Source: Escherichia coli O157 typing phage 14
Sequence record: KP869112
DNA length: 64,000 nt
Strand: one strand, 5' to 3'
Made by a program: the position numbers and the translations under genes
Shown here: positions 1 through 64,000 of the stretch, piece by piece
Position numbering within the stretch: position 1 is the first letter of the stretch
How the letters are laid out: every line of letters begins with the position of its first letter
The notes under the pieces: model-generated
Seen by the model: the letters and a program-made list of their open reading frames with translations, nothing else
Told to the model about the DNA's origin: nothing
Databases searched by the model: none

Positions 1-1440
1 CTCTAAGTCAAAATCTACCTTTCCTGCGTGGAAAGTAGGGGCAGTAATGGTTTTACCCGCCTCAATTTCTTGAGAGGTGGTTATCTTACCACTGGAGTTA
101 ATGCCATTACAGACAAAGTTGACATTAGAGAAGTCTGGCAGCCACCCGGTCACTGTGCCGGATATTTCAAGGTTGTGAAGGTGGGTGGTGCCAGTCCCTG
201 CGGCGTTTAAACTAACATCTCCATTTACCTGCAAGTTTCTGGTAATGTTGCAGTTTTCAGAGTTTGCAGTTGTTGCAGTTAAAGTGGTGGTGGTTAGCTC
301 GGTAATTGTACCTTTATTGGCTGTAAGCCCTTCTCCTTCAAAAGTTGCACGCTCATTGACTCTTAGAGTATTCAGAGCTATATTTTGGATAGAGGCTGTA
401 CCTCGAATAACTACAGACCCGCCAACCTCCAAATCGCCATTTATCAATGCATCACCCGTGCTTTCAATATAGCTAGGGTAGATCATGGTGCCATCGACAG
501 AGTATGTTATCCCTGTAACGGTACCTGTCACCTCAAGGTTCTTAACCCTGGTGGTCCCATCGACCTGCAATGTCGGTTCGGTTGCTGCCTTCATGGCATT
601 ACCACGAATGTACACGTAGTCAAAAAAGTTATTACCCAGACCATCAAAATGCACATCGTTATTATTAGCCACTGGTTTCCCAGAAGTTATAGTGTCAGCT
701 ATAACCCTGTGGGTGGACACTTCATGAGGTTGCAGCTCTGTACTTCTCCAGTCTGCATGCTTAGGATCGCTCCACGCAAAAGTAAGTGTAGAAGTATTTG
801 CCGTGAGGATTAGATTCCTAAAGCGTGCAGTAGAATCTGCCCCATTAACAGGTCCATGTAAGGTAAGGGTGCCACCAACTATAGTGTTAGCGAGTTCTGT
901 AAGACCTTTTACCACCAAAGACCCTACAGTAACTTTCATCCCCTCCATGGCTTTAAATATGCTATCAACATAGTCAACAACAAACTCTGTGTTTGCTATG
1001 GACTCTGACTTATCGTCCATTGGAGGTGTAGGTACTCGTGGGTCACCTTCGAACCTCGGGCTGTTAAGTTTTGCGTAGTATTTTGCCATTACTGCAGAGT
1101 CGGTATATAATCTCCAGTTTGGAGATTGTGAAGGATCTGCTGGCATTCTAACCGGGTTAGATTTTGATGCTGCGGGAGCGTACCACCACTGAGGGCCTGT
1201 GTCCCCTTTAAACTCGTACAGCTGGTTAAAAACTGTTGTGGATGCACCATACGCCCAAGGGATCGGTGGCGTTTTAAAATAAAGGTTGTCAAGCATGGCT
1301 TTTCGTACCGTAGGGATGGTGGTCCCATCCTCTACGACAACTTCATCCACAGCGTTACCGTTGACAACCAAGTGCAAACGTTCAGAATCAACAATTACTT
1401 GATCTACCGCCTGCTCAAAGCTTGTCATGTCTTGCGCCAT
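1..1440 (-). CDS. tail fibre / tailspike protein, 3'-partial (C-terminus lies beyond window start)
   Basis: Manual translation: ATG at 1438-1440 preceded by AAGGAGAAATC; frame stays open to position 1 (480 codons, no stop), so it is absent from the ORF track. Gly/Thr/Asn-rich repeats (LTLHGPVNGADST, LEVTGTVTGITY, LQVNGDVSLNAAGTG) are typical of fibre shafts. Confidence 0.55.
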   Translation of the reverse strand, partial: MAQDMTSFEQAVDQVIVDSERLHLVVNGNAVDEVVVEDGTTIPTVRKAMLDNLYFKTPPIPWAYGASTTVFNQLYEFKGDTGPQWWYAPAASKSNPVRMPADPSQSPNWRLYTDSAVMAKYYAKLNSPRFEGDPRVPTPPMDDKSESIANTEFVVDYVDSIFKAMEGMKVTVGSLVVKGLTELANTIVGGTLTLHGPVNGADSTARFRNLILTANTSTLTFAWSDPKHADWRSTELQPHEVSTHRVIADTITSGKPVANNNDVHFDGLGNNFFDYVYIRGNAMKAATEPTLQVDGTTRVKNLEVTGTVTGITYSVDGTMIYPSYIESTGDALINGDLEVGGSVVIRGTASIQNIALNTLRVNERATFEGEGLTANKGTITELTTTTLTATTANSENCNITRNLQVNGDVSLNAAGTGTTHLHNLEISGTVTGWLPDFSNVNFVCNGINSSGKITTSQEIEAGKTITAPTFHAGKVDFDLE

Positions 1441-1449
1441 GATTTCTCC

Positions 1450-1716
1450 TTAAGCTTTTTGCTCTTCGTTTTTAACGTGGTCAGGGTGCTGGCAACCCCA
1501 CCGGAGCGAGATGAATTTGCTAATAAGCTGGGGGCAAGCTACTGAAGGCGCGTATATCCACGCATACCATTCAGGAAGCGTATCATTATACCCCATATGA
1601 ATAAACACCCCAGTCATCACCGCCATGCCTATGTTCGACCATAGCTTAGTTTGGGACACTTTCGTAGGGTCATCAGATGCCGCAACCAGTCCCCATAAAA
1701 ACTGAGTTAGTTTCAT
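1450..1716 (-). CDS. small membrane protein (hypothetical; holin-like topology not established)
   Basis: ORF track 88 aa; RBS AAGAGGG upstream of ATG; hydrophobic stretch NIGMAVMTGVFIHMGY and charged C-terminus KNEEQKA. Confidence 0.4.
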   Translation of the reverse strand: MKLTQFLWGLVAASDDPTKVSQTKLWSNIGMAVMTGVFIHMGYNDTLPEWYAWIYAPSVACPQLISKFISLRWGCQHPDHVKNEEQKA

Positions 1717-1727
1717 TTACCCTCTTT

Positions 1728-2771
1728 TTAAGCATAAGATATAGTGATCCATTGACCATTTACAAGTTTTTGGATAGCACCTGTCCAGTAATCACCTTGA
1801 TAAGGGTGTTTATAAGCGTAGTTACCAGAGCACATCACATGTCCAGGGTAGACTCTTGACTCTCTGTAGGTGGTTTTGAAACGGTTTGCTATCCTTACAT
1901 CATCAACCCCTCTGCTGGGCATAGGGATAGTAAGGTTACCACTACTGTCTGCGCCGTTACCATTTACCCTGCGGACCACGTTTCTTCCACCAACTGTTGC
2001 ATATTGACCCCTGACTGTTTCATCGTTACAATCAACTCTTCCACCTATTTGAGCGCTTCCGCAGGATTGTTGTCCGTTAACAGTGGCTCTTGGTATCGTG
2101 ACCGCATTGGCATTTGCAGAGGAACTTTTTGCATCGTTGCATTCAAGATTTCCTTGGATGGCCAGTCTTGCACGGTTGGCAGTTATAGCATTGAGCTTCA
2201 TAGCCGAAAACACAGGCTGCCCACCAGAAGGTTGAAATCTCCAACGGAACCCGTCTATTTGGTGAGAAGGATCATCAAGGTCTGTGCCGTCAGCACCACC
2301 GATGTTGTCCATAATCCAGAAATCCATCGTCGTCTTGTCTGGAGTTATGGTGGTATATATTGCCGCATTGTCTGTTGACGCAGATGCAAACTCGATTCTT
2401 TGAAGACCTAAAGTTTGAGTCTGAGTCATTATGTCTCCAGACTTGTCAACATACAGATCGTCCATTTCTTCAGGCGAGTATACATTGAGAACTTGACGTG
2501 CAGCAGCTTTGTCTGGAACGTCTGCTAGATTATTAGTGACCCTTAAGAATCTATTATCCCATCCTGGGACAACATCTTCTGTTAGATGCTTTAACCACGC
2601 AGAAAGCATGTGAAGTTCAAAGTTAACAACTTCACATGCCACTCTTTGTGTCATATCCCAACCTTTCAATCTCTCTTCTTTTTTTGGTTGAGACTTATTC
2701 AACTCTCCCGTATTTTCAAGCACAACATCCTGATTGGCCCAAATATCAAGAGGGATAACTGGTTTAGTCAT
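1728..2771 (-). CDS. tail fibre / receptor-binding protein, paralog of 3786..4826
   Basis: 347 aa; shares N-terminus (PLDIWA vs PLEIWA, KGWD) and C-terminus (QKLVNGQWITISYA vs QKLVNGQWITVNYA) with 3786..4826 while the central region differs; RBS AGGAG. Confidence 0.55.
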   Translation of the reverse strand: MTKPVIPLDIWANQDVVLENTGELNKSQPKKEERLKGWDMTQRVACEVVNFELHMLSAWLKHLTEDVVPGWDNRFLRVTNNLADVPDKAAARQVLNVYSPEEMDDLYVDKSGDIMTQTQTLGLQRIEFASASTDNAAIYTTITPDKTTMDFWIMDNIGGADGTDLDDPSHQIDGFRWRFQPSGGQPVFSAMKLNAITANRARLAIQGNLECNDAKSSSANANAVTIPRATVNGQQSCGSAQIGGRVDCNDETVRGQYATVGGRNVVRRVNGNGADSSGNLTIPMPSRGVDDVRIANRFKTTYRESRVYPGHVMCSGNYAYKHPYQGDYWTGAIQKLVNGQWITISYA

Positions 2772-2814
2772 CGCGTTCTCCTGAGAAAATTCCTTAGGAC
2801 TATTTTAACACTTT

Positions 2815-2850
2815 AGAGAACAAAATGCAAGAACGGAGTCCTTTCCGTTC
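2815..2850 (-). terminator. rho-independent terminator downstream of 2861..3175
   Basis: Stem GAACGGA/TCCGTTC (2831-2850) followed on the minus strand by UUGCAUUUUGUUCUC. Confidence 0.45.
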
Positions 2851-2860
2851 TGACCTTTGT

Positions 2861-3175
2861 TTACCTTTTACTATGCTCTACGAGCATGTGCAAAATCTTT
2901 TGTACATCAGCTCGGATACCGGAGACATCTGTCCTGACATCCTGCTTAAGGTCGTTAATATCGGCCTCTAGCTTGCTTAACCGGGTCTCGATAACGGAAT
3001 CAAGTTTATCTTTTGTAACCATACTGTTTTTCACTAAGATGAGGTCTTTCTCCAGTTCATCCAACCTCTTGGAAATGCCTTTCCATTTGGTGTGCCACTG
3101 GTTGAAAGCCCATACACAGATCGGGACAACGGTACCCATGCAGATACCGTACAATGCCGCCAAATCCAACTCCAC
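2861..3175 (-). CDS. membrane-anchored coiled-coil protein (hypothetical)
   Basis: 104 aa; N-terminal hydrophobic segment ALYGICMGTVVPICVWAF followed by heptad-like charged region. Confidence 0.4.
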   Translation of the reverse strand: MELDLAALYGICMGTVVPICVWAFNQWHTKWKGISKRLDELEKDLILVKNSMVTKDKLDSVIETRLSKLEADINDLKQDVRTDVSGIRADVQKILHMLVEHSKR

Positions 3176-3186
3176 AACACCTCCTC

Positions 3187-3771
3187 TTAGAGGGTAGGTC
3201 GCTCCGGGAAGAAAATGTCAGGGGCTTTAGATGTATCTATTTCAAGAAGTTTTACCCTGTACATTTTCAAATCTCTGATGTTACGTTTCTGGTCATCAGT
3301 AAGATCATATTCAAGGTCAATCATGTCTTGATAGGCACCAATTCTAGCAGTAGCCCAAGCAAGTTCTGTCTCTATGACACCCTCTGCCTGTTGAACAAAG
3401 AATTCATTATCTGTGACAAATTCATCACCAACTAAACGCAAAGCGTCGTGGTGAAGCATAATGTTTTCTGGTACCTCTTCTTTTTTGGCGATAACCACAC
3501 GAAGACCTGGAGCAGGCCATAAGGCATCAGGTTCTTCTGTAGATGTCTTAAGAATTCCCTTCTCGTCAACAAGTAGGAAGATACAACCCGGATTTTCTTG
3601 TCGCAATGTTCGTGACTGCACATACCAATCGCCATCATCATTACGTAAAAAATACCCAGTGTATGCTGTGTAATCCTCAACCTCTTGAGGGGTCAGCTCC
3701 TTGGTTTCCTTGTTGGTGCGGTATTCGCCAGATCCCGGTTGGTAAAGTTTAAACTCTTGAAGTATTTTCAT
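3187..3771 (-). CDS. tail fibre assembly chaperone (Tfa family)
   Basis: C-terminus DLKMYRVKLLEIDTSKAPDIFFPERP matches the conserved Tfa C-terminal motif of lambda Tfa ([24 protein letters not shown], recalled from memory); sits immediately downstream of fibre gene 3786..4826. Confidence 0.75.
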   Translation of the reverse strand: MKILQEFKLYQPGSGEYRTNKETKELTPQEVEDYTAYTGYFLRNDDGDWYVQSRTLRQENPGCIFLLVDEKGILKTSTEEPDALWPAPGLRVVIAKKEEVPENIMLHHDALRLVGDEFVTDNEFFVQQAEGVIETELAWATARIGAYQDMIDLEYDLTDDQKRNIRDLKMYRVKLLEIDTSKAPDIFFPERPTL

Positions 3772-3785
3772 GCTAGTCCTCCGAT

Positions 3786-4826
3786 CTATGCATAATTAAC
3801 AGTGATCCATTGACCATTTACAAGTTTTTGTAAAGGTCCTGCCCAGTAGGTTGAACCACGCATCTCTTTTTTGTCACCGAAATGCCAGCCTGTGACAACG
3901 TAGCCGTTGCGGATTGGAGATTCAGAAACTCCGTCCACAAGTCTTGCACCGATTCTGATGTCTTGCACACCTGTCTGCGGGATAGTGATCGTTACATCAC
4001 CGTTACCGTTAGCCGTCACTCCATTCACGGAGCGCACCACATTTCTGTTACCGACAACACAGTGCTGGCTTCTTACAACCATACTGTCACAACTTGCACC
4101 ACCATTAACATATACTGACCCAGCCGTCAACTGACTAGCCACATTACAGTTGGTGAATGTTGCTGTATTGCTGATAGTAAGGTTATTGCACCTCATGTTA
4201 TCGACAACTTCAACATTGCCTACCACTTTCAACAGCGCACGATTAGCCGTGATCGCGTTAAGGTACATCAAAGTGAACTCTGGATTAATATCCGGCTGAA
4301 TTGGCTGGAATCTCCAACGAAACGCATCTACCGTAGATGTACCACCATCATCAAACGACCCAGCATTATCACTTAACCCAAAGTCGAGAGTTGTCTTATC
4401 CGGGCCAATAGTTGTCTCTATCCAAGCCTTATCTGTCTCGGCAGCTTTAAAGTTGATACGTTGCAAACCCAATGGGCCTGTCATTGTATCACCTGTAACT
4501 TTTACATACCTGGCGTCTGCCTCTTCCTTAGTAATAATCCCAAGGTTTCTACGGGCAACAGGAATGTTCAAAAGATCACTCAAGTTATTATCACGTACCA
4601 GATAACGGCCTTCTTGAGCGGGGATCTGCTCGTCAGCAATGTATTTTGCCCAAGTTCCGAGCATATTGAAAATATAGTTAAGTTCTTCACATGAGGGCTT
4701 TTGACCAAGATCCCAACCTTTTCTCCACAAATCCTCAATCGGGCGTAGCCTGTTCTGTCTGTGGGTGTTAGGCAGAACCTGATCCTCCTCTGCCCAAATC
4801 TCTAATGGAAAACTAGGTTTTGACAT
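3786..4826 (-). CDS. tail fibre / receptor-binding protein
   Basis: 346 aa, paralog of 1728..2771, followed by a Tfa chaperone gene. Confidence 0.6.
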   Translation of the reverse strand: MSKPSFPLEIWAEEDQVLPNTHRQNRLRPIEDLWRKGWDLGQKPSCEELNYIFNMLGTWAKYIADEQIPAQEGRYLVRDNNLSDLLNIPVARRNLGIITKEEADARYVKVTGDTMTGPLGLQRINFKAAETDKAWIETTIGPDKTTLDFGLSDNAGSFDDGGTSTVDAFRWRFQPIQPDINPEFTLMYLNAITANRALLKVVGNVEVVDNMRCNNLTISNTATFTNCNVASQLTAGSVYVNGGASCDSMVVRSQHCVVGNRNVVRSVNGVTANGNGDVTITIPQTGVQDIRIGARLVDGVSESPIRNGYVVTGWHFGDKKEMRGSTYWAGPLQKLVNGQWITVNYA

Positions 4827-4838
4827 TTTATCTCCTGA

Positions 4839-6911
4839 TTATGAGAAGTCTGGCGGGACAACATCCTCTACATACCCTTTCAGAGCAACCTGCCCCATAT
4901 GAAGCACGGTAGAATCTCTAGCGGTAACAGTGATGCTGTCAGACATTACTTGCGGGTATGCCCACACATACTGTTTTACCTCAGGGTATCTATACTCTAT
5001 AGTTGCCATGTTTCCGCAAATACATCTCCATAAAAATTCTTGGTAATTCCTAGTTGGGTCGTATCCATATACCGGAGCAAGCTCTTTACTAGGAACGAAC
5101 CCTGCAAGGTATTGTATTTCAGACGGTTGCCAACCTAACTTAACGATAGGTATGTTTACAGACTCTTTTGCCTTTTCAATACCTCCCTGCATCACCCAAT
5201 CGTAGCACTCGGTGCAGAAGAAATCAAGAGCACCTGCTTCTTTTTTATATTGGTCGGCAAGGTTCAGCTTTTGCGTAAGCTCGGTTTCCATAATAGTTGG
5301 GAAAAACAGTAAAGCTGTCATCTGAGCTGATGCAGCGTGTGCCTTTATTGCCTTTGAAATAGCCGCAATACGAGCGCCAAGCTTACCACGACAAAATGCT
5401 ACATACTTGTCGTAAACACCGCCAGTTTTAGGATCGTCAATAGTCCCAATATCTAATGCATACTCACCTGTCTCATCATAAAACGCCTGCTTTGTAGGGT
5501 AATCATAAATACAAGGTCTACGAGTATCGGTATTGTACCACCACCACGGTTCACCAACCTGCATAATCACTGGCAGGTTGTTTCTCATAGCGGCTGATGC
5601 AAAATTCTTAAATACTGCAGTAAGGAAATTCATACCCTCTTCAATGGTTGGAGACAGGAGGTAGCTACAGGGTGTATACCCTGTTTTAGCGTAGTTATCG
5701 TTCCAGTCTCTTTGGGTCCATTCCAACGGGCAGGCATCGCTGAAAAGCTCAAAACTTACAGATTGCATAACGTCGAAGTTATGTCGTTTGGCATTGTACA
5801 TAAAATCATCGTGCCATTTATAAGCTGCAGCGTTTAGCGCCCCTGTTCTGTTTATAGACCATTGGGTTCCTGACCATGTGTAGTCATAATAATGACTCAT
5901 ACCAACATAATGGTTTATGGTTCCGGTATAGCCCAGACGCTTGATATTGTTCAACACCCTTAAAGGAGATACGTTCCACATATCGTCATATGCGGTGCAG
6001 ATCCCAACGTCGTGCTCTTTAACCTGAATATTGTTAAGTTGCATCATTTTCCAGCCTGTGTCTGGCTGGAGCAGATCTAGGCGCAACTCACACTCTACAT
6101 TTTCCGTTCTCGGGTCTGTGCTATTACTTACCCAGTCTTTAGGCATAAGCGGTATTAAAATCCTTCTCACCTGTCGAGGATCAACACCCATCATGTTGTT
6201 GTTCTGATCCATCCCGACGCAGTCCTCGAAATCAATATGAATCTCTGCAACATTCTTATCCTCTGAGATGCTGACAGCATATTGAGCTAAAGGAACATAG
6301 ATGATTGTGCCATCAACAAGGTCTACAGTCATAATCATCTTTTCAGGGGTGGAGAAGTTGCTGGCATTGGTTATTGACATTCTGAACCAAAGCTTGGTGT
6401 TTCTCATCTCATAGTGATCATCAAACCCAATACCGAAATGGTCATACTTGTCAACTGTTTCCCAAATGCACCCAGCCATACCTCCATATGTTCTTGACAC
6501 TAAACGGTTAATACAACAGTTGTTATCTGCAACAATACAGGTACTTTCAGTCTGCTGAGTAGTTGTAACCCAATACCTTGGGTGAAACATTCTCTCCTCA
6601 ACAGTATCCCAAGATATCCTGTCAAGATTCTCATCTGAAACTATTGTACATTTCGCCCTTTGTGTTCCAATCATCACCCCTTGAGATTTTGATGAAAACT
6701 CCATAAAGAAGCTTCTTGGCAACCTGTTGGGTAATTTGTCAACAATTTCCACGGGGATCTCAATACTGGTTGCCCCAATTGGGATAGTTACATCGCCCTC
6801 AACATGATTATAATCCCTACCAGGAACGGCAGTATCCTGAACTGTTCGGTAATGAAACTGTGCAGCCATTGTAGAGTAATCACGGTAAGGTTTAAAAACA
6901 GCTGTTGCCAT
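4839..6911 (-). CDS. large baseplate/tail-associated protein, possible carbohydrate-active domain (unverified)
   Basis: 690 aa; embedded between baseplate and fibre genes; Trp/Tyr-rich central region (VIMQVGEPWWWYNTD) suggests a barrel-type enzymatic fold, but no family was recognised with confidence. Confidence 0.4.
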   Translation of the reverse strand: MATAVFKPYRDYSTMAAQFHYRTVQDTAVPGRDYNHVEGDVTIPIGATSIEIPVEIVDKLPNRLPRSFFMEFSSKSQGVMIGTQRAKCTIVSDENLDRISWDTVEERMFHPRYWVTTTQQTESTCIVADNNCCINRLVSRTYGGMAGCIWETVDKYDHFGIGFDDHYEMRNTKLWFRMSITNASNFSTPEKMIMTVDLVDGTIIYVPLAQYAVSISEDKNVAEIHIDFEDCVGMDQNNNMMGVDPRQVRRILIPLMPKDWVSNSTDPRTENVECELRLDLLQPDTGWKMMQLNNIQVKEHDVGICTAYDDMWNVSPLRVLNNIKRLGYTGTINHYVGMSHYYDYTWSGTQWSINRTGALNAAAYKWHDDFMYNAKRHNFDVMQSVSFELFSDACPLEWTQRDWNDNYAKTGYTPCSYLLSPTIEEGMNFLTAVFKNFASAAMRNNLPVIMQVGEPWWWYNTDTRRPCIYDYPTKQAFYDETGEYALDIGTIDDPKTGGVYDKYVAFCRGKLGARIAAISKAIKAHAASAQMTALLFFPTIMETELTQKLNLADQYKKEAGALDFFCTECYDWVMQGGIEKAKESVNIPIVKLGWQPSEIQYLAGFVPSKELAPVYGYDPTRNYQEFLWRCICGNMATIEYRYPEVKQYVWAYPQVMSDSITVTARDSTVLHMGQVALKGYVEDVVPPDFS

Positions 6912-7600
6912 TAACCCTCCTGTCTAGTTGCGTTTACTGTAATACTTTCACAATAAATGGTTGTGGTGTCCCAATCAGGTCTTACGTCAGGAACATATAG
7001 CAAAGTAGCCAGCCCACCAACTCCGAATTGGTTTTCTTCCCACACTGATCCGAAGCCAAGAGCTGTAGAGTCCCCTTCAAAACCAAAAGCTTGCCCTTGC
7101 GATTCAGTAAGACGCAAATGACAAGGCAATGGTAGCATATCTAAGATCTGATCGATAGACTGCAATATGTCAAAGCAAGTTTTTCTAATATTTATGTCAA
7201 ACCTGAAGTTGTCTCCTTTCCACGTATTGAAATTGTCTCTTCCGAACAATTGTCGCAAGGTGGAGATGACATCTTCGCGAGTCCCGCCCCCAGATGCTGC
7301 TGCGGCCTGCTGAATAATTAGTGTGGCACGAAAATCAGCATCTGAAAGTCCATTCCTAAGAATACCAAGTTGATTACCAACTTCGTCAAGGTATCTTCCG
7401 CTGGCATTGTTAAGCAATCTTCCTTCAGCCAAACCTACCAGCATTTTATCAACATCCTCCAACCTTTTAAGGTACACGGTTAAGAATGTGACCAAATTAA
7501 CCTTCTCAGCCAGAAAATCTCCAGGCAGGTAGTCAAGACCTCCCTGAACAAAATCTGGCAGAGTGTGGATGTGGTTAACATCCGACTTAATCTCTGCCAT
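6911..7600 (-). CDS. baseplate-associated protein (position equivalent to P2 gpI / Mu gp48)
   Basis: 229 aa, directly downstream of the baseplate J-like gene with start/stop overlap. Confidence 0.4.
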   Translation of the reverse strand: MAEIKSDVNHIHTLPDFVQGGLDYLPGDFLAEKVNLVTFLTVYLKRLEDVDKMLVGLAEGRLLNNASGRYLDEVGNQLGILRNGLSDADFRATLIIQQAAAASGGGTREDVISTLRQLFGRDNFNTWKGDNFRFDINIRKTCFDILQSIDQILDMLPLPCHLRLTESQGQAFGFEGDSTALGFGSVWEENQFGVGGLATLLYVPDVRPDWDTTTIYCESITVNATRQEG

Positions 7601-7611
7601 ATCTCGCCGCC

Positions 7612-9102
7612 TTAAATAGTTTGTTGGAAAGTTATATTACTTTCGTCGAGGTCAAACACCTCGGTCATGTTCGCAACAATATCGTTTGTAGTGTAAGCTT
7701 CATCAGAAGCTCCTACTGGTTTAACTTGAATTACCAGTCTATTAAATCTACCTATCGACACAGCAGCGGATGCAGCACCGACCAATTGGATATTGTACAA
7801 CGTATCTGCAACATCCAGTCCGTTAACAACCTGCAAAAGAGCCTCTACAATGGCATCTTTTTCGGTTGTGGAAAGCGCAGCGCCGGAATAGGTAATTCTT
7901 ACATCTAGGCGGTAGGTATTTGCCTTGGAGTAATAAATTCTTTCAGTTTGACCGTCAGATGTAGTGACATCGTAGAAAATATTACCATAAGTCCTGTTCG
8001 TACAGGCTATAGTTTGGTAAAGTGCTTGGCAAATGTCCTCCGTTGCACCACCAAACACAACCACTTGGAACTTGTAAGGAGGTATACCTTTAGCATCAGT
8101 TTTATCAGTGTTGTTGGAGAACACTCTCACTTTCTCAACACCTTTCACCTCGCTTACAGCGCTAAGGATTGCAGGACGGGTAGCCTTCGATGTTAACTGT
8201 TTTGTGCTGGAAGCTCTTAAGCGATACTCGGAATCTTTCTCAACATCCCTGCCCTCGTTGAATCTTTCTCGGTTGGTAAGCTTGATAAATCCGCTGGGAG
8301 TAGGTGACATTGTTGTCACGGTCTCTGCCTCTCTTGACAGCTCACCAGCCTCGTTAGCTATAACATCTAGGGTGATAGTTCTTTCCCCTACAATCGGGGA
8401 TACTCTGAAATCTACCCTGCTATTAAGTCCAACTTGATCAAGATTAGAATTGTACCCTATCCACAACGTTCCTGTCAACATATCGATCTGAATCAGATCG
8501 TCGTTCAATAGAGTTGTATTATCGACAATGAATTGCTTAATCTCTCCGTAAAAGCTTGGCAGATCAGAAGAGTCCAGAGCCTTATCTGTTAAAACCAGAC
8601 TTTTTGTTTTGATACTTCCATCTGTCTGGTTGGTAATTTGAAAGTTGTATTTCCCAATTCTTAGATCTGGAGCGTTTATCCTGTGAGCAATAAGATTCCC
8701 TGCTACCTGCACGTCATTGCTAAGAACAAAGTTCCCACTGTCTAATGTGTAAGTTTTGGAATCATAAATCATGTTGTACGGCACAGTTGTGTTGATCGTC
8801 AACTGGCAGGTACCTGATGATTTAGAACGGCCTCTTCGGTAAATACCCTGTCTTCCAAGAAGTTCATCTAGGTAAATACCTTCTGCCCCATACAGCGTCT
8901 GCGATGCGTATACAGATGCTGCCATAAGAATAAGTTGATACTCTCGCTCGTTGAAGATAGTGGTCAGCTTATCTGCAACGGAGTTACTCTGTACGTTGAA
9001 GTTTTCGCCAAAAGCACGGATCAGGCTTTGCTTAGTTTCAACGATTAGGTCATTTAGGGTTGGTATAACGAAACCAGCCTCTGTCAATCCATACTTAGCC
9101 AC
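7612..9102 (-). CDS. baseplate J-like protein (Mu gp47 / P2 gpJ / T4 gp6 family)
   Basis: 496 aa; N-terminus MAKYGLTEAGFVIPTLNDL resembles the LTEAGF motif at the start of baseplate J-like proteins (from memory); GTG start with RBS GGAGGAG. Confidence 0.6.
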   Translation of the reverse strand: MAKYGLTEAGFVIPTLNDLIVETKQSLIRAFGENFNVQSNSVADKLTTIFNEREYQLILMAASVYASQTLYGAEGIYLDELLGRQGIYRRGRSKSSGTCQLTINTTVPYNMIYDSKTYTLDSGNFVLSNDVQVAGNLIAHRINAPDLRIGKYNFQITNQTDGSIKTKSLVLTDKALDSSDLPSFYGEIKQFIVDNTTLLNDDLIQIDMLTGTLWIGYNSNLDQVGLNSRVDFRVSPIVGERTITLDVIANEAGELSREAETVTTMSPTPSGFIKLTNRERFNEGRDVEKDSEYRLRASSTKQLTSKATRPAILSAVSEVKGVEKVRVFSNNTDKTDAKGIPPYKFQVVVFGGATEDICQALYQTIACTNRTYGNIFYDVTTSDGQTERIYYSKANTYRLDVRITYSGAALSTTEKDAIVEALLQVVNGLDVADTLYNIQLVGAASAAVSIGRFNRLVIQVKPVGASDEAYTTNDIVANMTEVFDLDESNITFQQTI

Positions 9103-9135
9103 GTCACTCCTCCGGTATGAAAATCTCTACAAGGT

Positions 9136-9164
9136 ATTTTACCAAATTTTGTAACAATAGTCAA
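9136..9164 (-). promoter_or_regulatory. sigma70-like promoter, TTGACT-N17-TAAAAT
   Basis: Minus strand: -35 TTGACT (plus 9159-9164), 17-nt spacer, -10 TAAAAT (plus 9136-9141); lies between a terminator and the baseplate J gene start. Confidence 0.45.
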
Positions 9165-9166
9165 TC

Positions 9167-9199
9167 TGAGCATAAAAATAAACCCCGCCGAAGCGGGGC
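9167..9199 (-). terminator. rho-independent terminator downstream of 9208..12732
   Basis: Minus-strand hairpin GCCCCGC-UUCG-GCGGGG followed by UUUAUUUUUAUG. Confidence 0.6.
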
Positions 9200-9207
9200 T
9201 TTAAAGG

Positions 9208-12200
9208 TTAGTCGTGAGACTCGTTCCAAGGTCCTTGGAAGCTTGAGTTAGAACGGCTTACCACAACAGTAGGACAGGATATTGCGACCCCTGTTACAGA
9301 AGACGTTGACCATGGTGTGTAGATTTCAACAACAATATCTATGGTTTGTTCACTAAGACCTGTTATCCCTACCGCACACATGCCGTTGTTGTCGTTTCCG
9401 TACTTCTTACCTGCAAGGATTTGATGTCCGGCTATCCAAACGTTGAGCTGGGAGCTGGCAAGAGCACCATTCAGTTTAAAGAAGAATGTTACGTTCTTAC
9501 CCTGACCTGAAACGTTATCTACGTATCTCCACCTCCAACGGCAAACCCTTTGCTGGGAGTTATATACTGGAGCACAATCCCCGTAAGTCCTGTGTGCAAC
9601 AATTGCACCTTCGAACTGGTTAGCACGGATAACAGAAGCTTCTACACGACCACGGAAGGTACCTCCGGTTGCATCTATGGTGCCCCTAAAGCTACCATTA
9701 TTGGCATAAACATCCCCACGGAAGGTACCACTAGTGGCGTTAACTGCCCCTGTGAAGTTACCAGAACTAGCGTTGATGTTGCCTTTCACCCACACATCCA
9801 TAAATTGGGCGTGCCCGTTCTTGTTAATATACCAACCGTATTTATGGTACCCGTTGCCATCGTAGTTGTTTGACGAGATTTCTTGTGCGATCTTGGCAGA
9901 GGAGATCGTGCCATTCTCTATAAAAGCGTCTTTCAAGAACGCTTGGTTGTTCTTGATTGCGAAAGCAAGGGTTGCTGTTCCATTTCCTGGGTTGTATACC
10001 GCAAAATTGTTTGCACTAACCATGAAGTAGGATTGAACTTGGCCTCCAGACCCTTCCATCCCCAACTGAATACCTGCAACATATTTATTCCCTGCGGAGT
10101 CTACCTGTATTTTTGTGCCCCATTGAGCATTTACTTTACCCTCTAAGTCGGTTACAGCCTTAGATGTTGTAGCTACTGCAGCCCTGATCTCAGACACATC
10201 CCCAACATCATCCATGATCTCCTGCTTAGCAACAGCAAGTTCTTGACGAATAGCTGACGCTGTGCCGTTGATAAGGTCCACAGTGGCTTGGTTGGTGCTC
10301 AAGATGCTTGCGTCAAGTTCTGTTCTCTGAGTATTGATCTTACCATCTAGAGTTTTATCTCCGGCTAAATACCCGCTCTCAACTCCCTCTATCTGCTCTA
10401 CCAGTTCACCTTTGGCGGCAACCAATTTCTCATCTAAAGCCTCTGTCTTTTTGTTCAGAAGATCAGTAGTTGCTTTATTGGTTGTCTCAATCAGAGATGC
10501 CAATCTTCCACTTTCAGTGTTCAGATCGTTGGTGAACTTGTTCTGTGCAGCAACAAGTTTCCTATCCAGCGCTGTGATATTGCCATTGACATCCTCAAAC
10601 TTCTGAGTTGTCTCTGTAACTACCGCACCTATTCTGTCTCCAAGTTGCTGGAATGCCTCATCTACCCTACCATCCATGTATTTATTAAGCTCTGTGACAC
10701 GATTTTCAACCTCTTCAATAGAGGAATCCAAAGTGCTCATCAACTCTTTATAAGTTTCTGTCTTTTTGAATTCAGCATCTATCTGAGGCATCAAATCCTC
10801 GATAGAGGTGTAGCAGTGTGCAGCGCATTCTACAAACTGAGAGCTACCAAAAGCGTTTGTGGTTCGAATATACCAATAATAAACCTTATCGTTCTGCAGG
10901 CCTTCAGATGTCCAAGTTGAACCAACACCCATACGGGTGGCGTTTGAAGTAACGGTTGCATCACTGGTGTCTGGCAACCTTGTCATACCAGATGTCCAAA
11001 AGTCATACTGGGTGCTAACACTTGCTAAATCCCTACTATGCGGAATCAAGGTGATAGCAAAGTATCCTTGCTTAACCTCTACAGAAACCGGAGCTTCAGG
11101 TGCCTGAATGTTAAACTCACAGTACGCTTCTGGAGATACACCACCTTTATAGGATGTTGCAACCACGGTTGCTGTGTATGACCCTTTGGTCAAGCCTTCT
11201 ACTCGGACAAACTGCTCAACTGTCTGTGCTGTCCAAACAATCTCTCCGTTCTTTCTTACCTGCACAATATTTTGAGCGTAAGTCCCAACGTTGTCCCAAG
11301 CCAAAACACCGTGAGTTACTTCCCCAGCTTGGAGAACGGAATATCTGAAGTTTTGCGGTTGAGCTACACCAGATGGAGATATTGGAATATCTACATCGCC
11401 AGAATCCGGAAGTTGTCCTGTGGCATCATTCCACTCTTTAGCATCTTGACGAAGTTTTACCTTGACACCACCCTTTTTGGTAAACTCCCATTCAAGAACT
11501 CTCATTTCTTGGCCCACTATACCAATACTTGGGAGGTCCATTGTAACGTAACGACCAGGTTTAAATTTGAAACCTCGCATATTGCAGGTGACTTCAATAA
11601 TCCTGCCAGCTCTGGCACGTCTTAGGAAGATTGCAGAAACACGCTGAGCTTGATAAGGACTGGTAACAAAGCGATAGTCTATATCGATTATCTTTCTTTC
11701 TCCATCCTTCTCTATCCACTCTGGGACAAACACTGATGGAAAATCTGTTTCAGAATACCCTTTGGTAGGACTGGTGAATCTGCCAGTTATTGTGTTGGAT
11801 CTTTTGTCAAATGAGGCTTCCGGATAGATCTTGACCTCACCACAGACACAATCCTCACTCAGTGTCATTGTTGCCGGGCCATAGTATGCACCAACCAGCA
11901 AACCATACTTACCAGCTACATAGCTGAGATCTGCACCACAAGCTTTCAGCATTTCTGCCATAATGCTTGCTGGGGCCTCATCCATGTCAAACTCACCGTT
12001 AATGGTGTAACGTCGCTCACTGGTTCCGTCAGCGTTTTTTACCGCCTCGTCGCATATGTTGGCAGCCTCCTTGAAGGACTCCCAGTTAATGGTTTCGTCA
12101 GGACATTTAAGGTACGTTCTTAAATAGTCTAGGATCACCAAGGCCGCGTTATTGGTATACACCTCTTTACTGATACGAGGATCATAGCATTTTTTACCAA

Positions 12201-12732
12201 CCTTGACAAGTGTAACGTTTGGCAACCCAAAAGGAAACTTGTTAGGGTCAAACCTGAAGCTGGCACGTAGCCAACTGATCCCTCTACCTATCATGTCGGG
12301 TGACCATGATGGGCAGTGTGTACCCATGAAAGGATCAGATGTTTTTCTGTCGTTATGTAGCTCCCACGATACCAGATCTCCATACGAGGAAATAGGATTA
12401 CCGTCGATAAGTATATCTTCTACACCTTCCAGAGGGTGATTGGCAAGAACAATAGCACAATGGAGGGTTCTGTCTCTGTCCTGCTCCAAAAACGCAAGCA
12501 ATCCAGACGTACGTGTCTTACCATACACTACAGAGCAAGGTGCAGCAGAAGATCTGAGAAGCTTTTGTCTATCTTGCTGACTTCTGTAAGATTTGTTGCC
12601 CTCAAAAATCTTATCCAGAGTTCTGGTGGTAACAGTGTTCAGGCTGTCAGCCAGAGCTGCCTTGGATGCGTTCCAGTCATAACTTGAAGATCTTGCAGAA
12701 GCAACGATGTTATCAATCATTGCAATTGGCAT
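9208..12732 (-). CDS. large tail protein, lambda J-like host-specificity / central fibre candidate
   Basis: 1174 aa; beta-rich segments, an extended coiled-coil-like region (residues about 640-860) and a Gly/Asn-rich C-terminus; preceded by three small genes as in lambda L-K-I-J order. Family assignment is by architecture only. Confidence 0.45.
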   Translation of the reverse strand: MPIAMIDNIVASARSSSYDWNASKAALADSLNTVTTRTLDKIFEGNKSYRSQQDRQKLLRSSAAPCSVVYGKTRTSGLLAFLEQDRDRTLHCAIVLANHPLEGVEDILIDGNPISSYGDLVSWELHNDRKTSDPFMGTHCPSWSPDMIGRGISWLRASFRFDPNKFPFGLPNVTLVKVGKKCYDPRISKEVYTNNAALVILDYLRTYLKCPDETINWESFKEAANICDEAVKNADGTSERRYTINGEFDMDEAPASIMAEMLKACGADLSYVAGKYGLLVGAYYGPATMTLSEDCVCGEVKIYPEASFDKRSNTITGRFTSPTKGYSETDFPSVFVPEWIEKDGERKIIDIDYRFVTSPYQAQRVSAIFLRRARAGRIIEVTCNMRGFKFKPGRYVTMDLPSIGIVGQEMRVLEWEFTKKGGVKVKLRQDAKEWNDATGQLPDSGDVDIPISPSGVAQPQNFRYSVLQAGEVTHGVLAWDNVGTYAQNIVQVRKNGEIVWTAQTVEQFVRVEGLTKGSYTATVVATSYKGGVSPEAYCEFNIQAPEAPVSVEVKQGYFAITLIPHSRDLASVSTQYDFWTSGMTRLPDTSDATVTSNATRMGVGSTWTSEGLQNDKVYYWYIRTTNAFGSSQFVECAAHCYTSIEDLMPQIDAEFKKTETYKELMSTLDSSIEEVENRVTELNKYMDGRVDEAFQQLGDRIGAVVTETTQKFEDVNGNITALDRKLVAAQNKFTNDLNTESGRLASLIETTNKATTDLLNKKTEALDEKLVAAKGELVEQIEGVESGYLAGDKTLDGKINTQRTELDASILSTNQATVDLINGTASAIRQELAVAKQEIMDDVGDVSEIRAAVATTSKAVTDLEGKVNAQWGTKIQVDSAGNKYVAGIQLGMEGSGGQVQSYFMVSANNFAVYNPGNGTATLAFAIKNNQAFLKDAFIENGTISSAKIAQEISSNNYDGNGYHKYGWYINKNGHAQFMDVWVKGNINASSGNFTGAVNATSGTFRGDVYANNGSFRGTIDATGGTFRGRVEASVIRANQFEGAIVAHRTYGDCAPVYNSQQRVCRWRWRYVDNVSGQGKNVTFFFKLNGALASSQLNVWIAGHQILAGKKYGNDNNGMCAVGITGLSEQTIDIVVEIYTPWSTSSVTGVAISCPTVVVSRSNSSFQGPWNESHD

Positions 12733-13157
12733 TAATACCTCCAGACATCAACAACGATAGAATCTTTCATGTCGAACATAAAGACCCCTTTATCACCTTT
12801 CGCCCAAATCTGGTTGTTCCAGAACACACCAGCGGTGAGCCCGTTCAGACCTTCGAAAATGACAATATCTCCACGCTGAACCTGTTTAGGAGTATCCAGC
12901 CGAGTCATAAAGAGATCAAAAATAGTAGGCAGGTGTGTAGTTTTGAAACGAAGCATGCACCATCTTTTGCTTTCCAACTCTGTTTTATACGTTCCTTCGA
13001 AGTTGGAAAGAAAATCTGTTCCGTATTGGGCATCAACACACTTAGCCGCAAAGGTGCAACAATCGTGGAATCCCCATTCAAAAGGTATGGTGGCCTCTTC
13101 GTCAAACACTTTCCACAATCTTTCTTGCCAATCCACTAAACGAGGGTGTGTGCTCAT
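12732..13157 (-). CDS. small tail protein (possible NlpC/P60-like or gpK-like; hypothetical)
   Basis: Start reassigned to the ATG at 13155-13157 (RBS GGGAGG, TAATG overlap with upstream stop); motifs FHDCCTF and GDIVIF are reminiscent of Cys peptidases but the catalytic residues are unconfirmed. Confidence 0.35.
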   Translation of the reverse strand: MSTHPRLVDWQERLWKVFDEEATIPFEWGFHDCCTFAAKCVDAQYGTDFLSNFEGTYKTELESKRWCMLRFKTTHLPTIFDLFMTRLDTPKQVQRGDIVIFEGLNGLTAGVFWNNQIWAKGDKGVFMFDMKDSIVVDVWRY

Positions 13158-13723
13158 TAAACCTCCCAAATGATCGGGCGGCTCGCCACCTGATCCACAT
13201 ATTTAAAAAATCTGTCATTATCGTTTCTTGAGCTGTGGCTTTCCTCCGTGTACCGATAAGGAAAACCTCTTAACCAACTATTGAAGATGGAAGAGATGGA
13301 TATGGACAAAGCACTATTCTCCCCTGTCTGAATAGCCATATCTGTTATAAGGCCGTCAAACAAGCCATTAGTTGTGACAGGCAGACCATTCTCCATAGCG
13401 GTAATGTACAACGTGGCACGACAACCGGAATACTCCGTCTTCAGAAGATCACCCACATACTTAGGATCAAACCCGTTCAATGTCGCTACCACAGATCCGA
13501 AGTTGGTGGCATCTTTCTCAGACACAGCAGTTAACGTTGCTGATCCACCTATCCCTATAAAATGTTGCCCCTCAATTACTACAACACCAGTGCCTGAGCA
13601 CACCCTGACAGTTCCTGTCGGTAGCTCCAGCTTTGCAGCAATTAAGATCTCAACACCATCAAGCTCCAGCTTTTCAAGAAATAAATTATCTAATGGCGCT
13701 CTGATCATCTTAGAAATCCTCAA
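13157..13723 (-). CDS. tail protein (hypothetical)
   Basis: 188 aa ORF within the tail module; no recognisable motif. Confidence 0.4.
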   Translation of the reverse strand: MRISKMIRAPLDNLFLEKLELDGVEILIAAKLELPTGTVRVCSGTGVVVIEGQHFIGIGGSATLTAVSEKDATNFGSVVATLNGFDPKYVGDLLKTEYSGCRATLYITAMENGLPVTTNGLFDGLITDMAIQTGENSALSISISSIFNSWLRGFPYRYTEESHSSRNDNDRFFKYVDQVASRPIIWEV

Positions 13724-14300
13724 AGAAGTTGATAACTATATTATCACCTTTTTGCATAGCATCGACTTTTTGCTTAATTTTATAAATATCTCTGATATGA
13801 AACCTACCCTTCGGGGATTGAGTTATTATCTTCATAGTGTCCCCTGCGGCAATAGGTTTTCTAAGTCTTGGAGATATGCTTATAACAGCAGACCCAACAC
13901 CATCGCTACGCACTGGAGCTGTTACCACTTTCAATTCATCATTGACAGATATTTTATCCCCAGCTCTGGCTATGTCTCTGTTTGGCTCCCACCCTACCGT
14001 CTTCAAAAAATCGTCGTTACCAGTAGGCCCAAGGGCGATTGGCTCATTAGCTGTTACCGAGTGACCGTAAGTTTTAATAAGAAAGATGTTTCCATCTTTA
14101 TACACCTGATCAACAAAGCTCTTAAGCTCTAGCAACTGTGACTCGCTGATATTGGAGACCGTCAAAGTGCCTTTCCAGTTAGGTGTGGCATAGGTTACTT
14201 TTTGCGTTTTACCTGTAAACGGACTTTTAAACGTAACAATATCTGCCAGCAGCTCCAATCTAATATCTGGAAGGTATCTGGGCCTTTCCCATAAAAACAT
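13710..14300 (-). CDS. tail protein (hypothetical)
   Basis: 196 aa; RBS GGAGG upstream of the ATG at 14298-14300. Confidence 0.4.
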   Translation of the reverse strand: MFLWERPRYLPDIRLELLADIVTFKSPFTGKTQKVTYATPNWKGTLTVSNISESQLLELKSFVDQVYKDGNIFLIKTYGHSVTANEPIALGPTGNDDFLKTVGWEPNRDIARAGDKISVNDELKVVTAPVRSDGVGSAVISISPRLRKPIAAGDTMKIITQSPKGRFHIRDIYKIKQKVDAMQKGDNIVINFFEDF

Positions 14301-14331
14301 TGTGCCTCCAGGTTAAACAATCATGATAGTT

Positions 14332-14360
14332 ATTTTACCAGATTTTAAGTTAATACGCAA
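14332..14360 (-). promoter_or_regulatory. candidate promoter TTGCGT-N17-TAAAAT
   Basis: Minus-strand -10 TAAAAT (plus 14332-14337) and imperfect -35 TTGCGT (plus 14355-14360), immediately after the terminator. Confidence 0.3.
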
Positions 14361-14392
14361 TACAAACAAAAAGCCCCCGCCGAAGCGAGGGC
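14361..14392 (-). terminator. rho-independent terminator downstream of the long tail fibre gene
   Basis: Minus-strand hairpin GCCCTCGC-UUCG-GCGGGGGC followed by UUUUUGUUUGU. Confidence 0.6.
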
Positions 14393-14399
14393 AAAACAG

Positions 14400-17300
14400 T
14401 TACTTCAGTTTCTCTTGCAACCCAGTAACAACCTCTGTCAATTTTTTAACCTGCTCCTCAAGGTCGGTTATTTTATCGTCCTGTTCCCTGCAAACCTGGA
14501 CAAGCAAGCCTGTTACAGCTGCGTAATCCACGCTGTAGAATCTTTCCTCTGTTATCAAAGGAGTTCCATCTTGATCAGGGTTTGGGATTTCCTTTCTTTG
14601 CACGAAAGAGCTAACTGCTTCCGGCAGCGCTTCAAGCACTTCTTGTGCTATAACACCTGCATAAGGCATACCGTTCTCTTTAAGAGTGTAAGTATAACCC
14701 TTCATCTTCCGGATAGCTTCTAACGCATCAGGAATAACAGCTATGTTATCTTTCAGATCTCTGTCAGAACTCTGATTGACAGATGTGCAATTCACAGCGC
14801 CGTTTACAGAAAGATATCTTGATTTATCTGGCAAGGTACCGCAATGCCATACCCAATTTGATTGAGACTCGTCAAGAACCTTAAACTCTAACACGTTTGG
14901 ACGATCTCCTGTGCTGCCGTTACCCCAATAATACATATGGGCGGCATTAGCAGGCATGTTGCCACCGTTATTAGTAACATGACTTCCAGAAATATATACC
15001 TTTAACTCTGGGGTTGGTATTTCCCCTTCCGGGGTTGTTCCTCCATACCTGAAGCTAACACCATTACCACCTGTTTGGGTCCACGGGCCCCAAGTGAAGA
15101 CCTGTTTCACCATATTCCCATAACGTGTAAATCTATCGCCATGGTAGGTAATATATTCTTGAACACACCCATTACCGTTATTGGCGTTATTTTGCAACAC
15201 AATAAGTGTTCCGGCCTCATTTACGGGATAATGACGATCATATGTTGCATCATTATTTACAGGCTGATGGTAAATACCTTCCCACAATCCGTGATAGGTG
15301 TTAAGGTCTGAAGAACCAAGACCTTGACCCCTGTGTTGCATAGCCTTATTCCAGGGATGGTGATTACCACCTTCTATAGACCTGGTGTATAAGTTACTTT
15401 GTCTGCCAGCAATCTGGAAAGCGTAGTTTCCCGAGAATCCTACAGATAACCCGCCTACAACCATGGTATCTTGTGGGCCGTTAACATTACCAGCTATTAT
15501 TTTTGACGGGTTGTTAGGCCCAAACTGGTTGTTCCAGTCTGCACCCGTGTGGCATACAAAACCGCCCGGAGCTGAGAAAGTGCCATCTTTGTTGAAGTTG
15601 TAGAATCTATGAGCTGTGCCTACAACATCACGAACAATAACTTGAGCAGCTTCTGAAGTAGATCTGAACTCTGCCTGTCCTTGCAGTCTTGCACCATTAC
15701 CACATTTAGAGGTAAAGGTGTTGTTGATCAGATCCTCTGTTCCTTCCGACGCAGCCTGGAACCCTGCATTAGAGAACAGTGCTTTTCGAGTGGTCTGACT
15801 ACCAGGGCAAAGGTAGTCAATACCGTCTGCCCATAGCTCGACTTTAGGCATATTCATTTTGCTCATCACAGCATAGCGTTCAGCAGTGCCTATATAGTGC
15901 CACTGTGTGCCGCCACCAGTGTAGAACCCTGAAGTACCTTTGAAGTCAACAATAGGTCTGGTATTGGTGTTGTTATCTCCAAGAATAGCGAGATTCAAAT
16001 CTGCTGACTGAAGAGGTGCAACGAACTTAACCCCATCCTGATTGTCTGTTACAGCCCCAACCTGGTAATCTTGCTCTCTGGTAAACACTTCGACAACATT
16101 TCTACTTGCGTATATGCTGACAGGGAAAGCACGAGCCTCTGCATAGAAAGCAACATACTCTTGTTTACCCCTTGTTGGAGCAACCATCCCAAGAAGTGCT
16201 TTTTCATTCTGGTAGAAATTTACTACCCCGTAGAAAGAGTCTCCCCTGTCCGTCCAGCCGCCAGTTCTATAGTGACACTGCAGGGTGGCACAGTTCATAG
16301 GGTCATTTCCAGGTGAAGACCTGGTGACTATGGTAATATCTGTACCTGTCGAAGGGGCGTAATACGGATCTGTTCTAACGATGATTGGGTAGTATTTCCC
16401 ATCTTCCATCCCTGCGGTTCTTGGCAGTGTTAAGAAGTCTTTTACACCTGCTGCTATAGGAACTTTGAACAGATTCTGAGCATCTGCTAAAGTTGTAGCC
16501 CCGGTGCCACCTGCGGCTTGAGGTAGAGGTTCCCACTTGGCCTTCCGGTTGTTATAAACACCCCATTCCAGAGTGCCGTTACCGGATTCGTCCATCCCAC
16601 CATCCCAGATAACCATCTTGGCGGCTTTCTTGGACCCCCAGAAGCCTCTTTCTGCTCCTGAACTACGAATCCACTCTCCAAGTCCCCAGTTTGTCAGCTG
16701 ACCAGTAAGATCCCCAACCTGCATGTATTTAGGGCAGTCTAACACGCCGTCTTCGCGGAGACCTAAATATCTATGGGTTTCAGATCCTTTTGCACCTTTG
16801 TGCAGGTGGATTGTCAACCAAGCCTTATTGTCGTTTCTTACCTCAGAGTAGATCCTATATCCATGCTCAAGGACACCGTCAGCGCTGTATTTGTCCCCGT
16901 TAACAATACCCGAGGCTGACTTAACATCAGCAGAACTTTGAGACAGGTAAATGTGCCCGAAGGTAGGGGTATTTCTAGGACCAAGACCGATGTGCGCTCT
17001 AAAGGTATCATCGTTACGAGGTCTGACCATCGGCTGCCATGCAGCCCACTGGTTTGTGTTGGCCTGATAGGTTCTCAAATACCAAACATCTACGTTAGAG
17101 AATGGGTAGTATTCCTGACGACAACCTGTACCGCCGTTAGCATTGTTCTGCCAAACAATCAAGTGACCAGCACCAGAACCTGCAGGGTAACCATTTGCCT
17201 CAGTTGCATAAGCAGTCATCGGCTGGTAGTATACACCATCCTGATTACCAGTCAAGTTATTGATATTGAAATTTGGCTCAAGGGCTGCACGTTGCTTATA

Positions 17301-18218
17301 GAAAGCCCCGATATTGATACGGACTCCAGCGGCATCTCTGGCCCCTGTACCGCCTTGCTCTATAGCAAGAGGTTGCCACGAGGCTGTTTGTTGGTTCCAC
17401 ATACCCCAACGGCCTGTTGCATCAAGCTGCAAGTACCCTGCCGTGTTTAAATCATCTCCAGCACGGATAACTGTTCTTGTTGGGTTGTTTGCCTCCAGGC
17501 GTTTAAATTCATCACGAAGTGCTATTCTTTTTGTTGTTGCTACACCGTTGGTTACTGCGATGGTATACATGGCTCCGGATGTAGCGCCACGGAAAATACC
17601 ATCAATAGTTGTAGTATCACGACGAGATACCACACCGTTCAGAAATTTTTCACCAGCTGCTACAGAAGGGTAGTTGGTGGTTCTTCCCTCTTCAATAACT
17701 GCAGGACCCACAAAGTTATCAAGGTGAATAACATCACCTACAGTGTGCACCGTACCAAAATCTACACGCTGTGCAAGTGCTTTAGCATCGTTAGCTGTCT
17801 GAACAGTAACATCCATTACATCCTGGACAGACTGCCCTTCGGCTGTCATGATCATAGATGCGCCAATGGTAGATTCCAGCTCCTCCCTTAGGGACGGGTC
17901 AGTATATACCATCCATGCAGCGTCAGTAATCCCACCATCGGAGTACGGTGAAGATAGTGCAGGAACAGTGTGTGGAAATTCGCCTTTCCAACGCAGGTAG
18001 AGATCTTCCTCTTCGAAATAGGCAAAATCCATTGGGCCGTTTAACTTACCACCTTCCTTAAAGGAGATTACATGAGAAACAGTCCCATCCACATGGACAA
18101 CATCGCCAATTTTTACACGACGGGTCAGGTCTGGTTGTTGAACAACCAGGTAATCATCCTCTGTCACTACGGTAGTGGCAGGAAGAGATTCAATTCTGAC
18201 AACTTTAATATCAGCCAT
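14400..18218 (-). CDS. long tail fibre with C-terminal intramolecular chaperone (peptidase S74-like) domain
   Basis: 1272 aa; C-terminus SDRDLKDNIAVIPDALEAIRKMKGYTYTLKENG matches the S74 autoproteolytic chaperone domain seen in T5 L-shaped fibre and endosialidases; N-terminal ~110 aa are shared with 20853..21521. Confidence 0.7.
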   Translation of the reverse strand: MADIKVVRIESLPATTVVTEDDYLVVQQPDLTRRVKIGDVVHVDGTVSHVISFKEGGKLNGPMDFAYFEEEDLYLRWKGEFPHTVPALSSPYSDGGITDAAWMVYTDPSLREELESTIGASMIMTAEGQSVQDVMDVTVQTANDAKALAQRVDFGTVHTVGDVIHLDNFVGPAVIEEGRTTNYPSVAAGEKFLNGVVSRRDTTTIDGIFRGATSGAMYTIAVTNGVATTKRIALRDEFKRLEANNPTRTVIRAGDDLNTAGYLQLDATGRWGMWNQQTASWQPLAIEQGGTGARDAAGVRINIGAFYKQRAALEPNFNINNLTGNQDGVYYQPMTAYATEANGYPAGSGAGHLIVWQNNANGGTGCRQEYYPFSNVDVWYLRTYQANTNQWAAWQPMVRPRNDDTFRAHIGLGPRNTPTFGHIYLSQSSADVKSASGIVNGDKYSADGVLEHGYRIYSEVRNDNKAWLTIHLHKGAKGSETHRYLGLREDGVLDCPKYMQVGDLTGQLTNWGLGEWIRSSGAERGFWGSKKAAKMVIWDGGMDESGNGTLEWGVYNNRKAKWEPLPQAAGGTGATTLADAQNLFKVPIAAGVKDFLTLPRTAGMEDGKYYPIIVRTDPYYAPSTGTDITIVTRSSPGNDPMNCATLQCHYRTGGWTDRGDSFYGVVNFYQNEKALLGMVAPTRGKQEYVAFYAEARAFPVSIYASRNVVEVFTREQDYQVGAVTDNQDGVKFVAPLQSADLNLAILGDNNTNTRPIVDFKGTSGFYTGGGTQWHYIGTAERYAVMSKMNMPKVELWADGIDYLCPGSQTTRKALFSNAGFQAASEGTEDLINNTFTSKCGNGARLQGQAEFRSTSEAAQVIVRDVVGTAHRFYNFNKDGTFSAPGGFVCHTGADWNNQFGPNNPSKIIAGNVNGPQDTMVVGGLSVGFSGNYAFQIAGRQSNLYTRSIEGGNHHPWNKAMQHRGQGLGSSDLNTYHGLWEGIYHQPVNNDATYDRHYPVNEAGTLIVLQNNANNGNGCVQEYITYHGDRFTRYGNMVKQVFTWGPWTQTGGNGVSFRYGGTTPEGEIPTPELKVYISGSHVTNNGGNMPANAAHMYYWGNGSTGDRPNVLEFKVLDESQSNWVWHCGTLPDKSRYLSVNGAVNCTSVNQSSDRDLKDNIAVIPDALEAIRKMKGYTYTLKENGMPYAGVIAQEVLEALPEAVSSFVQRKEIPNPDQDGTPLITEERFYSVDYAAVTGLLVQVCREQDDKITDLEEQVKKLTEVVTGLQEKLK

Positions 18219-18253
18219 TCTTTCTCCTGAAAGGGGGCAAACAGCCCCCTATG

Positions 18254-20851
18254 TTAAAGGTACAATCCACGGTATTGAGCATAAAGGCCCAGACCGCGAA
18301 GGATTTCGCCAGAGTGATAGCCCACCGGATCAGAAACTGCCCAGCAGCCGTTTAAAACATTATCCCCATTGATGAAGTGGTGCTTTTGCAGTAGCTTCAT
18401 ACAGGCTTCTACAACAATGTCTATTTGAGGTATTGTCTCTGAATACCCGCACAGACCTAGCCAGCAGCAACCTGCAAGCCATTCACCTACCACCCACATC
18501 CTGTCCCCTCTGTCTTGATAAGAATATCCCCCAGAGGTGTTAAAGTCTGTAGGCAGATTTCCTGAATGAGATGACTGGAATCTGTTGAGGAACCATGCCC
18601 ATTTCTGGCAGAACAGGAATAATCTTTCATCAACAGGTTCTTTATGTTTCTTGAGCTCATAGATTGTGCGGCACGCAGCAACAAAAGATCTTGACTGGAG
18701 CTTAGAGTTATCTACCATCTCCCACCAACCAGTCAGCCCTTCATTACCTCTCTGCCATACGTAACGCGAGGCAACTGGACCCTCTGTCTTAAATGTATTA
18801 TTATACCAGACTTGAGCGTCATACAGAAAGCCTATTGTATTTGACAATCTATGGCGATCTATGTTTTCTGCACCCATGCAGTATACTGCTGGGTATTGCA
18901 TGCCAGGGTAGGGCCAATTTGGCTTTTCCTCTAAGAGATAGTTTTCCTTATCTATCACCTTTCCGGCAGGGAACACACCCGGTGTGTGCCTGTATGCGCC
19001 TTGCTTGTAGTTTCTGACATAGCAATCACCAACCTTGGCGGTTGATTCTGTCTTGCTTGCCATCCATACGCTAAACCATATTAGATAAGCATCCCTATCT
19101 GCAATATAAAATTGCGGCAGTGTGTTGACGCAATATAGATCAAACAAGCCATTACCTATCTGCCTGTCGCTTAGGCTGAAATCTACAGAGGTGAGCCCTT
19201 TAGGATTAGCAAAGAAAGGTTTAATCTCTTCTTCGGTGTGATGAGGTTGTGTCGGATCTAGTTTGAAATCTCCTAGAGTAAGAGTTTCTGTTATCCATTG
19301 TCCATTAGTGGCATATAGATCAGCATACCATAACCACCTATCTTTGTCAAGAAATTTGACCCTTACCATCTCATCATCTGATCGATAAGTTACTGAGTTT
19401 AAAGAAATCTCTCTCCCAAAATTGAAAGTTACTTTACCTCTTGCTATATTACAACGGGTGAAGTTGTCAGAGTGGTTGTAAATGTCGGTATCGTACTGCA
19501 TACTGACACTCGCGCCACCGCTTACGGCAATGTTTTCCTCTTTAGGTAAGAGATACGGATTACCGTCTTTACCAACCACCTCTACGAAATCAGTAACCTT
19601 GGCAACTATTTCTGTTACCTCTGCCCCTCCAAAAGGAACCCCTATCCTGTACTGTTTTTTGTTATTGTTGCCATCATTAAGGATGAAATGTGGCTGGAAC
19701 AGAACCCCTTCTCCTCCGAAATTCATAACAATTTCAGCATCTCTGCCTATTTTGTATGTAGTCCCTTTTTGAATTATTTCGCAAGGCTGGCGTGCGTTCA
19801 TTCTAAAGTTGATATACCCGTCACTGTCTCTGCTCATGACAGGAACTGTTCCTGCAACAAGACAAGTACCGTCTGTAAACGGTGCCTTAATCAACGTGGT
19901 CTTTCTAAACAGCTTGTCGTAGGCGTTTATATCACTGAAATTAAGCAACTTGTTGTAAGACTGTTTAAATGCGGTGTAATACTTTTCCTCACCTGTCAAG
20001 GTGTAGAGTTGATAACAAGCGTCACACCACATTTCTTCCCCGTCCAACTCTGGGGCCTGATTATCTGCAACCACGTTTATAGGATTTACAATTACAGGGG
20101 ATCCAGCAGGTATCACCGATCCACCCTGCTCTTGAGGTAATCTTACACAATAGGTCACCTTGTGGCTTCCTGTAACACCCTTATCTTGTAATTGGATTGT
20201 GCCGAACTCTATAGACGTATGCCCACTGTCGGCTATGCTCCCGTTAGCCCAATAGCGGTTACCATCCCATGCTATGTACCACTCAACCCACCAACTTAAT
20301 CCGGATGTTGTCCAATCTGGGTTAGCATCTGTGCCACCGTAAACATCAGAGTCTACAGTGTTTCTTCCTAACACACCGTTATACGCTTGGAATGCCTTGT
20401 CCAGGTATTCCCCCCATGTCGGAGATCCAGCTGGGATTTTTCCTCTACCGTTGGTAAAAGACACCACCACATCTTTAAACCCACCGTGTGATGGAACCCC
20501 ATCTGTGGATAGAGGGTAGTGGGACAATCTTTGCATTTTACTTTCTACGGCATATGCACCCAGAAGATGACTATTGTAAGCTTCCCAAGCATCTTTTGCC
20601 CTATCCAGATAGAAATCGCTTTTCGATGCCCTGTATGCTTCAATGTATCCCAGAATCAACACAGCTTGGGACTCATGCATTGCCCAATCGTTATTTATCT
20701 TATTACCTGCCCACCCTGCAGCTATAAGACCATCAGGGTTTACTAGCTTATTTTGTGTAGGTGTGTTGGTAATACCTGTGTTGTTATCGAGGCACTTCCT
20801 GTGCCCCTCAATCATCTGAAATACGTTATCAATGTTGTGTTGAATACGCAT
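18254..20851 (-). CDS. tailspike-like protein with putative polysaccharide-degrading domain; lacks the shared N-terminal anchor
   Basis: 865 aa; own RBS AGGAG; helix-rich Trp-containing segments (WAMHESQAVLILGYIEAY, MWVVGEWLAGCCWLGL) suggest an alpha/alpha-toroid-like enzyme, unverified. Confidence 0.45.
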   Translation of the reverse strand: MRIQHNIDNVFQMIEGHRKCLDNNTGITNTPTQNKLVNPDGLIAAGWAGNKINNDWAMHESQAVLILGYIEAYRASKSDFYLDRAKDAWEAYNSHLLGAYAVESKMQRLSHYPLSTDGVPSHGGFKDVVVSFTNGRGKIPAGSPTWGEYLDKAFQAYNGVLGRNTVDSDVYGGTDANPDWTTSGLSWWVEWYIAWDGNRYWANGSIADSGHTSIEFGTIQLQDKGVTGSHKVTYCVRLPQEQGGSVIPAGSPVIVNPINVVADNQAPELDGEEMWCDACYQLYTLTGEEKYYTAFKQSYNKLLNFSDINAYDKLFRKTTLIKAPFTDGTCLVAGTVPVMSRDSDGYINFRMNARQPCEIIQKGTTYKIGRDAEIVMNFGGEGVLFQPHFILNDGNNNKKQYRIGVPFGGAEVTEIVAKVTDFVEVVGKDGNPYLLPKEENIAVSGGASVSMQYDTDIYNHSDNFTRCNIARGKVTFNFGREISLNSVTYRSDDEMVRVKFLDKDRWLWYADLYATNGQWITETLTLGDFKLDPTQPHHTEEEIKPFFANPKGLTSVDFSLSDRQIGNGLFDLYCVNTLPQFYIADRDAYLIWFSVWMASKTESTAKVGDCYVRNYKQGAYRHTPGVFPAGKVIDKENYLLEEKPNWPYPGMQYPAVYCMGAENIDRHRLSNTIGFLYDAQVWYNNTFKTEGPVASRYVWQRGNEGLTGWWEMVDNSKLQSRSFVAACRTIYELKKHKEPVDERLFLFCQKWAWFLNRFQSSHSGNLPTDFNTSGGYSYQDRGDRMWVVGEWLAGCCWLGLCGYSETIPQIDIVVEACMKLLQKHHFINGDNVLNGCWAVSDPVGYHSGEILRGLGLYAQYRGLYL

Positions 20852-20852
20852 C

Positions 20853-21521
20853 TTAGATAGCTCCTGCGATAATCAGTGCCCCGTACCAAGTTAACCCGTT
20901 GTCGTAGGTTTCCAACTTGAAAATATCTGTTGCACCAGCTGTAAATGTTAGGATAGGATCTCTTCCGTAGGACCATTTAACATTACCAGGCCAATAGACT
21001 TTGTTGCCGCCAGAGGTCTGAGTAATGCATACGGTTATAGTTCTCGCCACCCCTTCAAGACCTTCTGTTTGATTTTCAAAAGAGATTGTGGTATTTGAAG
21101 TTAGTCGAACCTTAAAGGTATCCGCAACTTCAAGATCCATATCAAGCTGACCACCGATAGATCCGTAATCAACTATTCTGCCAGAAGAAGTTGCAGCAAG
21201 CTCACCAAAAACAGACCAGGCGTTTGCAGACACACCCCCAGCACCCTCTACAGTGGAGTCTGGGAGGATTATTTTAGGATAATCCCCGTTCCACGTGTAG
21301 TAGCGCTTAGTTTCTGGATCATAAGCAAAGTCCTTCTTGCTCTTAAGATAACCACCCTCTGTGAAATAGACTATTTTAGTAATGCTGAGATCGTTGACAA
21401 CATCATCAATCTTAGCCTTTCTTGTCCCATCAGTCTGGTTGACAACCAAGAAGTCATCACTCAGGACTGTTTCTGCATCTTCAAGATCTGGAATTGGTAT
21501 TGTAGGATAAGCTACAGCCAT
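20853..21521 (-). CDS. tail fibre/spike adaptor protein carrying the shared N-terminal anchor domain
   Basis: 222 aa; N-terminus (DDFLVVNQTDGTRKAKIDDVV ... FTEGGYLKSKKDFAYDPE) is paralogous to the N-terminus of the long fibre 14400..18218 (DDYLVVQQPDLTRRVKIGDVV ... FKEGGKLNGPMDFAYFEE). Confidence 0.5.
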   Translation of the reverse strand: MAVAYPTIPIPDLEDAETVLSDDFLVVNQTDGTRKAKIDDVVNDLSITKIVYFTEGGYLKSKKDFAYDPETKRYYTWNGDYPKIILPDSTVEGAGGVSANAWSVFGELAATSSGRIVDYGSIGGQLDMDLEVADTFKVRLTSNTTISFENQTEGLEGVARTITVCITQTSGGNKVYWPGNVKWSYGRDPILTFTAGATDIFKLETYDNGLTWYGALIIAGAI

Positions 21522-21530
21522 GATTTCTCC

Positions 21531-22247
21531 TTAGTTAACATCAATAGCACGACCAGACTGGTTGGCAATAGCCTCATCATTGGAGGTAGCAATAACACCA
21601 GAGTATTCGCGCTCATCTGGAGCAAGCGTCCAGGTATTGCGGTTAATGGTTTGTTCTGCCTCAGTCATCAGCAGATCTTTATCCTGAGTCAACAGAGAGC
21701 CTACAGGGATCGGGTTTTCCATCTCAGGACCAGCATACTGGTTCCACCATGTGGCATCTCCGGTTCTAGGCAATCTGAAGTTGATCAGGTAGTACAGTTT
21801 ATTAGCCCACTTAATCCAACCTTCATCATCACAGAGAGAGGTTGTCCCAGAATCAGGCTGTGGGTAGGTAAACTGATCAAGACCTACAAAAGCCAGCCTT
21901 ACAATCTCGTTCTCTTTGGTAACAACCTCAAAGAACGCTTGGTATGTTCTCGATCTTCGATCCATGGTAGACTGGAAGTTTACGATGTTTAGCACATCCG
22001 GCTCTTGTCTTGCCACTTCCATAATCTTGTTATCAAGAACAGTCTTCATGACCTTCTTACTGAGAAAGTCCATATAAGGGAAGCCAAACAACTCGTCAAA
22101 GTACCAGCTCCCCTTCCACGTATTAAACCTCATCCACAAGCGCTGGCGTAGACTTACCTGGTTTGAATCTATCAACTCAATACCTTTGTCTATCGCCAAA
22201 TCGCCTGTCTGTGGGTCCATCAATATATCACTATAAAGCGTAGCCAT
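21531..22247 (-). CDS. baseplate protein (hypothetical)
   Basis: 238 aa ORF between the spike and fibre genes. Confidence 0.4.
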   Translation of the reverse strand: MATLYSDILMDPQTGDLAIDKGIELIDSNQVSLRQRLWMRFNTWKGSWYFDELFGFPYMDFLSKKVMKTVLDNKIMEVARQEPDVLNIVNFQSTMDRRSRTYQAFFEVVTKENEIVRLAFVGLDQFTYPQPDSGTTSLCDDEGWIKWANKLYYLINFRLPRTGDATWWNQYAGPEMENPIPVGSLLTQDKDLLMTEAEQTINRNTWTLAPDEREYSGVIATSNDEAIANQSGRAIDVN

Positions 22248-22259
22248 GAAAGCCCTCTA

Positions 22260-22937
22260 TTAGTGCGGTCCACTTGTCTCGCCATCAGGGCAAGAGTGGG
22301 TATGACCTTTATATTCTGCATAGAATGAATCCAAATCCACGCCAGCAGCAGTTATAATTCTACCAGATGGGTCTATTGTAGCACCATTCATTCTGATATT
22401 CCCATCCACAGCAGCTCGCAAATTGGCAGCCCCGTTAGTGAAAGAAAACTCCCCGCTGCTGTCGCACCGTAATGTCCCACCAGGTGTTTGAAGCTCAAAA
22501 TCGCCAGAAGGTGTCAGTTTAAAATAAACCCTATCATTCCATAACTCTACGTTATCAGGATCGATCTGTAAGGCGTTTGAGTCTGAATGAACAGAGGTGA
22601 TTGCCCACCCCGGAAACAGGCCGTGAGTTTGTTGATCGTCGTTATTGTTTTCATTTCTCTCTGAAAACTGCAATCCTACAACATCCCCAGCCTTAATAGG
22701 AAGTGTTAGCCTTGCCTTTCCGCTGTTTGCAGACATCACCTGAATTGGAACGTCATAGATAAGAGGGTATCTCTCCACATCCCCGTCATCAAACGTGGTT
22801 TCAGCAATTGGCTGCACGGCTGCAGAAGGGATACTGTAGTCTACACTGACAACTCTGGCCCTGATACTGGTGTGGTAGTCCCTCATTATTTTTTCTATGA
22901 AGGATCTTACAGCAGCATCTTTCCTATTTATTGCCAT
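22260..22937 (-). CDS. baseplate central spike protein (gpV-like) with His-rich apex
   Basis: 225 aa; C-terminal YKGHTHSCPDGETSGPH resembles the metal-binding HxH apex of P2 gpV-type spikes; position after hub-like genes. Confidence 0.5.
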   Translation of the reverse strand: MAINRKDAAVRSFIEKIMRDYHTSIRARVVSVDYSIPSAAVQPIAETTFDDGDVERYPLIYDVPIQVMSANSGKARLTLPIKAGDVVGLQFSERNENNNDDQQTHGLFPGWAITSVHSDSNALQIDPDNVELWNDRVYFKLTPSGDFELQTPGGTLRCDSSGEFSFTNGAANLRAAVDGNIRMNGATIDPSGRIITAAGVDLDSFYAEYKGHTHSCPDGETSGPH

Positions 22938-23941
22938 TATACCTCCTCAGTTTTGTCAACAACTCCACCCACTGTTTCCCCAAGGCCAAGCTCTGTGATG
23001 TAATCACCTCCTTCTATGGTTCCTTTATGATGCACCGTGATCACCTTATAGAAGCCTGTATATTGCTTGCTTTTAAGATAAATAGTGGACTCTGGGAGGA
23101 TAGCTCCGTTAAGGCATGTGGTTACAGTAAGGCCAACATCCTCTCTCGGGTTTTTCTTTTTCTTTTTAGATGTCGAACCACCTTTGGCAGCAGCTTTAGC
23201 TTTTCGTTTTTTAGCAGGTTCTGGATTTTTAGGGGTAGGAGATCCGTGCATCCCAGACTCTGCACTTATTTCAAACACAGAGTCTTTGAACCTTTTTCCA
23301 ACCTTGGTCCAATACAAAGCCCCATCCTGAACGCTAAATGTTGAGTTGGTCAGCCTTGCAAACCTGCGGAGGTTCTCTGCAGTGTTTCCAGAGAAAGCCA
23401 TAGAGTATTGCAAAGTCTGGTTTCCAAAACCAACAACCCTACCTTTTGGCAAGTTCATATCCTTCAGTAGGTCATTAAGCACAGAGTTCAGAGGTGTGCC
23501 TTTCTGATAAGATCTTGTGCTTTGGCACTTAATGATGTTCTCAGTGCCATCCCCAAAGATGAACTTAGTTTTTCTGGTAGGACCTTCCCATCTGTCTTCA
23601 ACAAACTCCACAGTTCCGGAGAATATCAACTGGTTCTCATTATCATAGCCAGCTTCAAACATAACTGCAAGGGCATCAGCCTGATGCATATCTAAGTAGT
23701 TAACTGTATCGTCAGACAGGTTGTAAACTGTCACATAACCTTTGTTTGGCTCTTTGGTATTGTCCTTTTGTATGTCAAACTCTATATTGGCAGCACCAGT
23801 GTCTGAGCTAACTTCATAAACTCCGGAATCACTCTCCCCTTTCTTTTCAACAGATTTTGGGATATTGGTTTTTGATTTGCCGCCATGTTCTACAGGACGA
23901 CCAAACAATAATCGCCATGTTCTACGTCTGTACTCTGCCAT
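22937..23941 (-). CDS. baseplate hub / tail protein (hypothetical)
   Basis: 334 aa; Lys-rich internal linker (KKRKAKAAAKGGSTSKKKKK). Confidence 0.4.
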   Translation of the reverse strand: MAEYRRRTWRLLFGRPVEHGGKSKTNIPKSVEKKGESDSGVYEVSSDTGAANIEFDIQKDNTKEPNKGYVTVYNLSDDTVNYLDMHQADALAVMFEAGYDNENQLIFSGTVEFVEDRWEGPTRKTKFIFGDGTENIIKCQSTRSYQKGTPLNSVLNDLLKDMNLPKGRVVGFGNQTLQYSMAFSGNTAENLRRFARLTNSTFSVQDGALYWTKVGKRFKDSVFEISAESGMHGSPTPKNPEPAKKRKAKAAAKGGSTSKKKKKNPREDVGLTVTTCLNGAILPESTIYLKSKQYTGFYKVITVHHKGTIEGGDYITELGLGETVGGVVDKTEEV

Positions 23942-24321
23942 TATTCTAACCCTTGCTGTTCCTTGTAAAGATCAACCGGGGTGCCGTATACAAGTTGTAG
24001 CTCAGATCTCGCCCCAAGGTTATATCTTCCAACCCTGCCCCAATATTGATCGTCTTTAAACGACAGCGCCATCAGTCTACCTTTCGGTAAATCATCTCTG
24101 TAATGCAGTCCGTCTAAAATATCTTGACAAGCTGTTACTTTTCTGGTTACTAAAGGGCTGTCACCTACTGGACCAAGAGATAACCACCATGACTCATCCC
24201 TCTCATTCCATTGCATACGCATTTCATACGTTTCATTGTCTAAAACAACACGCATGGTTTGATCAGGAAAGCCGTCAATGTCCCACACAAAGGTGATTAT
24301 GCACCAATCTTTAAGCTCCAT
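23941..24321 (-). CDS. tail protein (hypothetical)
   Basis: 126 aa, overlapping start/stop with neighbours. Confidence 0.4.
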   Translation of the reverse strand: MELKDWCIITFVWDIDGFPDQTMRVVLDNETYEMRMQWNERDESWWLSLGPVGDSPLVTRKVTACQDILDGLHYRDDLPKGRLMALSFKDDQYWGRVGRYNLGARSELQLVYGTPVDLYKEQQGLE

Positions 24322-24333
24322 TATACGCTCCCC

Positions 24334-25218
24334 TTATTTCCCGTTAACTTTGTTGTAGTTTCCCTGCTCAGATGGGACTATGGTAGAAGGTCTTCCATAT
24401 TCCTGATAATACCAATCCGCAGCCGATTGGGTAACACCGTTTTCATCTGTCCACATCATAGATTTGTATGGCTGCCACTCCTCTGCAGCGTTTGTGGATG
24501 CAGTGTCTGCGAATGCTCCTGTGTCCCTCTTGTTACCTACGTTACTACCATTCTTACAGTCGTTGACAGCGCCTTTTTGTTGGGTCTTGCCTACTTTCTT
24601 AGGATTGCTGTATACAGTTGCATTAACAACCTTATTCAAGTAGAATGTGCGGAACTCTGTAAGTTCTACATCAAACACCATTGCAGCGCCTTCACCAACA
24701 GACTTGTTGGCAGAAAGACTGGTTATGATGTAGTTCTCAAGAAGTCTCTCCTCGGTAACCAAAGAAACCAACTGTCGCTTATTGATAATCTCAGTCAAAG
24801 CCTCCAATGCAGCGCCTGGTCGCATAGATGCTGCAGGGTTTTTAGAGTCAGTATTCCTATCAATGTAGTTTTGCTCATAGATTATGTGTGGGGATGTATT
24901 TACCCTACCAGTAAAAGAAAATACACCATCTTTAATTACGGCGTGGTCTGACAGGGTAGATTTATCTTCCACCGCAAACCCAGTCTTATCAACAGAATGT
25001 TTGAAAGAGTAATTCTCAACCTGATCGAAGATAATGGCAAGATCGTTAGTAAAGTTTTTACCCTTCATCTCCGTATTGCGACCACCATAGTTAAGACCGC
25101 TGACAAACATAGTGTACTTTACATCGCTTTCAGTTTGCTGCTCTGCCTTTTCAGCCTTTGGAGATTTAACCTCTTGAGGCTTGTACAGGTCTTTTTCATC
25201 AACTATATTGCTTGGCAT
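24334..25218 (-). CDS. tail protein downstream of tape measure (hypothetical)
   Basis: 294 aa ORF immediately after the tape measure gene. Confidence 0.4.
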   Translation of the reverse strand: MPSNIVDEKDLYKPQEVKSPKAEKAEQQTESDVKYTMFVSGLNYGGRNTEMKGKNFTNDLAIIFDQVENYSFKHSVDKTGFAVEDKSTLSDHAVIKDGVFSFTGRVNTSPHIIYEQNYIDRNTDSKNPAASMRPGAALEALTEIINKRQLVSLVTEERLLENYIITSLSANKSVGEGAAMVFDVELTEFRTFYLNKVVNATVYSNPKKVGKTQQKGAVNDCKNGSNVGNKRDTGAFADTASTNAAEEWQPYKSMMWTDENGVTQSAADWYYQEYGRPSTIVPSEQGNYNKVNGK

Positions 25219-25280
25219 AACCTCTCCAGGACACTCCTATACCATCTAGATATTGTATCATAAAATAGCCGTTTTTACAA

Positions 25281-25311
25281 CACCGATAAAATAAAGGGGG
25301 CCGGAGCCCCC
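25281..25311 (-). terminator. rho-independent terminator downstream of the tape measure gene
   Basis: Hairpin GGGGGC-CGGA-GCCCCC followed on the minus strand by UUUAUUUUAUCGG. Confidence 0.6.
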
Positions 25312-25322
25312 TGCACAGCTTA

Positions 25323-27659
25323 TTACCAAAGGTCGGTAGACATGAAGTTGATATCTTTATTGTTCTCCCACTCAAGTTTTGCATCAAATATTTTGTTAAA
25401 CTCACCCTCATCTATTGAAATCGTGATTTTCCCATCACTGATCTCTAAAGGTAGCATTTCCATAGTTCTTAATTGAGAAGCAAAACCAGGGCCACCCGGC
25501 AACGGAAGAGTCCCGCCCGGTAAGGTGTCCAAAGGATTAACAAACCCGTTACCTCCAGATATGATATCTTTGCGAATCATATCGCTGATAGTATCTAGCT
25601 GCTGATTTCTTTCACTTAGTGGGTTGTAACGGTCATTAAATAATTCCCCGGCGCTTAGTATTGTACCGATAATGCCCAGCTTACCGAGCAGACCAACTTT
25701 GCCACCAGGTGTCTTGAGGCCACCCCCACCTTTTCCTGCCGGAGCTCCACCACCAGATCCTTCTGTAGTAGCGGCACCCGCTGCTCCAGCTGCACCCCTT
25801 AGAGAGTTAAGGAATTTAAAGGTTTTTACAAGCATGGATGCCATGACAAAACCTTTTGTTAGGGCGTTGACTACCAGCATGATGGCAGCAGCAAACCCTG
25901 CCCATTTAGCATAGCTAAAGGTGTCATGAAGCTCTTCAGAATATTCCTTCGTCTTAGCTGTTATGAATCCCCATTTAATCCCCCATTCAAGGAAAAACAT
26001 GCGGATCTTGACTATAGTGTTGTTTAGTTCACCAACTACCCAGTTAAGGCCTCTCACAAACCCGCTAACAAAATCACCAGAGGCATCCCACACAAATTGC
26101 AGAGTCTCACCAGTGCGGATTAGTGTATAATAGAACTCTGTTAGTTCGTCAGACCAACGGGTGAACAGTTTCTGACGAGTCAGTTCGATGAAGGTTTTCA
26201 GTCTGTTTTCTGCCAGCACGTTAGACTTCTGCATTCTTTCATAACCAGCTGCAGATGCCTCGTTCATGTACTTAGCCACATACTTCATGATCTTGGCTGT
26301 TTTAACCTCACCTTTCTTCATCATGTCCATGAACTGATCCATGGAGAGTTCAGAAAGACCAAAAGCCTCTTTGGTGGCCTTGATAAAAGGTTCGTATGCA
26401 CCAGGCAATGCTTCAGCAAGTTGTTGCTTCAGTTCTTCGGACATTACTTGTCCCTTGCCAAGCATCTGTTGGATTGCCATAATACCGCGCTGGTATTTTA
26501 CCTCATCGGCACCATAAGCAGCAGCATACTGGGAGTATGCAGAAAACAGCTCATGCACTTCCTGATTTGTCATCTGGTTTTTGGCGTTTACCGACATCTG
26601 GGCGTAACCTTGAAGACCAGATTTGAGATCAAAACCAAGACGCATAGCCTCTTGCTGGACAAACGCAACCTCACTGTTAGCTTTGTTTGGATCTCCAGTA
26701 ACAGCAGTAAGAGCAGCACTTGCCCCTTCCATCATGTGACCGGATCTGTTAACCGCAGCAAATCCAGAAAAAGCTGTATACGCAGCTGTTGCATTAATAA
26801 CAGATCTACGTAAGTCTCTCATGGCATCGCCTAGTGTAAGCGTTTGGCTGGTGGCGCTTTTAAACCCAGACTGCAGCGCTGACAGGTGGGCGTTAAAGGT
26901 TGACTTCTTCATCTCCCCGCGAGCAAACCTGGACTCTAACTCTGAGTATCCTGGCAAGCTTCCACGGAATCCGGCCCCATACTTGGCAGAAAGTCTTATC
27001 GCGGAGTTGTAGAGGTGGGTTCTCCTTGCCTCACGATCCGACATAAGCCTATTATCCATACCAGCTTTACTGTCTCTTCTTAGCTGTCTATGATAACGAT
27101 TCATAGCGGCTGTCTGAGCTTTCACAAGGTTAGGGTCGGAAGCCACACCACCCATATTAGGGTTACCGGGGATATATTTGAAAGATTTGGCATTAGCCAA
27201 AACTCTTGCCTTAGGTGCCTTATAACCACCGTAAGACACTGGTGCAGATTTGGCAGCCTTTTTGGCCTCTTTGGCTTGCTGCTGGTAGAACTTACGCATC
27301 CTAGCCATTTCTGGATTTTTAGCGGTAAGATTACCTACAGCTTGTTTACGTCTCGCATTCTCCCTACGTTCTATTGCAGCCCTTACTGCAGCCTCTTTCT
27401 TGGCCTGTGCTACGCTCTCTCTGTGCAGTTTAGCATTTGCCTGAGATTGCTGTCTGGCAACCCTCTGCATTGTCTGCTGGGTTTTAACAGCTACCGCCTG
27501 CCATCTACTCATGGGGTTGGCTGAGTTAAAATCCTCACCCAGTTTCCTGAACTCCCTCCCAATACTGCGAATTTTCTCTACAGCTTTTTTGTAGGAGGAG
27601 TTCTCTATCTCAAAGCCAATCTTGTTGACTGTTGTGGCAACTATTTTGTTTGTAGCCAT
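25323..27659 (-). CDS. tail tape measure protein
   Basis: 778 aa, helix-rich with Ala/Gly/Lys-rich low-complexity and C-terminal Gly-rich stretch; located directly after the chaperone pair; RBS GAGGAAAC. Confidence 0.7.
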   Translation of the reverse strand: MATNKIVATTVNKIGFEIENSSYKKAVEKIRSIGREFRKLGEDFNSANPMSRWQAVAVKTQQTMQRVARQQSQANAKLHRESVAQAKKEAAVRAAIERRENARRKQAVGNLTAKNPEMARMRKFYQQQAKEAKKAAKSAPVSYGGYKAPKARVLANAKSFKYIPGNPNMGGVASDPNLVKAQTAAMNRYHRQLRRDSKAGMDNRLMSDREARRTHLYNSAIRLSAKYGAGFRGSLPGYSELESRFARGEMKKSTFNAHLSALQSGFKSATSQTLTLGDAMRDLRRSVINATAAYTAFSGFAAVNRSGHMMEGASAALTAVTGDPNKANSEVAFVQQEAMRLGFDLKSGLQGYAQMSVNAKNQMTNQEVHELFSAYSQYAAAYGADEVKYQRGIMAIQQMLGKGQVMSEELKQQLAEALPGAYEPFIKATKEAFGLSELSMDQFMDMMKKGEVKTAKIMKYVAKYMNEASAAGYERMQKSNVLAENRLKTFIELTRQKLFTRWSDELTEFYYTLIRTGETLQFVWDASGDFVSGFVRGLNWVVGELNNTIVKIRMFFLEWGIKWGFITAKTKEYSEELHDTFSYAKWAGFAAAIMLVVNALTKGFVMASMLVKTFKFLNSLRGAAGAAGAATTEGSGGGAPAGKGGGGLKTPGGKVGLLGKLGIIGTILSAGELFNDRYNPLSERNQQLDTISDMIRKDIISGGNGFVNPLDTLPGGTLPLPGGPGFASQLRTMEMLPLEISDGKITISIDEGEFNKIFDAKLEWENNKDINFMSTDLW

Positions 27660-27665
27660 GGTTTC

Positions 27666-27708
27666 CTCATAATAAAAAGGGCCAGATCCCAGAAAAGGAA
27701 TCCGGCCC
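27666..27708 (-). terminator. terminator-like hairpin downstream of the chaperone frameshift ORF
   Basis: GGGCC...GGCCC stem (plus 27679-27708) followed on the minus strand by UUUUUAUUAUGAG. Confidence 0.45.
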
Positions 27709-27713
27709 TTAGA

Positions 27714-28447
27714 TTATCCTCTCCTGCGCTTAGCTTTCGCAGCAGCTGCGGCAGCCTTCTGCTCCCGCTCCATTTCCCTGTTTTGGACGGTATCTAGGAA
27801 TTCTTCGATATCAAGATACTCACAGAGCTTCAGGAAATACGCCATATCTGCAAGATTTAGCGATTCAAAATTTTCCCCTTTGAAATTCTTGAGCACCCTG
27901 CACCAAAGAAAGTCGAACCAGTTGAGTGAACTGTTCTTGGCTGCCCACTCACTGGCCCTCACAACAACCTTGCTTATTCCTGCTCTTCCGGAGTCTGATC
28001 CAGGTTGTTCACCTGCTGAATCATACCCATCTGCTGTAACATCTCCAGAAGGCTTCCTAAACCGTCTTGTGTGAAAAAACAGCCGTAGTTAACCTCCAGA
28101 ACCTTACCTGCCAGCTTAATCATCTCCAGCAGATGTCCTGCAAACACAACATCTGGGTTAAGCCTATCCACACCATCTACGGTAATATCTTCGAACAAAA
28201 TTTTAAATAACTCTTCAATAGAGTTATCATCAAGTTCTTGGAACAGGTAAGCCAGAGCAGTAGGAAGGACCTCTGCCATATTCTGACCGCCTGAGATAAT
28301 AGATCCACCGATAGCACCTAGCGGGACAGCCACAATCTTACCGATTTTAGGCATGTTTTTCATTGCTTTCATCGGTCCCCAGTGGGTGATCACAAAGTTG
28401 TGCCCTGCTAAATCAATCTCTGTTGTAGGTCTAAAGTTTATAGCCAT
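27714..28447 (-). CDS. tail assembly chaperone frameshift fusion product (G-T-like), made by -1 slippage at 28073-28079
   Basis: The -1 frame is open from 28089 to the stop at 27714 and overlaps the 3' end of 27974..28447; a canonical slippery heptamer U_UUU_UUC sits in the zero frame (codons Cys-Phe-Phe of NYGCFF). Confidence 0.5.
27974..28447 (-). CDS. tail assembly chaperone (zero-frame product)
   Basis: 157 aa acidic protein between tube and tape measure genes; contains the slippery site near its 3' end. Confidence 0.6.
   Translation of the reverse strand: MAINFRPTTEIDLAGHNFVITHWGPMKAMKNMPKIGKIVAVPLGAIGGSIISGGQNMAEVLPTALAYLFQELDDNSIEELFKILFEDITVDGVDRLNPDVVFAGHLLEMIKLAGKVLEVNYGCFFTQDGLGSLLEMLQQMGMIQQVNNLDQTPEEQE
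28073..28079 (-). other. -1 programmed ribosomal frameshift slippery heptamer UUUUUUC
   Basis: Minus-strand mRNA AAC UAC GGC UGU UUU UUC ACA; X_XXY_YYZ pattern with X=U, Y=U, Z=C; the -1 frame continues for about 120 codons. Confidence 0.5.
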
Positions 28448-28490
28448 TTTATAGCATCCTTATTAGTCATGTTGTGCACCATATTTGTGT

Positions 28491-28519
28491 ATTTTACCAT
28501 GATTATGGTGCATTGTCAA
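28491..28519 (-). promoter_or_regulatory. sigma70-like promoter, TTGACA-N17-TAAAAT
   Basis: Minus strand: -35 TTGACA (plus 28514-28519), 17-nt spacer, -10 TAAAAT (plus 28491-28496); upstream of the chaperone gene. Confidence 0.5.
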
Positions 28520-28560
28520 TTTAACCTTTCAAGCAATTCAAGAACGTGTGTCAAAACCAT

Positions 28561-28592
28561 AAAAGCAAAAAGCCCCACCCGAAGGTGAGGCT
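28561..28592 (-). terminator. rho-independent terminator downstream of the tail tube gene
   Basis: Minus-strand hairpin AGCCUCACC-UUCG-GGUGGGGCU followed by UUUUGCUUUU. Confidence 0.6.
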
Positions 28593-28609
28593 TATGCTAA
28601 AGTGTGCCC

Positions 28610-29083
28610 TTAGATAATACCTGCAAGACCTGCGAGGCCAGTAAGAGCACCAGTGATGTTATCACGGTTGAGCCATGCATCCAGAATACCGATATCCCAG
28701 TCCAGTTGACCTACTTCGGTTCCGTAAGTCAGGTCAGGCTGTTTCTGGATCCAACCGATTGTGGAAATACCAGGGCCCTGGCTACCTTCCAGCAGAACCG
28801 GGAAGAATACCAGGCCAGTAATCGATGCCTGTTTCTGCCAGTCAGAAAGGTAAGCGTTCCATACAGAAGTGTTCTGCAAAGATACAGTCATAACACCAGA
28901 TTGGTTACGAGACAGGGCCGCAGACATTTCGCCATCCACACCAACGTGAGGGTAGATGTTATCTTCATTTCTTGAAACAACGATCTTGGTGTCAGCAGCG
29001 AAGCCAGTGACACGCTGCTGCATCAGGTACAGTTTGACCTTTTTAGGGTCATAAGCATAAGGAGTTAAAATTTGAGTTTCCAT
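28610..29083 (-). CDS. tail tube protein
   Basis: 157 aa ORF between sheath-size gene and chaperone pair (sheath-tube-chaperone-tape measure order as in P2/Mu-type tails). Confidence 0.5.
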   Translation of the reverse strand: METQILTPYAYDPKKVKLYLMQQRVTGFAADTKIVVSRNEDNIYPHVGVDGEMSAALSRNQSGVMTVSLQNTSVWNAYLSDWQKQASITGLVFFPVLLEGSQGPGISTIGWIQKQPDLTYGTEVGQLDWDIGILDAWLNRDNITGALTGLAGLAGII

Positions 29084-29093
29084 CTAGTCTTCC

Positions 29094-30467
29094 TTATTCA
29101 GTCATTGCAACAGCATTGGTGGATTTAGAACCAACTTTGTCCAGAAGGACGTTGATCCGGATACGAACGAAGTGCAGGGCGTTGTTATACACCAGTTCTA
29201 CTTTCACACCTTCCAGAACACGAGCAGCCAACTGATTGGTTGGGATCTCTGCACGTTTAGGAACTGTGATGATCGGGTCGTAGAACACATTGTTGTCTTC
29301 GTCAAAACCTGTCAGGATCGCGCCATTCTTAATGCCAGTATTGATCGGGTTGTTCATCAGAACAGACTTGATAACCGGAAGATCATCATCAGACATCTTC
29401 ATGCTTAAACCCATATTAGAGCGACGATGCATGTACCCAAACATAGATTCTTCAGATCTGAACTTGATCCAGTGTGCAAAACGAATAGCGTCTGCATACT
29501 GACCTGAAGCACACTTGCCTTCCCAGAAAGCGCCAACACCGTTAATCATTCTGTAGAAGTTAACGTGGTTTTCCCAAATCGCCATACGCTGAGTTAAAGT
29601 CAGAGATGGTGCAATCACACCAGGCATCTGTTTTAAATGCAAGCTGTCGCCATAGGACGGATCGTTAGATGCCATAGCGCCTATGATACCACCCTCTGGA
29701 AAATCTTTATCAGCACGAGGATCGTACATGCCAACACTGTCATATTGTGCAGTCATCAGTTTGGTGGCGATGTTATTATCTTTACCAGGCACATCTTCTG
29801 CAGTAGAGTAGACATGCAGCTTGTAGTTAGCCTGAGCCCACTTCGCACATGCTTCAATGTCGGTGTGGTCTTCATGGCACAGGAAGTACCAATTGTCACG
29901 CTCAGCATTGATCTCATCAACTACTGTAGAAGGTTTTTCAGCATTGGCGATATTTTTGATTGTATAGTTACCAGTATGATAACCAACAGTGCAATCACCA
30001 GTGATGGTGATAACACCATTGGCAGCCTCTACAGTGATGTCCAAGTTATCATCTGCTTCGATCTTAGTCTTCATTGACTCTGCAATCTGAGTTGCACCTG
30101 TTCCACCAGAGATAGGTACTATCAAAGAAGTATTGTAGCTACCTTTTGCAATAGTCATTACGACATCGGTATCAGCTGCGGCAGCAATACCTTCAAAATC
30201 TACAGTGGTCTTTTCTTTGGCCTGTCTGCCGATCATAACGTATTGTGGAGGGAATACACCACCAAAAGCTTTTGCTGCAAACTCATACGCTGCAGAGCCT
30301 TGTGCGAAACCATCTTCCACCATCTGATCCAGCTCTGCATATACGCGAGCTCGCTCAGTAAAGTTGTTGTGGATAGCGATGAACAGGGGAGTTTCGAAAC
30401 CTACAGTGTCAATAGGCTGGGTTCCGAGGTTAACTGTAACATCTACCACTTTATCTAAATATGGCAT
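29094..30467 (-). CDS. tail sheath protein
   Basis: 457 aa; size and position immediately upstream of tube gene; RBS AAGAGGAAAC. Confidence 0.55.
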   Translation of the reverse strand: MPYLDKVVDVTVNLGTQPIDTVGFETPLFIAIHNNFTERARVYAELDQMVEDGFAQGSAAYEFAAKAFGGVFPPQYVMIGRQAKEKTTVDFEGIAAAADTDVVMTIAKGSYNTSLIVPISGGTGATQIAESMKTKIEADDNLDITVEAANGVITITGDCTVGYHTGNYTIKNIANAEKPSTVVDEINAERDNWYFLCHEDHTDIEACAKWAQANYKLHVYSTAEDVPGKDNNIATKLMTAQYDSVGMYDPRADKDFPEGGIIGAMASNDPSYGDSLHLKQMPGVIAPSLTLTQRMAIWENHVNFYRMINGVGAFWEGKCASGQYADAIRFAHWIKFRSEESMFGYMHRRSNMGLSMKMSDDDLPVIKSVLMNNPINTGIKNGAILTGFDEDNNVFYDPIITVPKRAEIPTNQLAARVLEGVKVELVYNNALHFVRIRINVLLDKVGSKSTNAVAMTE

Positions 30468-30507
30468 TTGTTTCCTCTTAATATCTGTGCACGGATATCA
30501 AACACGC

Positions 30508-30524
30508 AGTGTAATCATTACACT
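30508..30524 (-). promoter_or_regulatory. perfect 17-bp palindrome AGTGTAATCATTACACT adjacent to a TATAAT box upstream of the sheath gene
   Basis: 8-1-8 palindrome; minus strand reads TTATAAT four nt upstream of it; candidate operator or late promoter element. Confidence 0.35.
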
Positions 30525-30539
30525 ACACAATTATAACGA

Positions 30540-31091
30540 TTACTGACCACTGTCTGTAACCGCTTTACCAGAATTGGGTGAAGGGAAGTGTGTGGTTATT
30601 TCAGCCTTAATTCCCTGAAGATCCTCAAAAGCCCCAATGTCTGTTTCAACAAACCTTACGTTAAATGTCAGCATCACAGTGGCTCTATTTTCATACGTCT
30701 GCTTATTCAACGGCACTCTTTGAGGTGAGATTGTTGAATTGTTAGAGTAGGCAAAGCACGATCCCAGAGGGAAATACTTGTCATAAAACATTGGAAGGTT
30801 TATTGCTTGCAATACTCTGCTAAGTGCAGCATATGCCCTGCCACGATAAGCTGTTAGCAGATAGGTAACAGTGTAGCTGTGGGTGACATAAGCATTACCC
30901 TCCGCATCTTGAAACTCATTATCTTCCCAAGTGGTAGGATTGATCGCCAAGGTTTGTAAAAGTACAAACTCACCTTCCGGCTTCGGTATGGTAGAGCTTT
31001 CTGCCAGAACTACAGTTCTTCCTGTGGCAACCTTGACAAGCTTAGCAATGGTTGTTTCAAGATCAGAAAAAACTTTTTCGAAAGCTTCCAT
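30540..31091 (-). CDS. head-tail joining / neck protein (hypothetical)
   Basis: 183 aa ORF between capsid and sheath genes. Confidence 0.4.
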   Translation of the reverse strand: MEAFEKVFSDLETTIAKLVKVATGRTVVLAESSTIPKPEGEFVLLQTLAINPTTWEDNEFQDAEGNAYVTHSYTVTYLLTAYRGRAYAALSRVLQAINLPMFYDKYFPLGSCFAYSNNSTISPQRVPLNKQTYENRATVMLTFNVRFVETDIGAFEDLQGIKAEITTHFPSPNSGKAVTDSGQ

Positions 31092-31516
31092 CAGTTTTCT
31101 CCTTCAGGCTCTTCTACCACAAAAAATCTATATCTCCCACCACCAGAGGTAACATATGCATCGCATTTTAAAACGGTAAACCATTTCAAGTCACCACGGA
31201 TGTCAGGAAGTTGAATTTGATCAGCCATTGCATATGTTCCTTCATCCGGACTATACAACTTGGTTGAGGAGTAAACTGTAAAAGCCTCGTACTGTCTGTC
31301 ACCTTCAGGGTTTATTTGAGAGGAGTAATCTTTGGCTGCCCTTCCTGTCAACGGCTGCACAACACACTCTAAGACATCAAACTCTTCATACTCAAGTTCT
31401 AACCCCTCGTTGGCAAAAGGGCCACCAACTGTTTTGTTATACACTCTGTGGCGACCTTTGAATGTTTTACGAGGTATTAGTCTGTTCTTTCCTATCAGCT
31501 TATAACCTGCTGCCAC
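31091..31516 (-). CDS. head-tail joining / neck protein (hypothetical)
   Basis: 141 aa ORF, start/stop overlap with neighbour. Confidence 0.4.
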   Translation of the reverse strand: MAAGYKLIGKNRLIPRKTFKGRHRVYNKTVGGPFANEGLELEYEEFDVLECVVQPLTGRAAKDYSSQINPEGDRQYEAFTVYSSTKLYSPDEGTYAMADQIQLPDIRGDLKWFTVLKCDAYVTSGGGRYRFFVVEEPEGEN

Positions 31517-31531
31517 TCAACCCCCTTATTT

Positions 31532-32002
31532 TTACTGTCCGATTTTAAAGGTTGCAGATTCAAGCAGCACATCGTAATGCCGCATAGCCTCGTTGAAGCC
31601 TTTCTCTTGTGCCCACTGCTCGCTAACAGTGGGATTACTAAACTGCCCAGCCTCAATAACAAACTGGATAGCTTTGGCCCCTGTGTCCCCCATCTGCTTA
31701 AGAATAGCCTCTGCACTTGATCCTCTAGCCATAGCTCTCAACAATTTTTCTGTCAAGGTCTGTAGTTGAGTGCTGTGAAATGCAAAGGCTGTCTCCATGA
31801 AATTGCGAACAGGCAGCCCGTTCCAACCGAAGTTGTGAATGGCTGCCAATGTTGCCATATTTAAGCCTGACGGGTGAGGTTCGTCATAAAAGCCGTAGGT
31901 TATTGTTTTACTTTCAAGTCTCACAAGTTCTTTGTAGAAGCGATCTAAACGCTTTAGGTTGAACCTTGTTTGACATTTAACCTTTAGCATTATATCCCTC
32001 AC
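31532..32002 (-). CDS. head-tail joining protein (hypothetical)
   Basis: 156 aa ORF in the neck region. Confidence 0.4.
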   Translation of the reverse strand: MRDIMLKVKCQTRFNLKRLDRFYKELVRLESKTITYGFYDEPHPSGLNMATLAAIHNFGWNGLPVRNFMETAFAFHSTQLQTLTEKLLRAMARGSSAEAILKQMGDTGAKAIQFVIEAGQFSNPTVSEQWAQEKGFNEAMRHYDVLLESATFKIGQ

Positions 32003-32043
32003 TAATGTATTTTACCACAAAGATACATCAAAAGCAACAATTT

Positions 32044-32664
32044 TTAAAAACTGCGTTTGCGTCTTGGGTGGCGAGGAGGTTGGTTATTTAGACCACTGAT
32101 AGGTGTAATCCCCTGGACATCGAACGGTCCGTTGCTGTTTTCATTAAATTTAACCCGAATTCCTTCATCTACACGAACACCACCAATGATAATCATTCTG
32201 CTGTAAGCATCTAGCTCAGAATCTACATAGTCTGGGTGTGCCAGCAGCCAATCAAGGAAATCTTTCCATTGGGCGTAGGAAGATCCACCACGAATCTCTA
32301 TGGTCTCATCACCTATTTTTTCCAGACGGGAAGTTATACTTGCATTACCGCTGGACACTTCCTGCATCATTAGCCACCGCACAAGCTGCACAAGCACATT
32401 GTACTTAAGCAGAGGTAGCTTATCAGGGTCTGCCGGATAATTTAGTTTCAACTTCTCCATGTCAAGGAATGTTTTAATTACCTCATCAGGGAGAGTTTCC
32501 TCATCAACATTGCCGAGCAACAACCTCATAATATTAATAAGAGGTTGGTCTGGATCAGGTTCCGGAAGTACAGGATCTTCTTTTGGTGGTTCTTCTGGGG
32601 TATCGACTACACCATCATGGTTAGGCGGTGACGGGATAATCTCTTCATCTTCATACCATGCCAT
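32044..32664 (-). CDS. head-associated protein (hypothetical)
   Basis: Start reassigned to ATG at 32662-32664 (MAWYEDEE, RBS GAGGT); acidic Pro-rich N-terminus. Confidence 0.4.
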   Translation of the reverse strand: MAWYEDEEIIPSPPNHDGVVDTPEEPPKEDPVLPEPDPDQPLINIMRLLLGNVDEETLPDEVIKTFLDMEKLKLNYPADPDKLPLLKYNVLVQLVRWLMMQEVSSGNASITSRLEKIGDETIEIRGGSSYAQWKDFLDWLLAHPDYVDSELDAYSRMIIIGGVRVDEGIRVKFNENSNGPFDVQGITPISGLNNQPPRHPRRKRSF

Positions 32665-32675
32665 TTGAAAATACC

Positions 32676-32713
32676 TCGTAAAAATAAAGCCCCATTCCTG
32701 ATTTGGAAGGGGC
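32676..32713 (-). terminator. rho-independent terminator downstream of 32724..33572
   Basis: Hairpin GCCCC-A-UUCC ... GGAA-GGGGC followed on the minus strand by UUUAUUUUUACGA. Confidence 0.5.
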
Positions 32714-32723
32714 CTTAACAAAA

Positions 32724-33572
32724 TTATGCCAGTGCAGCCTCAAAATCTTTCATCATATTTTGGAAAGTTTTTGCCTTACTTAAGGTAACACCGTACTCTT
32801 TAGCGAAGGTTTGGAGTGCATCTTTTGAACCACTTTTGTCATCTTCGTTGTTAAGAGCTGCGGCCTGTTTAAGGATTTCATCCTTATTCTCAATGGCTAC
32901 AAATGAGGAAGAGGATACAGTCACATCTTGCGGATCTGCTACAGTAACTTCACCGTCACCACCAGGTTCAGTAGGACCTACAGGCGGCTCCGGCTCTGGT
33001 TCAGGCGGCTCCGGCTCTGGTTCAGGCGGTGGAGCTATCGTAGAGACCAGTCCAAGATTTACAACCTGAGAACGTTTCTTAGGCCACTCAATGGTGAAAG
33101 TTTGGGTATCTTCTTCATAAACAATGTTGCATTGCTCATCGTTTATGGTCACTTTTTTAGGCATCCCTACAGGATCCCACAGATGACCTTCTGCCACGGA
33201 AACCTTGAAAGCAGCATCTACCTCTTTAAACACTGACGGAGTGAGTGTGATATTGACATCCCCGCTTTGCAGTGTTAAAGTGCTTTCATCAAGGTTCTCT
33301 GTGAAGAACAGAAGAATAACACCCATACGGATAGTTGAAATACCAGTATCAATTGGCAGGCCTGTATGTTTTGCAATCTTCTCGAAGAAGTCTACAATCG
33401 TTCTGCACGGATAGTGAACACTGCCAATAACGAATTCTGTTGGTGGCAGCAGGGCTGATAAACCAACATTGATTTCTGGGTTATATTGTGCTAAAAATTG
33501 ATAAAAACTTAACTGATTGTTGAAAACTCTTAATAGAGGATCATACTCGACTGGGTAGACGGTTCGCTTCAC
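32724..33572 (-). CDS. capsid-associated protein with Pro-Glu repeat linker (hypothetical)
   Basis: 282 aa; PPPEPEPEPPEPEPEPPVGPTEPGG linker encoded by a 21-bp tandem DNA repeat; located next to the major capsid gene. Confidence 0.45.
   Translation of the reverse strand: MKRTVYPVEYDPLLRVFNNQLSFYQFLAQYNPEINVGLSALLPPTEFVIGSVHYPCRTIVDFFEKIAKHTGLPIDTGISTIRMGVILLFFTENLDESTLTLQSGDVNITLTPSVFKEVDAAFKVSVAEGHLWDPVGMPKKVTINDEQCNIVYEEDTQTFTIEWPKKRSQVVNLGLVSTIAPPPEPEPEPPEPEPEPPVGPTEPGGDGEVTVADPQDVTVSSSSFVAIENKDEILKQAAALNNEDDKSGSKDALQTFAKEYGVTLSKAKTFQNMMKDFEAALA
32981..33029. repeat. 21-bp tandem repeat (about 2.3 copies) encoding PEPEPEP
   Basis: CAGGCGGCTCCGGCTCTGGTT repeated at 32981-33001 and 33002-33022, with a partial third copy. 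Confidence 0.8.
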
Positions 33573-33646
33573 GGGACACTCCTGTTAAACCCTAATAAAT
33601 AAAAAGGGGAGGGGGAGAACCCCCTCCCCATATGGGATGAATCACC

Positions 33647-34660
33647 TCAGTGATTACCACCTTTCAGAGTTGCTTTAACAACCAGCTCTGGACGGGTGTT
33701 AACTGCCAGCATGGAAGTTTCAGATTCAATCTTCTCTTCACGCAGGTATGCAGAGTGTTTATACCACATATACAGTTCCTGTGCTGGAGTGTTTGCTTCG
33801 TTAACATCGTCTGCCGGAGCAAAGTGCAGCTGGAACATCTGATCAATACCCATCGGCAGGATGCGAGCCTCTTTCTTAGGAATATTGCCAGAGATATCTT
33901 CGATAAAGGTGATACCTTTATGCTCAAACACACGGTATACGCTGTCTTGACCACCCGCACCCAGACGGCGACGCAGAGGTTCCTGAGCAGAGCCGTAATA
34001 GGTGTATGCCAGTTCTACCAGCGGGTGATGGGTAACAGCACTGAAGAACTCCGGTGAGCACAGGGCTACGATGCGATAGCCAGCTGCGTTATCACCAGCT
34101 TGCAGTGCGATGTGCAGACGAGCTTCTTCCAGAACCTCCATAGGATCCTGATCTGCTTTTGCAGGGTCAATCTCAACAGACTTCTGATCCACACCCCACA
34201 GAGTGTAGTAGTTATACTGGCAGGTAGCGTCACCAGGTGCATAGGATTTACCCAGAATAGCCTGGAACAGCGCTTTCTCACGCAGTGCTTCATGGGAAAC
34301 ACGGATACGGCGAACAACGCGGGTTACTACGTCCTGAACAGTTTTCGGAGCATCAGGAGTGAAGTAACGACGGAAGTTCTGAACATCTGCAGCAGTGATG
34401 CCTTTATCCAGAGGGAAGAACGGGATGTTCAGGTTTTTAACCTGAGCACGTTCATTACCAACGTAGTTACGCTCACCACCACGACGGCGTGCCGGAATGT
34501 CTGTTACAACTTCATCAACACGCTCGATCTGAGCAATTGTTGAGGTGCCGAGACGAGTTTCGAACAGATCCATACCAGTAATCAGGCGGAATTGACGCGG
34601 AACAAGGTCCAGAGTAGCACCTAAATCAACAATGCCAAATTCATCTTTACGAGTAATCAT
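33647..34660 (-). CDS. major capsid protein
   Basis: 337 aa; position after scaffold and a small decoration-size gene in the portal-protease-scaffold-capsid order. Confidence 0.6.
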   Translation of the reverse strand: MITRKDEFGIVDLGATLDLVPRQFRLITGMDLFETRLGTSTIAQIERVDEVVTDIPARRRGGERNYVGNERAQVKNLNIPFFPLDKGITAADVQNFRRYFTPDAPKTVQDVVTRVVRRIRVSHEALREKALFQAILGKSYAPGDATCQYNYYTLWGVDQKSVEIDPAKADQDPMEVLEEARLHIALQAGDNAAGYRIVALCSPEFFSAVTHHPLVELAYTYYGSAQEPLRRRLGAGGQDSVYRVFEHKGITFIEDISGNIPKKEARILPMGIDQMFQLHFAPADDVNEANTPAQELYMWYKHSAYLREEKIESETSMLAVNTRPELVVKATLKGGNH

Positions 34661-34708
34661 TTATTTCTCCAAAGTAAAACTTAAATATTTTCCCGAACAA
34701 TTTAGGAC

Positions 34709-35098
34709 TTACTCTTCCCCAAGAGTCTGGACGTGAACTTTGTTACCCAGAGCTTCCAGCTTTTCAAGAACAGCCTGCTTAGCTGCTTCACCGTCAGACC
34801 CCAGCAGCTTATCTTTTGCAAAGGTAACACCATGAACTGCAACAACCAGTTTATATTTCTGACCTGTTTTCAGAGGCTCAGCAAGATGAACTTTTCCTGC
34901 ATCTTTTACCAAAGCTCGGTCTACAAGAACACCATAAACGTCTGAGTCATCATCGTTAGCGATAGTGCCAGTTTTTGTTACAACAGTACCAGCATGATGG
35001 TGCTCTGTCAGTATAATTTCCATCTCTTTAAAATTGTAGCCAGCATCGCTAGAATCAACTTTGCCGAGCACGATATCAGAATATTGAGCGGTAATCAT
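34709..35098 (-). CDS. small head protein, possible decoration protein
   Basis: 129 aa between scaffold and major capsid genes. Confidence 0.4.
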   Translation of the reverse strand: MITAQYSDIVLGKVDSSDAGYNFKEMEIILTEHHHAGTVVTKTGTIANDDDSDVYGVLVDRALVKDAGKVHLAEPLKTGQKYKLVVAVHGVTFAKDKLLGSDGEAAKQAVLEKLEALGNKVHVQTLGEE

Positions 35099-35118
35099 TT
35101 ATTTCCCCCGTTAATGTC

Positions 35119-36096
35119 TTATTTGGTAGATTCTGCACGTGCACGAGCAAGTGCTTTTGCAACGTTTTCAGCAAGAATTTCTTCTGCGGATTTTGCAATA
35201 TCATCCACAACAGGTTCGCCATCATTACCATGTTCAGTGGTGGCAAACTCTTCTTTGGTTTTATGCACCTCTGCTTCCAGCTCTTCAATTTTGGCCTGAG
35301 CTTTCTCCAGCATAGCTACGATAGGTTCGTTAGCTTTTTCCAGCATGAAGTCAACCAGGGTTGCATGATCTTCTTCACCAACAAAGCTTAAAGCTTGAGC
35401 CTTAGTCAGCATTTTAGCTTTTTCAACTTCAATCTGGGCTTTGATGATTTCTTCAGCTTTACTCTGGGTTGCTTTCAGCTCTTCTACTTGCTTCAGCAGA
35501 TCCAGATACTCTTTAGTTTTGGTTACGTCCACCGGATTCTCCTCGGTATTTGCGGATTTTGCAACATCATCCACCTCGGTAGTTTTATCCACCTCAGCAG
35601 GTTCCTGTACCGCCTTGATCAGGTTCCCTTCTTTATCGAAGAGATCAGCGGTTACTTGTTCAAAAATCTGTTGTGTTTTTAACAGGCTGTACTGATCTAC
35701 CACACTAAGCTGCTTGCCTTCTTTTGCAGCCTTATGAATGGTCACGTTATCACAACGCTCTTCCAGCCATGCAATACAAGACTCTGCGTCAGCTTGCGCC
35801 CATTCCCAATCAGGATGCTCTTTAGCCCAAGCCTCCTCTTCAATCTCAAAACCAAGCATGTGTGCAAGTGCTTTAGCATCATCATACCACATACCGAAGA
35901 AACGACGCAGGTATTCTTCAAAACTAAGCTCCACAGTAACTTGGCGAAGTGCCTTAACAATATCGTCTGTTAACTGCTCAGGCTTAAGATCACTCTTCAT
36001 CAAAAGAGATACAGGTCTGTTGTTAGCGCTATAGCCTTGCGCCTTATGGCACAGGGCAATCCCCTTCTCTTTAATAGTAATCGTTTTTTCAGACAT
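35119..36096 (-). CDS. capsid scaffolding protein
   Basis: 325 aa, highly acidic with long Glu/Lys/Ala-rich helical C-terminal half; between protease and capsid genes. Confidence 0.55.
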   Translation of the reverse strand: MSEKTITIKEKGIALCHKAQGYSANNRPVSLLMKSDLKPEQLTDDIVKALRQVTVELSFEEYLRRFFGMWYDDAKALAHMLGFEIEEEAWAKEHPDWEWAQADAESCIAWLEERCDNVTIHKAAKEGKQLSVVDQYSLLKTQQIFEQVTADLFDKEGNLIKAVQEPAEVDKTTEVDDVAKSANTEENPVDVTKTKEYLDLLKQVEELKATQSKAEEIIKAQIEVEKAKMLTKAQALSFVGEEDHATLVDFMLEKANEPIVAMLEKAQAKIEELEAEVHKTKEEFATTEHGNDGEPVVDDIAKSAEEILAENVAKALARARAESTK

Positions 36097-36527
36097 TATT
36101 CATTGCCCTCTTCTACAACACTGATCCCGAAGTTTACGTTGGTAATTTCACCAGTTTCTTCATCAACATTACCTGTTGCCTGAATGCTTAGGCCACCAAC
36201 AATGCCAGCCTTCTTAGCTTCCCATAATTCAGGATTATTGTATTTAACTTTAGCAACCCAAGAGCCAGCCTTGATGACCTGCTCAGTGCCAATTACTACA
36301 ACATCAAACTCTTCTTGAATCCACGTCTTTTCAATAGTGAAAGCATCTGTAGAGGTCAAGTGAAAAAGGTTTTCAGAAACTAGTCCTGCGGCGTAGGCTG
36401 CGTCCCAGTTATCTTTAGCCTTTTTGATGGTGTCTTTACTCATCCACTCACCGTGAGCATCTTTAGTGTCAGGTTCGTAGATGATTTCGTAGGAAATCAT
36501 TTCTTCCTGTGGCATCTTATTCCCCAT
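36096..36527 (-). CDS. putative prohead protease (XkdF-like)
   Basis: Start reassigned to ATG at 36525-36527 (MGNKMPQEEM); motif YEPDTKDAHGEWMSKDTIKKA resembles the XkdF-type region; position between portal and scaffold. Confidence 0.4.
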   Translation of the reverse strand: MGNKMPQEEMISYEIIYEPDTKDAHGEWMSKDTIKKAKDNWDAAYAAGLVSENLFHLTSTDAFTIEKTWIQEEFDVVVIGTEQVIKAGSWVAKVKYNNPELWEAKKAGIVGGLSIQATGNVDEETGEITNVNFGISVVEEGNE

Positions 36528-36582
36528 GTGGATTATTTTATCACGCCAAAGGAGGTTTTGCAACCCCCTGTGTTGATAATTT

Positions 36583-43896: not shown

Positions 43897-44464
43897 AGTA
43901 AATCTTATTTAACATTACCTCATCCTTTGCAGAAAGGATATCAAGATATGCATCACCAAATCTTCCTGCAACAACCTCTGCATGATACATCACTTCGTTA
44001 ACATCGTCAAGAGTGATAACCGGATGACCATATCTTTCTGAATATTGTCTCAGGGTGCGATGTAACGAGTCGTCATCATATGCAGACTTTTTAATATCAC
44101 AAACACGACGAATAGCCTTGATGTCGAAAAAACCTGTGCGATACCACCCAAGAAAAAGGTTTCGTGCAGTGTCAACATCTACATTGATACCATCAAGAAC
44201 CTTATCTACAAGATAGCTGTCATCCTTTGGACCAGCGTCCTTAGTGCGAATGTAGTTGCCATCTTTTCCAGGCGATAGCTCCTTCTCATCCCCAACCTGC
44301 ATGCCATCATTTGGCGGTGTTAGCCACTTATCCGGATGCTTACGATCACGAGCGTTAGAATGATTACGCTGGAAACCGGGCTTCCACTTGAAAGTTTTCT
44401 CCATCTGTTCTTCATTCTGATAACGTTTTGCAATCTTTTCACGGTCATCTTTGCGTGAACCCAT
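43886..44464 (-). CDS. hypothetical protein
   Basis: 192 aa; strong RBS GAGGAGG before ATG at 44462-44464; preceded by a long GC-rich leader. Confidence 0.5.
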   Translation of the reverse strand: MGSRKDDREKIAKRYQNEEQMEKTFKWKPGFQRNHSNARDRKHPDKWLTPPNDGMQVGDEKELSPGKDGNYIRTKDAGPKDDSYLVDKVLDGINVDVDTARNLFLGWYRTGFFDIKAIRRVCDIKKSAYDDDSLHRTLRQYSERYGHPVITLDDVNEVMYHAEVVAGRFGDAYLDILSAKDEVMLNKIYYER

Positions 44465-44559
44465 AGCTGCCTCCTCTTCAAGTTATAGAAAAACTCACTG
44501 TATCGCTTTGTAACGAGCTTTTCTATCAAACTGGTGCGATTGCCTTACCTGGTATAGTT

Positions 44560-44860
44560 TATATAGCTGTGGGGCTATTTAGGGGCCTCCTTGTCCGTTT
44601 CCACACATAAACTTTATCCAAACTCGCGCGGGAGACTCTTAACCGACTCCTTACGGCGCTGGCAAGCTTTCGTCGGTGGTCCACATTAGTGCTCGGCCTT
44701 TGGCCTGCGCTATCGCTTCGCTCCCACACATGTTAACATACCTGCATGTATGCACTTCTGTTATTGTGTGCACTATGGAGGCCCGGCATCTCGCCCCTCG
44801 TAGGCGAGTGCCAATGAAGGGCCGACACTATCCATAGTAAGCAATAAATTTAAAACATGG
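44560..44860. other. GC-rich ORF-free island (about 300 nt); candidate structured ncRNA or long structured 5' leader
   Basis: No ORF of 60 codons or more on either strand; multiple local hairpins (CUCGCC-CCUCGUA-GGCGAG, GGCC-UUU-GGCC); lies between the AT-rich/palindrome region and the start of 43886..44464. Confidence 0.3.
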
Positions 44861-44967
44861 TACTTAGGATCTAGTATATTCTACATAAGTTAAGTATATG
44901 TACTTTAGTACCATAAGTACTAGATCTTTTATTTTTTATTATTTAGTTATTTTAGTTATATTCTTTA

Positions 44968-45094
44968 TGTGTCCGTATCACGGACAGTTAGTGTCCGTAT
45001 TACGGGCAGATGTGTCCGCGTGACGGACAGTAGTGTCCGTATTACGGGCAGATGTGTCCGCGTGACGGACAGTGGTGTCCGTATCACGGACAGT
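44968..45094. repeat. array of six 17-bp palindromic sites at 21-22 bp spacing
   Basis: TGTCCGTATCACGGACA (44970, 45076), TGTCCGTATTACGGGCA (44992, 45034) and TGTCCGCGTGACGGACA (45013, 45055), arranged A-B-C-B-C-A; flanked by an AT-rich tract with GTACT and TTTAGTTAT repeats (44870-44968). Confidence 0.85.
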
Positions 45095-45167
45095 TGATAG
45101 CTTCTGTCCCATATCGAACATAAAACATACGAATCCTTATAGTACAGATATTTAAGTTTTTACTGGT

Positions 45168-45518
45168 CTAACCAGTTGTTGACATTCGAATAACTTCTTC
45201 TGGTGGCAAAACTTTGGAAAATGTGCATCTTTTACCTCTCCCCTGTGTGGATGTTTCAACCACTCCTGCACATTCTAAAGTTTTAACGCACGCTGCTGCT
45301 TTTGTTTTCTTTATCCCAACATCTGCTGCAATTTTCCTTGTGCTGGGTGTGAAGCGTGAATTTCCTCCAAGTTTATACCAGTTGTGCAGGTAGCAGTATA
45401 CGATCTTGTCATACAAGTCAAGAACAACAACCTCCCCAGTTGTGTCATTCAAAACTTTTGACATAGACAGTATTTCAAGGGGGACTTTAAGATATAGCAG
45501 CTTATCCCCATCTTTCAT
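45168..45518 (-). CDS. putative helix-turn-helix DNA-binding protein
   Basis: 116 aa; segment STRKIAADVGIKKTKAAACVKTLECAGVV has HTH character; gene ends about 75 bp from the palindrome array. Confidence 0.45.
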   Translation of the reverse strand: MKDGDKLLYLKVPLEILSMSKVLNDTTGEVVVLDLYDKIVYCYLHNWYKLGGNSRFTPSTRKIAADVGIKKTKAAACVKTLECAGVVETSTQGRGKRCTFSKVLPPEEVIRMSTTG

Positions 45519-45565
45519 ATCTCCTGATTCTCCTTGTGTGGCAATTTTCTTTAAAATAGCAGGGA

Positions 45566-46120
45566 TTACTCCCCGCTGTCAATAGCAAAACTCATTGCAA
45601 TACGGTATGCCTCTTCTAATGGTAAGAGTCTCCCCCACACATCCCAACCGACATCAAGCTGCCTGCCAAACAACTGTTGTGTGGTTCCGTGAGCATGACC
45701 GAACAGTTGGACTGATCCGTGAGGCTTTCTGTTCCACTTTGCAAATTGGTAATGGCTCATACAGATCAAATTCTTGTTGTGGCGAAGCTCGTAATAATCT
45801 ACAACCTCGTGATAGAACTCTTTCATAATTCTGACAGTCGTCCTTGTGTCATGGTTGCCACGAACAAGAATAATATGTCCGTTCAACATATTTAGAATAT
45901 CTGGAAGTAATTTGTTGATATTCTTATCATTAGTGCACGCAATATCTCCCAAGTGGAACACAGTGTCTGCAGGTGACACAACAGAGTTCCACTCGGCGAT
46001 GATTCCCGCATTCATACTGTCAAGATTGTGATCATACTGAGATCTGTGTTTTTGACATGAATCAAACTCCATGACCCGCTGGTGGAGAAAGTGTGTGTCG
46101 CTTGTTACAAAGTATTTCAT
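45566..46120 (-). CDS. calcineurin-like metallophosphoesterase
   Basis: Start reassigned to ATG 46118-46120 (MKYFVTSDTHF, RBS GAGGAA); motifs SDTHF, LGDI, RGNHD and FGHAHG are the metallophosphoesterase signature. Confidence 0.6.
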   Translation of the reverse strand: MKYFVTSDTHFLHQRVMEFDSCQKHRSQYDHNLDSMNAGIIAEWNSVVSPADTVFHLGDIACTNDKNINKLLPDILNMLNGHIILVRGNHDTRTTVRIMKEFYHEVVDYYELRHNKNLICMSHYQFAKWNRKPHGSVQLFGHAHGTTQQLFGRQLDVGWDVWGRLLPLEEAYRIAMSFAIDSGE

Positions 46121-46127
46121 ACATTCC

Positions 46128-46538
46128 TCATTTAAGTTTAATGCAGTTTTTAAGCTGGCGTTCCATACGATCCACAACCTTGTCTGGAACATCATGAATG
46201 CTTTTATTACCGTGGCGGTTTTCAACCACGATCACGGTATAACTATACCCATGACTGATTGCCATGTCAACATATTCCTGCACATGTTTTTCTTTTGTAA
46301 ACGTATTACTTACCACGATACGGTCGTATCCCATACGCATCATATCTTCTACGTTATCTTTGCACCATTTTGCTGCGAGTGTTACTTTACTTGCATCCCA
46401 GTTGTAATTGCCGTCATCGTCATACCAGAACATGTCGTTCTCAAAATGTGGATACAGACCTTCTAAAGATAGCGCATTTGCCAGTGTTGATTTGCCAGAC
46501 CCTGGCAGACCACGCACGATATATAGCATTTTAGACAT
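46128..46538 (-). CDS. P-loop kinase (polynucleotide kinase-like)
   Basis: Start reassigned to ATG 46536-46538 (RBS GGAGGA); Walker A GLPGSGKST; about 137 aa. Confidence 0.55.
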   Translation of the reverse strand: MSKMLYIVRGLPGSGKSTLANALSLEGLYPHFENDMFWYDDDGNYNWDASKVTLAAKWCKDNVEDMMRMGYDRIVVSNTFTKEKHVQEYVDMAISHGYSYTVIVVENRHGNKSIHDVPDKVVDRMERQLKNCIKLK

Positions 46539-46659
46539 AGCAATCCTCCGTTTTAATTTTAATGATAGTATACCTAACTGTTTTGTTAATTTCAAGTGTT
46601 GACACTAGGTTATTTGTGTGGCAGGATAGACTGACAAAATGACAAATGAGGAACGTATG

Positions 46660-47574
46660 ATGAAGTATTTTAATGCAGATGACCTAGTAGACAAAGGTCT
46701 TGTAACCAGTCGGTATTATCCAGATCTTGGATTAAAGATCTATAAATATGCCAGAAAAGTATTCTACAACAATCTGTGGCATTTGTCTCCGCGTTTACTG
46801 GAGTGCCGAGGTATTGTTGTTGGCAATGAGGGGAATGTTGTGGCATGGCCTTTCACAAAAGTATTCAACTTAGGAGAAAACTCCACCAACCTACCGGACA
46901 GTAAACTTGTTACTGCGGTAGAGAAAAAGAACGGATTCCTCGGTGTGGTATCATCTCATAAAGGTGAACTATTGTTCTCAACAACCGGGTCTCTTGATTC
47001 TCCATATTGTAACCTTGCAAAGGAAACCATCCAAGAGCAATGTGGTAATTTAGATCTTATCAAGAAGGTTATGGGCAATGAAAACATGACATTCATGTTT
47101 GAAATTTGTCACCCTTCAGATCCGCATATTGTTCAAGAAGACCATGGCGCATATTTGATAGGTTGCAGATATAATGATTCTGGAATAATGCTACCAGAAG
47201 CAGCTTTAGATGGGATTGCCAAATACCTTGGTGCAAAACGTCCTCACACTGTGCGTGAAATCCCGTTCAGCTATGCAAAAGAATTAGCTGCAGAAACAAG
47301 GGGCGAAGGGTATATGATCCGTAAGCCTTACTACCCTTATGACCTGCAGCTGAAGATCAAGTCTCCATACTATTTGGCACGGAAGGCCGTAATGAGAGGT
47401 AAAGCATGGAAGATTTGGGATGACGATATTTTTAAACGTGTTGACGAGGAGTTTTACGGTATGGTAAAATTTATTCGTAGCAACTATACAGAAGATGTGT
47501 GGAATTGCTTATTAGAGCAGGAGCGTCGCGAGATACTGGACTGCTATTTCCACAACGAGGACTATATGCAATGA
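46660..47574 (+). CDS. RNA ligase (nucleotidyltransferase superfamily)
   Basis: Motif I KKNGF (KxxG lysine) and motif IV GEGYMIRK; start taken as the ATG at 46660 (RBS GAGGAA 6 nt upstream), whereas the track starts at 46639. Confidence 0.55.
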   Translation: MKYFNADDLVDKGLVTSRYYPDLGLKIYKYARKVFYNNLWHLSPRLLECRGIVVGNEGNVVAWPFTKVFNLGENSTNLPDSKLVTAVEKKNGFLGVVSSHKGELLFSTTGSLDSPYCNLAKETIQEQCGNLDLIKKVMGNENMTFMFEICHPSDPHIVQEDHGAYLIGCRYNDSGIMLPEAALDGIAKYLGAKRPHTVREIPFSYAKELAAETRGEGYMIRKPYYPYDLQLKIKSPYYLARKAVMRGKAWKIWDDDIFKRVDEEFYGMVKFIRSNYTEDVWNCLLEQERREILDCYFHNEDYMQ

Positions 47575-47921
47575 AGAAGTGGATTGTGTGGCTTGATGAT
47601 TTTAGAGATCCGTCAGATTATGGACTCCCAGACGCTCTGTGGCTAAAGAATTCTTCTGAATTTATGGATTTTCTTAATGATAAGAGAAAGCTCTACAGAC
47701 GCGTATCTGAATGGTATTTTGACAATGATCTAGGTGAAGTTCTTGAAGGGTACGACTGCTTCTCTGCGCTAGAGGAGAAACTTGTATTCGGAAAGCCACC
47801 ACTTATTGACAACGTGATTATTTTCGTGCATACTTCTAATCCATCGGCAGCTCGTAAATTTATGCTTGCTGCTGACTCATTCAAGAAGTTTGGAATAGAG
47901 ATCAAACAAAACATCTACTAA
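47571..47921 (+). CDS. hypothetical protein
   Basis: ATG overlaps the RNA ligase stop (ATGA); 116 aa; no recognisable motif. Confidence 0.4.
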   Translation: MKKWIVWLDDFRDPSDYGLPDALWLKNSSEFMDFLNDKRKLYRRVSEWYFDNDLGEVLEGYDCFSALEEKLVFGKPPLIDNVIIFVHTSNPSAARKFMLAADSFKKFGIEIKQNIY

Positions 47922-47929
47922 GGACATTT

Positions 47930-48691
47930 ATGCGACGACTTATTGTTATTTCTGGTGCTGGTTTGAGCGCAGAATCTGGTATTCCCACCTTCCGATCTGG
48001 TAGCACTGCAATGTGGGAGAATTTCAGCATCGATGAGGTGTGCAACATCCACACCTTTGCCAAGAACTACTATAAGGTGCATGACTTTTACAATGCACGT
48101 CGTGTAGCGCTGGGCAGTGTTGATCCTAACCTTGCACATCTTCGGATCGCTGAGTGGTATTCCCGCTGGTCTGGTCGTGTGATCAACCTTACCACCAATG
48201 TAGATGATTTGCTGGAGCGTGCTGGTGTAAAACATGAAGATATTTTACATGTCCACGGGTATTTGCCTGAAATCACCTACGAAGATGCTGAAGGTAATGA
48301 TGTAATTAAAAATATCGGATACACGGAGGTAGATACAGGCAAGTATACCTGGGTTAAGCCCAATGTAGTGTTCTTCGGCGAGGTTGCTCCTAAGTATACA
48401 GACATGTATGACCTGTTGACATCTCTCACCAGCAATGATATGGTGATCCTAGTGGGTTGTTCTAACACAGTTATTAATTTTAACTGGGAATTGTTTCCTG
48501 CTACTTGTAAAGGAACAAAACTGCTGATTGTAAACAAGTATGATTCGCAGAGTGCAGATGGAAGTGGCATTTCACGTAGCGACCTTTATCAATATGAGGA
48601 TCGCGGGATCCCTGTATGGTTTAACGGTGCTGTTGACGCTTTCTCTGATAAAGCATTTATTGAAACTGTAGAAAACTTTATGGAACTTTAA
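47930..48691 (+). CDS. Sir2-family (sirtuin-like) NAD-dependent enzyme lacking the zinc ribbon
   Basis: Motifs GAGLSAESGIPTFRS, TTNVDDLLERAG, catalytic HVHG, VVFFGE and VGCSNTV match the sirtuin fold; no Cys pairs between the catalytic His and VVFFGE. Confidence 0.7.
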   Translation: MRRLIVISGAGLSAESGIPTFRSGSTAMWENFSIDEVCNIHTFAKNYYKVHDFYNARRVALGSVDPNLAHLRIAEWYSRWSGRVINLTTNVDDLLERAGVKHEDILHVHGYLPEITYEDAEGNDVIKNIGYTEVDTGKYTWVKPNVVFFGEVAPKYTDMYDLLTSLTSNDMVILVGCSNTVINFNWELFPATCKGTKLLIVNKYDSQSADGSGISRSDLYQYEDRGIPVWFNGAVDAFSDKAFIETVENFMEL

Positions 48692-48704
48692 AAGGAGACC
48701 TTTA

Positions 48705-49418
48705 ATGCTGAATACTAAACTGATCGACAACCTGGAAAAACTGTCTCAGCCTGAAAACTACCTTTGGTCTGCCAATTGGGTGGAAAACTGGAACCGTGTG
48801 GCAGCTAAAGTGAAAAAATCATACACACCATTCGAATTACAGCTTAGCTTCATTGAGGAAGAGTTCAATGAGGTTTTGGAAGAGCTGGAGAAAGGTGATG
48901 GTGGAGATCACCTGCTAAAAGAGGCCTGCGATCTTCACGTTGTCACAAGTTATGCCGCTTATCTTGTTAATGATAATCACGAAAAGTGGTCAAACCTGTT
49001 TGATAATCCGCGAGGTCTTAAGTTCAAGATCGGCGAGTTCTATGATACACTGATCGCTGCGAAAAACACCTCTAAGCAAAGAGCGTCTGCTTACCGCTTA
49101 GCAGAGTTGTCAACAGCTTTGCTGTTCCAGCTTCGCGGCGATGTGTGCGGGATGATGCGTAAGGTTCTCAAATCGAATGACAGCAAGTTTGCACGGGTCA
49201 ACCATCTACGGTATTCACACGGTGCCAGTGCAGATATGCCTGCTGAACAACTAATCGAGTTGGAGATTAAAGATCTTGAACGACGCTTTGATGGTCGATA
49301 TGAAGGTTTTGTTGCCAAGGAAGAATTCTACAACGGTAATAAAGTTATCATATTCCTTGACAGTAAAGGTAAGATCATGAAGCCTTCGAGCTTCAAGGAT
49401 GTAACAGAGTATATTTAA
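48705..49418 (+). CDS. MazG-like nucleotide pyrophosphohydrolase (putative)
   Basis: EExxE-type motif IEEEFNEVLEELEKGD followed by KEACDLHV, reminiscent of MazG; RBS AAGGAG. Confidence 0.4.
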   Translation: MLNTKLIDNLEKLSQPENYLWSANWVENWNRVAAKVKKSYTPFELQLSFIEEEFNEVLEELEKGDGGDHLLKEACDLHVVTSYAAYLVNDNHEKWSNLFDNPRGLKFKIGEFYDTLIAAKNTSKQRASAYRLAELSTALLFQLRGDVCGMMRKVLKSNDSKFARVNHLRYSHGASADMPAEQLIELEIKDLERRFDGRYEGFVAKEEFYNGNKVIIFLDSKGKIMKPSSFKDVTEYI

Positions 49419-49424
49419 CAACAT

Positions 49425-49453
49425 AGCCGGGATTACCCGGCTTTACTTATTAT
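49425..49453 (+). terminator. rho-independent terminator
   Basis: Stem AGCCGGG/CCCGGCT with loop AUUA followed by UUACUUAUUAU, 7 nt after the MazG-like stop. Confidence 0.55.
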
Positions 49454-49480
49454 GGAAAGTATGCAGTGAGGTAGTTAGTT

Positions 49481-49789
49481 ATGTACAAGCATTCCAGAGA
49501 TCTTGAAAAAGATGCTGTGTTTGGCGATCAGATGAAGGAGCTGATCAAACTTATAGGTAGAATGGAAGATAAGTTTGACACTAAAATCTACATCGATAGC
49601 AAGATCTTCAACCACAAAATATGGACAAATGTGTGTGTTGGGCTACATGGTGATAAAGATATTGTAAATTTGGTTGTAATAAAGTTCATAGTGTGGCAGA
49701 ATAGGACTATACGTTATTCCGATCCACACTTACTTGTTTATCCTATAAAAGACCTACTACAGAAGGAGGACTGCAATGCCGTTATTTAA
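49481..49789 (+). CDS. hypothetical protein
   Basis: 102 aa; RBS GAGGT. Confidence 0.35.
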   Translation: MYKHSRDLEKDAVFGDQMKELIKLIGRMEDKFDTKIYIDSKIFNHKIWTNVCVGLHGDKDIVNLVVIKFIVWQNRTIRYSDPHLLVYPIKDLLQKEDCNAVI

Positions 49790-50045
49790 TCTTGCTAAAC
49801 CTGTAGAAGCCCACCAGTTTGACGGAAGCTCTTCATCAGTAGCTGATCTGCAACGGTGGATTGATACAGGTGTGTTTACATCGTCACCTGTTCGGACCAG
49901 AGATATTCGTCGCATGTGTGAGCTTGTCGAGCCTTTTGGTAACCTTGTCTTGTACCAGGGAGATTGGCTAGTTGACTTTATGGGAGACTGGTTGGTAATG
50001 AGTAAAGAAGAGATGTTTAAAATTTTTAAGGAAGAGGCCGAGTAA
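49776..50045 (+). CDS. hypothetical protein
   Basis: 89 aa; RBS GGAGGA; stop overlaps the DNA ligase start. Confidence 0.35.
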   Translation: MPLFNLAKPVEAHQFDGSSSSVADLQRWIDTGVFTSSPVRTRDIRRMCELVEPFGNLVLYQGDWLVDFMGDWLVMSKEEMFKIFKEEAE

Positions 50046-51328
50046 TGCATCAAATCAAAACAACACTGTACGCACTGAACAAAGATGGCAGCTACCAACA
50101 GTGGAAAGTATTCACGGATGGTGATAAGGTTATCGTAGAGTTTGGCAAGCTTGATGGTAAACTGCAATACAAAGAGACGATCTGCACACCTAAGAACGTT
50201 GGTCGCGCCAATGAAACTACAGCTGAGCAACAGGCCGAGCTGGAAGCGATCAGTAAGTGGGAAAAACAGGTCCGACTCGGGTACGTGGAGAGTATGGAAG
50301 ATTGTGAGCAAGGTGTTGATCTTTTACCCATGTTGGTGCATGACTACCTGAAGCGTGGCAAGGCACTTAAATTACCTTGCTGGATCTTGCGTAAGTTAGA
50401 TGGCCTTCGTCTACTTGTTGTTTTCCAGAATGGTGAGCCTAAATTTATTTCCCGTGGTAATAAATCCTACCCTATTCAAGGAAAGCTTCTGGAGCAACTT
50501 CGCTCTTTCCACCTAACCACCGGGATTAAACAGCTCGACGGAGAGCTCTATATTCATGGTCTGCCTCTGCAGAAAATAGTGTCTCTTGCTAAACGGTGGC
50601 GCACACAGGAAGAAATTCAGGCCGAGATCGATAAAGACTACGAGGCAGATAAAAAACGCCGTCAGGCTGCGATTAAGGCAGGTTTAGCAACATACAAAAA
50701 CTTCAACAAGATGGATATTCCTGTTGATGTTGAGCCTGTTCGTGATGATTTGCGTTACGGAGGGTACTGCAGCTACGACTTAGAGTATCATATTTTCGAT
50801 ATTCCTAGCGATAAGGTGTGGTGGGATCCTGAAACAGAGTCTGGACGCTGTAAGGATCTTATGGAGGCAAATGGTGCTATTGCTTCTTTGATGCTTGACC
50901 ATATTAAGGTTGTTGATGCAGAGCTTGCATACACAGTTGATCGGTGCGAAGAGTCTGTTGGTATATTTATGTCTGAGGGATATGAAGGTACCATTATGCG
51001 TAACTTCTGTGGTAAATATGAGTATGGTCAGCGAACATCTGAAGCATTGAAATGGAAAAAGTTCAACGACGCAGAGGTGAAAGTTATTGACGTTGAGAAA
51101 GATAAGAATGATGAAGGTGTTCTTATCTGTGTTGACAAGGAAGGTGTTGTTGTTAAAATGAAGATGAAAGGCACGCACGAGGAGCGTAGCTATGACAGGA
51201 TGCAGGAAATGATCGGCAAGTTTGTCACCTTCAAATATCAAGCAAGGACAGAAGACAACAACTACCAATTCCCTGTCGGTATCTGCGTCCGAAATGTTAA
51301 CCCAGACACTTGGGAGGTTCTGGAATGA
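50045..51328 (+). CDS. ATP-dependent DNA ligase
   Basis: Motif I KLDGLR (KxDGxR), motif III DGELYIHG, motif IV EGYEGTIMR, motif V WKKFNDAEVKVID; 427 aa. Confidence 0.6.
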   Translation: MHQIKTTLYALNKDGSYQQWKVFTDGDKVIVEFGKLDGKLQYKETICTPKNVGRANETTAEQQAELEAISKWEKQVRLGYVESMEDCEQGVDLLPMLVHDYLKRGKALKLPCWILRKLDGLRLLVVFQNGEPKFISRGNKSYPIQGKLLEQLRSFHLTTGIKQLDGELYIHGLPLQKIVSLAKRWRTQEEIQAEIDKDYEADKKRRQAAIKAGLATYKNFNKMDIPVDVEPVRDDLRYGGYCSYDLEYHIFDIPSDKVWWDPETESGRCKDLMEANGAIASLMLDHIKVVDAELAYTVDRCEESVGIFMSEGYEGTIMRNFCGKYEYGQRTSEALKWKKFNDAEVKVIDVEKDKNDEGVLICVDKEGVVVKMKMKGTHEERSYDRMQEMIGKFVTFKYQARTEDNNYQFPVGICVRNVNPDTWEVLE

Positions 51329-51355
51329 TGTAGGATGGTTTAGTAGGTAACGGTA

Positions 51356-51384
51356 GCCAATTGAATGATGGTTTTTCAATTGGC
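51356..51384 (+). other. stable stem-loop downstream of DNA ligase (10-bp perfect stem)
   Basis: GCCAATTGAA / TTCAATTGGC with 9-nt loop; not followed by a U-tract. Confidence 0.4.
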
Positions 51385-51452
51385 ACCTACATAACCACAC
51401 TATGCAGTGTTGTTGATCGGGTTAGTTATGAGTAAACTGGAGAGTATGAAAA

Positions 51453-51923
51453 ATGAAACTTGATAAAAATGTTCAACGAAAAGCTTTCTTGGATATGATC
51501 GCATATTCGGAAGGAACAGATAATGGTAGACAACCTACCAAGGATCGGGGATACGATGTAATAGTCGGAGGCAAGCTGTTCAGCGATTACAGCAAGCATC
51601 CCGGTGTTTACGTTAAGCTAAATGCTAAACTTACCTCCTCCGCTGCTGGGCGTTACCAGGTTTTGGAGAAGTTTGCTAAACACTACATGAAACAGTTAGG
51701 ATTACCAGATTTTGGCCCTGCCAGCCAGGACAATATTGCGTTGCAACTGATCCGTGAGTGCAAGGCTCTTGCCGACATTGACGAAGGTCGTATCCACGAA
51801 GCTATCCGCAAATGCCGTTCCCGCTGGGCTTCGTTACCTGGTGCTGGGTATGGTCAGCATGAACAGAAGATCGAGAAGTTGATCGAGGTGTTTAAAAAGG
51901 CAGGCGGCGTTGTCCTGGATTGA
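51453..51923 (+). CDS. endolysin, lambda R-like lytic transglycosylase
   Basis: QRKAFLDMIAYSEGTDNGRQPTKDRGYDVIVGG and WASLPGAGYGQHE closely match lambda R (QRKAFLDMLAWSEGTDNGRQKTRNHGYDVIVGG, recalled from memory). Confidence 0.8.
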   Translation: MKLDKNVQRKAFLDMIAYSEGTDNGRQPTKDRGYDVIVGGKLFSDYSKHPGVYVKLNAKLTSSAAGRYQVLEKFAKHYMKQLGLPDFGPASQDNIALQLIRECKALADIDEGRIHEAIRKCRSRWASLPGAGYGQHEQKIEKLIEVFKKAGGVVLD

Positions 51924-51926
51924 TCA

Positions 51927-51955
51927 TTGACATAACCACACGGACGTGGTATTGT
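51927..51955 (+). promoter_or_regulatory. candidate promoter TTGACA-N17-TATTGT
   Basis: -35 TTGACA at 51927-51932, -10 TATTGT at 51950-51955; precedes the small lipoprotein gene. Confidence 0.35.
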
Positions 51956-51986
51956 TACCTCATAGAATGTTCGAGAGGGTTTAACC

Positions 51987-52193
51987 ATGAAAGATTTTCT
52001 GTTGGCAATTTTGTTCATGGCAGCATGTCTGGCCTGTGGTGTCGTGTTTGCAGGTGAAACAGCGTATCTTGTCGATGTATATCGGGACAATGGTAAACGT
52101 ATTTGCCTTTATGAGACAAGCCAAGGTGAGCTCTACGAGCTTGTGAAACAAGGCGAGGCTGGATCTTGTCCTCGCACCCATTTCTTTGAATGA
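51987..52193 (+). CDS. small predicted lipoprotein
   Basis: 68 aa; signal peptide with lipobox-like MAACLAC; no transmembrane C-terminus; RBS AGAGGG. Confidence 0.45.
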   Translation: MKDFLLAILFMAACLACGVVFAGETAYLVDVYRDNGKRICLYETSQGELYELVKQGEAGSCPRTHFFE

Positions 52194-52202
52194 GGAGAAT
52201 AC

Positions 52203-52667
52203 GTGGAAGACGGACGTTTAATGAAGTCTGAACGCAGGCTTATTGTGCAACTGATCCCAGAAACAGCTTGGTATAATAACCTCCGGAACGCTGTGAAGAA
52301 GAGTGAGTGGGATAAGATCCGCAAGAAGTGCTATAGAGAAGCCAACTACACTTGTGAGGTGTGCGGCGGTAAAGGCAGCAAACACCCAGTGGAGTGTCAT
52401 GAACTTTACACTTTCGAAGAGGGAGTGATCCGGCTTGTCGGACTGATAGCGTTGTGCCCAGATTGTCACACATCGGTGCATCCTGGGTTAGCAAATATCC
52501 GTGGAAAGTATGCTCAAGCAGTTAATCAGTTGGCTAAGGTGAATAAGATCACCAAAGGTATGGCAGAGGCGTATTACCGAGACTGCTTTGCAGAGTGGCG
52601 TGAGCTTAGTAAAGTTCCAGAATGGAAGACTGACTTTTCGTGGATAGAGGGTTACCTTGATGGCTAA
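52203..52667 (+). CDS. Cys/His-rich putative zinc-binding protein
   Basis: CEVCGG ... ECHE ... CPDCH ... H pattern; GTG start with RBS GAGGAG. Confidence 0.4.
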   Translation: MEDGRLMKSERRLIVQLIPETAWYNNLRNAVKKSEWDKIRKKCYREANYTCEVCGGKGSKHPVECHELYTFEEGVIRLVGLIALCPDCHTSVHPGLANIRGKYAQAVNQLAKVNKITKGMAEAYYRDCFAEWRELSKVPEWKTDFSWIEGYLDG

Positions 52668-52950
52668 GAGACCTGTAAAAGAGAAATTCGATAAGACAGC
52701 TTTTGTATTCGATACACCTCTGGACGATATCATCAGAGGTATGCAAGCCTTGTATCGGAAGGCTGAATCTGAGCAGTTGTCTGAATCAGAACTTTACTGG
52801 CTTGGTTGGTGGGAGTTAAACCTGCCTAAAGCTGAAAGTTCTTGTCTGAGAACTGTTAAAACGTGCGCCCAAGAAAACGCTGCACTTGGAATCTACCACA
52901 AAAGGAAAAGATCAACAAAAAGCTCTCCAAGAAAGACTAAAAAGTCTTGA
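52660..52950 (+). CDS. hypothetical protein
   Basis: ATG at 52660 (MAKRPVKEKF) with RBS GAGGG; basic C-terminus. Confidence 0.3.
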   Translation: MAKRPVKEKFDKTAFVFDTPLDDIIRGMQALYRKAESEQLSESELYWLGWWELNLPKAESSCLRTVKTCAQENAALGIYHKRKRSTKSSPRKTKKS

Positions 52951-52976
52951 CAAAAGTGTTATTAATCTGATATTAT
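52947..52976 (+). promoter_or_regulatory. sigma70-like promoter TTGACA-N18-TATTAT
   Basis: -35 TTGACA 52947-52952, -10 TATTAT 52971-52976, about 33 nt before the ATG at 53010. Confidence 0.5.
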
Positions 52977-53009
52977 CGGTCAGATATCTATAAACTAGGA
53001 GAACTAGAT

Positions 53010-53318
53010 ATGCTTAAAATTTTTATTGTTGAAGATAAAGATATTGTCCAGTTGTATGCAAACGAGAATCATAAAGGTATGATTCTGAAGAAGGCAAGCA
53101 ACCTTCATGAAAACACAATTCAACCTGGCGATGTAATTAAGATCTGTGGTTATATGATACCAGACTCCTTGATGAAAATAACCCACCACTGGGGGTCTAA
53201 TCCGTTCCTTTTTGAAAAGTATTGGGATGTTGAGTCACTTATTGCAGAGAGTGATGATGCATTCCATTACAGCATCCAACCATCTTGCAGAATAACTAAC
53301 AGGAGGGTCTTTGAGTAG
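53010..53318 (+). CDS. hypothetical protein
   Basis: 102 aa; RBS AGGAGA. Confidence 0.4.
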   Translation: MLKIFIVEDKDIVQLYANENHKGMILKKASNLHENTIQPGDVIKICGYMIPDSLMKITHHWGSNPFLFEKYWDVESLIAESDDAFHYSIQPSCRITNRRVFE

Positions 53319-54450
53319 AGAATATCCACTTATTGAGTCCATAGATTGTCTGGCTGATCTTCTTGAACCTGACGCTATAGTTTATTATGACTTCGATCAG
53401 GTTGCATATCAAGCTGCAGCAAGTTGTGAAAAAAGGACAATTGAGGTAACACACAAAGCCTCCGGACGTAAGAAGATGTTTAAAACACGAACAGAGTTCT
53501 GGGGGCGGCAGAAGAACACCGTTGGTGGTTGGTTAAAAGCTGAGAATACCAACCGTGAAGCTGCATGTAAAAAGGCTGGCAAGGAGTTTATTCCGTGGAC
53601 ACGAGAAGATTTCGATGTCTTGGATATCCAAACCCCTGATCCTGTAGAGAACTGCTTGCACACAATTAAGTGTAAAGCTAATGCAGTCCTTAATTATCTC
53701 GGTATTCCGGAAGATCGGTGCGTGGGGGTACTTGGAGGCACAGGTAATTTCAGACTAGATCTTCCCATGCCGGAAAGATATAAAGCCAACCGTAACAATA
53801 CTCTTCGACCACTGCTGCTTGGAGATGCAAGACAGTATCTCCAAAAGCAGTATAATGCTCAAGTGATCAACGGTATCGAGGCTGACGACTGGTTAGCTAT
53901 TCAGCAATTTGAAGGTTGGAACCACTACCAAAAAACAGGTAAGTTCAACAAGTTTATTATCTCTATTGATAAGGACCAAAGAACACTACCTGGGCTTGTG
54001 TTCGATCCCATGCGAAACGATAAGGGGGATTTTGTAAGGGAAACCCCTATGCTGATCGATAACGGTATGGGTAACATCTTCATGAAGCCTAATGGAGAGG
54101 TTGGTGGTTACGGAATGCTGTTCTTCGGATACCAAATGCTGTGTGGTGACTCTGCTGACAACATTAAGCCGTATCAAGGACTTATCGGTAAGGGTAAGTT
54201 CGGAGATGCCTCAGCATTCTACCTACTGTCTCAGTGCAGCACTCCAAAGGAGATGTGGGTGGCTATTATTGATCAGTACAAGAAGTGGTTCCCGAAAGGT
54301 GTTGTTAAGTATACTGACTTCAATGGTGTTGATCGTAGAATTTCCGTAGGTCAATGGATGAGTATAATTTTTGACTGTTTGTATATGAAGCGAACATTCA
54401 ATGATCAAACAAAACTTGTTAACGTTCTTAGAAATGTTGGAGCAATCTGA
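53311..54450 (+). CDS. 5'-3' exonuclease / flap endonuclease (FEN / RNase H family)
   Basis: GIEADDWLA (GxEADD), ISIDKDQRT and LCGDSADNIKPYQGLIGKGK (helix-3-turn-helix region) match the FEN-type 5' nuclease signature; TTG start with RBS AGGAGGG. Confidence 0.7.
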   Translation: MSREYPLIESIDCLADLLEPDAIVYYDFDQVAYQAAASCEKRTIEVTHKASGRKKMFKTRTEFWGRQKNTVGGWLKAENTNREAACKKAGKEFIPWTREDFDVLDIQTPDPVENCLHTIKCKANAVLNYLGIPEDRCVGVLGGTGNFRLDLPMPERYKANRNNTLRPLLLGDARQYLQKQYNAQVINGIEADDWLAIQQFEGWNHYQKTGKFNKFIISIDKDQRTLPGLVFDPMRNDKGDFVRETPMLIDNGMGNIFMKPNGEVGGYGMLFFGYQMLCGDSADNIKPYQGLIGKGKFGDASAFYLLSQCSTPKEMWVAIIDQYKKWFPKGVVKYTDFNGVDRRISVGQWMSIIFDCLYMKRTFNDQTKLVNVLRNVGAI

Positions 54451-54782
54451 TGACTAAAAATGCTGTAGATAACGCAATTATGGAAGCTGTTTTTGAGGAT
54501 GATCATACAACAGGGACACTTAAAACAAAAAATACATTCGTTGTTGCCACAGGTATGTGGCGGTTGTATGAAGATGACACCATTTCATACATCCTGTACA
54601 CGGATGATTACGCAGATGACCGTGTATGGTCTGCTGTTTTAAAAGAGGATTGTGAACTGATTGAGGGCGAGCGGTTATGCATGTTCACCAGTGTGGAAAC
54701 AGATGTTAAGCTTTGCTCTCTCGTCTTGTTCAAAGATAAGGCTTATGCTCCTGATGAAGGAGAGGAGGATGAGGAAGCATGA
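54450..54782 (+). CDS. hypothetical acidic protein
   Basis: 110 aa; ATGA overlap with upstream stop; Glu/Asp-rich C-terminus. Confidence 0.35.
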   Translation: MTKNAVDNAIMEAVFEDDHTTGTLKTKNTFVVATGMWRLYEDDTISYILYTDDYADDRVWSAVLKEDCELIEGERLCMFTSVETDVKLCSLVLFKDKAYAPDEGEEDEEA

Positions 54783-55408
54783 GAGAGCGTCTATTATCCA
54801 TAGACCAGTCGTTGACACACACAGCTTGCGTTGTATGGGACGATGGAAAGCCTGTTCATAAGGTTGTATTACGAACTCAAAGCTCATCTGCAAAAGAGAA
54901 GAAACCAGGGACGGTTTCTTTTGCAACAGCTGCTGAGCGTATTGACTGGATCTGCAAACAGGTCAGATATTATATCCACACGCACGGAGTTGACACCGTG
55001 GTTATGGAAGGGCTTTCCTTTGGATCACGCGGGGATGCCACACGTGAACTGGCTGGGTTGTTTTACGGTCTTGAAGTTATGCTTTGGGATGCCTTAGCTG
55101 ATTGTGAAAATGACGGCCTGTTTAAGGTCCACACAGTGACACCAACAACTGCCAAAAAGTTTGCTCGTAGTCATCTTCCTGAGGAACTTGCTTTTGAGGA
55201 GAAGAAAAAGCTTGACAAAAAGACAGGTAAAGAGCATACTGTGAAGAAACCTGTTACGATGGATAAAAAGTTGATGGTTAAGGCCTGCGAAGTATCTGAA
55301 CCTGGGTTCCTAGATGGGATCAATTTGGTACAAGGTAAGGCCGATCTTGCAGATGCTTATTGGATAGGCAGGGCGCATCTGGAGGGATTATCGCAAAGCG
55401 TAAAATAA
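54779..55408 (+). CDS. RuvC-like Holliday junction resolvase
   Basis: N-terminal LSIDQSLTHTACVV, VVMEGLSFG and C-terminal DLADAYWIG fit the RuvC/RNase H-fold catalytic Asp/Glu arrangement; strong RBS GGAGAGGAGG. Confidence 0.5.
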   Translation: MRERLLSIDQSLTHTACVVWDDGKPVHKVVLRTQSSSAKEKKPGTVSFATAAERIDWICKQVRYYIHTHGVDTVVMEGLSFGSRGDATRELAGLFYGLEVMLWDALADCENDGLFKVHTVTPTTAKKFARSHLPEELAFEEKKKLDKKTGKEHTVKKPVTMDKKLMVKACEVSEPGFLDGINLVQGKADLADAYWIGRAHLEGLSQSVK

Positions 55409-55965
55409 GAAAGAAAGCTGTCAAAGCTCCCGTTCATAACGGGTGGTTAAAAGATTCTAAGGACATAGCCAACTTTCGAAAAGAATTGTCAGAGGAGCAG
55501 GATGGTCTTGATCCAATCTTGTGCGAGCCACTTCGTAAGCCTTGTTTAGATCATGATCATCTGACTGGTCGTTGCAGGGGTGTTTTGTCTCAATGCACTA
55601 ATACCTTTGAGGGGTATGTGCTTAAATACTGGATGAAATACTGTAACGAGTATACAGATTGCAGTTTATCAGAGGCGTTGCGCCGGATGGCTGACTATTT
55701 GGAGAAAGACTACAGCGACTTCCCGCTCCACAAAAACTACAGAGATGATATGACAAAGTTCTTGAGGAGATGCTCTAAAGCTACGATTATTGCACGAGCA
55801 GAATCAGATCTCAATCTTGTCATTAATCCGGAGTGCACCAAGCATGAGGCTATTGAGTTCTACATGCAGGAGTTTATAAAGAAAACTGAGGAGAGAGATT
55901 TCTATGGGGATGAAAAAGGTATTCAATCCTTGCGACTCAGTCCTGATCAGGATGAAATACCGTAA
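55360..55965 (+). CDS. endonuclease VII (T4 gp49-like) family nuclease
   Basis: CLDHDHLTGRCRGVLSQCTNTFEG matches the T4 endonuclease VII core; track start is a TTG overlapping the upstream gene, so the true start is uncertain. Confidence 0.6.
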   Translation: MDRQGASGGIIAKRKIRKKAVKAPVHNGWLKDSKDIANFRKELSEEQDGLDPILCEPLRKPCLDHDHLTGRCRGVLSQCTNTFEGYVLKYWMKYCNEYTDCSLSEALRRMADYLEKDYSDFPLHKNYRDDMTKFLRRCSKATIIARAESDLNLVINPECTKHEAIEFYMQEFIKKTEERDFYGDEKGIQSLRLSPDQDEIP

Positions 55966-56125
55966 CTGGAAAGGTGTTGTTGCAGATCGCTGCGTTACTG
56001 AGCCTAATTTATGGTTTGGCTCTACAGAGTATCATAAAGAAGAGCAGTGGTTGATGCGTGCCTTCGATGTAGACAAGGGCGAATATCGTGACTTCGCTTT
56101 AAAAGACATTCTTCAGTTTTACTAA
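55951..56125 (+). CDS. hypothetical small protein
   Basis: In-frame ATG (MKYRNWKG) within track ORF 55904..56125; weak RBS. Confidence 0.3.
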
Positions 56126-56137
56126 GGAATCTTAACG

Positions 56138-57121
56138 ATGATGACAAAGTTAACTCTTGAGCAAATTTTAACACTAAAGCAACAGGGATACACTAATAGA
56201 CAAATTGCTCGTGAATTTTTAGGCCGTGAGTCACGTGAGAGCTGGATCCGACTACAGCTTAAACGTGCACAAGAGAATATGTCAGAGATTGTAGGAGAAG
56301 CAACGGAGCGCTTCCTTGAAGAGCACAAAGGCGCTAAAGTTTGGGTGTATGATACAGAGACATCCCCAACAAACGGCTGGTTCTTTGGGCACTATAAGAC
56401 CAACATTCAAACCTGTGGTATTGAAGTTATGCCTTATATGCTAACTTTCGCAGGTAAGTGGTTAGACAGCCCTAGTGTGGTTGACTGCGCTCTTCCCGAT
56501 TACAAAATGTGGGATGAGGATATTCACAATGATCTCGAATTGATTCAGGATTTGTGGTATTATCTGGATAAATGCGATGTCGCAGTAGCCCACAATTCAG
56601 GTTTTGACTGCGGGTGGGCCAACCAACGATTTGCATTTCACGGGTTGCCTCCAACAAGCCCCTACAAAGAGGTTGACACCCTTAAAATGATCAAGAAGGC
56701 ATTCCGTTTGAATGCAAACACTTTGGAGTATGCATGCAAATACTTCCAACTGGCCCGACAGAAACTGATTGATCACACATTTGAAATGTGGATCAAGTGT
56801 GTCCATGGCGATCTTGAGGCATTTAAACAGATGCGGGAGTATAATGTTGGTGATATCCTGTCTCTGGAAGGACTGTATTTGCTGGCTCGCCCGTTTGCTA
56901 AGCAGCACCCAAACATGTCATTGTACTACCAGGACGAGGAGCCAAAGGTTCGTTGCCCACGCTGTGGTGGAGAACACCTTCACGAGGAAGAAGCTTTGGC
57001 ATATACTCAGCTGAGTGCATTTAAAACATACCGCTGCGAAGGTTGTGGATCTGTTGTTCGTGACCGTAACAACATCCGTACCAGAGAAGAAATGAAAAAC
57101 ACCCTGATTCAGATAATCTAA
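56138..57121 (+). CDS. DEDD-family 3'-5' exonuclease with N-terminal HTH and C-terminal zinc ribbon
   Basis: Exo motifs VYDTETSP, AHNSGFDCGW and YNVGDIL; CPRCGG...CEGCG zinc ribbon; N-terminal LTLKQQGYTNRQIAREF HTH-like. Confidence 0.65.
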   Translation: MMTKLTLEQILTLKQQGYTNRQIAREFLGRESRESWIRLQLKRAQENMSEIVGEATERFLEEHKGAKVWVYDTETSPTNGWFFGHYKTNIQTCGIEVMPYMLTFAGKWLDSPSVVDCALPDYKMWDEDIHNDLELIQDLWYYLDKCDVAVAHNSGFDCGWANQRFAFHGLPPTSPYKEVDTLKMIKKAFRLNANTLEYACKYFQLARQKLIDHTFEMWIKCVHGDLEAFKQMREYNVGDILSLEGLYLLARPFAKQHPNMSLYYQDEEPKVRCPRCGGEHLHEEEALAYTQLSAFKTYRCEGCGSVVRDRNNIRTREEMKNTLIQII

Positions 57122-57129
57122 CAATTATA

Positions 57130-57157
57130 GGGAGGCTTGCGCCTCCCTTTTCCTTTT
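57130..57157 (+). terminator. rho-independent terminator
   Basis: Stem GGGAGGC/GCCTCCC with loop TTGC followed by TTTTCCTTTT. Confidence 0.6.
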
Positions 57158-57166
57158 GGAGGCACT

Positions 57167-57985
57167 TTGAGCAAGAAAGAGTCCAACGACAAATATTACA
57201 CAAACCCTGAGTATGCAGAATATCTTGTTGGTAAAGTAAAAGATAACTATGGGAATTGTGCATACGTTGAGCCCTCTGCTGGGAGGGGTTCTTTTTCAAA
57301 ACTATTTTCAGAGATACTGTCGTACGATTTAGTACCAGATCCTGAATTTGAAGGGCCAACACCGTGCATTCAGGCAAACTTCTTGGAGGTGCACCCCAAG
57401 GCAGATGTCTTCATAGGTAACCCACCATTTGGCAAGAATTCATCTTTAGCTTGCAAATTCTTCAACCATTGTGCATCATTGCTAGAGCTTGGAGGGGCCA
57501 TAGCCTTCATCTTGCCACGGACATTTGAAAAAATATTTTTTGCAAACAAATTGGACATGTCGATGCACCTTGTCTACAGCGAAAGGTGCCCTAAGAATTC
57601 GTTTTTACTTAATGGCAAACCTTATGACGTGCCGTGTGTTTTCCAAATTTGGGAGAAAAAGGCGTGTAATAGGGATCCTGTAGAGATTGGAGAGAATAAG
57701 TTATTTTCTTTTAGCACTCCAGATGACTACGACTTCTGTGTAAGACGTGTTGGGTATAATGCTGGAAAAGTATTGGGGGATGATGACCCAAAATCTGAAG
57801 AATCGACATATTTCATAAAATCTTTAGTTGACGGTGTTGACAGAGTGTTTGCTGAATGCTATTCTTCTTTTCAAGAAGAAGCAGGTAAGACTGCCGGAAT
57901 GAAGAGTATAGGCAAGAAAGAACTACAATACATTTTGGAGACCAGGTATGATCAAAAGCATAGACTTGACCAAAGAACTCACTGA
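57167..57985 (+). CDS. putative N6-adenine DNA methyltransferase (gamma-class, TaqI-like motif order)
   Basis: Motif I EPSAGRGSF and motif IV FIGNPPFG; start moved to TTG at 57167 (RBS GGAGG) because the track start at 57137 lies in the terminator loop. Confidence 0.5.
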   Translation: MSKKESNDKYYTNPEYAEYLVGKVKDNYGNCAYVEPSAGRGSFSKLFSEILSYDLVPDPEFEGPTPCIQANFLEVHPKADVFIGNPPFGKNSSLACKFFNHCASLLELGGAIAFILPRTFEKIFFANKLDMSMHLVYSERCPKNSFLLNGKPYDVPCVFQIWEKKACNRDPVEIGENKLFSFSTPDDYDFCVRRVGYNAGKVLGDDDPKSEESTYFIKSLVDGVDRVFAECYSSFQEEAGKTAGMKSIGKKELQYILETRYDQKHRLDQRTH

Positions 57986-58406
57986 TGCGAAAGCTTTTGG
58001 TGAGACAGCGGTACAAAGGGGGCAGGCAATGGGACTGGCACTACCTTTCGTCTTAAAAGAGCACTTTACAGATTTTCAACTTATCAAGGGCGATAAGGGA
58101 ATGCTTATCCTGGAGCATAAGTTGAGTAAGAAACGCTACAAAGTTGTTTTTAATTCTAAAGCCCCAACAAAACTTGGATTCAGAACTTACAATCTCAACC
58201 CATCCTATACTAAGGGTGTTGGAAGGGTAGAACAACAGCATTTCAGTGCTAGAGCTTCTTTAGCCCCTTTGATGCTAAATTTCTCAGGGGTGGCTTTAGG
58301 ATACCTTGATAAGAAAAGAGTTCTTCATGTCCGTTTCACAGACTTTGTAACGCTTTTAGCTAACAACGAAGTTGATGAAAAGGGACGTGTAAAAACAAAC
58401 TTCTAA
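57948..58406 (+). CDS. hypothetical protein
   Basis: 152 aa; RBS GGAGACC; overlaps the methyltransferase 3' end. Confidence 0.35.
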   Translation: MIKSIDLTKELTDAKAFGETAVQRGQAMGLALPFVLKEHFTDFQLIKGDKGMLILEHKLSKKRYKVVFNSKAPTKLGFRTYNLNPSYTKGVGRVEQQHFSARASLAPLMLNFSGVALGYLDKKRVLHVRFTDFVTLLANNEVDEKGRVKTNF

Positions 58407-58433
58407 TAACGCATGGTATGATTGGAGACCACA

Positions 58434-58625
58434 ATGACACTAAAGTTAACAATTCCAGACAGTTTTTCAGAAAACTTTATCCCAGAAATGATGGGTAAGA
58501 TGCGATCATTGCTTGATCAGATTGAGGAAGCTGTTTGGGGAGACGATGCTGTAGTGGCTAACGAGCTGGTAGATAAGTGTAAAAGTATTATTGATGCAGT
58601 TGAAGAATACCACGGAGGTTTTTGA
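58434..58625 (+). CDS. hypothetical small acidic protein
   Basis: ATG at 58434 (MTLKLTIP) with RBS GGAGACC. Confidence 0.3.
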   Translation: MTLKLTIPDSFSENFIPEMMGKMRSLLDQIEEAVWGDDAVVANELVDKCKSIIDAVEEYHGGF

Positions 58626-59239
58626 TGGATATTATTGTTCTTAACGCCCCACCCAGCAGTGGTAAGGATCACATTGCAGATCTCTTGTTGGAAGCTATTC
58701 CTAACTCACACCACCGTGAGGTTAAGGAGATGCTCTTCAGCGTGGCAATTAAGGCAGCTGGTGTAACTCCTCAACTCTGGAATGCACTTTATGACCGCCA
58801 CTACAAAGAAGAGCCTTGCCCTTTCTTAATGATAGACGGCAAGCATGTTTCTCCGCGAGAATGGATGATCCATTGTAGTGAAAATCTGATTAAACCTATC
58901 TTTGGTGAAGATGCTTTCGGTAAGGCCGCAGTCACATCCTTGAAGAAAGATTTCCCTAAAGGTAAAGGGGTTGTTGTTTACTCCGATGGTGGATTCAAAG
59001 AGGAGCTGGCATGCCTTAGCGAGTACGCATACAGCACAGGTGGAGATCTGTTGTTGTTCCGTATTCACCGTGTCGGATATGACTGGGGAAATGATTCCAG
59101 AACCTATCTAAGTCTGGAAAAGAACGGAATAAAAGGGATTGAGTTCGATGTTGTAAACCCTGAAGGTGCACCTTGGGAGTGTGCATCGGAGATTGTGTGC
59201 AAGTATATTGATGCTAAAGAGGCCCAAGAAGAATGTTAA
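58625..59239 (+). CDS. P-loop (deoxy)nucleotide kinase-like protein
   Basis: N-terminal IVLNAPPSSGKDHIADLL resembles the glycine-rich loop of phage dNMP kinases (T4 gp1 type, from memory); ATG at 58625 with RBS GGAGG. Confidence 0.45.
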   Translation: MDIIVLNAPPSSGKDHIADLLLEAIPNSHHREVKEMLFSVAIKAAGVTPQLWNALYDRHYKEEPCPFLMIDGKHVSPREWMIHCSENLIKPIFGEDAFGKAAVTSLKKDFPKGKGVVVYSDGGFKEELACLSEYAYSTGGDLLLFRIHRVGYDWGNDSRTYLSLEKNGIKGIEFDVVNPEGAPWECASEIVCKYIDAKEAQEEC

Positions 59240-59826
59240 TCGGAATTGATGTAGATTTGACACTGGTAGATTCAGGAACAGCATGGTGGGAGTGGTTGGA
59301 GCGTTTGTATGGTCCAGCCAGTAAGACAGTCGCTAAACCTTCTAATGGACTGATGTATTACGATCTGTCAAAGTATTGGCCTGATCGCCCCAAAGAAAAC
59401 ATCATAGGGCCTTTTGATTTCTGGAGTGACCCATTCCTCTACGACTTTCTTAAGCCTGAAGAGGGGGCTATTGAGGTTATGAAAGATTTGGTGGCTCGTG
59501 GTCACAAGCTTGCATTTATCTCGGTATGCAAGAAAGGTCACCTTGCATCTAAATCAAGGTTCTTAAAGCGTTGGACCAGTGATTTTATGGATCTGGACGA
59601 TCACACCCAGGGTCACGGCTTCTACGCCACACATTTCAAAGGAAATGTGGCTGTAGATGTTATAATTGACGACAGGCATGAATACCTTAACCAATTCGCT
59701 TCACGACCTGAAGTTATTAAAATCCTAAAAGATACGCCTTATGAGCAATTCGAGGAGTTAAAGGTCAGTGTTGACTATACCGCTAATAGTTGGTATAAAA
59801 TAGGAAAGTTTTTAGAAGGTATTTGA
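59233..59826 (+). CDS. HAD-family phosphatase, 5'(3')-deoxyribonucleotidase-like
   Basis: HAD motif I IGIDVDLTL (DxDxT) and motif IV VIIDD. Confidence 0.55.
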   Translation: MLIGIDVDLTLVDSGTAWWEWLERLYGPASKTVAKPSNGLMYYDLSKYWPDRPKENIIGPFDFWSDPFLYDFLKPEEGAIEVMKDLVARGHKLAFISVCKKGHLASKSRFLKRWTSDFMDLDDHTQGHGFYATHFKGNVAVDVIIDDRHEYLNQFASRPEVIKILKDTPYEQFEELKVSVDYTANSWYKIGKFLEGI

Positions 59827-59827
59827 A

Positions 59828-60028
59828 ATGGGCAGATGTTCTAAAGGTGGCGATCCTGTAGTCAGATACGGTGACTGGCTGGAGGTATATGATCTGGGGG
59901 GTAAGCTAGTGTATGCCTCCAGGATCACCCAAGATATGTGCTCTGATATGTTTAACAGATACCTTGCATTTAAGGCCAATATAAACCCAGACGAAATTTC
60001 CAAAATTAAAACAAGGAGAGCTAAATAA
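59828..60028 (+). CDS. hypothetical protein
   Basis: 66 aa ORF packed between neighbours. Confidence 0.3.
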   Translation: MGRCSKGGDPVVRYGDWLEVYDLGGKLVYASRITQDMCSDMFNRYLAFKANINPDEISKIKTRRAK

Positions 60029-61011
60029 TGCTAAAACTGTGCACTGCAAAGATCATTGCTGACAGCATTTCCGAGAAAGGTAAGCGTATCACCACTTTTG
60101 AACTAGAGTATCCTCGAATTATTCACTCAGAGCTTATGACGCACCGAGTATTCAGCCGAAACGCCATGTCTTCCCGTGCAGTGCCTGTCGGCAAGATGCT
60201 GCAGCAGATTGTGGAGAATCCGGCAATGCCAGTTCGCTTCGGTGTAAATAAGCGAGGGATGGAAGATGGTGGGGAACACGATCAAAAGATCCGTGTAGAG
60301 TACACTGACATGGAGCTAACCCCTGAAGAGTTTTGGAAAGAAGCTGCAAAAAACGCCGCTTGGCATGCAGAGAAGTTCGCCCTTGCTGGTTACCATAAAC
60401 AAGTATGTAACCGCTTAGTGGAGCCGTTTCAGCGCATGAAAACAGTTGTAACAAGCACAGAGTGGAATAATTTTTTCCATCTCCGTTGCTGGCACGATGC
60501 GGATCCTACGATTCAGATGTTGGCTAATTGTATGTGGGAAGCTCTTGTGAATAGCACTCCTGAAATCCTTAAACCAGGTCAATGGCACACTCCATATGTA
60601 GAGCACGTTTATTTGGACGGAGAGTTTAACTACGCTGTACGTGACACAGAAGGAAAGCTCTGCATTCTTGATACTAAAGAAGCTCTGTCTATTAGTGCTA
60701 GTTGCTGTGCACAAGTATCTTATCGAAATATTGACAGCACGTTTGAAAAGGCAGACAGTGTGGCTAAAAAATTGATTGGTGGGGATCGTATTCATGCAAG
60801 CCCTTACGAACACCAGGCAACACCTATGGATCATGATAACGCAATGGAACGTTTAAACTACTACCTGTCTTCATGTGAAATCACACAAGACATTAGTACT
60901 TGGCAGGAAGGTGTAACCCATCAAGACCGTGATGGTAAATTCTGGTCTGCCAACTTTTGTGGGTGGGTTCAGCACAGACAACTGCTTAATAACCACTTCG
61001 TGAAAGGTTAA
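60028..61011 (+). CDS. thyX: ThyX-like flavin-dependent thymidylate synthase homolog with long C-terminal extension
   Basis: THRVFSRNAMSSR aligns with the ThyX RHRxxxxxxxSxR signature, and TEWNNFFHLRC with the ThyX NF..LR segment; 327 aa versus about 220-250 for typical ThyX. Confidence 0.55.
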   Translation: MLKLCTAKIIADSISEKGKRITTFELEYPRIIHSELMTHRVFSRNAMSSRAVPVGKMLQQIVENPAMPVRFGVNKRGMEDGGEHDQKIRVEYTDMELTPEEFWKEAAKNAAWHAEKFALAGYHKQVCNRLVEPFQRMKTVVTSTEWNNFFHLRCWHDADPTIQMLANCMWEALVNSTPEILKPGQWHTPYVEHVYLDGEFNYAVRDTEGKLCILDTKEALSISASCCAQVSYRNIDSTFEKADSVAKKLIGGDRIHASPYEHQATPMDHDNAMERLNYYLSSCEITQDISTWQEGVTHQDRDGKFWSANFCGWVQHRQLLNNHFVKG

Positions 61012-61040
61012 TCCTATCACAGCGATAGGTAACTTTTGTG

Positions 61041-61069
61041 TTGACTAATAGTATCAGATAATCTATAAT
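61041..61069 (+). promoter_or_regulatory. consensus sigma70 promoter TTGACT-N17-TATAAT
   Basis: -35 TTGACT 61041-61046, -10 TATAAT 61064-61069; followed by hairpin GGCTCAC-TTTGTTG-GTGAGCC (61073-61093). Confidence 0.55.
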
Positions 61070-61109
61070 AATGGCTCACTTTGTTGGTGAGCCAGAAATG
61101 GAGACAGAT

Positions 61110-61571
61110 ATGAGTAATGTTATGATTCCTAAAAAGACATTTATTTCAGTTACTTTAGATTTCCTAGCTACCGTCCCTGGGTTTAACGTTCGCACACGAA
61201 ACGGTCTCCGAGCTGCACTCTTCGCCGTAGGGTTTGATTTAAAAAATATTGATGTTCTTCGTGGAAAAAACGTTAGATGCAAAAATAAGCCAACCCATTA
61301 TCGAAAGGCAGATGTATTTGCTGGTGTCATGCGTGCAGACTTTAGATACCCACAAATGTATAACGGTGTAGATATTTTAGATGTAGATAAAGCACCTGGT
61401 GAGGCAATGCTTGTTCAAGATCTTCCGTATGATATCCCTGTAGAGGATCGTGTTAATGTAAGAAAGTATACAAAACAATCTGAAAAGGCTGAAGATATTC
61501 ATATTGTTGATGAACCTTTCAATTTTGAAGATCTGCATCGCCTAGAAAAATTATTCGGTATTGAAAGCTAA
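61110..61571 (+). CDS. hypothetical protein
   Basis: Start taken as ATG 61110 (MSNVMIPKK, RBS GGAGA) because the track start at 61071 lies immediately after the -10 box. Confidence 0.4.
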   Translation: MSNVMIPKKTFISVTLDFLATVPGFNVRTRNGLRAALFAVGFDLKNIDVLRGKNVRCKNKPTHYRKADVFAGVMRADFRYPQMYNGVDILDVDKAPGEAMLVQDLPYDIPVEDRVNVRKYTKQSEKAEDIHIVDEPFNFEDLHRLEKLFGIES

Positions 61572-61581
61572 GGTGGTGAAG

Positions 61582-61812
61582 ATGAGTCATAACTCCAAGT
61601 GGAAGGATCTTGGTTTTGCAAGTCGGGCAGAATATGTTGGCTGGCTTTGGTTCAACGGCCTGACAAACGATATTAAAATGTATGATGATGTTTATTATGA
61701 CGAGTATACAGGTAAAATTATAAATATCTCTGTAGAAGAGGATACCTTTGTCCAGCAAGATACTGATACCTGCCTTGATAAATACGTTAATGAAGTGGAG
61801 GAAGCAAATTGA
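61582..61812 (+). CDS. hypothetical protein
   Basis: ATG at 61582 with RBS AAGGTGG; 76 aa. Confidence 0.35.
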   Translation: MSHNSKWKDLGFASRAEYVGWLWFNGLTNDIKMYDDVYYDEYTGKIINISVEEDTFVQQDTDTCLDKYVNEVEEAN

Positions 61813-64000
61813 TCACCAAGGTAATTAAAAGCAACGGATGTGAAGTGGCATTCGATCCAGAACGTTTAAATAAGGCAGCTATTTTCGGTGACGACGGTAA
61901 CGGCAATTGGTCACACATTGCACTGGATGCATACAAACGACTGTATGATGGATGTACAACCAAAGAAGTTAACCAAGCTATCATAGACTCCTGTGTTAGC
62001 CGTAAAGACGAAGCACATTCCCGTATGGCTGGTCGTGTTCTTATTGGTCAGATTTATAAAGAGGCTTTTGGAGGGTTTACAAAGATCCCTTCCTTACCAT
62101 CCTTTTACAACGACATGGTTGAGAAAGGGTATTGGGAGGATATGGGTTATAGCTTTACCGAGTTAAACACTTTAGGCACGGTTATTGATCACAGTAAAGA
62201 TCTCGGTTATGGCTATGCAGTCCTTAAACAGTTTCGCGACAAATACGGGATCAAGGATACTCTTAAAGACACCTTGTTTGAATCTCCCCAGATGATGTTT
62301 ATGGGGATAGCAATGGCTGTCATGAAGAATATGCCGAAAGAACGTCGTATCAACGATGTTGTAAAATTATACACTTATCTGTCCGACTTAAAGATCAATG
62401 CCCCGACACCGTACTTAAACGGGCTGCGTACAGGTAAGACAGGGTATGCATCTTGTTGTGTAATAAAAGCTGATGATACAGCAAAATCTATTGGTGTGGC
62501 ACGTGAAGTTGCGTACACAATGACGGTTAACCAAGCAGGTATCGGCTACTATTTATCATCAAGATCTGCAGGCGATGGTGTTCGTGGTAACACTATTAAA
62601 CACATGGGTAAGATTCCATATTATCGAGGTATTGATGCTGGGGTTAAGGAGAACAGACAACAATCACGTGGCGGTTCTGCAACAGTATCATTCCTTGCAC
62701 TAGACCCGCAGATTGATGAGCTAATCCGTTTGAGAAACCCTATGACTGTTGCTTCAAAAAGAATCAACACCATGGACTACTCTATAGGTATTAATAGGTC
62801 GTTTATCAACCGTGTGGCTAAGAATTTAGATTGGATGCTTGTTTCTTATAAGCACGCGCCTCAACTGCATGAAGGTATCTTCACCATGTCTATGGAGGAG
62901 TTTGATGCAGAGGTTGATCGTATCGCTAAAGATGACAGTATTCCTAAAACATGGATCCGAGCTAGAGATCTTGCTGTTGAGCTGATCACGCAGCGTACCG
63001 AGGTGGGAAGACTGTACGTATACTGGACAGATGAGATGAATAGACATACACCTTTTAAAGATGTGATCTATTCAAGTAACCTGTGTGCAGAAATAGCCCT
63101 CCCGACAAAAGGCTATTCAGATATGCGTAATATCTTCAAGTACGATGTTGATGATGGTGAGGTTGCATTGTGCTTCCTGTCATCCCTTGTAGCTGGAAGG
63201 GTTACCCCAGAGGAGTATGAGGATGTTGCATACTACACGGTGCTTATGATTGACAATGTTATGGAAATCATGACATATCCGTATGAAAATATGGAGAGTA
63301 CTGTTAAAAAACGCAGATCCATCGGGGTTGGCCTTACCAATGTTGCACATTTTATTGCCAGCCACAAGGTTACTTACGGATCTCCTGAAAGTAAACAGCT
63401 TGTTCACGATCTTGCAGAACTTCACAGCTACAGCTTGCATAAGGCAAGTTTACGGTTGGCAAAAGAGCGTGGTGTCTGCGAGTGGATGCATAAGACAAAA
63501 TATCCAGAAGGTTGGTTACCAATCGACACCTATAACAAAGAGGTCGATAGCGTGGTGAAAGATCCTTCTCTTAAACAGGATTGGGAAGGGTTACGTAAAG
63601 AAATCATTGAAAATGGTGGGCTACGTAATAGCGTTCTTGAAGCATATATGCCTAATGAAAGCTCTTCGCTGGCAACAAACACCACTAACGGGGTCTATCC
63701 TGTCCGTGAGCACATTATCTTTAAAAAGTCGCCACAAGGGCAGGTGCTGTTTATCGTTCCTGACTATGATGAGTTGAAAGAGTATTACACTTCGGCTTGG
63801 GACGTTGATACTAACGACATGATCGATATGTATGCTGTGATTCAAAAATTCACAGGTCAGGCAATCAGCGCGGATTTGTACATAGACTACACCAAGTTGA
63901 AAGATGGTAAAATTTCAATGAAGGAGCAGCTAGGGTACCTTATCCGTGCCACTAAATTCGGGATGAAGACATGGTATTATTTAAACTCTAGGGTTGGTGC
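61809..64000 (+). CDS. nrdA: ribonucleoside-diphosphate reductase alpha subunit (class I NrdA), 3'-partial
   Basis: Manual translation from TTG at 61809 (RBS GGAGGA): ATP-cone-like N-terminus ITKVIKSNGCEVAFDPERLNKAA and active-site region SSNLCAEIALPT in frame; no stop before the window end, so it is absent from the ORF track. Confidence 0.8.
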   Translation, partial: MITKVIKSNGCEVAFDPERLNKAAIFGDDGNGNWSHIALDAYKRLYDGCTTKEVNQAIIDSCVSRKDEAHSRMAGRVLIGQIYKEAFGGFTKIPSLPSFYNDMVEKGYWEDMGYSFTELNTLGTVIDHSKDLGYGYAVLKQFRDKYGIKDTLKDTLFESPQMMFMGIAMAVMKNMPKERRINDVVKLYTYLSDLKINAPTPYLNGLRTGKTGYASCCVIKADDTAKSIGVAREVAYTMTVNQAGIGYYLSSRSAGDGVRGNTIKHMGKIPYYRGIDAGVKENRQQSRGGSATVSFLALDPQIDELIRLRNPMTVASKRINTMDYSIGINRSFINRVAKNLDWMLVSYKHAPQLHEGIFTMSMEEFDAEVDRIAKDDSIPKTWIRARDLAVELITQRTEVGRLYVYWTDEMNRHTPFKDVIYSSNLCAEIALPTKGYSDMRNIFKYDVDDGEVALCFLSSLVAGRVTPEEYEDVAYYTVLMIDNVMEIMTYPYENMESTVKKRRSIGVGLTNVAHFIASHKVTYGSPESKQLVHDLAELHSYSLHKASLRLAKERGVCEWMHKTKYPEGWLPIDTYNKEVDSVVKDPSLKQDWEGLRKEIIENGGLRNSVLEAYMPNESSSLATNTTNGVYPVREHIIFKKSPQGQVLFIVPDYDELKEYYTSAWDVDTNDMIDMYAVIQKFTGQAISADLYIDYTKLKDGKISMKEQLGYLIRATKFGMKTWYYLNSRVG

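Follow-up and report, generated by a model that had tools for sequence, protein, structure and literature searches.

RESULTS

Gene content and order of the locus

The window, a 64,000-nucleotide stretch of Escherichia coli O157 typing phage 14 (record KP869112), begins in a region that is 99.3% identical over 9 kb to the tail fiber locus of Escherichia phage rV5, and by its sequence we assign this region to the short tail fiber module of phage rV5, genus Vequintavirus. The minus strand carries every gene at the locus. Two intact open reading frames (ORFs), 3786..4826 (346 aa) and 1728..2771 (347 aa), have exactly the coordinates given in the initial annotation and correspond, by identity with rV5 and by the gene map, to rv5_gp033 and rv5_gp030 (here gp33 and gp30). 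Their protein identity to V5-group records is 99 to 100%, with gp33 99.4% identical to V5 gp33 and gp30 100% identical to gp30 of phage Murica.

The ancestral position is held by gp33, which lies 3' of the wedge genes and gp34 and is immediately followed by the chaperone gene gp32 (3187..3771, 194 aa); gp34 is likewise found between the wedge genes and the gp33 homolog in phage Av-05. Between the chaperone gene and the second paralog, a conserved 104-aa ORF, gp31 (2861..3175), has to be added to the gene list of the initial annotation. Rather than sitting directly between the wedge genes and the Tfa gene, gp30 is placed after gp31 and before the 88-aa ORF gp29 (1450..1716). The last gene, gp28 (1..1440), encodes a different fiber protein and runs off the window, which holds its N-terminal 480 of 581 aa. 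These data support reading the locus as two paralogous receptor-binding fiber genes with a chaperone of the Tfa type and a third fiber gene unlike the other two.

Domains of the fibers, their chaperone, and the small neighboring proteins

Neither Pfam nor NCBIfam assigned gp30 or gp33 to a family, and only the PHROGs and PDB searches were informative. Both proteins match phrog_4465 along the entire profile (positions 1 to 342 of 342), at 8.2e-171 for gp33 and 4.1e-166 for gp30. At the N terminus, the short tail fiber of phage phiTE (9CUY) is matched by residues 1 to 108 of gp33 (9CUY_c, 5.4e-19), by residues 1 to 83 of gp30 (1.3e-9), and by the family profile (4.3e-35); gp30 furthermore keeps the family-invariant residues of this domain, among them P4, P7, W11, A12, L18, N25, P29, G37, and D39. 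At the C terminus, residues 286 to 343 of gp33 match the tip of phage Mu S (5YVQ_A, 1e-5), and the family profile does so at 4.7e-14, with 8JU3 matched too. A low-confidence AF2 monomer model of gp30 (pLDDT 63.6, pTM 0.35), used only for this comparison, had 5YVQ_A, from the Mu fiber-chaperone complex, as its sole significant Foldseek match in the PDB (E 1.8e-8, probability 1.00). On these matches, we assign to both gp33 and gp30 an N-terminal baseplate-docking domain as in the phiTE short tail fiber and a C-terminal tip like that of phage Mu protein S. An N terminus of the baseplate-docking type indicates short fibers sitting directly on the baseplate, and the previously used term "distal fiber genes" is a misnomer.

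The Tfa-like chaperone that had been proposed to follow the first paralog is confirmed at the level of protein families: residues 121 to 192 of gp32 match Pfam PF02413 (Caudo_TAP) at 8.5e-12, with 45.8 bits against a cutoff of 22.1, and the protein matches phrog_136 at 2.4e-36, whereas phmmer against the PDB gave no credible match to Mu U. The assignment of gp32 as a Tfa-type chaperone draws on the Pfam and PHROG matches. Relative to the Tfa proteins of single-fiber genera, its N-terminal domain has an insertion of about 20 aa. The ORFs, Pfam, and PHROG matches at the locus revealed no second Tfa gene, leaving gp32 the sole one and gp30 without a chaperone gene of its own.

The small genes on either side of gp30 both have homologs in phages Av-05, GAP31, and KpS8, with 104 aa for gp31 and 87 to 91 aa for gp29. 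In gp31, which matches phrog_5345, a PHROG of unknown function, hydropathy places one N-terminal transmembrane segment at residues 3 to 24, and a coiled coil is present as well; compared with FV3 and ECP32, the gene has 2 nonsynonymous versus 11 to 15 synonymous differences. gp29 matches phrog_1322 (1.1e-32) and has at most 1 nonsynonymous versus 4 to 11 synonymous differences per comparison. It is annotated as a membrane protein, and the initial annotation described a small membrane protein and then a third fiber gene after the second paralog. The 88-aa ORF and the different fiber gene, from 1440 off the window, are indeed there, but the transmembrane segment is not borne out, the best 19-residue Kyte-Doolittle mean of gp29 being only 1.05, below the transmembrane threshold. 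For gp31, gp29, and a 157-aa protein of relatives (see below), Pfam (E <= 5), PHROGs, NCBIfam, and PADLOC gave nothing informative. gp28 matches phrog_4549 (9e-202) and is homologous to phiTE gp241; its homologs carry PF26208/PF26209 (Phage_phiTE_241_N/C).

Putative transcription units

Two elements on the minus strand separate gp31 from gp30. A consensus scan found a terminator-like hairpin at 2830..2851, followed by TTGCATTTTG, whose stem shows a compensatory change from A..T to C..G in FV3 and ECP32; as a weak, pattern-level call, this hairpin may close a gp36-to-gp31 transcription unit. It is followed at 2787..2823 by P030, an element listed as a putative late promoter (PMC3606486, Table S4), with its core GTGTTAAAATA at about 2801 to 2811. 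All eight genomes compared, those of the divergent lineages L011 and L012 among them, retain the core, GTG[T/C]TAAAATA, and motifs of this class are more frequent in the window than expected (48 matches versus 26). An AGGAGA Shine-Dalgarno sequence lies between P030 and the gp30 start codon. This arrangement suggests that one late operon ends with gp33, gp32, and gp31 and that gp30 opens the next, ahead of gp29 and gp28, from its own putative late promoter.

Divergence and maintenance of the two paralogs

In BLASTP, gp33 and gp30 align over their full length with 153 identities in 356 positions (43%; E, 4e-94). The paralogs had been described as having conserved termini and divergent centers, and this holds for the C terminus: their ends, QKLVNGQWITVNYA and QKLVNGQWITISYA, bear out the reported consensus QKLVNGQWIT[I/V][S/N]YA, and the last 14 residues, 12 of which are identical, form the only near-identical stretch. 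Elsewhere identity is patchy throughout, at 50% over the first 30 residues of the alignment, highest in a central block (columns 121 to 150, 70%), and lowest in columns 46 to 90, 211 to 255, and 301 to 335.

The two paralogs are not pseudogenes. All six genomes compared (dS up to 0.35) have them intact, and about 115 Vequintavirus records contain full-length copies of both. Read only from comparisons with dS above 0.04, dN/dS is 0.01 to 0.09 for gp33 and 0.04 to 0.09 for gp30, and both genes are under purifying selection. Between gp33 and gp30, synonymous sites are saturated, with the same codon at only 36% of conserved degenerate codons, and the duplication is older than the split from L011 and L012. 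For these reasons, the pair as a whole did not result from recent module exchange, as had been considered; such exchange is seen for the C-terminal tip only.

Gene conversion of the fiber tips

A 30-nucleotide box near the 3' end of gp30 (1743..1772) was verified to be exactly identical to one near the 3' end of gp33 (3801..3830). The box encodes QKLVNGQWIT, and its ten consecutive conserved degenerate codons share the codon, against the 36% background (shuffle p = 0.0017). At the nucleotide level it is found only in Vequintavirus, mostly in two copies per record. Constraint on the nucleotide sequence itself is ruled out because the box gathers synonymous changes in FV3 and ECP32, and we read it as a short gene conversion tract between gp30 and gp33.

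In L011, the tips of the two paralogs are 87 to 93% identical in amino acid sequence, depending on the window of comparison, while their N termini are 37% identical. Identity between the two tips is only 43 to 48% in rV5 and L012, and each tip type is 92 to 93% conserved between the rV5 and L012 lineages, a sign that two tip types are maintained. The presence of the same tip on both L011 paralogs, on the other hand, means that the pair does not always have two different tips. The C-terminal endings also match within a genome, being NYA and SYA in rV5 and QTL and QTL in L011. Together, the rV5 box and the near-identical L011 tips indicate, at the sequence level, that gene conversion has occurred between the tips of the paralogous fibers.

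The second copy among related phages

Relatives from Avunavirus, Seunavirus, Mydovirus, and Justusliebigvirus, as well as uncultured contigs, have one short tail fiber. In some related genera, the slot that gp30 occupies, between the 104-aa and 88-aa genes, holds a gene for a 157-aa membrane protein, of which tblastn found no remnant in the window (best E, 0.55). Domain-wise trees show that the gp30 clade's N-terminal domain has diverged from those of gp33 and of all single-copy short tail fibers (38 to 40% versus 53 to 56%). The second fiber copy probably arose in the Vequintavirus lineage, in this variable slot. The gp33 tip resembles that of the single-fiber relatives.

DISCUSSION

The gene pair itself is already known. 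The same genes, gp30 and gp33 of rV5, were published in 2013 by Kropinski et al. with 42.3% identity and the suggestion that they address two LPS chemotypes, and the dual receptor specificity raised for the pair here, which is plausible, is that 2013 proposal (PMC3606486). Maffei et al. described in 2021 two paralogous short tail fibers with a chaperone, homologous to Mu GpS/GpU and of low allelic variation (PMC8594841). The object does not differ from the published one, and the pair, its Mu S/U homology, and the dual-LPS idea are not new. What our comparison adds is the domain-wise mosaic, the gene conversion of the tips, the synteny of the second copy, and a discrepancy in the mass spectrometry supplement: despite the main text of the 2013 paper, which states that gp30, gp32, and gp33 were detected, all three are missing from its supplementary table of 19 loci (PMC3606486).

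Two structurally characterized relatives provide the closest comparison. Residues 3 to 92 of the phiTE short tail fiber bind wedge 1 (PMC11972413), and in phi92, six gp147 trimers (fiber III) sit on wedge protein gp145 and have been proposed as the irreversible binder (PMC13450770). phiTE gp236 (9CUY/9MJN) and phi92 gp147 have an N-terminal wedge-docking domain homologous to that of the rV5 pair. Their genes also share the genomic position of gp33, though not that of gp30, after the wedge genes and ahead of a Tfa gene and then a small gene of 104 to 113 aa. Each of these phages has one fiber copy, whereas rV5 has two; the phiTE fiber, with 554 aa, a coiled coil, and an Ig-like head, is unlike the rV5 fibers, and the phi92-like fiber shares only its N- and C-terminal parts with gp33 (38% covered, in two pieces). 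With Mu S/U (5YVQ) and P2 gpH/gpG, the rV5 fibers have in common a homologous C-terminal tip and, in the case of gp33, a Caudo_TAP gene immediately downstream, but they have the Vequintavirinae type of N-terminal docking domain, unlike Mu or P2, and gp30 lacks a chaperone gene of its own, unlike Mu S with its U.

The reading that we prefer, and to which as a whole we give an even chance, is that the rV5 module consists of anciently duplicated baseplate fibers with a shared chaperone and two LPS core epitopes. In this scenario, gp33 and gp30 are paralogs of the Mu gpS/P2 gpH type, trimeric by homology, each with an N-terminal domain of about 90 to 110 residues, a shaft, and a C-terminal tip; the tip, some 60 residues long, is homologous to the one that binds the receptor in Mu S. 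The N-terminal domain would dock the fiber on the baseplate wedge protein, as it does in phiTE and phi92. The single chaperone gp32 may serve both fibers, its variable N-terminal domain gripping the tip and its conserved C-terminal domain driving trimerization; a modular architecture has been described for Tfa proteins (PMC9608196). A common chaperone may be permitted by the near-identical extreme C terminus that the fibers share and that gene conversion would keep matched within a genome. Both fibers would be mounted on the virion, pointing downward, and would trigger contraction by binding irreversibly to the LPS core. In Mu, the target of S is LPS core glucose (PMC8594841), and the rV5-like phage LL12 requires outer core glucose I (PMC7229145). 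The gp33 tip probably recognizes the conserved outer core glucose I region and the divergent gp30 tip a second core epitope.

More tentatively, each virion may bear two different LPS core-binding sets of short fibers assembled by one chaperone. The docking domains would have diverged for different or alternating baseplate positions, and recurrent gene conversion would match the C terminus used by the chaperone, leaving the tip proper open to divergence, as in rV5, or homogenization, as in L011. If true, this would amount to compact, bivalent irreversible adsorption with neither a second chaperone nor an invertible segment. The rV5-like phages are among the E. coli phages isolated most often and are used in O157 typing, biocontrol, and therapy cocktails. 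Knowing which of their fibers makes the irreversible LPS core contact, and whether the two paralogs confer two specificities, would help to predict resistance routes (waaG, waaP, and core type variation) and would guide host range engineering.

Several observations stand against the preferred reading. The wedge of single-fiber relatives has one docking site each, and rV5 gp36 has the length of its homologs in four of the five single-fiber relatives examined, which leaves the docking place for a second fiber set unexplained. Density of the short tail fiber class has been reported on Bas54 and Bas49 virions, with only one such density on Bas54 by cryo-electron microscopy (PMC12143355). The mass spectrometry table without gp30, gp32, and gp33, the same tip on both L011 paralogs, and the pLDDT of the gp30 model belong here as well. 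Finally, phi92-like phages that have only one short tail fiber show the same waaC/waaG dependence (PMC8594841), so that the K-12 phenotypes do not call for a second specificity.

This last point also favors a reading in which the two fibers are redundant or back-up copies for the same LPS core receptor, the duplication raising dosage or giving two docking variants for two positions on the baseplate and leaving the receptor range as it was. Such redundancy, which we consider possible though somewhat doubtful, agrees with the little allelic variation of either paralog across the genus (PMC8594841 and this comparison) and with L011, where the tips are nearly the same and the N termini stay different. 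It accounts poorly for the two dissimilar, conserved tip types of rV5 and L012. The graded efficiencies of plating of LL12, at 5e-6 on waaG, 0.02 on waaP, and below 1e-8 on waaF and waaC mutants, are likewise compatible with more than one core determinant (PMC7229145).

It is rather improbable, in our view, that gp33 alone serves as a baseplate short tail fiber and that gp30 has taken on another role, such as that of subunit or adaptor in a lateral fiber assembly of gp28 and gp27 with which it is cotranscribed. The gp30-gp29-gp28 unit, headed by gp30 with its own putative late promoter, would fit this, as would the consistent divergence of the gp30-clade N-terminal domain, the single Bas54 density (PMC12143355), and a gp36 no longer than most single-fiber homologs. 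Yet gp30 has an N terminus that matches the docking domain of phiTE and still carries the family's invariant residues, and its tip is Mu S-like.

We consider it very unlikely that gp30 and gp33 coassemble as mixed trimers on one set of six docking sites. A single chaperone with two clients, an extreme C terminus common to both that would nucleate trimerization, and one class of short tail fiber density by cryo-electron microscopy (PMC12143355) could be taken in favor of heterotrimers. However, 43% identity and shaft indels make a regular mixed beta-helix unlikely, and the two genes belong to different transcription units. To our knowledge, there is no precedent for mixed trimers among Mu/P2-type fibers.

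Switchable expression of the two tips, as in the invertible S/S'-U/U' segments of Mu and P1, is suggested by the Mu S-like tips and by the two alternative tips of Mu but is next to impossible here, both genes being complete, in the same orientation, and with their own start codons. In Mu, inversion of a single DNA locus yields the two specificities. In rV5, which has two complete genes and no invertible segment, a system of the Mu Gin or P1 Cin type is ruled out by the sequence: the 3' ends lack flanking inverted repeats (positions 1 to 7000 contain just one inverted repeat, a 17-nucleotide, 82% pair inside gp34), and there is no invertase gene at the locus.

An HHpred similarity to T4 gp12 was reported in 2013 (PMC3606486). 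No T4 gp12 chain was among our PDB matches, whether for single sequences (E <= 1), for the profile (E <= 0.01), or in the Foldseek list; with no sequence, profile, or fold homology recovered, membership in the gp12 family is rejected in favor of functional analogy only. The analogy lies in the same proposed role, that of a baseplate-attached fiber and irreversible binder of the LPS core. The chaperone of T4 gp12 is gp57A rather than a Tfa protein.

Two short tail fiber paralogs in the rV5 locus

Nucleotides 1 to 9000 of the window correspond over their full length to Escherichia phage V5/rV5 (NC_011041.1, 19488-28484; 99.3% identity), and about 110 further Vequintavirus genomes are 98 to 99% identical to this region. 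All genes of the locus lie on the minus strand and match the rV5 annotation one to one: gp36, a Baseplate_J wedge protein (7612-9102); gp35 (6911-7600); gp34, with Calx-beta and NCTSP TIM-barrel domains (4839-6911); gp33 (3786-4826); gp32 (3187-3771); gp31 (2861-3175); gp30 (1728-2771); gp29 (1450-1716); and gp28, a different fiber that runs off the window edge after the first 480 of its 581 amino acids (1440-1).

The two open reading frames that the initial annotation had called receptor-binding paralogs, gp33 and gp30, are both present at the coordinates given, their paralogy is clear (BLASTP alignment of 356 columns with 43% identity; E = 4e-94), and the C-terminal motif quoted for them is correct. 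Its description of conserved termini around a divergent center fits only in part: near-identity is confined to the final 14 residues (12/14), whereas the best-conserved block is central (columns 121-150, 70% identity; LGLQRI...TTI.PDKTT.DF). Identity is 50% over the first 30 residues, further conserved islands read FRWRFQP, LNAITANRA, and VG.RNVVR.VNG, and identity is lowest in columns 46-90, 211-255, and 301-335. Since the short tail fibers (STFs) of phi92-like phages (phi92-like and Phapecoctavirus records) have only N- and C-terminal parts in common with gp33, the pattern of conserved ends and different middle holds between genera and not between the two rV5 paralogs.

Both proteins have full-length matches to phrog_4465, "tail fiber protein" (gp33, 8e-171; gp30, 4e-166). 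The STF of Pectobacterium phage phiTE (PDB 9CUY/9MJN) matches gp33 residues 1-108 (5.4e-19) and gp30 residues 1-83 (1.3e-9), the same part as the joint formed by residues 3-92 that holds the phiTE STF trimer on wedge protein 1 in cryo-EM (PMC11972413). In phi92, the single homolog is gp147, "fibre III" (PMC13450770). At the other end, the tip of Mu tail fiber protein S (5YVQ) matches the C-terminal ~60 residues of gp33 (1e-5); with a 36-member family profile, this match rises to 4.7e-14 and the S/S' chimera 8JU3 is also found. A single-sequence search of the PDB with gp30 gave no match to Mu S. The AF2 monomer model of gp30 is of low confidence (pLDDT 63.6), as expected for a trimeric fiber, and its sole significant Foldseek match in the PDB is 5YVQ_A, from the Mu fiber-chaperone complex (E = 1.8e-8). 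T4 gp12 was never recovered in the single-sequence and profile PDB searches or by Foldseek of the gp30 model, and the relation to T4 is therefore one of functional analogy only.

Neither paralog is a pseudogene, one of the cases that would have undone the original proposal. Each of the six genomes compared, namely, the window, MaxBurger, V5, FV3, ECP32, and Pr121LW, has intact copies of all five genes from gp29 to gp33. Where dS exceeds 0.04, dN/dS is 0.01 to 0.09 for gp33 and 0.04 to 0.09 for gp30, with dS reaching 0.31 to 0.35 against FV3. By tblastn, gp33 has a full-length, single-piece match at ≥95% identity in 115 records, and gp30 matches 116 records at ≥90%, in two places per record.

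Chaperone and small genes of the fiber operon

The Tfa-like chaperone was called correctly: gp32 matches PF02413 (Caudo_TAP) at 45.8 bits (cutoff, 22.1). Tfa proteins grip the fiber tip with a variable N-domain and trimerize through a conserved C-domain (PMC9608196). In the two-fiber lineages (rV5 and the divergent L012 and L011), about 20 or more residues are inserted in this fiber-binding N-domain, an insertion that the Tfa proteins of the single-fiber genera (loci L006 to L010) do not have. As the locus holds one Tfa gene and Tfa grips the tip, we infer that gp33 and gp30 are both clients of gp32 and that their shared C terminus reflects the shared chaperone.

The Vequintavirinae fiber operon also embeds small conserved genes, namely, gp31, a gene for a 157-aa protein, and gp29. 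The first, a conserved 104-aa open reading frame located between gp32 and gp30, had been overlooked and encodes a transmembrane and coiled-coil protein. The 157-aa product, absent from rV5, is a polytopic membrane protein (PF26221, Phage_phiTE_239). For the 88-aa gp29, the earlier label of small membrane protein agrees with the databases, but its maximum hydropathy (1.05) lies below the transmembrane threshold. Such small-gene sets occupy 6138-7201, 6150-7219, and 6036-7109 in the relatives' loci L006, L008, and L010, respectively. Strong purifying selection acts on genes of all three types; in gp29 and gp31, no more than 2 differences per pair are nonsynonymous, against 4 to 15 synonymous ones. 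Searches of Pfam, NCBIfam, and PADLOC with the small genes returned no matches; a role in lysis or superinfection is conceivable. Homologs of gp28 carry PF26208/PF26209 (Phage_phiTE_241_N/C) in precomputed annotations, and the Pfam scan of the 480-aa gp28 fragment (1-1440, minus strand) found no family, probably because these entries are newer than the Pfam copy searched.

Origin of the second copy

The other Vequintavirinae genera examined have a single STF. One gene order recurs in Av-05 (Avunavirus), GAP31 and Salmonella phage R7 (Seunavirus-like), KpS8 (Mydovirus), and an uncultured Seunavirus-like contig: STF, Tfa, 104-aa gene, 157-aa gene (PF26221), 87- to 91-aa gene, and gp28-like fiber. 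In the phi92-like PaulScherrer, the order is STF, Tfa, 113-aa gene, and lateral fiber. Two further single-STF lineages, both uncultured, lack the 157-aa gene as well as a second STF. In rV5, the exact position of gp30 is between the 104-aa gene and the 88-aa gene, and no trace of a 157-aa gene remnant was found in the 64-kb window. Two STFs are also present in public assemblies of L012 and L011, with gp30-like proteins 78% and ~49% identical to gp30, respectively. The duplication is thus older than the split of these lineages and not recent, and the recent module exchange suggested initially does not account for the whole pair.

Taken domain by domain, the pattern is that of a mosaic. In the N-terminal docking domain, gp33 clades with the single-copy STFs (53 to 56%), and gp30 proteins form a separate clade (62 to 80% identity within it, 38 to 40% to gp33). 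In the shaft, the gp30 clade is sister to that of gp33. The gp33 tip resembles those of Av-05 and phi92-like phages (56 to 57%), the rV5/L012 gp30 tip is an outlier, and L011 bears the same tip on both paralogs. The tip module (gp33 residues 287-344) also occurs, at ~58% identity, in fibers of unrelated ~52-kb phages of Salmonella and Escherichia (SPLA2, BEC1-17, yarpen, and birk).

The tip itself is read as having undergone gene conversion between gp33 and gp30. The rV5 pair uses the same codon at only 36% of conserved degenerate codons, and synonymous sites are therefore saturated; the last ten such codons are all identical (shuffle P = 0.0017; product of per-codon match probabilities, calculated by hand, ~1e-4). 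They are spanned by an exact 30-nt identity (1743-1772 in gp30 and 3801-3830 in gp33), which at the nucleotide level occurs in Vequintavirus only, mostly twice per record. The box is not strictly constrained in nucleotide sequence, as synonymous changes are present within it in FV3 and ECP32; in FV3, an AAT-to-AAC change is identical in both paralogs. In L011, identity between the paralogs over the last ~57 residues reaches 93% at the protein level and 83 to 88% at the DNA level, compared with ~40% elsewhere. Within each genome, the extreme C termini are concerted (NYA/SYA for rV5 and L012; QTL/QTL for L011).

Virion presence and possible functions

The STF pair is a rediscovery, given the published work. 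In Kropinski et al. (2013), gp30 and gp33 are proteins of similar size with 42.3% identity (PMC3606486). Maffei et al. pointed out that allelic variation is low, reported homology to the phi92-like single STF and Mu GpS/GpU, and tied the pair to a terminal receptor in the lipopolysaccharide outer core (PMC8594841). Piya et al. (2020) found that the rV5-like phage LL12 requires outer-core glucose I, with efficiencies of plating of 5e-6 on waaG, 0.02 on waaP, and <1e-8 on waaC and waaF (PMC7229145), and RBPseg (2025) fitted an STF-class model, paralogs not distinguished, in 7- to 9.5-Å maps of Bas54 and Bas49 (PMC12143355). The single-STF synteny, the second-copy slot, the domain mosaic, and the tip conversion are additions to this work, incremental in value.

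The 2013 main text reports whole-virion mass spectrometry detection of gp30, gp32, and gp33, as well as gp36, 42, 43, 45, and 49 (PMC3606486); none of these is among the 19 loci of the supplementary DTASelect table (Additional file 5), one of which, not readable by number, maps to ~36.7 to 37.3 kb of the window. Cryo-EM of relatives supports at least one STF on the virion.

We give an even chance to a model in which both paralogs are structural short fibers, folded by gp32, with two maintained tip types. Given that the gp33 tip is of the type seen in single-STF relatives that likewise depend on waaG, its target would then probably be the conserved glucose I region of the outer core, and gp30 would probably bind a second core epitope. 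The initial interpretation, with its putative dual specificity, is reasonable. A less likely alternative is redundancy or a dosage effect, in which two docking variants would serve one receptor. The main difficulty is the seat of a second STF set: rV5 gp36 equals in length its homologs in four of the five single-STF relatives examined.

Expression bears on a further alternative. The 89-nt gap between gp31 and gp30, the sole long intergenic gap of the locus, contains three elements: a hairpin, its stem altered by a compensatory change in FV3 and ECP32, followed by TTGCATTTTG; the motif GTGTTAAAATA, kept even in L011 and L012 and listed as putative late promoter P030 (PMC3606486, Table S4); and an AGGAGA Shine-Dalgarno sequence. 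From the hairpin and the P030 motif, gp33, gp32, and gp31 would end the P036 unit and gp30 would start a gp30-gp29-gp28 unit. Co-option of gp30 into the gp28/gp27 fiber assembly is nonetheless unlikely, as gp30 keeps the match to the phiTE joint and a Mu S-like tip. Mixed gp30/gp33 trimers are very improbable. The locus has neither flanking inverted repeats nor an invertase gene, which excludes a Mu-like invertible switch.

Two observations lie outside the fiber genes. About 17 MG0656xx records entered as "Campylobacter phage" (host C. jejuni) are 98 to 99% identical to the rV5-like coliphages here, which suggests wrong host labels or coliphage contamination of that data set. The window also carries a seven-tRNA cluster (Pro, Met, Thr, Ser, Tyr, and Arg) at 41776-42588 (minus strand), including a 99-nt ARAGORN "tRNA-???" with a four-base anticodon (42021-42119).

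Follow-up and report, generated by a model that had tools for sequence, protein, structure and literature searches.

A small knob-bearing tail protein as putative adaptor for an anchor-less, glycosidase-like virion protein in rV5-like phages

Results

The DNA analyzed here is a window of 64,000 nucleotides from Escherichia coli O157 typing phage 14 (KP869112), in which three genes on the minus strand correspond to rV5 gp43 (222 aa), gp42 (865 aa) and gp41 (1272 aa) (Table 1). A 7122-bp query taken from it matched the listed records with 96–98% identity and 100% coverage, including those of phages nom, AlexBoehm, rV5 and MaxBurger, and a query coverage of at least 80% was reached in 115 records, identifying the phage as a Vequintavirus (rV5-like myovirus). 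The locus is syntenic, gene for gene, with that of sequenced members of this genus, among which gp43 is 98–100% identical. At the junction between the first two genes the sequence reads TAA (20855–20853), a single G and then ATG, which confirms the preliminary description in that gp42 starts 1 nt past the gp43 stop with its own ribosome-binding site (AGGAG); the positions of all three ORFs also agree exactly with that description. A GC-rich hairpin that separates gp42 from gp41 was not called in a terminator scan, and a terminator-like hairpin just 3' of gp41 closes the three-gene unit.

Table 1. Genes, domains and signals of the gp43–gp42–gp41 locus (positions in the window)
Feature	Position	Strand	Remarks
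222-aa small tail protein, rV5 gp43 / bas54_0025	20853..21521	-	ORF; phrog_7760 over full length; plug, Tail_spike_N and C-terminal knob
N-terminal ~45-aa plug of gp43, residues 1–45	21387..21521	-	~50-residue HMM
Tail_spike_N (PF18668) of gp43, residues ~46–105	21207..21386	-	Pfam E 2e-10
C-terminal knob of gp43, residues ~113–221 (~105 aa)	20859..21185	-	Would dock gp42 (proposed)
AGGAG ribosome-binding site of the 865-aa gene	20861..20865	-	Lies within the 3' end of gp43; 9 nt ahead of the gp42 start codon (20851)
865-aa anchor-less virion protein, rV5 gp42 / phi92 gp141 family	18254..20851	-	Predicted (alpha/alpha)6 glycosidase-like barrel
GC-rich hairpin separating gp42 from gp41	18233..18250	-	RNAfold -15.1 kcal/mol; without long T tract
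1272-aa long fibre, rV5 gp41 / bas54_0027	14400..18218	-	phrog_6578
Plug and Tail_spike_N of the long fibre, residues 1–105	17904..18218	-	Paralogous to gp43
Peptidase_S74 (PF13884) intramolecular chaperone domain of gp41, residues 1151–1202	14613..14768	-	Ser1151 codon 14766–14768
Intrinsic terminator-like hairpin and T run just 3' of the 1272-aa gene	14373..14392	-	8 pairs, 7 G-C; TTTTTGTTTG tail; RNAfold -16.9 kcal/mol

The paralogy proposed earlier for the N-termini of gp43 and gp41 holds statistically. BLASTP aligned residues 8–105 of gp43 to residues 7–105 of gp41 (38% identity, 55% positives, one gap, E 4e-18), and the Smith-Waterman score of the two N-termini was 175, as compared to 27.8 ± 5.1 (maximum 51) in 2000 shuffles (z = 29). 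Both proteins carry a Tail_spike_N domain that scores above the Pfam gathering threshold of 25 bits (41.0 bits for residues 51–105 of gp43, 41.1 bits for residues 46–103 of gp41), and their similarity extends as well over the ~45 residues ahead of this domain. An HMM of ~50 residues was built for this leading plug from 11 N-termini, including those of gp43, gp41 and the ESCO13 and SPFM16 adaptors, all of which match by construction; its sole independent match was EndoN92 gp143 of phage phi92 (E 2e-6). In PDB, the Tail_spike_N domain of gp43 gave sequence matches to the N-terminal parts of several tail, tailspike and fibre proteins of phages, CBA120 TSP1, TSP3 and TSP4 and G7C gp63.1 among them. 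The plug of about 45 residues, together with Tail_spike_N, would seat both proteins on the baseplate or the fibre network.

At its opposite end gp41 carries the S74-type chaperone domain that had been noted from sequence (52.1 bits, E 8e-14; Pfam gathering threshold 22 bits). The motif SDRDLK, which starts at residue 1151, places Ser1151 and Lys1156 five residues apart, and we take these residues to be the equivalents of the autoproteolytic Ser–Lys dyad of K1F endosialidase, which has the same spacing. RBPseg reports that an S74-bearing fibre of Bas54, possibly the orthologue of bas54_0027, displays no density for the S74 domain.

All three gene products have been found in rV5 virions by mass spectrometry (PMC3606486), so that the 865-aa protein is virion-associated, as had been supposed. 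In Bas54, transposon sequencing (HIDEN-SEQ) classed the gp43 gene as Essential (7 of 47 TA sites hit) and that of gp41 as Intermediate, while the gp42 gene was not essential and was dispensable on K-12. Polar effects were rejected as the source of gp43 essentiality, as insertions were tolerated in the six downstream genes. Since gp43 is essential while gp42 is not, the role of the small protein goes beyond carriage of the enzyme.

The structure model of gp42 displays a six-hairpin (alpha/alpha)6 barrel, with about 12 helices in six hairpins, which is predicted to be broken by two beta-rich insertions (~108–247 and ~330–613, about 140 and 280 residues). The term 'tailspike-like' used initially for this protein thus has to be abandoned for its predicted core, which is not a beta-helix, and both the predicted fold and the absence of an N-terminal particle-binding domain place gp42 outside the beta-helix tailspike depolymerase class. 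BLASTP detected no similarity to gp43 (best E 1.5), the HMMs for the N-terminal region and for the knob both failed to match gp42, and a Pfam search gave no PF18668 match; BLASTP and these two HMMs revealed no anchor hidden inside gp42.

Word-indexed searches returned only 6 and 4 relatives, and both an exhaustive search and tblastn were needed. Acidic, aromatic and other residues (E60, Q62, D270, E272, W274, W699, R721 and E849) are invariant or nearly so among relatives down to 23–25% identity, and the model puts several of these residues inside barrel helices or where such helices begin, which fits the pocket expected at one end of the modelled barrel. This conservation, as well as earlier HHpred-type calls of glycosidase or hydrolase for phi92 gp141 and S144 ORF17, argues against gp42 being a carbohydrate-binding protein or a purely structural (alpha/alpha)6 scaffold, that is, a bulky distal head borne by the knob or attached elsewhere. 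We consider such a non-enzymatic role unlikely but give it real weight, considering that gp42 matched no Pfam or NCBIfam entry and no curated glycoside hydrolase family (GH8, GH48, GH76, GH88, GH105 etc.), that its family profile reached PDB entries only at E 0.0036 or above and over single hairpins, that catalytic residues could not be assigned, that epimerases, terpene cyclases and other non-hydrolytic proteins share this fold, and that the gene is dispensable on K-12. Identity to six-hairpin enzymes (GH48, GH105, GH88, GH76, GH8 and AGE/cellobiose 2-epimerase) is 8–14%, and gp42 differs from them in having its barrel interrupted by beta structure and in being a virion component.

We then compared 82 evaluable loci that carry a gp42-like gene, drawn from myo-, sipho-, podo- and jumbo phages as well as prophages. 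In 73 of these the knob ends 5–56 nt upstream of the gp42-like gene, on the same strand. The region N-terminal to the knob belongs to at least 11 unrelated types, which include PF03906 (T7 fibre N), PF08400 (Stf N), PF18668, major-tail-protein-like and coiled-coil modules, and the knob-carrying hub proteins range from 157 to 560 aa, the gp140-type carrier of the ESCO13 and SPFM16 loci being 157 aa long. In the T7-like Aeromonas phage Atoyac10, a carrier with a T7 gp17-type N-terminal domain is followed by the enzyme gene, and is the only annotated T7-type fibre gene within the ~10.7-kb stretch examined. In one family member, P0037, a knob-like stretch and the enzyme are fused in a single ORF. 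What is informative in gp43 is thus the knob of ~105 aa at its C-terminus, coded directly upstream of a large anchor-less, glycosidase-like protein in very different phages, and this suggests a portable plug-and-socket way to mount an enzyme on phage tails. The preliminary description had singled out the shared N-terminal region; this region would be the anchor, whereas the likely docking element is the knob, which had been overlooked.

A second explanation takes gp43 for a short baseplate fibre, or a structural protein, in its own right, with the knob as its own distal head in a receptor-binding or structural role, while gp42 is attached elsewhere (to the wedge, the 1272-aa fibre or another fibre) and gene adjacency reflects co-regulation or assembly order. 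The essentiality data agree with this explanation, as does the best Foldseek match of the gp43 model, the capsid spike gp52 of Pseudomonas phage Pa223 (E 7e-4, 12% identity), which bears its C-terminal knob as a free, TNF-like head at the distal end; the resemblance of phi92 gp140 to this spike has been pointed out by the phi92 authors. In addition, of three knob carriers found with the knob profile, two are followed by genes other than the enzyme and the third is uninformative, and in one checked exception to knob adjacency the enzyme is fused to the P2 baseplate protein gpI, indicating that it can be anchored without a knob. An independent fibre, however, leaves unexplained that, through at least 11 types of anchor and all tail morphotypes, it is the knob rather than the N-terminal anchor that remains beside the gene of the enzyme, and gives no account of an anchor-less, N-terminally conserved enzyme on T7-like, lambda-like, N4-like and myovirus tails that share no other component. 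The arrangement in Atoyac10 and the fusion in P0037 also speak against it, and we regard it as rather improbable. Foldseek gave only a weak match to the phiTE baseplate chain 9cuy_i (E 0.29); the phiTE structure paper (2025) placed no homologue of gp43 or gp42.

That an ancestral tailspike gene for both anchor and catalytic body was recently split in two, leaving gp43 as its detached N-terminus, could be read from the 1-nt spacing of the two genes, from 113 additional N-terminal positions in the PHROG profile of the gp42 family and from the N-terminal extensions of a few members, but is rejected as highly improbable because the family is usually anchor-less, most of its 92 representatives starting at the same point as gp42, because the two-gene form recurs in phages with nothing else in common, and because gp43 has a complete, widely conserved C-terminal domain of its own. 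Of the N-terminal extensions examined, that of P0037 contains a knob-like stretch; those of P0029, P0040 and P0019 gave no significant match to the knob HMM or to Tail_spike_N, and pairwise BLAST of the first two found no significant knob or anchor, with a suggestive stretch (E 1.7) just before the enzyme in P0029, a protein that ends in N4 gp65-like NCTSP domains.

Discussion

We favour, as the probable explanation, an appendage built of an adaptor and its payload, in which gp43 is a plug-bearing stub, the knob is the socket for the anchor-less gp42, and the genes for knob and enzyme form a mobile cassette. The three genes would constitute one late transcription unit, whose products would be peripheral baseplate appendages of the rV5-like myovirus. 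Gp43 would be a short, probably trimeric stub ending in a beta-sandwich knob of ~105 residues, and the separately translated gp42 would be held by contact with this knob. For gp42, which is predicted to be glycosidase-like with beta-sandwich insertions, the most likely role is to bind or cleave a conserved glycan of the cell surface. The cassette of knob and enzyme genes may travel among all tail types, with only the part N-terminal to the knob being exchanged to suit each virion. A modular adaptor had been proposed at the outset, and gp43 and gp42 do behave as an adaptor–payload pair (73 of 82 loci, with swapped N-termini); the tailspike-like payload of that proposal has not survived, and the knob was missing from it.

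In podoviruses of the K1E, K1-5 and SP6 type, a small protein with a virion-binding N-terminus holds a separately coded enzyme that has no particle-binding domain. This adaptor-mediated attachment of tailspikes has been summarized (PMC13450770). Both features, the virion-binding N-terminus of the carrier and the separately coded payload without a particle-binding domain, are common to gp43/gp42. The differences are that the putative docking domain is here a distinct, unannotated beta-sandwich knob, that the payload is a predicted (alpha/alpha)6 protein and not a beta-helix or beta-propeller tailspike, and that the same cassette is found on myo-, sipho-, podo- and jumbo phage tails.

The direct counterparts of rV5 gp43, gp42 and gp41 are gp140, gp141 and gp143 of phi92 (Justusliebigvirus). 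The gp140-type protein is the knob carrier, to which the rV5-like carrier adds a Tail_spike_N domain, and EndoN92 gp143 has the N-terminal plug motif and S74, like the 1272-aa fibre. Gp141 (958 aa) is listed as a 'glycosidase' and as one of the tail fibre/spike proteins of the phage. In the phi92 cryo-EM paper (2026) gp140 could not be fitted and gp141 is absent from the fibre candidates; in the literature that we found, the two proteins are either candidates for distinct fibres or left unplaced, and none of it describes an adaptor–payload pair or a cassette.

In CBA120 (TSP1–4) and G7C (gp66/gp63.1), each spike is equipped with N-terminal domains for its own attachment, and large multi-domain tailspikes serve as hubs, whereas the hub here is a stub of 157–560 aa and such domains are usually lacking from the payload; the structural resemblance is modest and at the level of the whole protein. 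Pa223 gp52, which the gp43 model matches, forms a trimeric fibre that attaches through a short N-terminal segment and carries a knob at its C-terminus; unlike gp43, it sits on the capsid, its shaft is a triple beta-helix, and it has no known partner protein.

A broader and more tentative reading, to which we give somewhat less than even credence, is that the knob is a general, horizontally portable socket for separately encoded distal modules in every tail type. Taken jointly with it, the commonest module would be the conserved six-hairpin glycan-active enzyme, sometimes replaced by a beta-propeller-like protein, and one prophage group apparently has the knob on a tail-tube-like protein.

Phages of the rV5-like and phi92-like groups are among the most often isolated coliphages and are used in phage therapy and biocontrol. 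The assignment of genes to fibres in both groups is still incomplete (Maffei 2021), and the structures of phi92 (2026) and phiTE (2025) have unassigned densities. If knob and enzyme do pair, two such proteins would be assigned to one appendage, and the presence of a ~100-kDa anchor-less enzyme on T7-like, lambda-like, N4-like, P2-like and jumbo myovirus tails would be explained; the pair would also offer a small, defined connector with which to swap receptor-binding or glycan-degrading modules between phages. Should the socket indeed be portable, it would suffice to exchange the region ahead of the knob, from a few dozen up to several hundred residues, to move the same enzyme between unrelated virions, and the knob would represent an unrecognised standard connector of receptor-binding machinery and a handle for its engineering.

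Virion genes of the trio and their neighbourhood

The 7.1-kb region encoding the 222-aa, 865-aa and 1272-aa proteins is transcribed from the minus strand and, among the matches listed, aligns over its full length at 96–98% identity with Vequintavirus (rV5-like) myoviruses that include nom, AlexBoehm/Bas56, JES2013, rV5 and MaxBurger/Bas54, with the same gene order across these genomes. The trio follows genes for a hub (334 aa), a central spike that carries a gp138-type N domain (225 aa) and a sheath-initiator-like protein (238 aa), and precedes a lambda-like tail-tip module and the wedge genes. The three genes, whose open reading frames had been placed exactly in the preliminary description, encode proteins already known from the virions of this much-studied group of phages; gp41, gp42 and gp43 were detected in rV5 virions by mass spectrometry (PMC3606486), so that the 865-aa protein (gp42) is indeed virion-associated.

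The tail-tip module is of siphovirus type and lies within the baseplate cluster of a contractile-tailed phage. About 18–23 GenBank records that match 14400-21521 (MG0656xx) are named 'Campylobacter phage', with Campylobacter jejuni as the stated host. Those listed are ~97% identical to this region in DNA and 99–100% identical in the 222-aa and 865-aa proteins, which suggests that the data set contains mislabelled or contaminated entries.

Features of the region, with rV5 and Bas54 counterparts and HIDEN-SEQ transposon-sequencing results on K-12 (bioRxiv 10.1101/2025.11.20.689424, Extended Data Table 8)
Feature	Coordinates	Strand	Counterpart	TA sites hit	Category
222-aa protein	20853..21521	-	rV5 gp43; bas54_0025	7/47	Essential
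865-aa protein	18254..20851	-	rV5 gp42; bas54_0026	94/189	Intermediate
GC-rich hairpin without long T run, between 865-aa and 1272-aa genes (-15.1 kcal/mol)	18233-18250	-
1272-aa long fibre	14400..18218	-	rV5 gp41; bas54_0027	154/238	Intermediate
Canonical, strong terminator-like hairpin and T run, directly after 1272-aa gene (-16.9 kcal/mol)	14373-14392	-
Tail-tip module: J-like 1174-aa protein with Phage_Tail_Tip and Ig_J domains; 145-aa K-position protein ('cell wall hydrolase' in AlexBoehm annotation); 188-aa protein; 196-aa 'distal tail protein'	9208-14300	-	bas54_0028-0031		Non-essential or Intermediate

Within the trio, only the gene of the 222-aa protein was classed as essential in Bas54, and insertions near the 5' end of bas54_0026 were present. 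Polarity was ruled out as the cause, since all six downstream genes tolerate insertions; the small protein must itself play a structural role. The primary receptor of Vequintavirus is the NGR glycan, recognized through a different fibre (phi92 gp142 / rV5 gp34). Cryo-EM studies of phi92 (2026), phiTE (2025) and Bas54/Bas49 (2025) leave peripheral densities unassigned, among them fibre II of phi92 and a density attached to the TC8 head in Bas54, and place no gp43-type or gp42-type protein.

A shared N-terminal anchor and a tight gene junction

The N-terminal regions of the 222-aa and 1272-aa proteins, proposed to be paralogous from a first reading of the sequence, are clearly so: residues 8–105 and 7–105, respectively, share 38% identity (E 4e-18), with a Smith-Waterman score of 175 as compared to 27.8 +/- 5.1 for 2000 shuffles (z = 29). 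Both proteins pass the Pfam threshold for Tail_spike_N (PF18668), and their similarity extends over ~45 residues ahead of this domain, a segment that we call the plug. An HMM of ~50 residues was built from 11 N-termini, including those of both window proteins and of the small proteins of ESCO13 and SPFM16, which match by construction; its sole independent match was the N-terminus of the phi92 endosialidase gp143 (EndoN92; locus L014, 4765-7521; E 2e-6). The 1272-aa fibre ends in a Peptidase_S74 domain (52 bits), as described previously, with Ser1151 and Lys1156 in 'SDRDLK'. Because EndoN92 carries the plug at its start and an S74 chaperone at its end, the 1272-aa fibre is its counterpart.

The 865-aa protein lacks the shared anchor, showing no similarity to the 222-aa protein and no match to the N-terminal or knob HMMs (see below for the knob). 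A single nucleotide separates its ATG from the TAA that ends the 222-aa gene, and its own ribosome-binding site (AGGAG, 9 nt upstream) is located within that gene; every fact given in the preliminary description held up. The hairpins that precede and follow the long-fibre gene hint at attenuated read-through into it.

A knob-enzyme cassette in diverse phages

In tblastn searches of 50,697 phage records, the 222-aa protein was matched in 535, mostly via its C-terminal half, and the 865-aa protein, whose family we refer to as the enzyme, in 524; genus counts were nearly equal, and the two matches adjoin with their order kept. Pairs were found in Phapecoctavirus ESCO13 (157 aa + 958 aa), Rosemountvirus BP63 (207 aa + 985 aa, between neck genes and the sheath gene), Crifsvirus A24 (259 aa + 967 aa), the lambda-like siphovirus KLB28 (325 aa + 949 aa), the T7-like Atoyac10 (270 aa + 937 aa), whose small protein is the sole T7-type fibre gene annotated within the stretch examined, and the SPN3US-like jumbo phage SPFM16 (157 aa, annotated 'Phi92_gp140', + 1005 aa). 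All these small proteins share a C-terminal domain of ~105 residues, the knob (Q.tGaNKv.WP..VKW..G..P.L....G..D......D.G.tW.G), which no Pfam or NCBIfam model covers; in the 222-aa protein its conserved face includes Q168, G171, N173, W183, P189, D207, G209, W212 and G214. We found no description of the knob-enzyme pairing in the searchable literature, whose coverage leaves out most subscription journals.

The pairing was surveyed in 80 further IMG/VR loci, retrieved with the enzyme family profile, together with the earlier loci, by scanning with knob and enzyme HMMs. The knob ended 5–56 nt ahead of the start of the enzyme alignment, on the same strand, in 73 of the 82 loci with enough upstream sequence, a proportion that overstates the number of independent events since many loci are closely related. 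Thus, the knob is hardly ever parted from the enzyme gene. The N-terminal parts of the small proteins that end in a knob (knob carriers) are of at least 11 unrelated classes, among them the T7 fibre N domain (PF03906), the lambda Stf N domain (PF08400), a major-tail-protein-like domain (phrog_158) with fibre repeats, several coiled coils and the rV5/phi92 plug; with the knob kept beside the enzyme, this indicates that the part N-terminal to the knob was repeatedly swapped by recombination.

The nine exceptions (L070, L079, L080, L083, L085, L086 and L091-L093) share one geometry, and L070 is the one that was examined. In this P2-like prophage (3458-6751) one reading frame encodes a full-length gpI (PF09684, E 5e-52) and the enzyme as a fusion, and there is no knob gene; the enzyme is here covalently joined to a baseplate protein. 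A 554-aa ORF follows, at the usual tail fibre position of P2-like phages. The database protein P0037 is a single ORF comprising DUF7941, the enzyme and, at 152-249, a match to the knob (E 1.5e-4), and could be an artefact of gene calling or assembly. The same holds for two further database proteins, P0029, in which N4 gp65-type non-contractile tail-sheath domains (PF23844 and PF23845) come after the enzyme, and P0070, an odd 293-aa chimera with the N-terminal ~190 residues of the enzyme and a knob.

In a class of 33 loci represented by L025 (2310-6850), a 560-aa knob carrier that combines fibre repeats with an N-terminus resembling a major tail protein (phrog_158) lies with the enzyme gene just ahead of 158-, 106- and 753-aa ORFs. 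By size and arrangement these ORFs recall tail chaperones and a tape measure, and in this class a tail-tube-like protein may therefore display the enzyme. In Rosemountvirus (Salmonella phage BP63; L006, 5336-8916) the pair is located outside the baseplate cluster, between the head-tail connector and tail sheath genes, and may form an appendage at the neck in this group.

The 222-aa protein was modelled from a 21-row alignment; in the model, the knob (residues 116–221) adopts a beta-sandwich with pLDDT of about 80 and the N-terminus is poorly modelled. When the whole model was submitted to Foldseek, the sole match with E <= 0.001 was to the capsid spike of Pa223 (E 7e-4). This spike is a trimeric fibre that attaches through a short segment at its N-terminus and has a TNF-like knob at its C-terminus. 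The structural similarities of the model are modest, and part of them may stem from Tail_spike_N and not from the knob.

Alternatively, the knob may simply form the head of a short fibre that is independent of the enzyme, which would attach elsewhere. Indeed, two of the three knob carriers found by the knob profile alone have beta-propeller-like proteins of 346–369 aa downstream and no enzyme, the third running off its contig, and the knob is therefore not specific to the enzyme. Such neighbours would fit the knob being a general socket just as well, and an independent fibre gives no account of how an anchor-less protein reaches tails that have no other component in common. At these two loci (L097, 5001-6982; L096, 907-3158), the knob-ended fibre proteins are followed by 346-/369-aa proteins with TolB/WD40-like repeat motifs, which the same knob may carry as alternative payloads; one of the carriers has a T7 fibre N domain and lies on a 44-kb T7-like contig.

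Family and predicted fold of the 865-aa protein

The 865-aa protein had no sequence match in Pfam, NCBIfam or the PDB, and its only family match was a PHROG named 'tail protein'; 92 relatives were identified when 1.8 billion cluster representatives were searched exhaustively with HMMER. A 24-sequence family profile gave no more than weak matches in the PDB, each confined to one hairpin of an (alpha/alpha)6 enzyme. The AlphaFold2 model, of moderate quality (6-sequence alignment, mean pLDDT 65), displays helical hairpins at residues 59–97, 269–318, 663–687, 715–761, 782–824 and 843–862, and beta-rich insertions at about 108–247 and 330–613. Of the original label 'enzyme-like tailspike', the first half is retained and the second abandoned, since the model shows a barrel of six hairpins in place of a beta-helix.

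Residues that are invariant or nearly so in relatives down to 23–25% identity include E60, Q62, D270, E272, W274, W699, R721 and E849. Several of these fall inside predicted helices of the barrel or where such helices begin, and the conserved set fits a predicted active or binding pocket. By HHpred-type methods, earlier authors called phi92 gp141 and S144 ORF17 'glycosidase' or 'hydrolase', and the S144 authors stated that ORF17 resembles neither spike nor fibre. The (alpha/alpha)6 protein may otherwise be a binding module and not an enzyme. The family search and the synteny census rule out a recent split of one gene.

Comparison with known systems and proposed mechanism

In function, the cassette is reminiscent of the adaptor systems of K1E, K1-5 and SP6 and of the branched complexes of CBA120 and G7C, where an enzyme encoded by its own gene is borne by a carrier whose N-terminus binds the virion. 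The rV5-type cassette differs from these in its predicted docking domain, the unannotated knob, in the fold of its payload, and in being common to all tail morphotypes.

The mechanism that we consider most likely, with reasonable though far from full confidence, is the following. The plug and Tail_spike_N would attach the 1272-aa fibre, like the 222-aa stub, to the baseplate or the network of fibres, through a presumed binding partner of the plug. The 865-aa protein would be made from the same message by coupled translation and held through a putative knob-enzyme contact, which, like the oligomeric states of the proteins, we infer. The enzyme, whose activity and substrate are likewise predicted, would act on or bind a conserved surface glycan, and would be accessory on E. 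coli K-12.

What the first reader, a model, noticed from the sequence alone, without database searches (positions are those of the whole stretch)
27714..28447. Canonical -1 programmed frameshift site in the tail assembly chaperone gene
In the zero frame the mRNA reads UGU UUU UUC (Cys-Phe-Phe of NYGCFF), giving the heptamer U_UUU_UUC. The -1 frame is open from there for about 120 codons to a stop at 27714, overlapping the last ~35 codons of the zero-frame ORF. This matches the conserved G/GT-type chaperone frameshift found between tube and tape measure genes, and implies that the track ORF 27714..27962 (GTG start) is really the C-terminal extension of a fusion protein.
Basis: partly seen in the sequence, partly recalled or inferred. 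Interest (0 to 1): 0.4.

Follow-up and report, generated by a model that had tools for sequence, protein, structure and literature searches.

The report
Tail chaperone frameshift, rV5-like phage
The phage's tail-assembly chaperone gene carries a strictly conserved slippery sequence that most likely lets a few ribosomes slip back one base and make a longer fusion protein, a well-known phage trick that public records for this phage group do not annotate.

Summary
The window is an rV5-like Vequintavirus. On the minus strand, between the tube gene and the tape-measure gene, lies a 157-aa tail assembly chaperone (Pfam Phage_TAC_15). It contains an in-phase U_UUU_UUC heptamer at 28079..28073. The -1 frame is closed by a TAA three codons before the heptamer, then stays open for 119 codons to 27714.

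All 41 distinct relatives examined share this arrangement, down to about 29% protein identity: other Vequintavirinae genera, Stephanstirmvirinae, an Aeromonas phage and metagenomic lineages. Felixounavirus contigs also have it. The heptamer is always NNT TTT TTC, although Phe codons elsewhere in these genes split 50:50 and the preceding residue varies (Cys, Pro, Ser). The -1 frame never contains a stop.

Several relatives have no start codon ahead of the conserved C-terminal domain, so that domain can only be made as a fusion. A Barbavirus relative carries lambda's G_GGA_AAG nearby instead, which favours ribosomal over transcriptional slippage.

No downstream RNA structure is conserved. An upstream GGAGG at stimulatory spacing is present.

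This is a new, unannotated member of the classic G/GT frameshift class. It matters for annotation and is otherwise ordinary. There is no experimental proof.

The parts
29094..30467 (-). Tail sheath gene (457 aa)
   Evidence: Pfam DUF3383 and PHROG 205 'tail sheath', E = 2e-116. Annotated as sheath in Murica and rV5_ev147.
28610..29083 (-). Tail tube gene (157 aa)
   Evidence: Pfam PF11681 (KPP10_Orf10 / Phage_Tube_PhiTE). This is rV5 gp52, a tail tube protein with mass-spectrometry evidence.
28570..28593 (-). Terminator-like hairpin followed by a T run, after the tube gene
   Evidence: 10-bp stem, 6 GC pairs. Annotated as a terminator in phage Murica.
28491..28519 (-). Sigma-70-like promoter (TTGACA, 17 nt, TG-TAAAAT; 11 of 12 matches) ahead of the chaperone gene
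   Evidence: This is a consensus match only; function is inferred.
27974..28447 (-). Zero-frame tail assembly chaperone 'G' (157 aa, stop included)
28093..28097 (-). SD-like GGAGG, 13 nt 5' of the heptamer (candidate upstream frameshift stimulator)
   Evidence: Read from the sequence. GGAG or GAGG is present at this position in 26 of 36 distinct relatives. The Glu codon here is GAG in 27 and GAA in 7, against 92 GAG and 259 GAA elsewhere in these genes. The spacing falls inside the 6-17 nt stimulatory range used by Sharma et al. 2014. Its role is inferred.
28089..28091 (-). TAA stop in the -1 frame, three codons before the heptamer; it sets the 5' limit of where a slip can occur
28073..28079 (-). 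Slippery heptamer U_UUU_UUC (X_XXY_YYZ phase; codons TGT TTT TTC = Cys-Phe-Phe)
   Evidence: It is invariant in 41 distinct related loci and 20 Felixounavirus contigs.
27714..28073 (-). -1 frame 'T' extension: 119 codons plus TAA. C28073 is read twice, so the GT fusion is 28447..28073 plus 28073..27714, 244 aa
   Evidence: The -1 frame has no stops in any relative, while the +1 frame has 4-17. dN/dS is 0.10-0.15 where it could be computed. tblastn with the fused protein matches both parts in two frames in relatives.
27714..27962 (-). Conventionally annotated GTG ORF (82 aa), which is the 3' two-thirds of the T extension
   Evidence: Annotated as 'hypothetical protein' in Murica, rV5_ev147 and HMD-6. 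PHROG 10409, unknown function.
27677..27710 (-). Terminator-like hairpin immediately after the GT stop
   Evidence: 14-bp stem. Annotated as a terminator in Murica.
25323..27659 (-). Tape measure protein gene (778 aa)
   Evidence: Pfam TMP_3, E = 1.5e-18. PHROG 5255 'tail length tape measure protein'.

Best explanation
This is the G/GT-type programmed -1 ribosomal frameshift of an rV5-like (Vequintavirus) myophage. Most ribosomes translate the chaperone gene 28447..27974 to its stop and make the 157-aa G protein. A minority slip while tRNA-Phe occupies both the P site (UUU) and the A site (UUC) on U_UUU_UUC (28079..28073). Both tRNAs re-pair one base back on UUU UUU. Translation then continues in the -1 frame for 119 codons to 27714, giving a 244-aa GT fusion (junction ...VNYGCFF|HTRRFRKPSGD...). 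The fusion consists of the G chaperone core, a Gly/Ser/Asp-rich linker and a conserved C-terminal T domain of about 80 aa. By analogy with lambda, G and the G part of GT would coat the tape measure protein. The T domain would recruit the tube protein, so the fixed G:GT ratio controls tail-tube initiation. Neither protein would end up in the virion. The sequence shows the heptamer, its phase, the open frame, the conservation, the purifying selection on T and the lack of an alternative start in relatives. The slip itself, its efficiency (probably low per cent), a stimulatory role for the upstream GGAGG and the binding partners are inferred.
Against: There is no experimental evidence for a fusion protein in any rV5-like phage. 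No downstream stimulatory structure was found: RNAalifold predicts 0 pairs and single-sequence z-scores are about 0. In E. coli reporters, heptamers without stimulators shift only 2-10 times above a background of about 0.05%, so the real efficiency is unknown. The upstream SD-like element is absent from Certrevirus. In this particular phage a GTG with a weak AAGG lies at codon 38 of the extension, so some independent initiation cannot be excluded. The related loci are phylogenetically non-independent, so the raw counts overstate significance. The viral-contig scan used the peptide pattern ...[CP]FF, which constrains amino acids but not codons.
Confidence: 0.9

Rival explanations
1. There are two separate genes, as in current GenBank annotation. 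Under this reading the downstream ORF is translated on its own from GTG 27962 (or rV5's annotated CTG 28082), and the heptamer is incidental.
For: A GTG preceded by AAGG exists at 27962. Murica, rV5_ev147 and HMD-6 annotate it as a separate CDS. An 82-aa product would contain most of the conserved T domain.
Against: The start position is not conserved. Annotated starts in relatives scatter over about 50 codons. Several relatives have no ATG, GTG or TTG before codon 61-84, although the conserved, purifying-selected domain begins near codon 40. The -1 frame stays open, and 'RFR' is conserved right at the heptamer, well upstream of any start. Wobble-level conservation of the heptamer is unexplained under this model. 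The CTG 'start' in rV5 is merely the first codon after the -1 stop region.
Confidence: 0.04
2. The fusion arises by transcriptional slippage. RNA polymerase would add an extra U in the T6 run, producing a subpopulation of mRNAs in which G and T are in frame.
For: The site is a homopolymeric T6 run. One public record (CL1) has T7 and reads as an in-frame fusion.
Against: The run is only 6 nt. It is never extended to T7 in 41 distinct related loci and 20 Felixounavirus contigs, although TTT would be synonymous at position Z. That pattern points to selection against a longer run. The run is always in exact X_XXY_YYZ phase. A Barbavirus relative substitutes G_GGA_AAG, which has no long homopolymer, at nearly the same place. 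From general knowledge, efficient slippage by E. coli RNA polymerase needs runs of roughly 8-9 or more.
Confidence: 0.04
3. The heptamer is a chance motif and no recoding occurs. Under this reading the -1 ORF is a non-functional overlap and only G is made.
For: About 0.1 in-phase heptamers are expected by chance in the permissive stretch of a single genome.
Against: The 119-codon -1 extension is an outlier (next best 36). The heptamer, its phase, the open frame and the T protein sequence are conserved down to about 29% identity with dN/dS near 0.1.
Confidence: 0.02

Closest known systems
Phage lambda gpG/gpGT (-1 PRF at G_GGA_AAG; Levin 1993; Xu, Hendrix and Duda 2004, 2013, 2014, as summarised in PMC5009743)
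   Same: The chaperone gene sits directly upstream of the tape-measure gene. A -1 slip on a canonical heptamer near the 3' end of G leads into an overlapping ORF with no start of its own. No stimulatory downstream structure is evident. The products are not found in virions. A Barbavirus relative of this family even uses lambda's exact heptamer.
   Different: The heptamer differs (U_UUU_UUC, both sites decoded by tRNA-Phe, rather than Gly/Lys). The Pfam family differs (PF21822), with no detectable sequence similarity to lambda G. This is a contractile-tailed phage of about 137 kb. An upstream SD-like GGAGG may act as a stimulator. The efficiency is unknown.
Phage P2 E/E+E' (-1 PRF at T_TTT_TTG; Christie 2002, cited in PMC3091744)
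   Same: It is a myovirus with a T6-type heptamer, the chaperone genes sit between the tube and tape-measure genes, and no downstream hairpin is present.
TAC-N/TAC-NC frameshift of Vandenendeviridae (Pakpunavirus Adele) and Andersonviridae (PMC12846349, Dec 2025)
   Same: These clades have a homologous virion module, sharing the KPP10/PhiTE tube family and the DUF3383 sheath. They have a conserved 'GTTTTT' motif at the 3' end of TAC-N and an uninterrupted -1 frame, and the downstream ORF is routinely mis-annotated as a separate hypothetical gene. Felixounavirus contigs examined here carry the same AGT TTT TTC heptamer at the homologous NFGSFF site.
   Different: The passages of that paper retrieved here analyse the TAC locus in Vandenendeviridae and Andersonviridae and do not mention it for Vequintavirinae or Stephanstirmvirinae. 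The present locus extends the same signal to those subfamilies and to Plateaulakevirus.
E. coli dnaX and IS911 -1 frameshift signals
   Same: An SD-like sequence lies upstream of the heptamer at stimulatory spacing. Here GGAGG is 13 nt 5' of the motif, within the 6-17 nt range.
   Different: The dnaX and IS911 signals also use a downstream hairpin and an A_AAA_AAG motif, and they shift at high efficiency. No downstream structure is detectable here.

Membership tests
G/GT-type tail assembly chaperone pair expressed by -1 PRF (Xu, Hendrix and Duda 2004 class) | The gene lies between the major tail or tube gene and the tape measure gene | tested here: met
   The order is sheath, tube (PF11681), TAC, T ORF, TMP (PF20155) on the minus strand. 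The order is the same in 15 annotated relatives.
G/GT-type tail assembly chaperone pair expressed by -1 PRF (Xu, Hendrix and Duda 2004 class) | A second ORF overlaps the 3' end of the first in the -1 frame and lacks a conserved start of its own | tested here: met
   The -1 frame is open from 28088 to 27714 with a 32-codon overlap. Start codons are not conserved and are absent before codon 61-84 in five relatives.
G/GT-type tail assembly chaperone pair expressed by -1 PRF (Xu, Hendrix and Duda 2004 class) | A canonical X_XXY_YYZ slippery heptamer, in zero-frame phase, lies within the stretch where the -1 frame is open | tested here: met
   T_TTT_TTC at 28079..28073 is the only in-phase heptamer in the permissive stretch.
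G/GT-type tail assembly chaperone pair expressed by -1 PRF (Xu, Hendrix and Duda 2004 class) | The slip site and frame arrangement are conserved in divergent relatives beyond what the protein sequence requires | tested here: met
   All 41 distinct loci carry NNT TTT TTC, against 50:50 Phe codon use elsewhere. The wobble T is kept across Cys, Pro and Ser codons. Barbavirus substitutes G_GGA_AAG.
G/GT-type tail assembly chaperone pair expressed by -1 PRF (Xu, Hendrix and Duda 2004 class) | A fusion protein is made in vivo at a low fixed ratio to G and is required for tail assembly | not testable with these tools
   This needs a western blot, mass spectrometry or genetics. No published data for rV5-like phages were found.
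G/GT-type tail assembly chaperone pair expressed by -1 PRF (Xu, Hendrix and Duda 2004 class) | The products are absent from mature virions | tested here: inconclusive
   rV5 Table S3 marks no mass-spectrometry evidence for gp50 or gp51. No G or T peptides occur in the virion data of Table S5. This is only absence of evidence.
Pfam PF21822 Phage_TAC_15 | The whole-protein score exceeds the curated gathering threshold | tested here: met
   The score is 83.1 bits against a 22-bit cut-off, covering profile positions 2-125 of 127. All 73 database homologues carry PF21822.
Tail assembly chaperone fold (HK97 TAC 2ob9 / YqbN 3klu type) | Structural similarity of the G core to solved TACs | tested here: inconclusive
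Stimulated bacterial -1 PRF signals (dnaX / IS911 / IS3 type) | A downstream hairpin or pseudoknot | tested here: not met
   Single-sequence folds give z from -1.45 to +0.9. RNAalifold on 13 relatives predicts 0 pairs. There is no Rfam hit.
Stimulated bacterial -1 PRF signals (dnaX / IS911 / IS3 type) | An upstream SD-like sequence 6-17 nt before the motif | tested here: met
   GGAGG lies at 28097..28093, 13 nt before the heptamer. GGAG or GAGG is present in 26 of 36 relatives (72%). GAG is enriched at this codon, 27 to 7 against 92 to 259 elsewhere. A stimulatory function is untested.
Transcriptional slippage recoding | A long homopolymeric A or T run whose length, not codon phase, is conserved | tested here: not met
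   The run is T6, always in phase, and never T7 in 41 loci plus 20 Felixounavirus contigs (0 contigs with T7). Barbavirus replaces it with the non-homopolymeric G_GGA_AAG.

The most novel reading that the evidence does not exclude
The short dual-coded block just 3' of the heptamer might be more than a linker. It reads R-F-R-x-P in the -1 frame and G-F/L-G/A in the zero frame, with the nucleotide core GGTTT. It is conserved from rV5-like phages to Barbavirus and, more loosely, to Felixounavirus. Together with the upstream GGAGG it could be a structure-free cis-acting stimulator, for example a nascent-peptide or mRNA-rRNA effect, that sets the G:GT ratio without any hairpin. Against this, the block sits one codon closer to the heptamer in Stephanstirmvirinae, which suggests protein-level rather than RNA-level constraint.
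Probability: 0.1. Interest if true: 0.5.

Novelty: new member of a known kind. Interest (0 to 1): 0.25.

Why it matters
The value lies mainly in annotation and comparative biology. The roughly 490 public phage records that match this locus list 'hypothetical protein' or 'tail assembly chaperone' features under it. Each of the 18 annotated loci opened shows one or two separate CDSs with no join, except CL1's in-frame fused ORF. Among the 73 homologues retrieved from the 5.8-billion-protein collection, none spans both parts. Recognising the GT fusion assigns a function to an ORFan (rV5 gp50, PHROG 10409). It also corrects gene models for rV5-like and phi92-like phages, some of which are under study as therapeutic agents. 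The same U_UUU_UUC signal has been held across very deep divergence in this myovirus lineage, with an occasional swap to lambda's heptamer. This does not change what is understood about frameshifting or tail assembly.

Tried and rejected
- **Downstream stimulatory RNA structure.** Single-sequence folds of 53-105 nt after the heptamer in the window and five relatives gave z-scores from -1.45 to +0.9. RNAalifold on 13 Vequintavirinae sequences gave 0 pairs. No structure was found.
- **Rfam.** An E-value scan of 27500..28750 gave only two sub-threshold chance hits.
- **Family searches on the T extension.** Pfam and NCBIfam returned nothing meaningful. PHROGs returned only families of unknown function.
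- **PDB sequence search with GT.** There were no hits.
- **Existing annotation or publication.** None of the annotated records opened has a joined CDS. No fused protein is in the protein database. The rV5 genome paper does not mention frameshift, chaperone or tape measure. Literature searches for Vequintavirinae, Vequintavirus or Certrevirus combined with frameshift or TAC found only the Adele paper on related clades.
- **rV5 virion mass-spectrometry tables.** No gp50 or gp51 peptides were found. This is uninformative about a fusion, because chaperones are not expected in virions.
- **The T7 run in Felixounavirus CL1.** I considered it as evidence for natural in-frame GT or for polymerase slippage. 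I rejected it as an outlier: 20 IMG/VR contigs have T6 and none has T7, so a homopolymer error is likely.
- **dN/dS.** dS was saturated for most pairs, so only three close pairs and one distant pair were usable.
- **T-domain structure.** I did not predict it. No homologue ids usable for an alignment were in hand, and the result would not change the verdict.

Full report
**What the window is.** The 1.1-kb stretch around the finding is 99.4-100% identical to many rV5-like coliphages, including Murica, the rV5_ev isolates and navn. It is also identical to several records labelled 'Campylobacter phage'. The window is therefore a Vequintavirus (Vequintavirinae) genome segment. All genes discussed here are on the minus strand.

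**Checking the observation.** The ORF 28447..27974 encodes 157 aa ending ...KVLEVNYGCFFTQDG...EEQE.
- Codons 123-125 are TGT TTT TTC, so T_TTT_TTC occupies 28079..28073 in exact X_XXY_YYZ phase.
- In the -1 frame a TAA lies at 28091..28089, three codons before the heptamer.
- From 28088 the -1 frame is open to the TAA at 27716..27714.
- A -1 slip on the heptamer adds 119 codons and yields a 244-aa protein with the junction NYGCFF|HTRRFRKPSGD.
- The overlap with the zero frame is 32 sense codons plus the stop.
- The mechanical GTG ORF 27714..27962 is the 3' part of this frame.

*Chance.* In the window's ORFs of 150 aa or more, in-phase heptamers occur at 0.28% of codon positions. About 0.1 is therefore expected in the 37-codon permissive stretch. 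Among the 33 heptamers with Y = A or T, this one has a 119-codon extension and the next longest has 36. Only 0.6% of all codon positions have a -1 extension that long.

**What the genes are.**
- The 157-aa protein matches Pfam PF21822 Phage_TAC_15 (83 bits against a 22-bit cut-off) and PHROG 3840 'tail assembly chaperone' (1e-68).
- The upstream neighbours are the tube gene (PF11681) and the sheath gene (DUF3383 / PHROG 205).
- The downstream neighbour is the 778-aa tape measure protein (PF20155, PHROG 5255).
- The -1 extension hits only PHROG families of unknown function built from separately annotated downstream ORFs. It has no Pfam, NCBIfam or PDB match.

**Comparative test.** tblastn with the fused 244-aa sequence found 490 phage records. 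In divergent relatives (57% down to 28% identity) the match comes as two pieces in different frames that together cover 88-94% of the query. I fetched three sets of loci:
- 18 annotated loci;
- 33 IMG/VR loci;
- 4 metagenome loci, reached through G homologues only.

All 41 distinct sequences carry TTTTTTC at the homologous site. They come from Vequintavirus, Seunavirus, Henunavirus, Certrevirus, an unclassified LTH01 lineage, Phapecoctavirus, Justusliebigvirus, Aeromonas Plateaulakevirus and uncultured lineages. In each, the -1 frame opens 1-23 codons upstream of the heptamer and runs without a stop for 103-128 codons, ending just before the tape measure gene.

*The conservation is at nucleotide level.*
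- The codon before the first Phe is TGT (Cys), CCT (Pro), TCT (Ser) or AGT (Ser), and always ends in T.
- The first Phe is always TTT and the second always TTC. Phe codons elsewhere in the same genes split 200 TTC to 199 TTT.
- The final C starts a -1 codon whose residue varies (His, Arg, Gln, Leu), so C itself appears to be selected.
- That matches the E. coli hierarchy in which U_UU.C is the second-best A-site shifter, ahead of U_UU.U, and in which homogeneous pyrimidine heptamers are favoured.

*Frame controls.* The +1 frame contains 4-17 stops over the same span. The zero frame contains 2-12 stops over the same span, counting G's own stop.

**Why the downstream ORF is not an independent gene.**
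- Annotated start positions in relatives scatter widely and give products from 43 to 85 aa. Some records annotate no ORF at all.
- In five distinct relatives (L009, L023, L011, L012, L039) the first ATG, GTG or TTG in the -1 frame lies at codon 61-84. The conserved block (...KNSSL.W[FY]D[FY]L...) begins near codon 40.
- The T region evolves under purifying selection. dN/dS is 0.10-0.15 where dS is not saturated.
- The motif R-F-R immediately after the heptamer is conserved far upstream of any candidate start.
- In the original rV5 annotation, gene 50 is a 122-aa ORF overlapping gene 51 by 109 nt. It could only be drawn by starting at the CTG directly before TTT TTT. Neither gene 50 nor gene 51 has an assigned function or mass-spectrometry support.

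**Ribosomal or transcriptional slippage.**
- Rheinheimera Barbavirus relatives lack the T run. They carry G_GGA_AAG, lambda's own heptamer, a few codons downstream. It is in phase, and the -1 product (VFRIPSGD) aligns with the rV5-type RRFRKPSGD. A non-homopolymeric replacement at the same functional position argues for tandem tRNA slippage.
- The T run is never longer than six in the 41 loci or in 20 Felixounavirus contigs, and no contig with T7 was found. This holds even though TTT would be synonymous at that position.
- The single exception is record OK040806 (phage CL1). Its T7 run fuses G and T into one 213-aa ORF annotated 'tape measure chaperone'. This is probably a homopolymer error. 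It does show what the fusion looks like.

**Stimulators.**
- No downstream hairpin or pseudoknot is supported, and there is no Rfam match. Lambda and P2 are the same in this respect.
- GGAGG lies at 28097..28093, 13 nt before the heptamer. This is inside the 6-17 nt range in which SD-like sequences stimulate -1 shifting in E. coli.
- GGAG or GAGG occurs there in 26 of 36 distinct relatives.
- The Glu codon involved is GAG in 27 sequences and GAA in 7, against 92 GAG and 259 GAA elsewhere in these genes. Fisher's test gives p of about 1e-9, without correction for shared ancestry.
- Certrevirus lacks the element.
- I treat it as a plausible but unproven enhancer.

**Mechanism, by analogy.** In lambda, gpG and the G part of gpGT bind the tape measure protein, and the T domain binds the major tail protein. 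The ratio is about 30:1, and neither protein is in the virion. P2 shifts 2-3 times more often than lambda. Three observations here fit that model:
- the architecture of G core, Gly/Ser/Asp-rich linker and conserved T domain;
- strong conservation of G's own zero-frame C-terminal tail across the overlap;
- the absence of gp50 and gp51 peptides from rV5 virion mass spectrometry.

The binding partners and the efficiency remain inferred.

**Transcription context.** The G/GT unit is bracketed by terminator-like hairpins at 28593..28570 and 27710..27677. A near-consensus sigma-70 promoter at 28519..28491 precedes it. The terminators are also annotated in Murica.

**Comparison with what is known.** This belongs to the classic G/GT class (Xu, Hendrix and Duda 2004).
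- The closest described case is the 'GTTTTT' TAC-N/TAC-NC frameshift reported in December 2025 for Vandenendeviridae and Andersonviridae. That paper describes these clades as related to Vequintavirinae.
- In the passages retrieved, that paper's TAC-locus analysis is confined to Vandenendeviridae and Andersonviridae.
- No searched paper, fetched record or database protein annotates the fusion in rV5-like or phi92-like phages.

**Verdict.** It is a new, unannotated member of a known kind. It is useful for annotation and of low surprise value.

Noticed in passing
window 27600-28700 (whole window by implication): The sequence is 100% identical to GenBank records named 'Campylobacter phage D1, D#, C15, A12a, A116' (MG0656xx, unannotated), yet it is plainly an rV5-like coliphage (Vequintavirus). 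Those host labels look doubtful, perhaps through contamination or carry-over.
   Followed up: no
L016:1474-2115 (Escherichia phage CL1, OK040806): This Felixounavirus record has a T7 run at the slip site. G and T therefore read as one in-frame 213-aa 'tape measure chaperone'. Twenty IMG/VR Felixounavirus contigs have T6 (G 132 aa plus a 92-codon -1 extension) and none has T7. A homopolymer sequencing error is likely.
   Followed up: yes
L018:1824-1830 (Rheinheimera phage Barba1A): This distant relative of the same chaperone family has no T run. It carries lambda's G_GGA_AAG heptamer a few codons downstream, which gives the same conserved -1 motif (FR.PSGD). This is a natural swap of slippery sequence.
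   Followed up: partly
window 27714-28082 (rV5 gene 50 in Kropinski et al. 2013, Table S3): The original rV5 annotation drew gene 50 as a 122-aa ORF overlapping gene 51 by 109 nt. That requires a CTG start immediately before TTT TTT. Later records shortened it to the GTG ORF. Nobody annotated a frameshift.
   Followed up: yes
window 28570-28593, 28491-28519, 27677-27710: The chaperone unit is flanked by two terminator-like hairpins and has its own near-consensus extended -10 promoter. It may therefore be transcribed separately from the sheath and tube genes and from the tape measure gene.
   Followed up: partly
window 27977-28072 (overlap region): The overlap is genuinely dual-coding. G's zero-frame tail (T-[KQ]-[DE]-G-F-[AG]-x-L...G-x-V-x-Q-V-N-x-[LV]-D-Q) is well conserved. 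The same bases in the -1 frame encode R-F-R-x-P followed by a variable Gly/Ser/Asp-rich linker.
   Followed up: partly
L004:1-1427 (phage HMD-6); L052 and L053:1-1444 (gut metagenome relatives): In some close relatives the gene immediately upstream of the chaperone is not the 157-aa tube gene. It is a large ORF of at least 510-620 aa, carrying Pfam DUF723 in L052 and L053. This suggests an insertion, possibly a homing-endonuclease-like gene, in the tube-chaperone intergenic region.
   Followed up: no
L013:2311-3189 (Pectobacterium phage DU_PP_IV): Two extra annotated ORFs (117 nt and 762 nt) sit between the T extension and the annotated tape measure CDS. Other Certrevirus records lack them. 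This may be an insertion or a split tape-measure annotation.
   Followed up: no

Follow-up and report, generated by a model that had tools for sequence, protein, structure and literature searches.

The RK2 origin oriV comprises iterons, an AT-rich region and a GC-rich region, and the oriV of RSF1010 combines iterons with GC and AT segments and with the priming hairpins ssiA and ssiB, which are read by a plasmid-specific primase. In lambdoid phages, the DNA-binding domain of the initiator O and its cognate repeats at ori are exchanged as a cassette with the flanks staying in place, and the PLE satellite brings its own RepA and iterons to the replisome of its helper. Origin-linked structured transcripts are also known, in the form of ColE1 RNA II and the R-loop primers of T4 oriF and oriG. 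We know of no shared structured flank for either lambda or PLE.

Here we describe a GC-rich island in the genome of Escherichia coli O157 typing phage 14 (sequence record KP869112; the 64,000 nucleotides analysed are referred to below as the window). Positions 43800–45600 match 119 phage records at 90–99% identity, nearly all of them Escherichia phages of the genus Vequintavirus, and the window is a Vequintavirus (rV5-like) genome. Eighteen of the matching records carry the label ‘Campylobacter phage’. Both the origin and the packaging site of the rV5-like phages, which are widely employed in therapy and typing, are unmapped, and the region around the island offers a testable candidate origin module. 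The island and its neighbours are as follows:

43886–44464, minus strand: ORF77, 192 amino acids, directly downstream of the island (PHROG 12226)
44465–44835, minus strand: the conserved non-coding island in full, bounded by the AT-rich tract and the ORF77 ATG
44836–44968, no strand assigned: AT-rich tract of 133 nt with 20% GC, a candidate DNA-unwinding element
44969–45095, no strand assigned: six iteron-like 21-nt repeats, imperfect palindromes (GTGTCCGTATCACGGACAGTT) spaced at 21–22 nt
45168–45518, minus strand: ORF79, a 116 amino acid winged-helix, initiator-like protein (PHROG 12838, ‘replication initiation protein’, E = 5e-80)

The locus resembles RK2 and RSF1010 in its succession of repeats, AT-rich tract and GC-rich hairpin segment and in having a winged-helix initiator. 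It differs from them in the size of the GC-rich part (250–370 nt in the phage as against 30–70 nt), in the presence of a junction-like core, a near-invariant 24-nt loop and a motif, UGUGUGGG, that is found on one strand only, and in that the core, when treated as single-stranded DNA, folds no better than shuffled sequences. As with ColE1 RNA II and T4 oriF and oriG, the would-be transcript crosses an unwinding element and is G-rich (28% G and 22% C on the minus strand of the island) and highly folded, but in the phage we identified no promoter, no RNase H site and no G-run that could form a hybrid, and there is no sequence similarity. The island may be described as an accessory structured element at a putative iteron-type origin, or as a structured leader, without being assigned to a family.

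An origin-like neighbourhood

The minus strand reads, in order, ORF79, the six 21-bp repeats, the 20%-GC tract, the island and ORF77, and the same order and orientation of initiator-like gene, repeats, AT tract and island recurs in the sampled Vequintavirus genomes. The first-pass annotation of this DNA had placed an AT-rich tract and six operator-like palindromes upstream of the island. Both were found, at 44836–44968 and 44969–45095, and the palindromes are indeed six in number, if imperfect, but with a winged-helix gene and an AT-rich tract beside them they look more like the iterons of a putative origin than like operators. Iteron origins are recognised by at least three phased direct repeats, an adjacent AT-rich tract and a co-varying initiator-like gene beside the repeats, all of which are seen here. 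The initiator names attached to ORF79 are profile annotations: RefSeq calls it ‘replication initiation protein’, and in Pfam the HTH_36 and DUF6945 families score just below their cut-offs. The paper describing the rV5 genome sought an origin by skew analysis only and does not discuss the island.

A divergent IMG/VR contig, L003 (L006 and L026 are one and the same contig), has retained the genes for Pnk and the phosphoesterase along with the island and ORF77, the last with a protein 82% identical to that of the window. The sequence between the phosphoesterase gene and the island, which contains the initiator-like ORF and the repeats, is unrelated to that of the window: ORF79 is replaced by a different winged-helix-like ORF of 143 amino acids, followed by five unrelated 20-nt repeats, then an AT-rich tract, then the island. 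By analogy with the lambdoid ori/O cassettes, in which flanks are likewise kept whilst initiator and repeats are swapped, this would represent exchange of an initiator together with its cognate iterons. Unlike the lambdoid arrangement, the phage origin-like region lies outside the initiator gene.

Across two phage lineages and the nine plasmids described below, the only constant partner of the island is the module of repeats plus AT tract, which never changes side or orientation, whereas the downstream gene, the initiator and the repeats themselves all vary among the elements that bear it. On these grounds we favour the view, to which we would assign a probability of about 0.4, that the island is a strand-specific folded non-coding cis element that is coupled to origin function and has been copied by satellites. 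ORF77 is not a constant partner. Its relatives fall into six clusters only, and a 50%-identical homologue in another phage contig has a gene 60 nt upstream and no island. The structure predicted for ORF77 has a pLDDT of 52.8 and gave no significant fold match. It had been described as strongly expressed, for which the sequence offers nothing beyond a good ribosome-binding site (GAGGAGG).

Conservation, distribution and coding potential

The GC content of positions 44560–44860 is 51.2% as against a window mean of 43.7% (sd 3.1, 301-nt windows), a level attained by only 0.96% of 301-nt windows, and rises to 61% in the core (44625–44730) and 70% in a 5′ hairpin (44780–44823). The first-pass annotation had drawn attention to these 301 nt on account of their higher GC content, here placed in the top 1%, and their lack of any ORF of 60 codons or more, and was right on both counts: the longest overlapping ORFs encode 56 amino acids (44559–44729, minus strand, GTG start) and 53 amino acids (plus strand). 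The GC-rich gap is therefore real, but the conserved element is larger, running from about 44835 to the ribosome-binding site and ATG of ORF77 at 44464, and is kept at 90–97% identity in 118 Vequintavirus records.

In divergent relatives the core is better conserved than the neighbouring gene. Compared with L003, identity is 87.7% in the core (44625–44734), 92% in the leader (44465–44539) and 82.6% in ORF77 DNA; compared with phage Aya (L007), the corresponding values are 95.5, 94.7 and 90.0%. Overall, the leader is 92–100% conserved, and in this comparison 44540–44624 is the least conserved segment. Judged by these identities, the island is clearly under purifying selection.

The distribution of the element is narrow. 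Exact-pattern scans of IMG/VR, metagenomes and GTDB genomes returned only Vequintavirus-like contigs, L003 and chance matches; the metagenome pattern began with GACGAAAGC and so was blind to the satellite variant GCCGAAAGC. In other genera of the Vequintavirinae, represented by 4MG and a Klebsiella phage, the syntenic locus is filled with coding sequence and has no comparable module. Apart from the plasmids described below, the element is absent from E. coli plasmids and phages, as judged from complete E. coli genomes, PLSDB and phage records. This restriction to rV5-like phages and the satellite-like plasmids argues against a host factor as the sole partner of the island and in favour of a phage-specific one. 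In the literature we came across no publication dealing with the island, with transcription maps of Vequintavirus or with the plasmids described below.

Small ORFs have been annotated within the island: ORF78 (56 amino acids, GTG start) in the rV5 record and two in BASEL phage records, one of them of 31 amino acids. The idea that the island encodes small proteins draws on these annotations, which include both the 56 and the 31 amino acid ORF, and on the ORF78 frame being open in most close relatives, but it fares badly in a codon-position test on 12 relatives. Variable columns in ORF78 are spread 15/19/17 over the three codon positions, with 41 non-synonymous against 17 synonymous single changes, and the frame is broken by a stop at codon 3 in phage B9-1 (L009) and by an internal stop in L003. 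The 31 amino acid ORF gives 6/6/6 and is destroyed in L003. ORF77, the control, gives 35/20/88, as expected of a real gene. ORF78 has no evident ribosome-binding site ahead of its GTG and no Pfam or PHROG match. Neither small ORF displays the codon-like conservation that the first-pass annotation had named as grounds for abandoning its proposal; on this test the island is non-coding, and a small-protein function is very improbable.

A failure to match tmRNA, RNase P RNA or a group I core had also been remarked upon, and a search against the Rfam 15 covariance models agrees. At gathering thresholds the whole window yields six tRNAs only, with nothing in the island, and with E values up to 10 over 44300–45200 the best hit, rli43, scores 24.5 bits where the threshold is 100 and lies mostly within the AT-rich tract. 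This negative result covers tmRNA, RNase P, group I and II introns, GOLLD, ROOL, riboswitches and small ribozymes. ARAGORN found no tRNA or tmRNA in the island and seven tRNA genes at 41776–42588. The island resembles GOLLD, ROOL and the T4 species 1 and 2 RNAs in being phage-encoded, ORF-free, structured and in a transcription unit shared with a tRNA cluster. It differs from them in having no Rfam match and in being separated from the tRNAs by 1.9 kb and five protein genes. The link to the tRNA cluster (~1.9 kb downstream, same orientation) is one of position only.

Helices, loops and covariation

The island can be divided into the following parts:

44780–44823, minus strand: 5′ hairpin H1 (GGCCC/GGCA/CUCGCC-loop-GGCGAG/UGCC/GGGCC), invariant in the sampled phages
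44735–44779, minus strand: variable, dispensable hairpin region, the least conserved part of the island
44625–44730, minus strand: core, comprising a candidate closing helix (P1), internal hairpins and junction strands, the most conserved block
44723–44730, minus strand: UGUGUGGG motif, the same 8-mer as the core of rrn boxC (UCUGUGUGGG)
44642–44677, minus strand: P3 hairpin, ACCGAC (44677–44672) with GUCGGU (44647–44642), with the 24-nt loop GAAAGCUUGCCAGCGCCGUAAGGA
44573–44585, minus strand: conserved motif CCCCUAAAUAGCC (CCCCCUAAAUGGCC in satellites), collinear in phage and satellites
44485–44526, minus strand: 3′ hairpin P5, AUAGAAAAGC with GUUUUUCUAU, ~10 nt before the ribosome-binding site (44470–44476)

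Both hairpins named in the first-pass annotation are found on the minus strand, as CUCGCC-UACGAGG-GGCGAG (44808–44790) and GGCC-AAA-GGCC (44705–44695), and the fold of the whole island is more stable than those of shuffled sequences (z = −3.15 on the minus strand, −2.20 on the plus strand). An RNAalifold consensus for the close phage set gave an implausible global fold because variation within that set is too low. Much of what follows comes instead from comparison of the phages with L003 and with the satellite-like plasmids.

Three types of core can be distinguished, one in the phages and two in the satellites, where type A is found in five elements and type B in four. All three have their outer strands (UGUGUGGG… and …CCCGCGCG) in common, as well as the junction strands AAUGUGGA (44687–44680 in the window) and UAAG, and differ in their internal hairpins. 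P2 is similar in types A and B, two of its pairs being altered on both sides, and type B, with the head GTCCGGATAAGAGACTTCTGTTTCCAATCCGGAC, carries an unrelated 8-bp hairpin at the position of P3. The core therefore looks like a junction with exchangeable arms.

P3 provides the clearest covariation. In 13 distinct sequences the helix is 100% paired and its loop is invariant except at one position (U or G; 44651 in the window). Type A satellites have GCUGCC/GGCAGC, with three of the six pairs differing from phage on both sides, changes that represent essentially one evolutionary split. The closing pair is A-U in six sequences, G.U in two (the intermediates L003 and L007) and G-C in five. Controls in which one partner was slid by 1–3 columns were 22–66% paired, with zero double changes, and an alternative helix and a mini-hairpin tested for covariation scored no better than controls.

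H1, which is missing from the other satellites, is retained in satellite L030 with two pairs altered on both sides, GGCA/UGCC becoming GUCA/UGAC and CUCGCC/GGCGAG becoming CUCUCC/GGAGAG. P5 is nearly invariant in the sampled phages, L003 included, whilst in satellites the stem is CUCUAAA/UUUAGAG, again altered on both sides relative to phage; the loop begins UCGUUACAAAG in phage and UCGCGUUAGAA in satellites, with UCG(C)GUUA shared. P3, H1, P2 and P5 all point to selection on folding, and the comparisons show, at the level of sequence, helices kept by compensatory changes alongside one long loop and two junction strands kept in sequence.

The closing helix P1 pairs UGUGUGGGAG (44730–44721) with CUCCCGCGCG (44634–44625) through a duplex that includes three G.U pairs. 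It beats shuffled partners in the phages (at most 4 of 200 shuffles do as well), with the exception of L009 (37 of 200). No such advantage is seen in type A satellites, in which an alternative pairing of UGUGGGUC with GGCCCACA is available. For this reason P1 is accepted only tentatively. In the variable region, rV5 (L001) and Pr121LW (L008) share an 18-nt deletion between the repeats GTGCAC and GTGCAT. Two further candidates were rejected: a DnaA box (TTATCCAAA, 44612–44620, plus strand, 8/9 match) that is not conserved in relatives, and CTAAATAcCcc as a ‘late promoter’, which is not recurrent in the window and is absent from the rV5 paper.

Satellite-like plasmids

When complete E. coli genomes and PLSDB were searched with the island by sensitive BLAST, two blocks of ~87% identity came up in circular E. 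coli plasmids of 13.2–13.7 kb, and further searches brought the set to nine E. coli elements with a homologous core block. A 39.6-kb plasmid record, L031, proves to be a trimer. Strains E275a and RM10740 are examples of carriers. Among the products of the plasmids are a tape measure protein, baseplate proteins of the rV5 kind and a major capsid protein that matches PHROG 29 (E = 1.5e-20); two of their proteins are 50 and 45% identical to the phage products at 24532–25155 and 31562–31984 of the window. They also encode helix-turn-helix proteins of ~300 amino acids; the two that were tested, from L051 and L030, hit ‘replication initiation O-like’ profiles as well as HTH_36 or MarR. Neither a terminase nor a portal gene has been annotated. 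The combination of capsid, tape measure and other phage-like proteins with an O-like initiator of their own and no annotated terminase or portal leads us to infer that the plasmids are satellites or mini-phages of rV5-like phages. In carrying their own initiator-like gene and repeats they recall PLE, with the helper relationship here being an inferred one.

Each plasmid has an ORF-free region of 2.2–2.9 kb. In the satellites examined in detail, on the strand equivalent to the minus strand of the window, this region runs from the element’s own repeats through a conserved AT-rich segment (CTAATAGATAAAG…) to GC-rich hairpin modules that include the core, then CCCCCTAAATGGCC and a P5-like hairpin, after which come consensus sigma-70 promoters, a small ORF and the initiator operon. 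At least six different repeat sets occur among the nine plasmids (in L051, five 23-nt repeats at the equivalent place), and every set examined differs from that of the phage. The gene that comes next is unrelated and has consensus promoters of its own, placed after the element. Next to the AT tract, the other strand carries two terminator-like hairpins, and long alternating purine–pyrimidine tracts follow the core. Of the 2.2-kb non-coding region of a satellite, nothing but the island core matches any phage record, and it does so at one place per Vequintavirus genome.

How might such an element work? If it is coupled to origin function, the initiator would open the AT-rich tract, or RNA polymerase from the ORF79 promoter would cross it, and the minus-sense strand of the island would then fold, either as a transcript or as a displaced DNA strand. 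The folded core could serve as a landing or priming signal for a factor common to phage and satellites, most plausibly part of the phage replisome, and satellites that kept a copy beside their own origin would be amplified upon infection by the helper. The origin-like context, the apparent cassette exchange in L003, the satellite layout, the core as uniquely shared DNA, the inconstancy of ORF77, the covarying helices, the one-stranded motif and the restricted distribution all argue for this reading. Against it, the core as single-stranded DNA gives z-scores of only −0.28 and +0.27, the island is probably part of an mRNA (see below), and the double changes are essentially those of one split. 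Head type (A or B) also assorts independently of initiator domains and repeats, with L051 and L055 sharing the same initiator N-domain and repeats and differing in head type, and the type B core has no counterpart in the phage collection. From this last result, either copying of the helper is not universal or the helper of type B is not among the known phages.

A broader proposal, which we regard as rather doubtful, is that the virulent myophage and its satellites share a structured adaptor, the junction core with its near-invariant 24-nt loop, beside otherwise unrelated, cassette-exchangeable origins, that this adaptor recruits the replisome of the helper or another phage factor, with types A and B reflecting helper specificity, and that the plasmids form a new class of extrachromosomal satellites of lytic coliphages. 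If the plasmids are indeed satellites, persisting in plasmid form, of a myophage that is strictly lytic, they would represent a new kind of phage satellite, and the shared element would be the first clue to how they plug into their helper. As by-products go, they are more surprising than the island itself.

Satellites must also be packaged, and a further explanation holds that the island is the pac site from which headful packaging starts, copied by the satellites for their own packaging. Vequintaviruses are reported to have circularly permuted, headful-packaged genomes with no mapped pac site, satellites would need a packaging signal of the helper type, the core is the only non-coding DNA they have in common with phage, and the trimeric L031 record suggests concatemers. 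We nonetheless consider a pac function improbable. Sites of this kind usually lie in or beside the small terminase gene. The satellite comparison covered the 2.2-kb non-coding part, so that a pac site within coding sequence would escape it; type B satellites do without the phage-type P3; a duplex site for terminase would require neither intra-strand pairing nor a one-stranded motif; and the constant neighbouring repeats and AT tract would be left unexplained.

Strand, chemistry and the leader alternative

The genes around the island are all on the minus strand and no terminator-like site was found on either strand at 43800–45600 (the criterion being a GC-rich hairpin with a U-run), from which it follows that the island is probably part of an mRNA. 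A promoter scan found no usable promoter in the island and no convincing sigma-70 promoter. A place within an mRNA fits equally well with the principal rival to an origin-coupled element, namely a structured RNA that belongs to the untranslated portion of the transcript running from ORF79 to the tRNAs, serves as a leader or in processing and takes no direct part in replication. It might shield ~700 nt of untranslated RNA from Rho and RNases; it might form a processing stem like the rrn leader–trailer helix, using the boxC-like UGUGUGGG in Watson–Crick and wobble pairings; or the P5 hairpin beside the ribosome-binding site might control translation of ORF77. We view this explanation as possible, though on the unlikely side.

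An RNA acting in the minus sense is suggested by several of the above features, including the orientation shared with all flanking genes, the lack of terminators, the need of P1 for G.U pairs, the run of A-U, G.U and G-C at the closing pair of P3 and the one-stranded motif. For the window core folded as RNA, the minimum free energy structure coincides with the centroid and z is −2.33 on the minus strand as against −0.98 on the plus strand; with DNA parameters there is no excess stability (z = −0.28 and +0.27, no better than shuffles). A single-strand initiation (ssi) or primosome assembly signal would call for a stable fold of one DNA strand; hairpins are present and covary, whilst these DNA z-scores show no added stability. 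A leader would also account for the junction architecture with its conserved junction strands and exchangeable hairpins, the 92–100% conservation of 44465–44539 and the tRNA genes downstream.

Other observations are neutral or point the other way. When z is averaged over 12 cores, the plus strand (−1.97) scores as well as the minus strand (−1.57), and hairpins with a single mismatch have G.U in 11 cases and A.C in 9. Mismatch typing, the free energy comparison and the RNA and DNA z-scores are mutually inconsistent on strand and chemistry. The downstream operon of the satellites has its promoters after the element, and the terminator-like hairpins there point in the opposite direction, whilst the purine–pyrimidine tracts do not speak for a minus-sense RNA. 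ORF77 homologues can exist without an island, and a leader leaves the constant position of the island after an origin-like module unexplained. Of the original suggestion of a structured non-coding RNA or leader, then, the non-coding character, the covarying helices and conservation above that of the neighbouring gene are upheld; as to its action as RNA, the tests of strand and chemistry disagree. Such weight as is not taken up by the origin, leader, pac and small-protein readings goes to something else.

The UGUGUGGG motif bears on both the origin-coupled element and the leader. A partial second copy, UGUGUGG, is found at 44601–44607 (minus strand). Satellite structured regions contain one to three exact copies on one strand and none on the other, with ~0.02 expected; TGTGTGGG occurs on one strand only. 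Each satellite copy checked has a nearby partner, either CCCACA (Watson–Crick) or CCCGCGC (wobble). The full boxC sequence is exact in five satellites and agrees with the phage at 8 of 10 positions, the loose boxC pattern being no more frequent in the phage window than expected by chance. In rRNA operons, boxC lies in the 16S leader–trailer helix, where Watson–Crick and wobble pairs are interchangeable (PMC10250234), and the resemblance of the island to rrn leaders and nut sites lies in having the boxC core in Watson–Crick/wobble helices within untranslated RNA upstream of stable-RNA genes. It differs from them in the order of its elements, in having no consensus boxA at the right distance and no identified N-like protein or boxB, and in that the loose motif is unenriched in the phage window. 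We take the boxC likeness of UGUGUGGG as a lead only. Neither form of boxA (UGCUCUUUAACAA or CGCUCUUA) is matched within 44465–44835 at up to three mismatches, which counts against a leader of the rrn kind; the closest ungapped boxA-like sequence in the island is AGCUCGUUACAAA (9/13 positions), and near-matches of this sort are about as common as chance predicts. Window-wide, 43 boxA-like sites were observed against 28.7 expected, a marginal excess that is reached by 2 of 100 shuffles.

Satellite-like plasmids

Nine E. coli plasmids that carry a diverged core of the island (the conserved non-coding hairpin-rich element) appear to be satellites of rV5-like phages, plasmid-borne and so far undescribed:

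L030, L031 and L051-L057, satellite-like E. coli plasmids: NZ_CP020521, NZ_CP043822, NZ_CP035869, CP148565, CP134895, NZ_CP178698, NZ_CP074841, NZ_AP045055, NZ_JBUCKS010000006

They are circular molecules of 13.2-13.7 kb (one is a 39.6-kb trimer as assembled). Of 5426 complete E. coli genomes, 7 contain such a plasmid. Besides an O-like initiator, they encode a major capsid protein, a protein of the tape measure type and rV5-like baseplate proteins, the last with 45-50% amino acid identity to the products of window 24532-25155 and 31562-31984, and they have an ORF-free region of 2.2-2.9 kb; no terminase or portal gene is present among the annotations of the nine.

Just 3' of the core in the satellite loci (L055, L030 and L031, for example) lie long, perfectly alternating purine-pyrimidine tracts such as CGCGCGCGTGCACACATGTATATAC. 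The alternation is conserved whilst the sequence itself varies from element to element, and the tracts could form Z-DNA or cruciforms.

An AT-hook-like motif is found both in the phage and in several satellite initiators:

42685-43023, minus strand: ORF74, with the N-terminal start MADTTKKRRRRGRPLKEE and its AT-hook-like RGRP motif

Several satellite initiators (e.g. L051 5517-6437) contain PRRGRPVK. Another possible reading of the start of ORF74 is an arginine-rich motif for RNA binding. ORF74 and the satellite initiators with an RGRP-type motif may bind the AT-rich tract.

Variation among relatives

Comparison of the window with a divergent phage contig (L003, IMGVR_UViG_3300010279_000001, 1319-1878) reveals that the initiator-like gene and the repeats have been swapped as a cassette, the surrounding Pnk gene, phosphoesterase gene, island and ORF77 being retained. 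Within the island, 18 nt (44752-44769, minus strand) flanked by the direct repeats GTGCAC and GTGCAT are absent from rV5 and Pr121LW, and the hairpin at this position is therefore dispensable. In phage Alma (OV101294) the island has single-base indels, and a frameshift in ORF77 has led to its annotation as two CDS; both seem to be errors of assembly, and Alma was for this reason left out of the tests.

Neighbouring features

The origin-like module is adjoined by RNA-repair-like genes and has a tRNA cluster downstream:

45566-47574: polynucleotide kinase, phosphoesterase and RnlA-type RNA ligase genes, the ligase gene on the opposite strand to the other two
42021-42119, minus strand: 99-nt tRNA-like gene between tRNA-Thr and tRNA-Ser
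43085-43300, minus strand: a second stretch that is GC-rich (55%) and free of ORFs, flanked by ORF75 and the ORF74 promoter

The tRNA-like gene, called by ARAGORN with a 4-base anticodon (atcc), scores 35.5 bits against the Rfam tRNA model; the rV5 record has no annotation for it. The second GC-rich stretch folds no better than its shuffles (z = -1.26) and matched nothing in Rfam.

Doubtful record labels

Eighteen MG0656xx records labelled 'Campylobacter phage' share 95-97% identity with the E. coli Vequintavirus region of the window, and their host labels are therefore doubtful. The PLSDB entry CP057073.1, listed as an 'E. coli plasmid' of 137.6 kb and with 97% identity over 99% of the island, is, to judge by that match and its phage-like length, probably a Vequintavirus genome.
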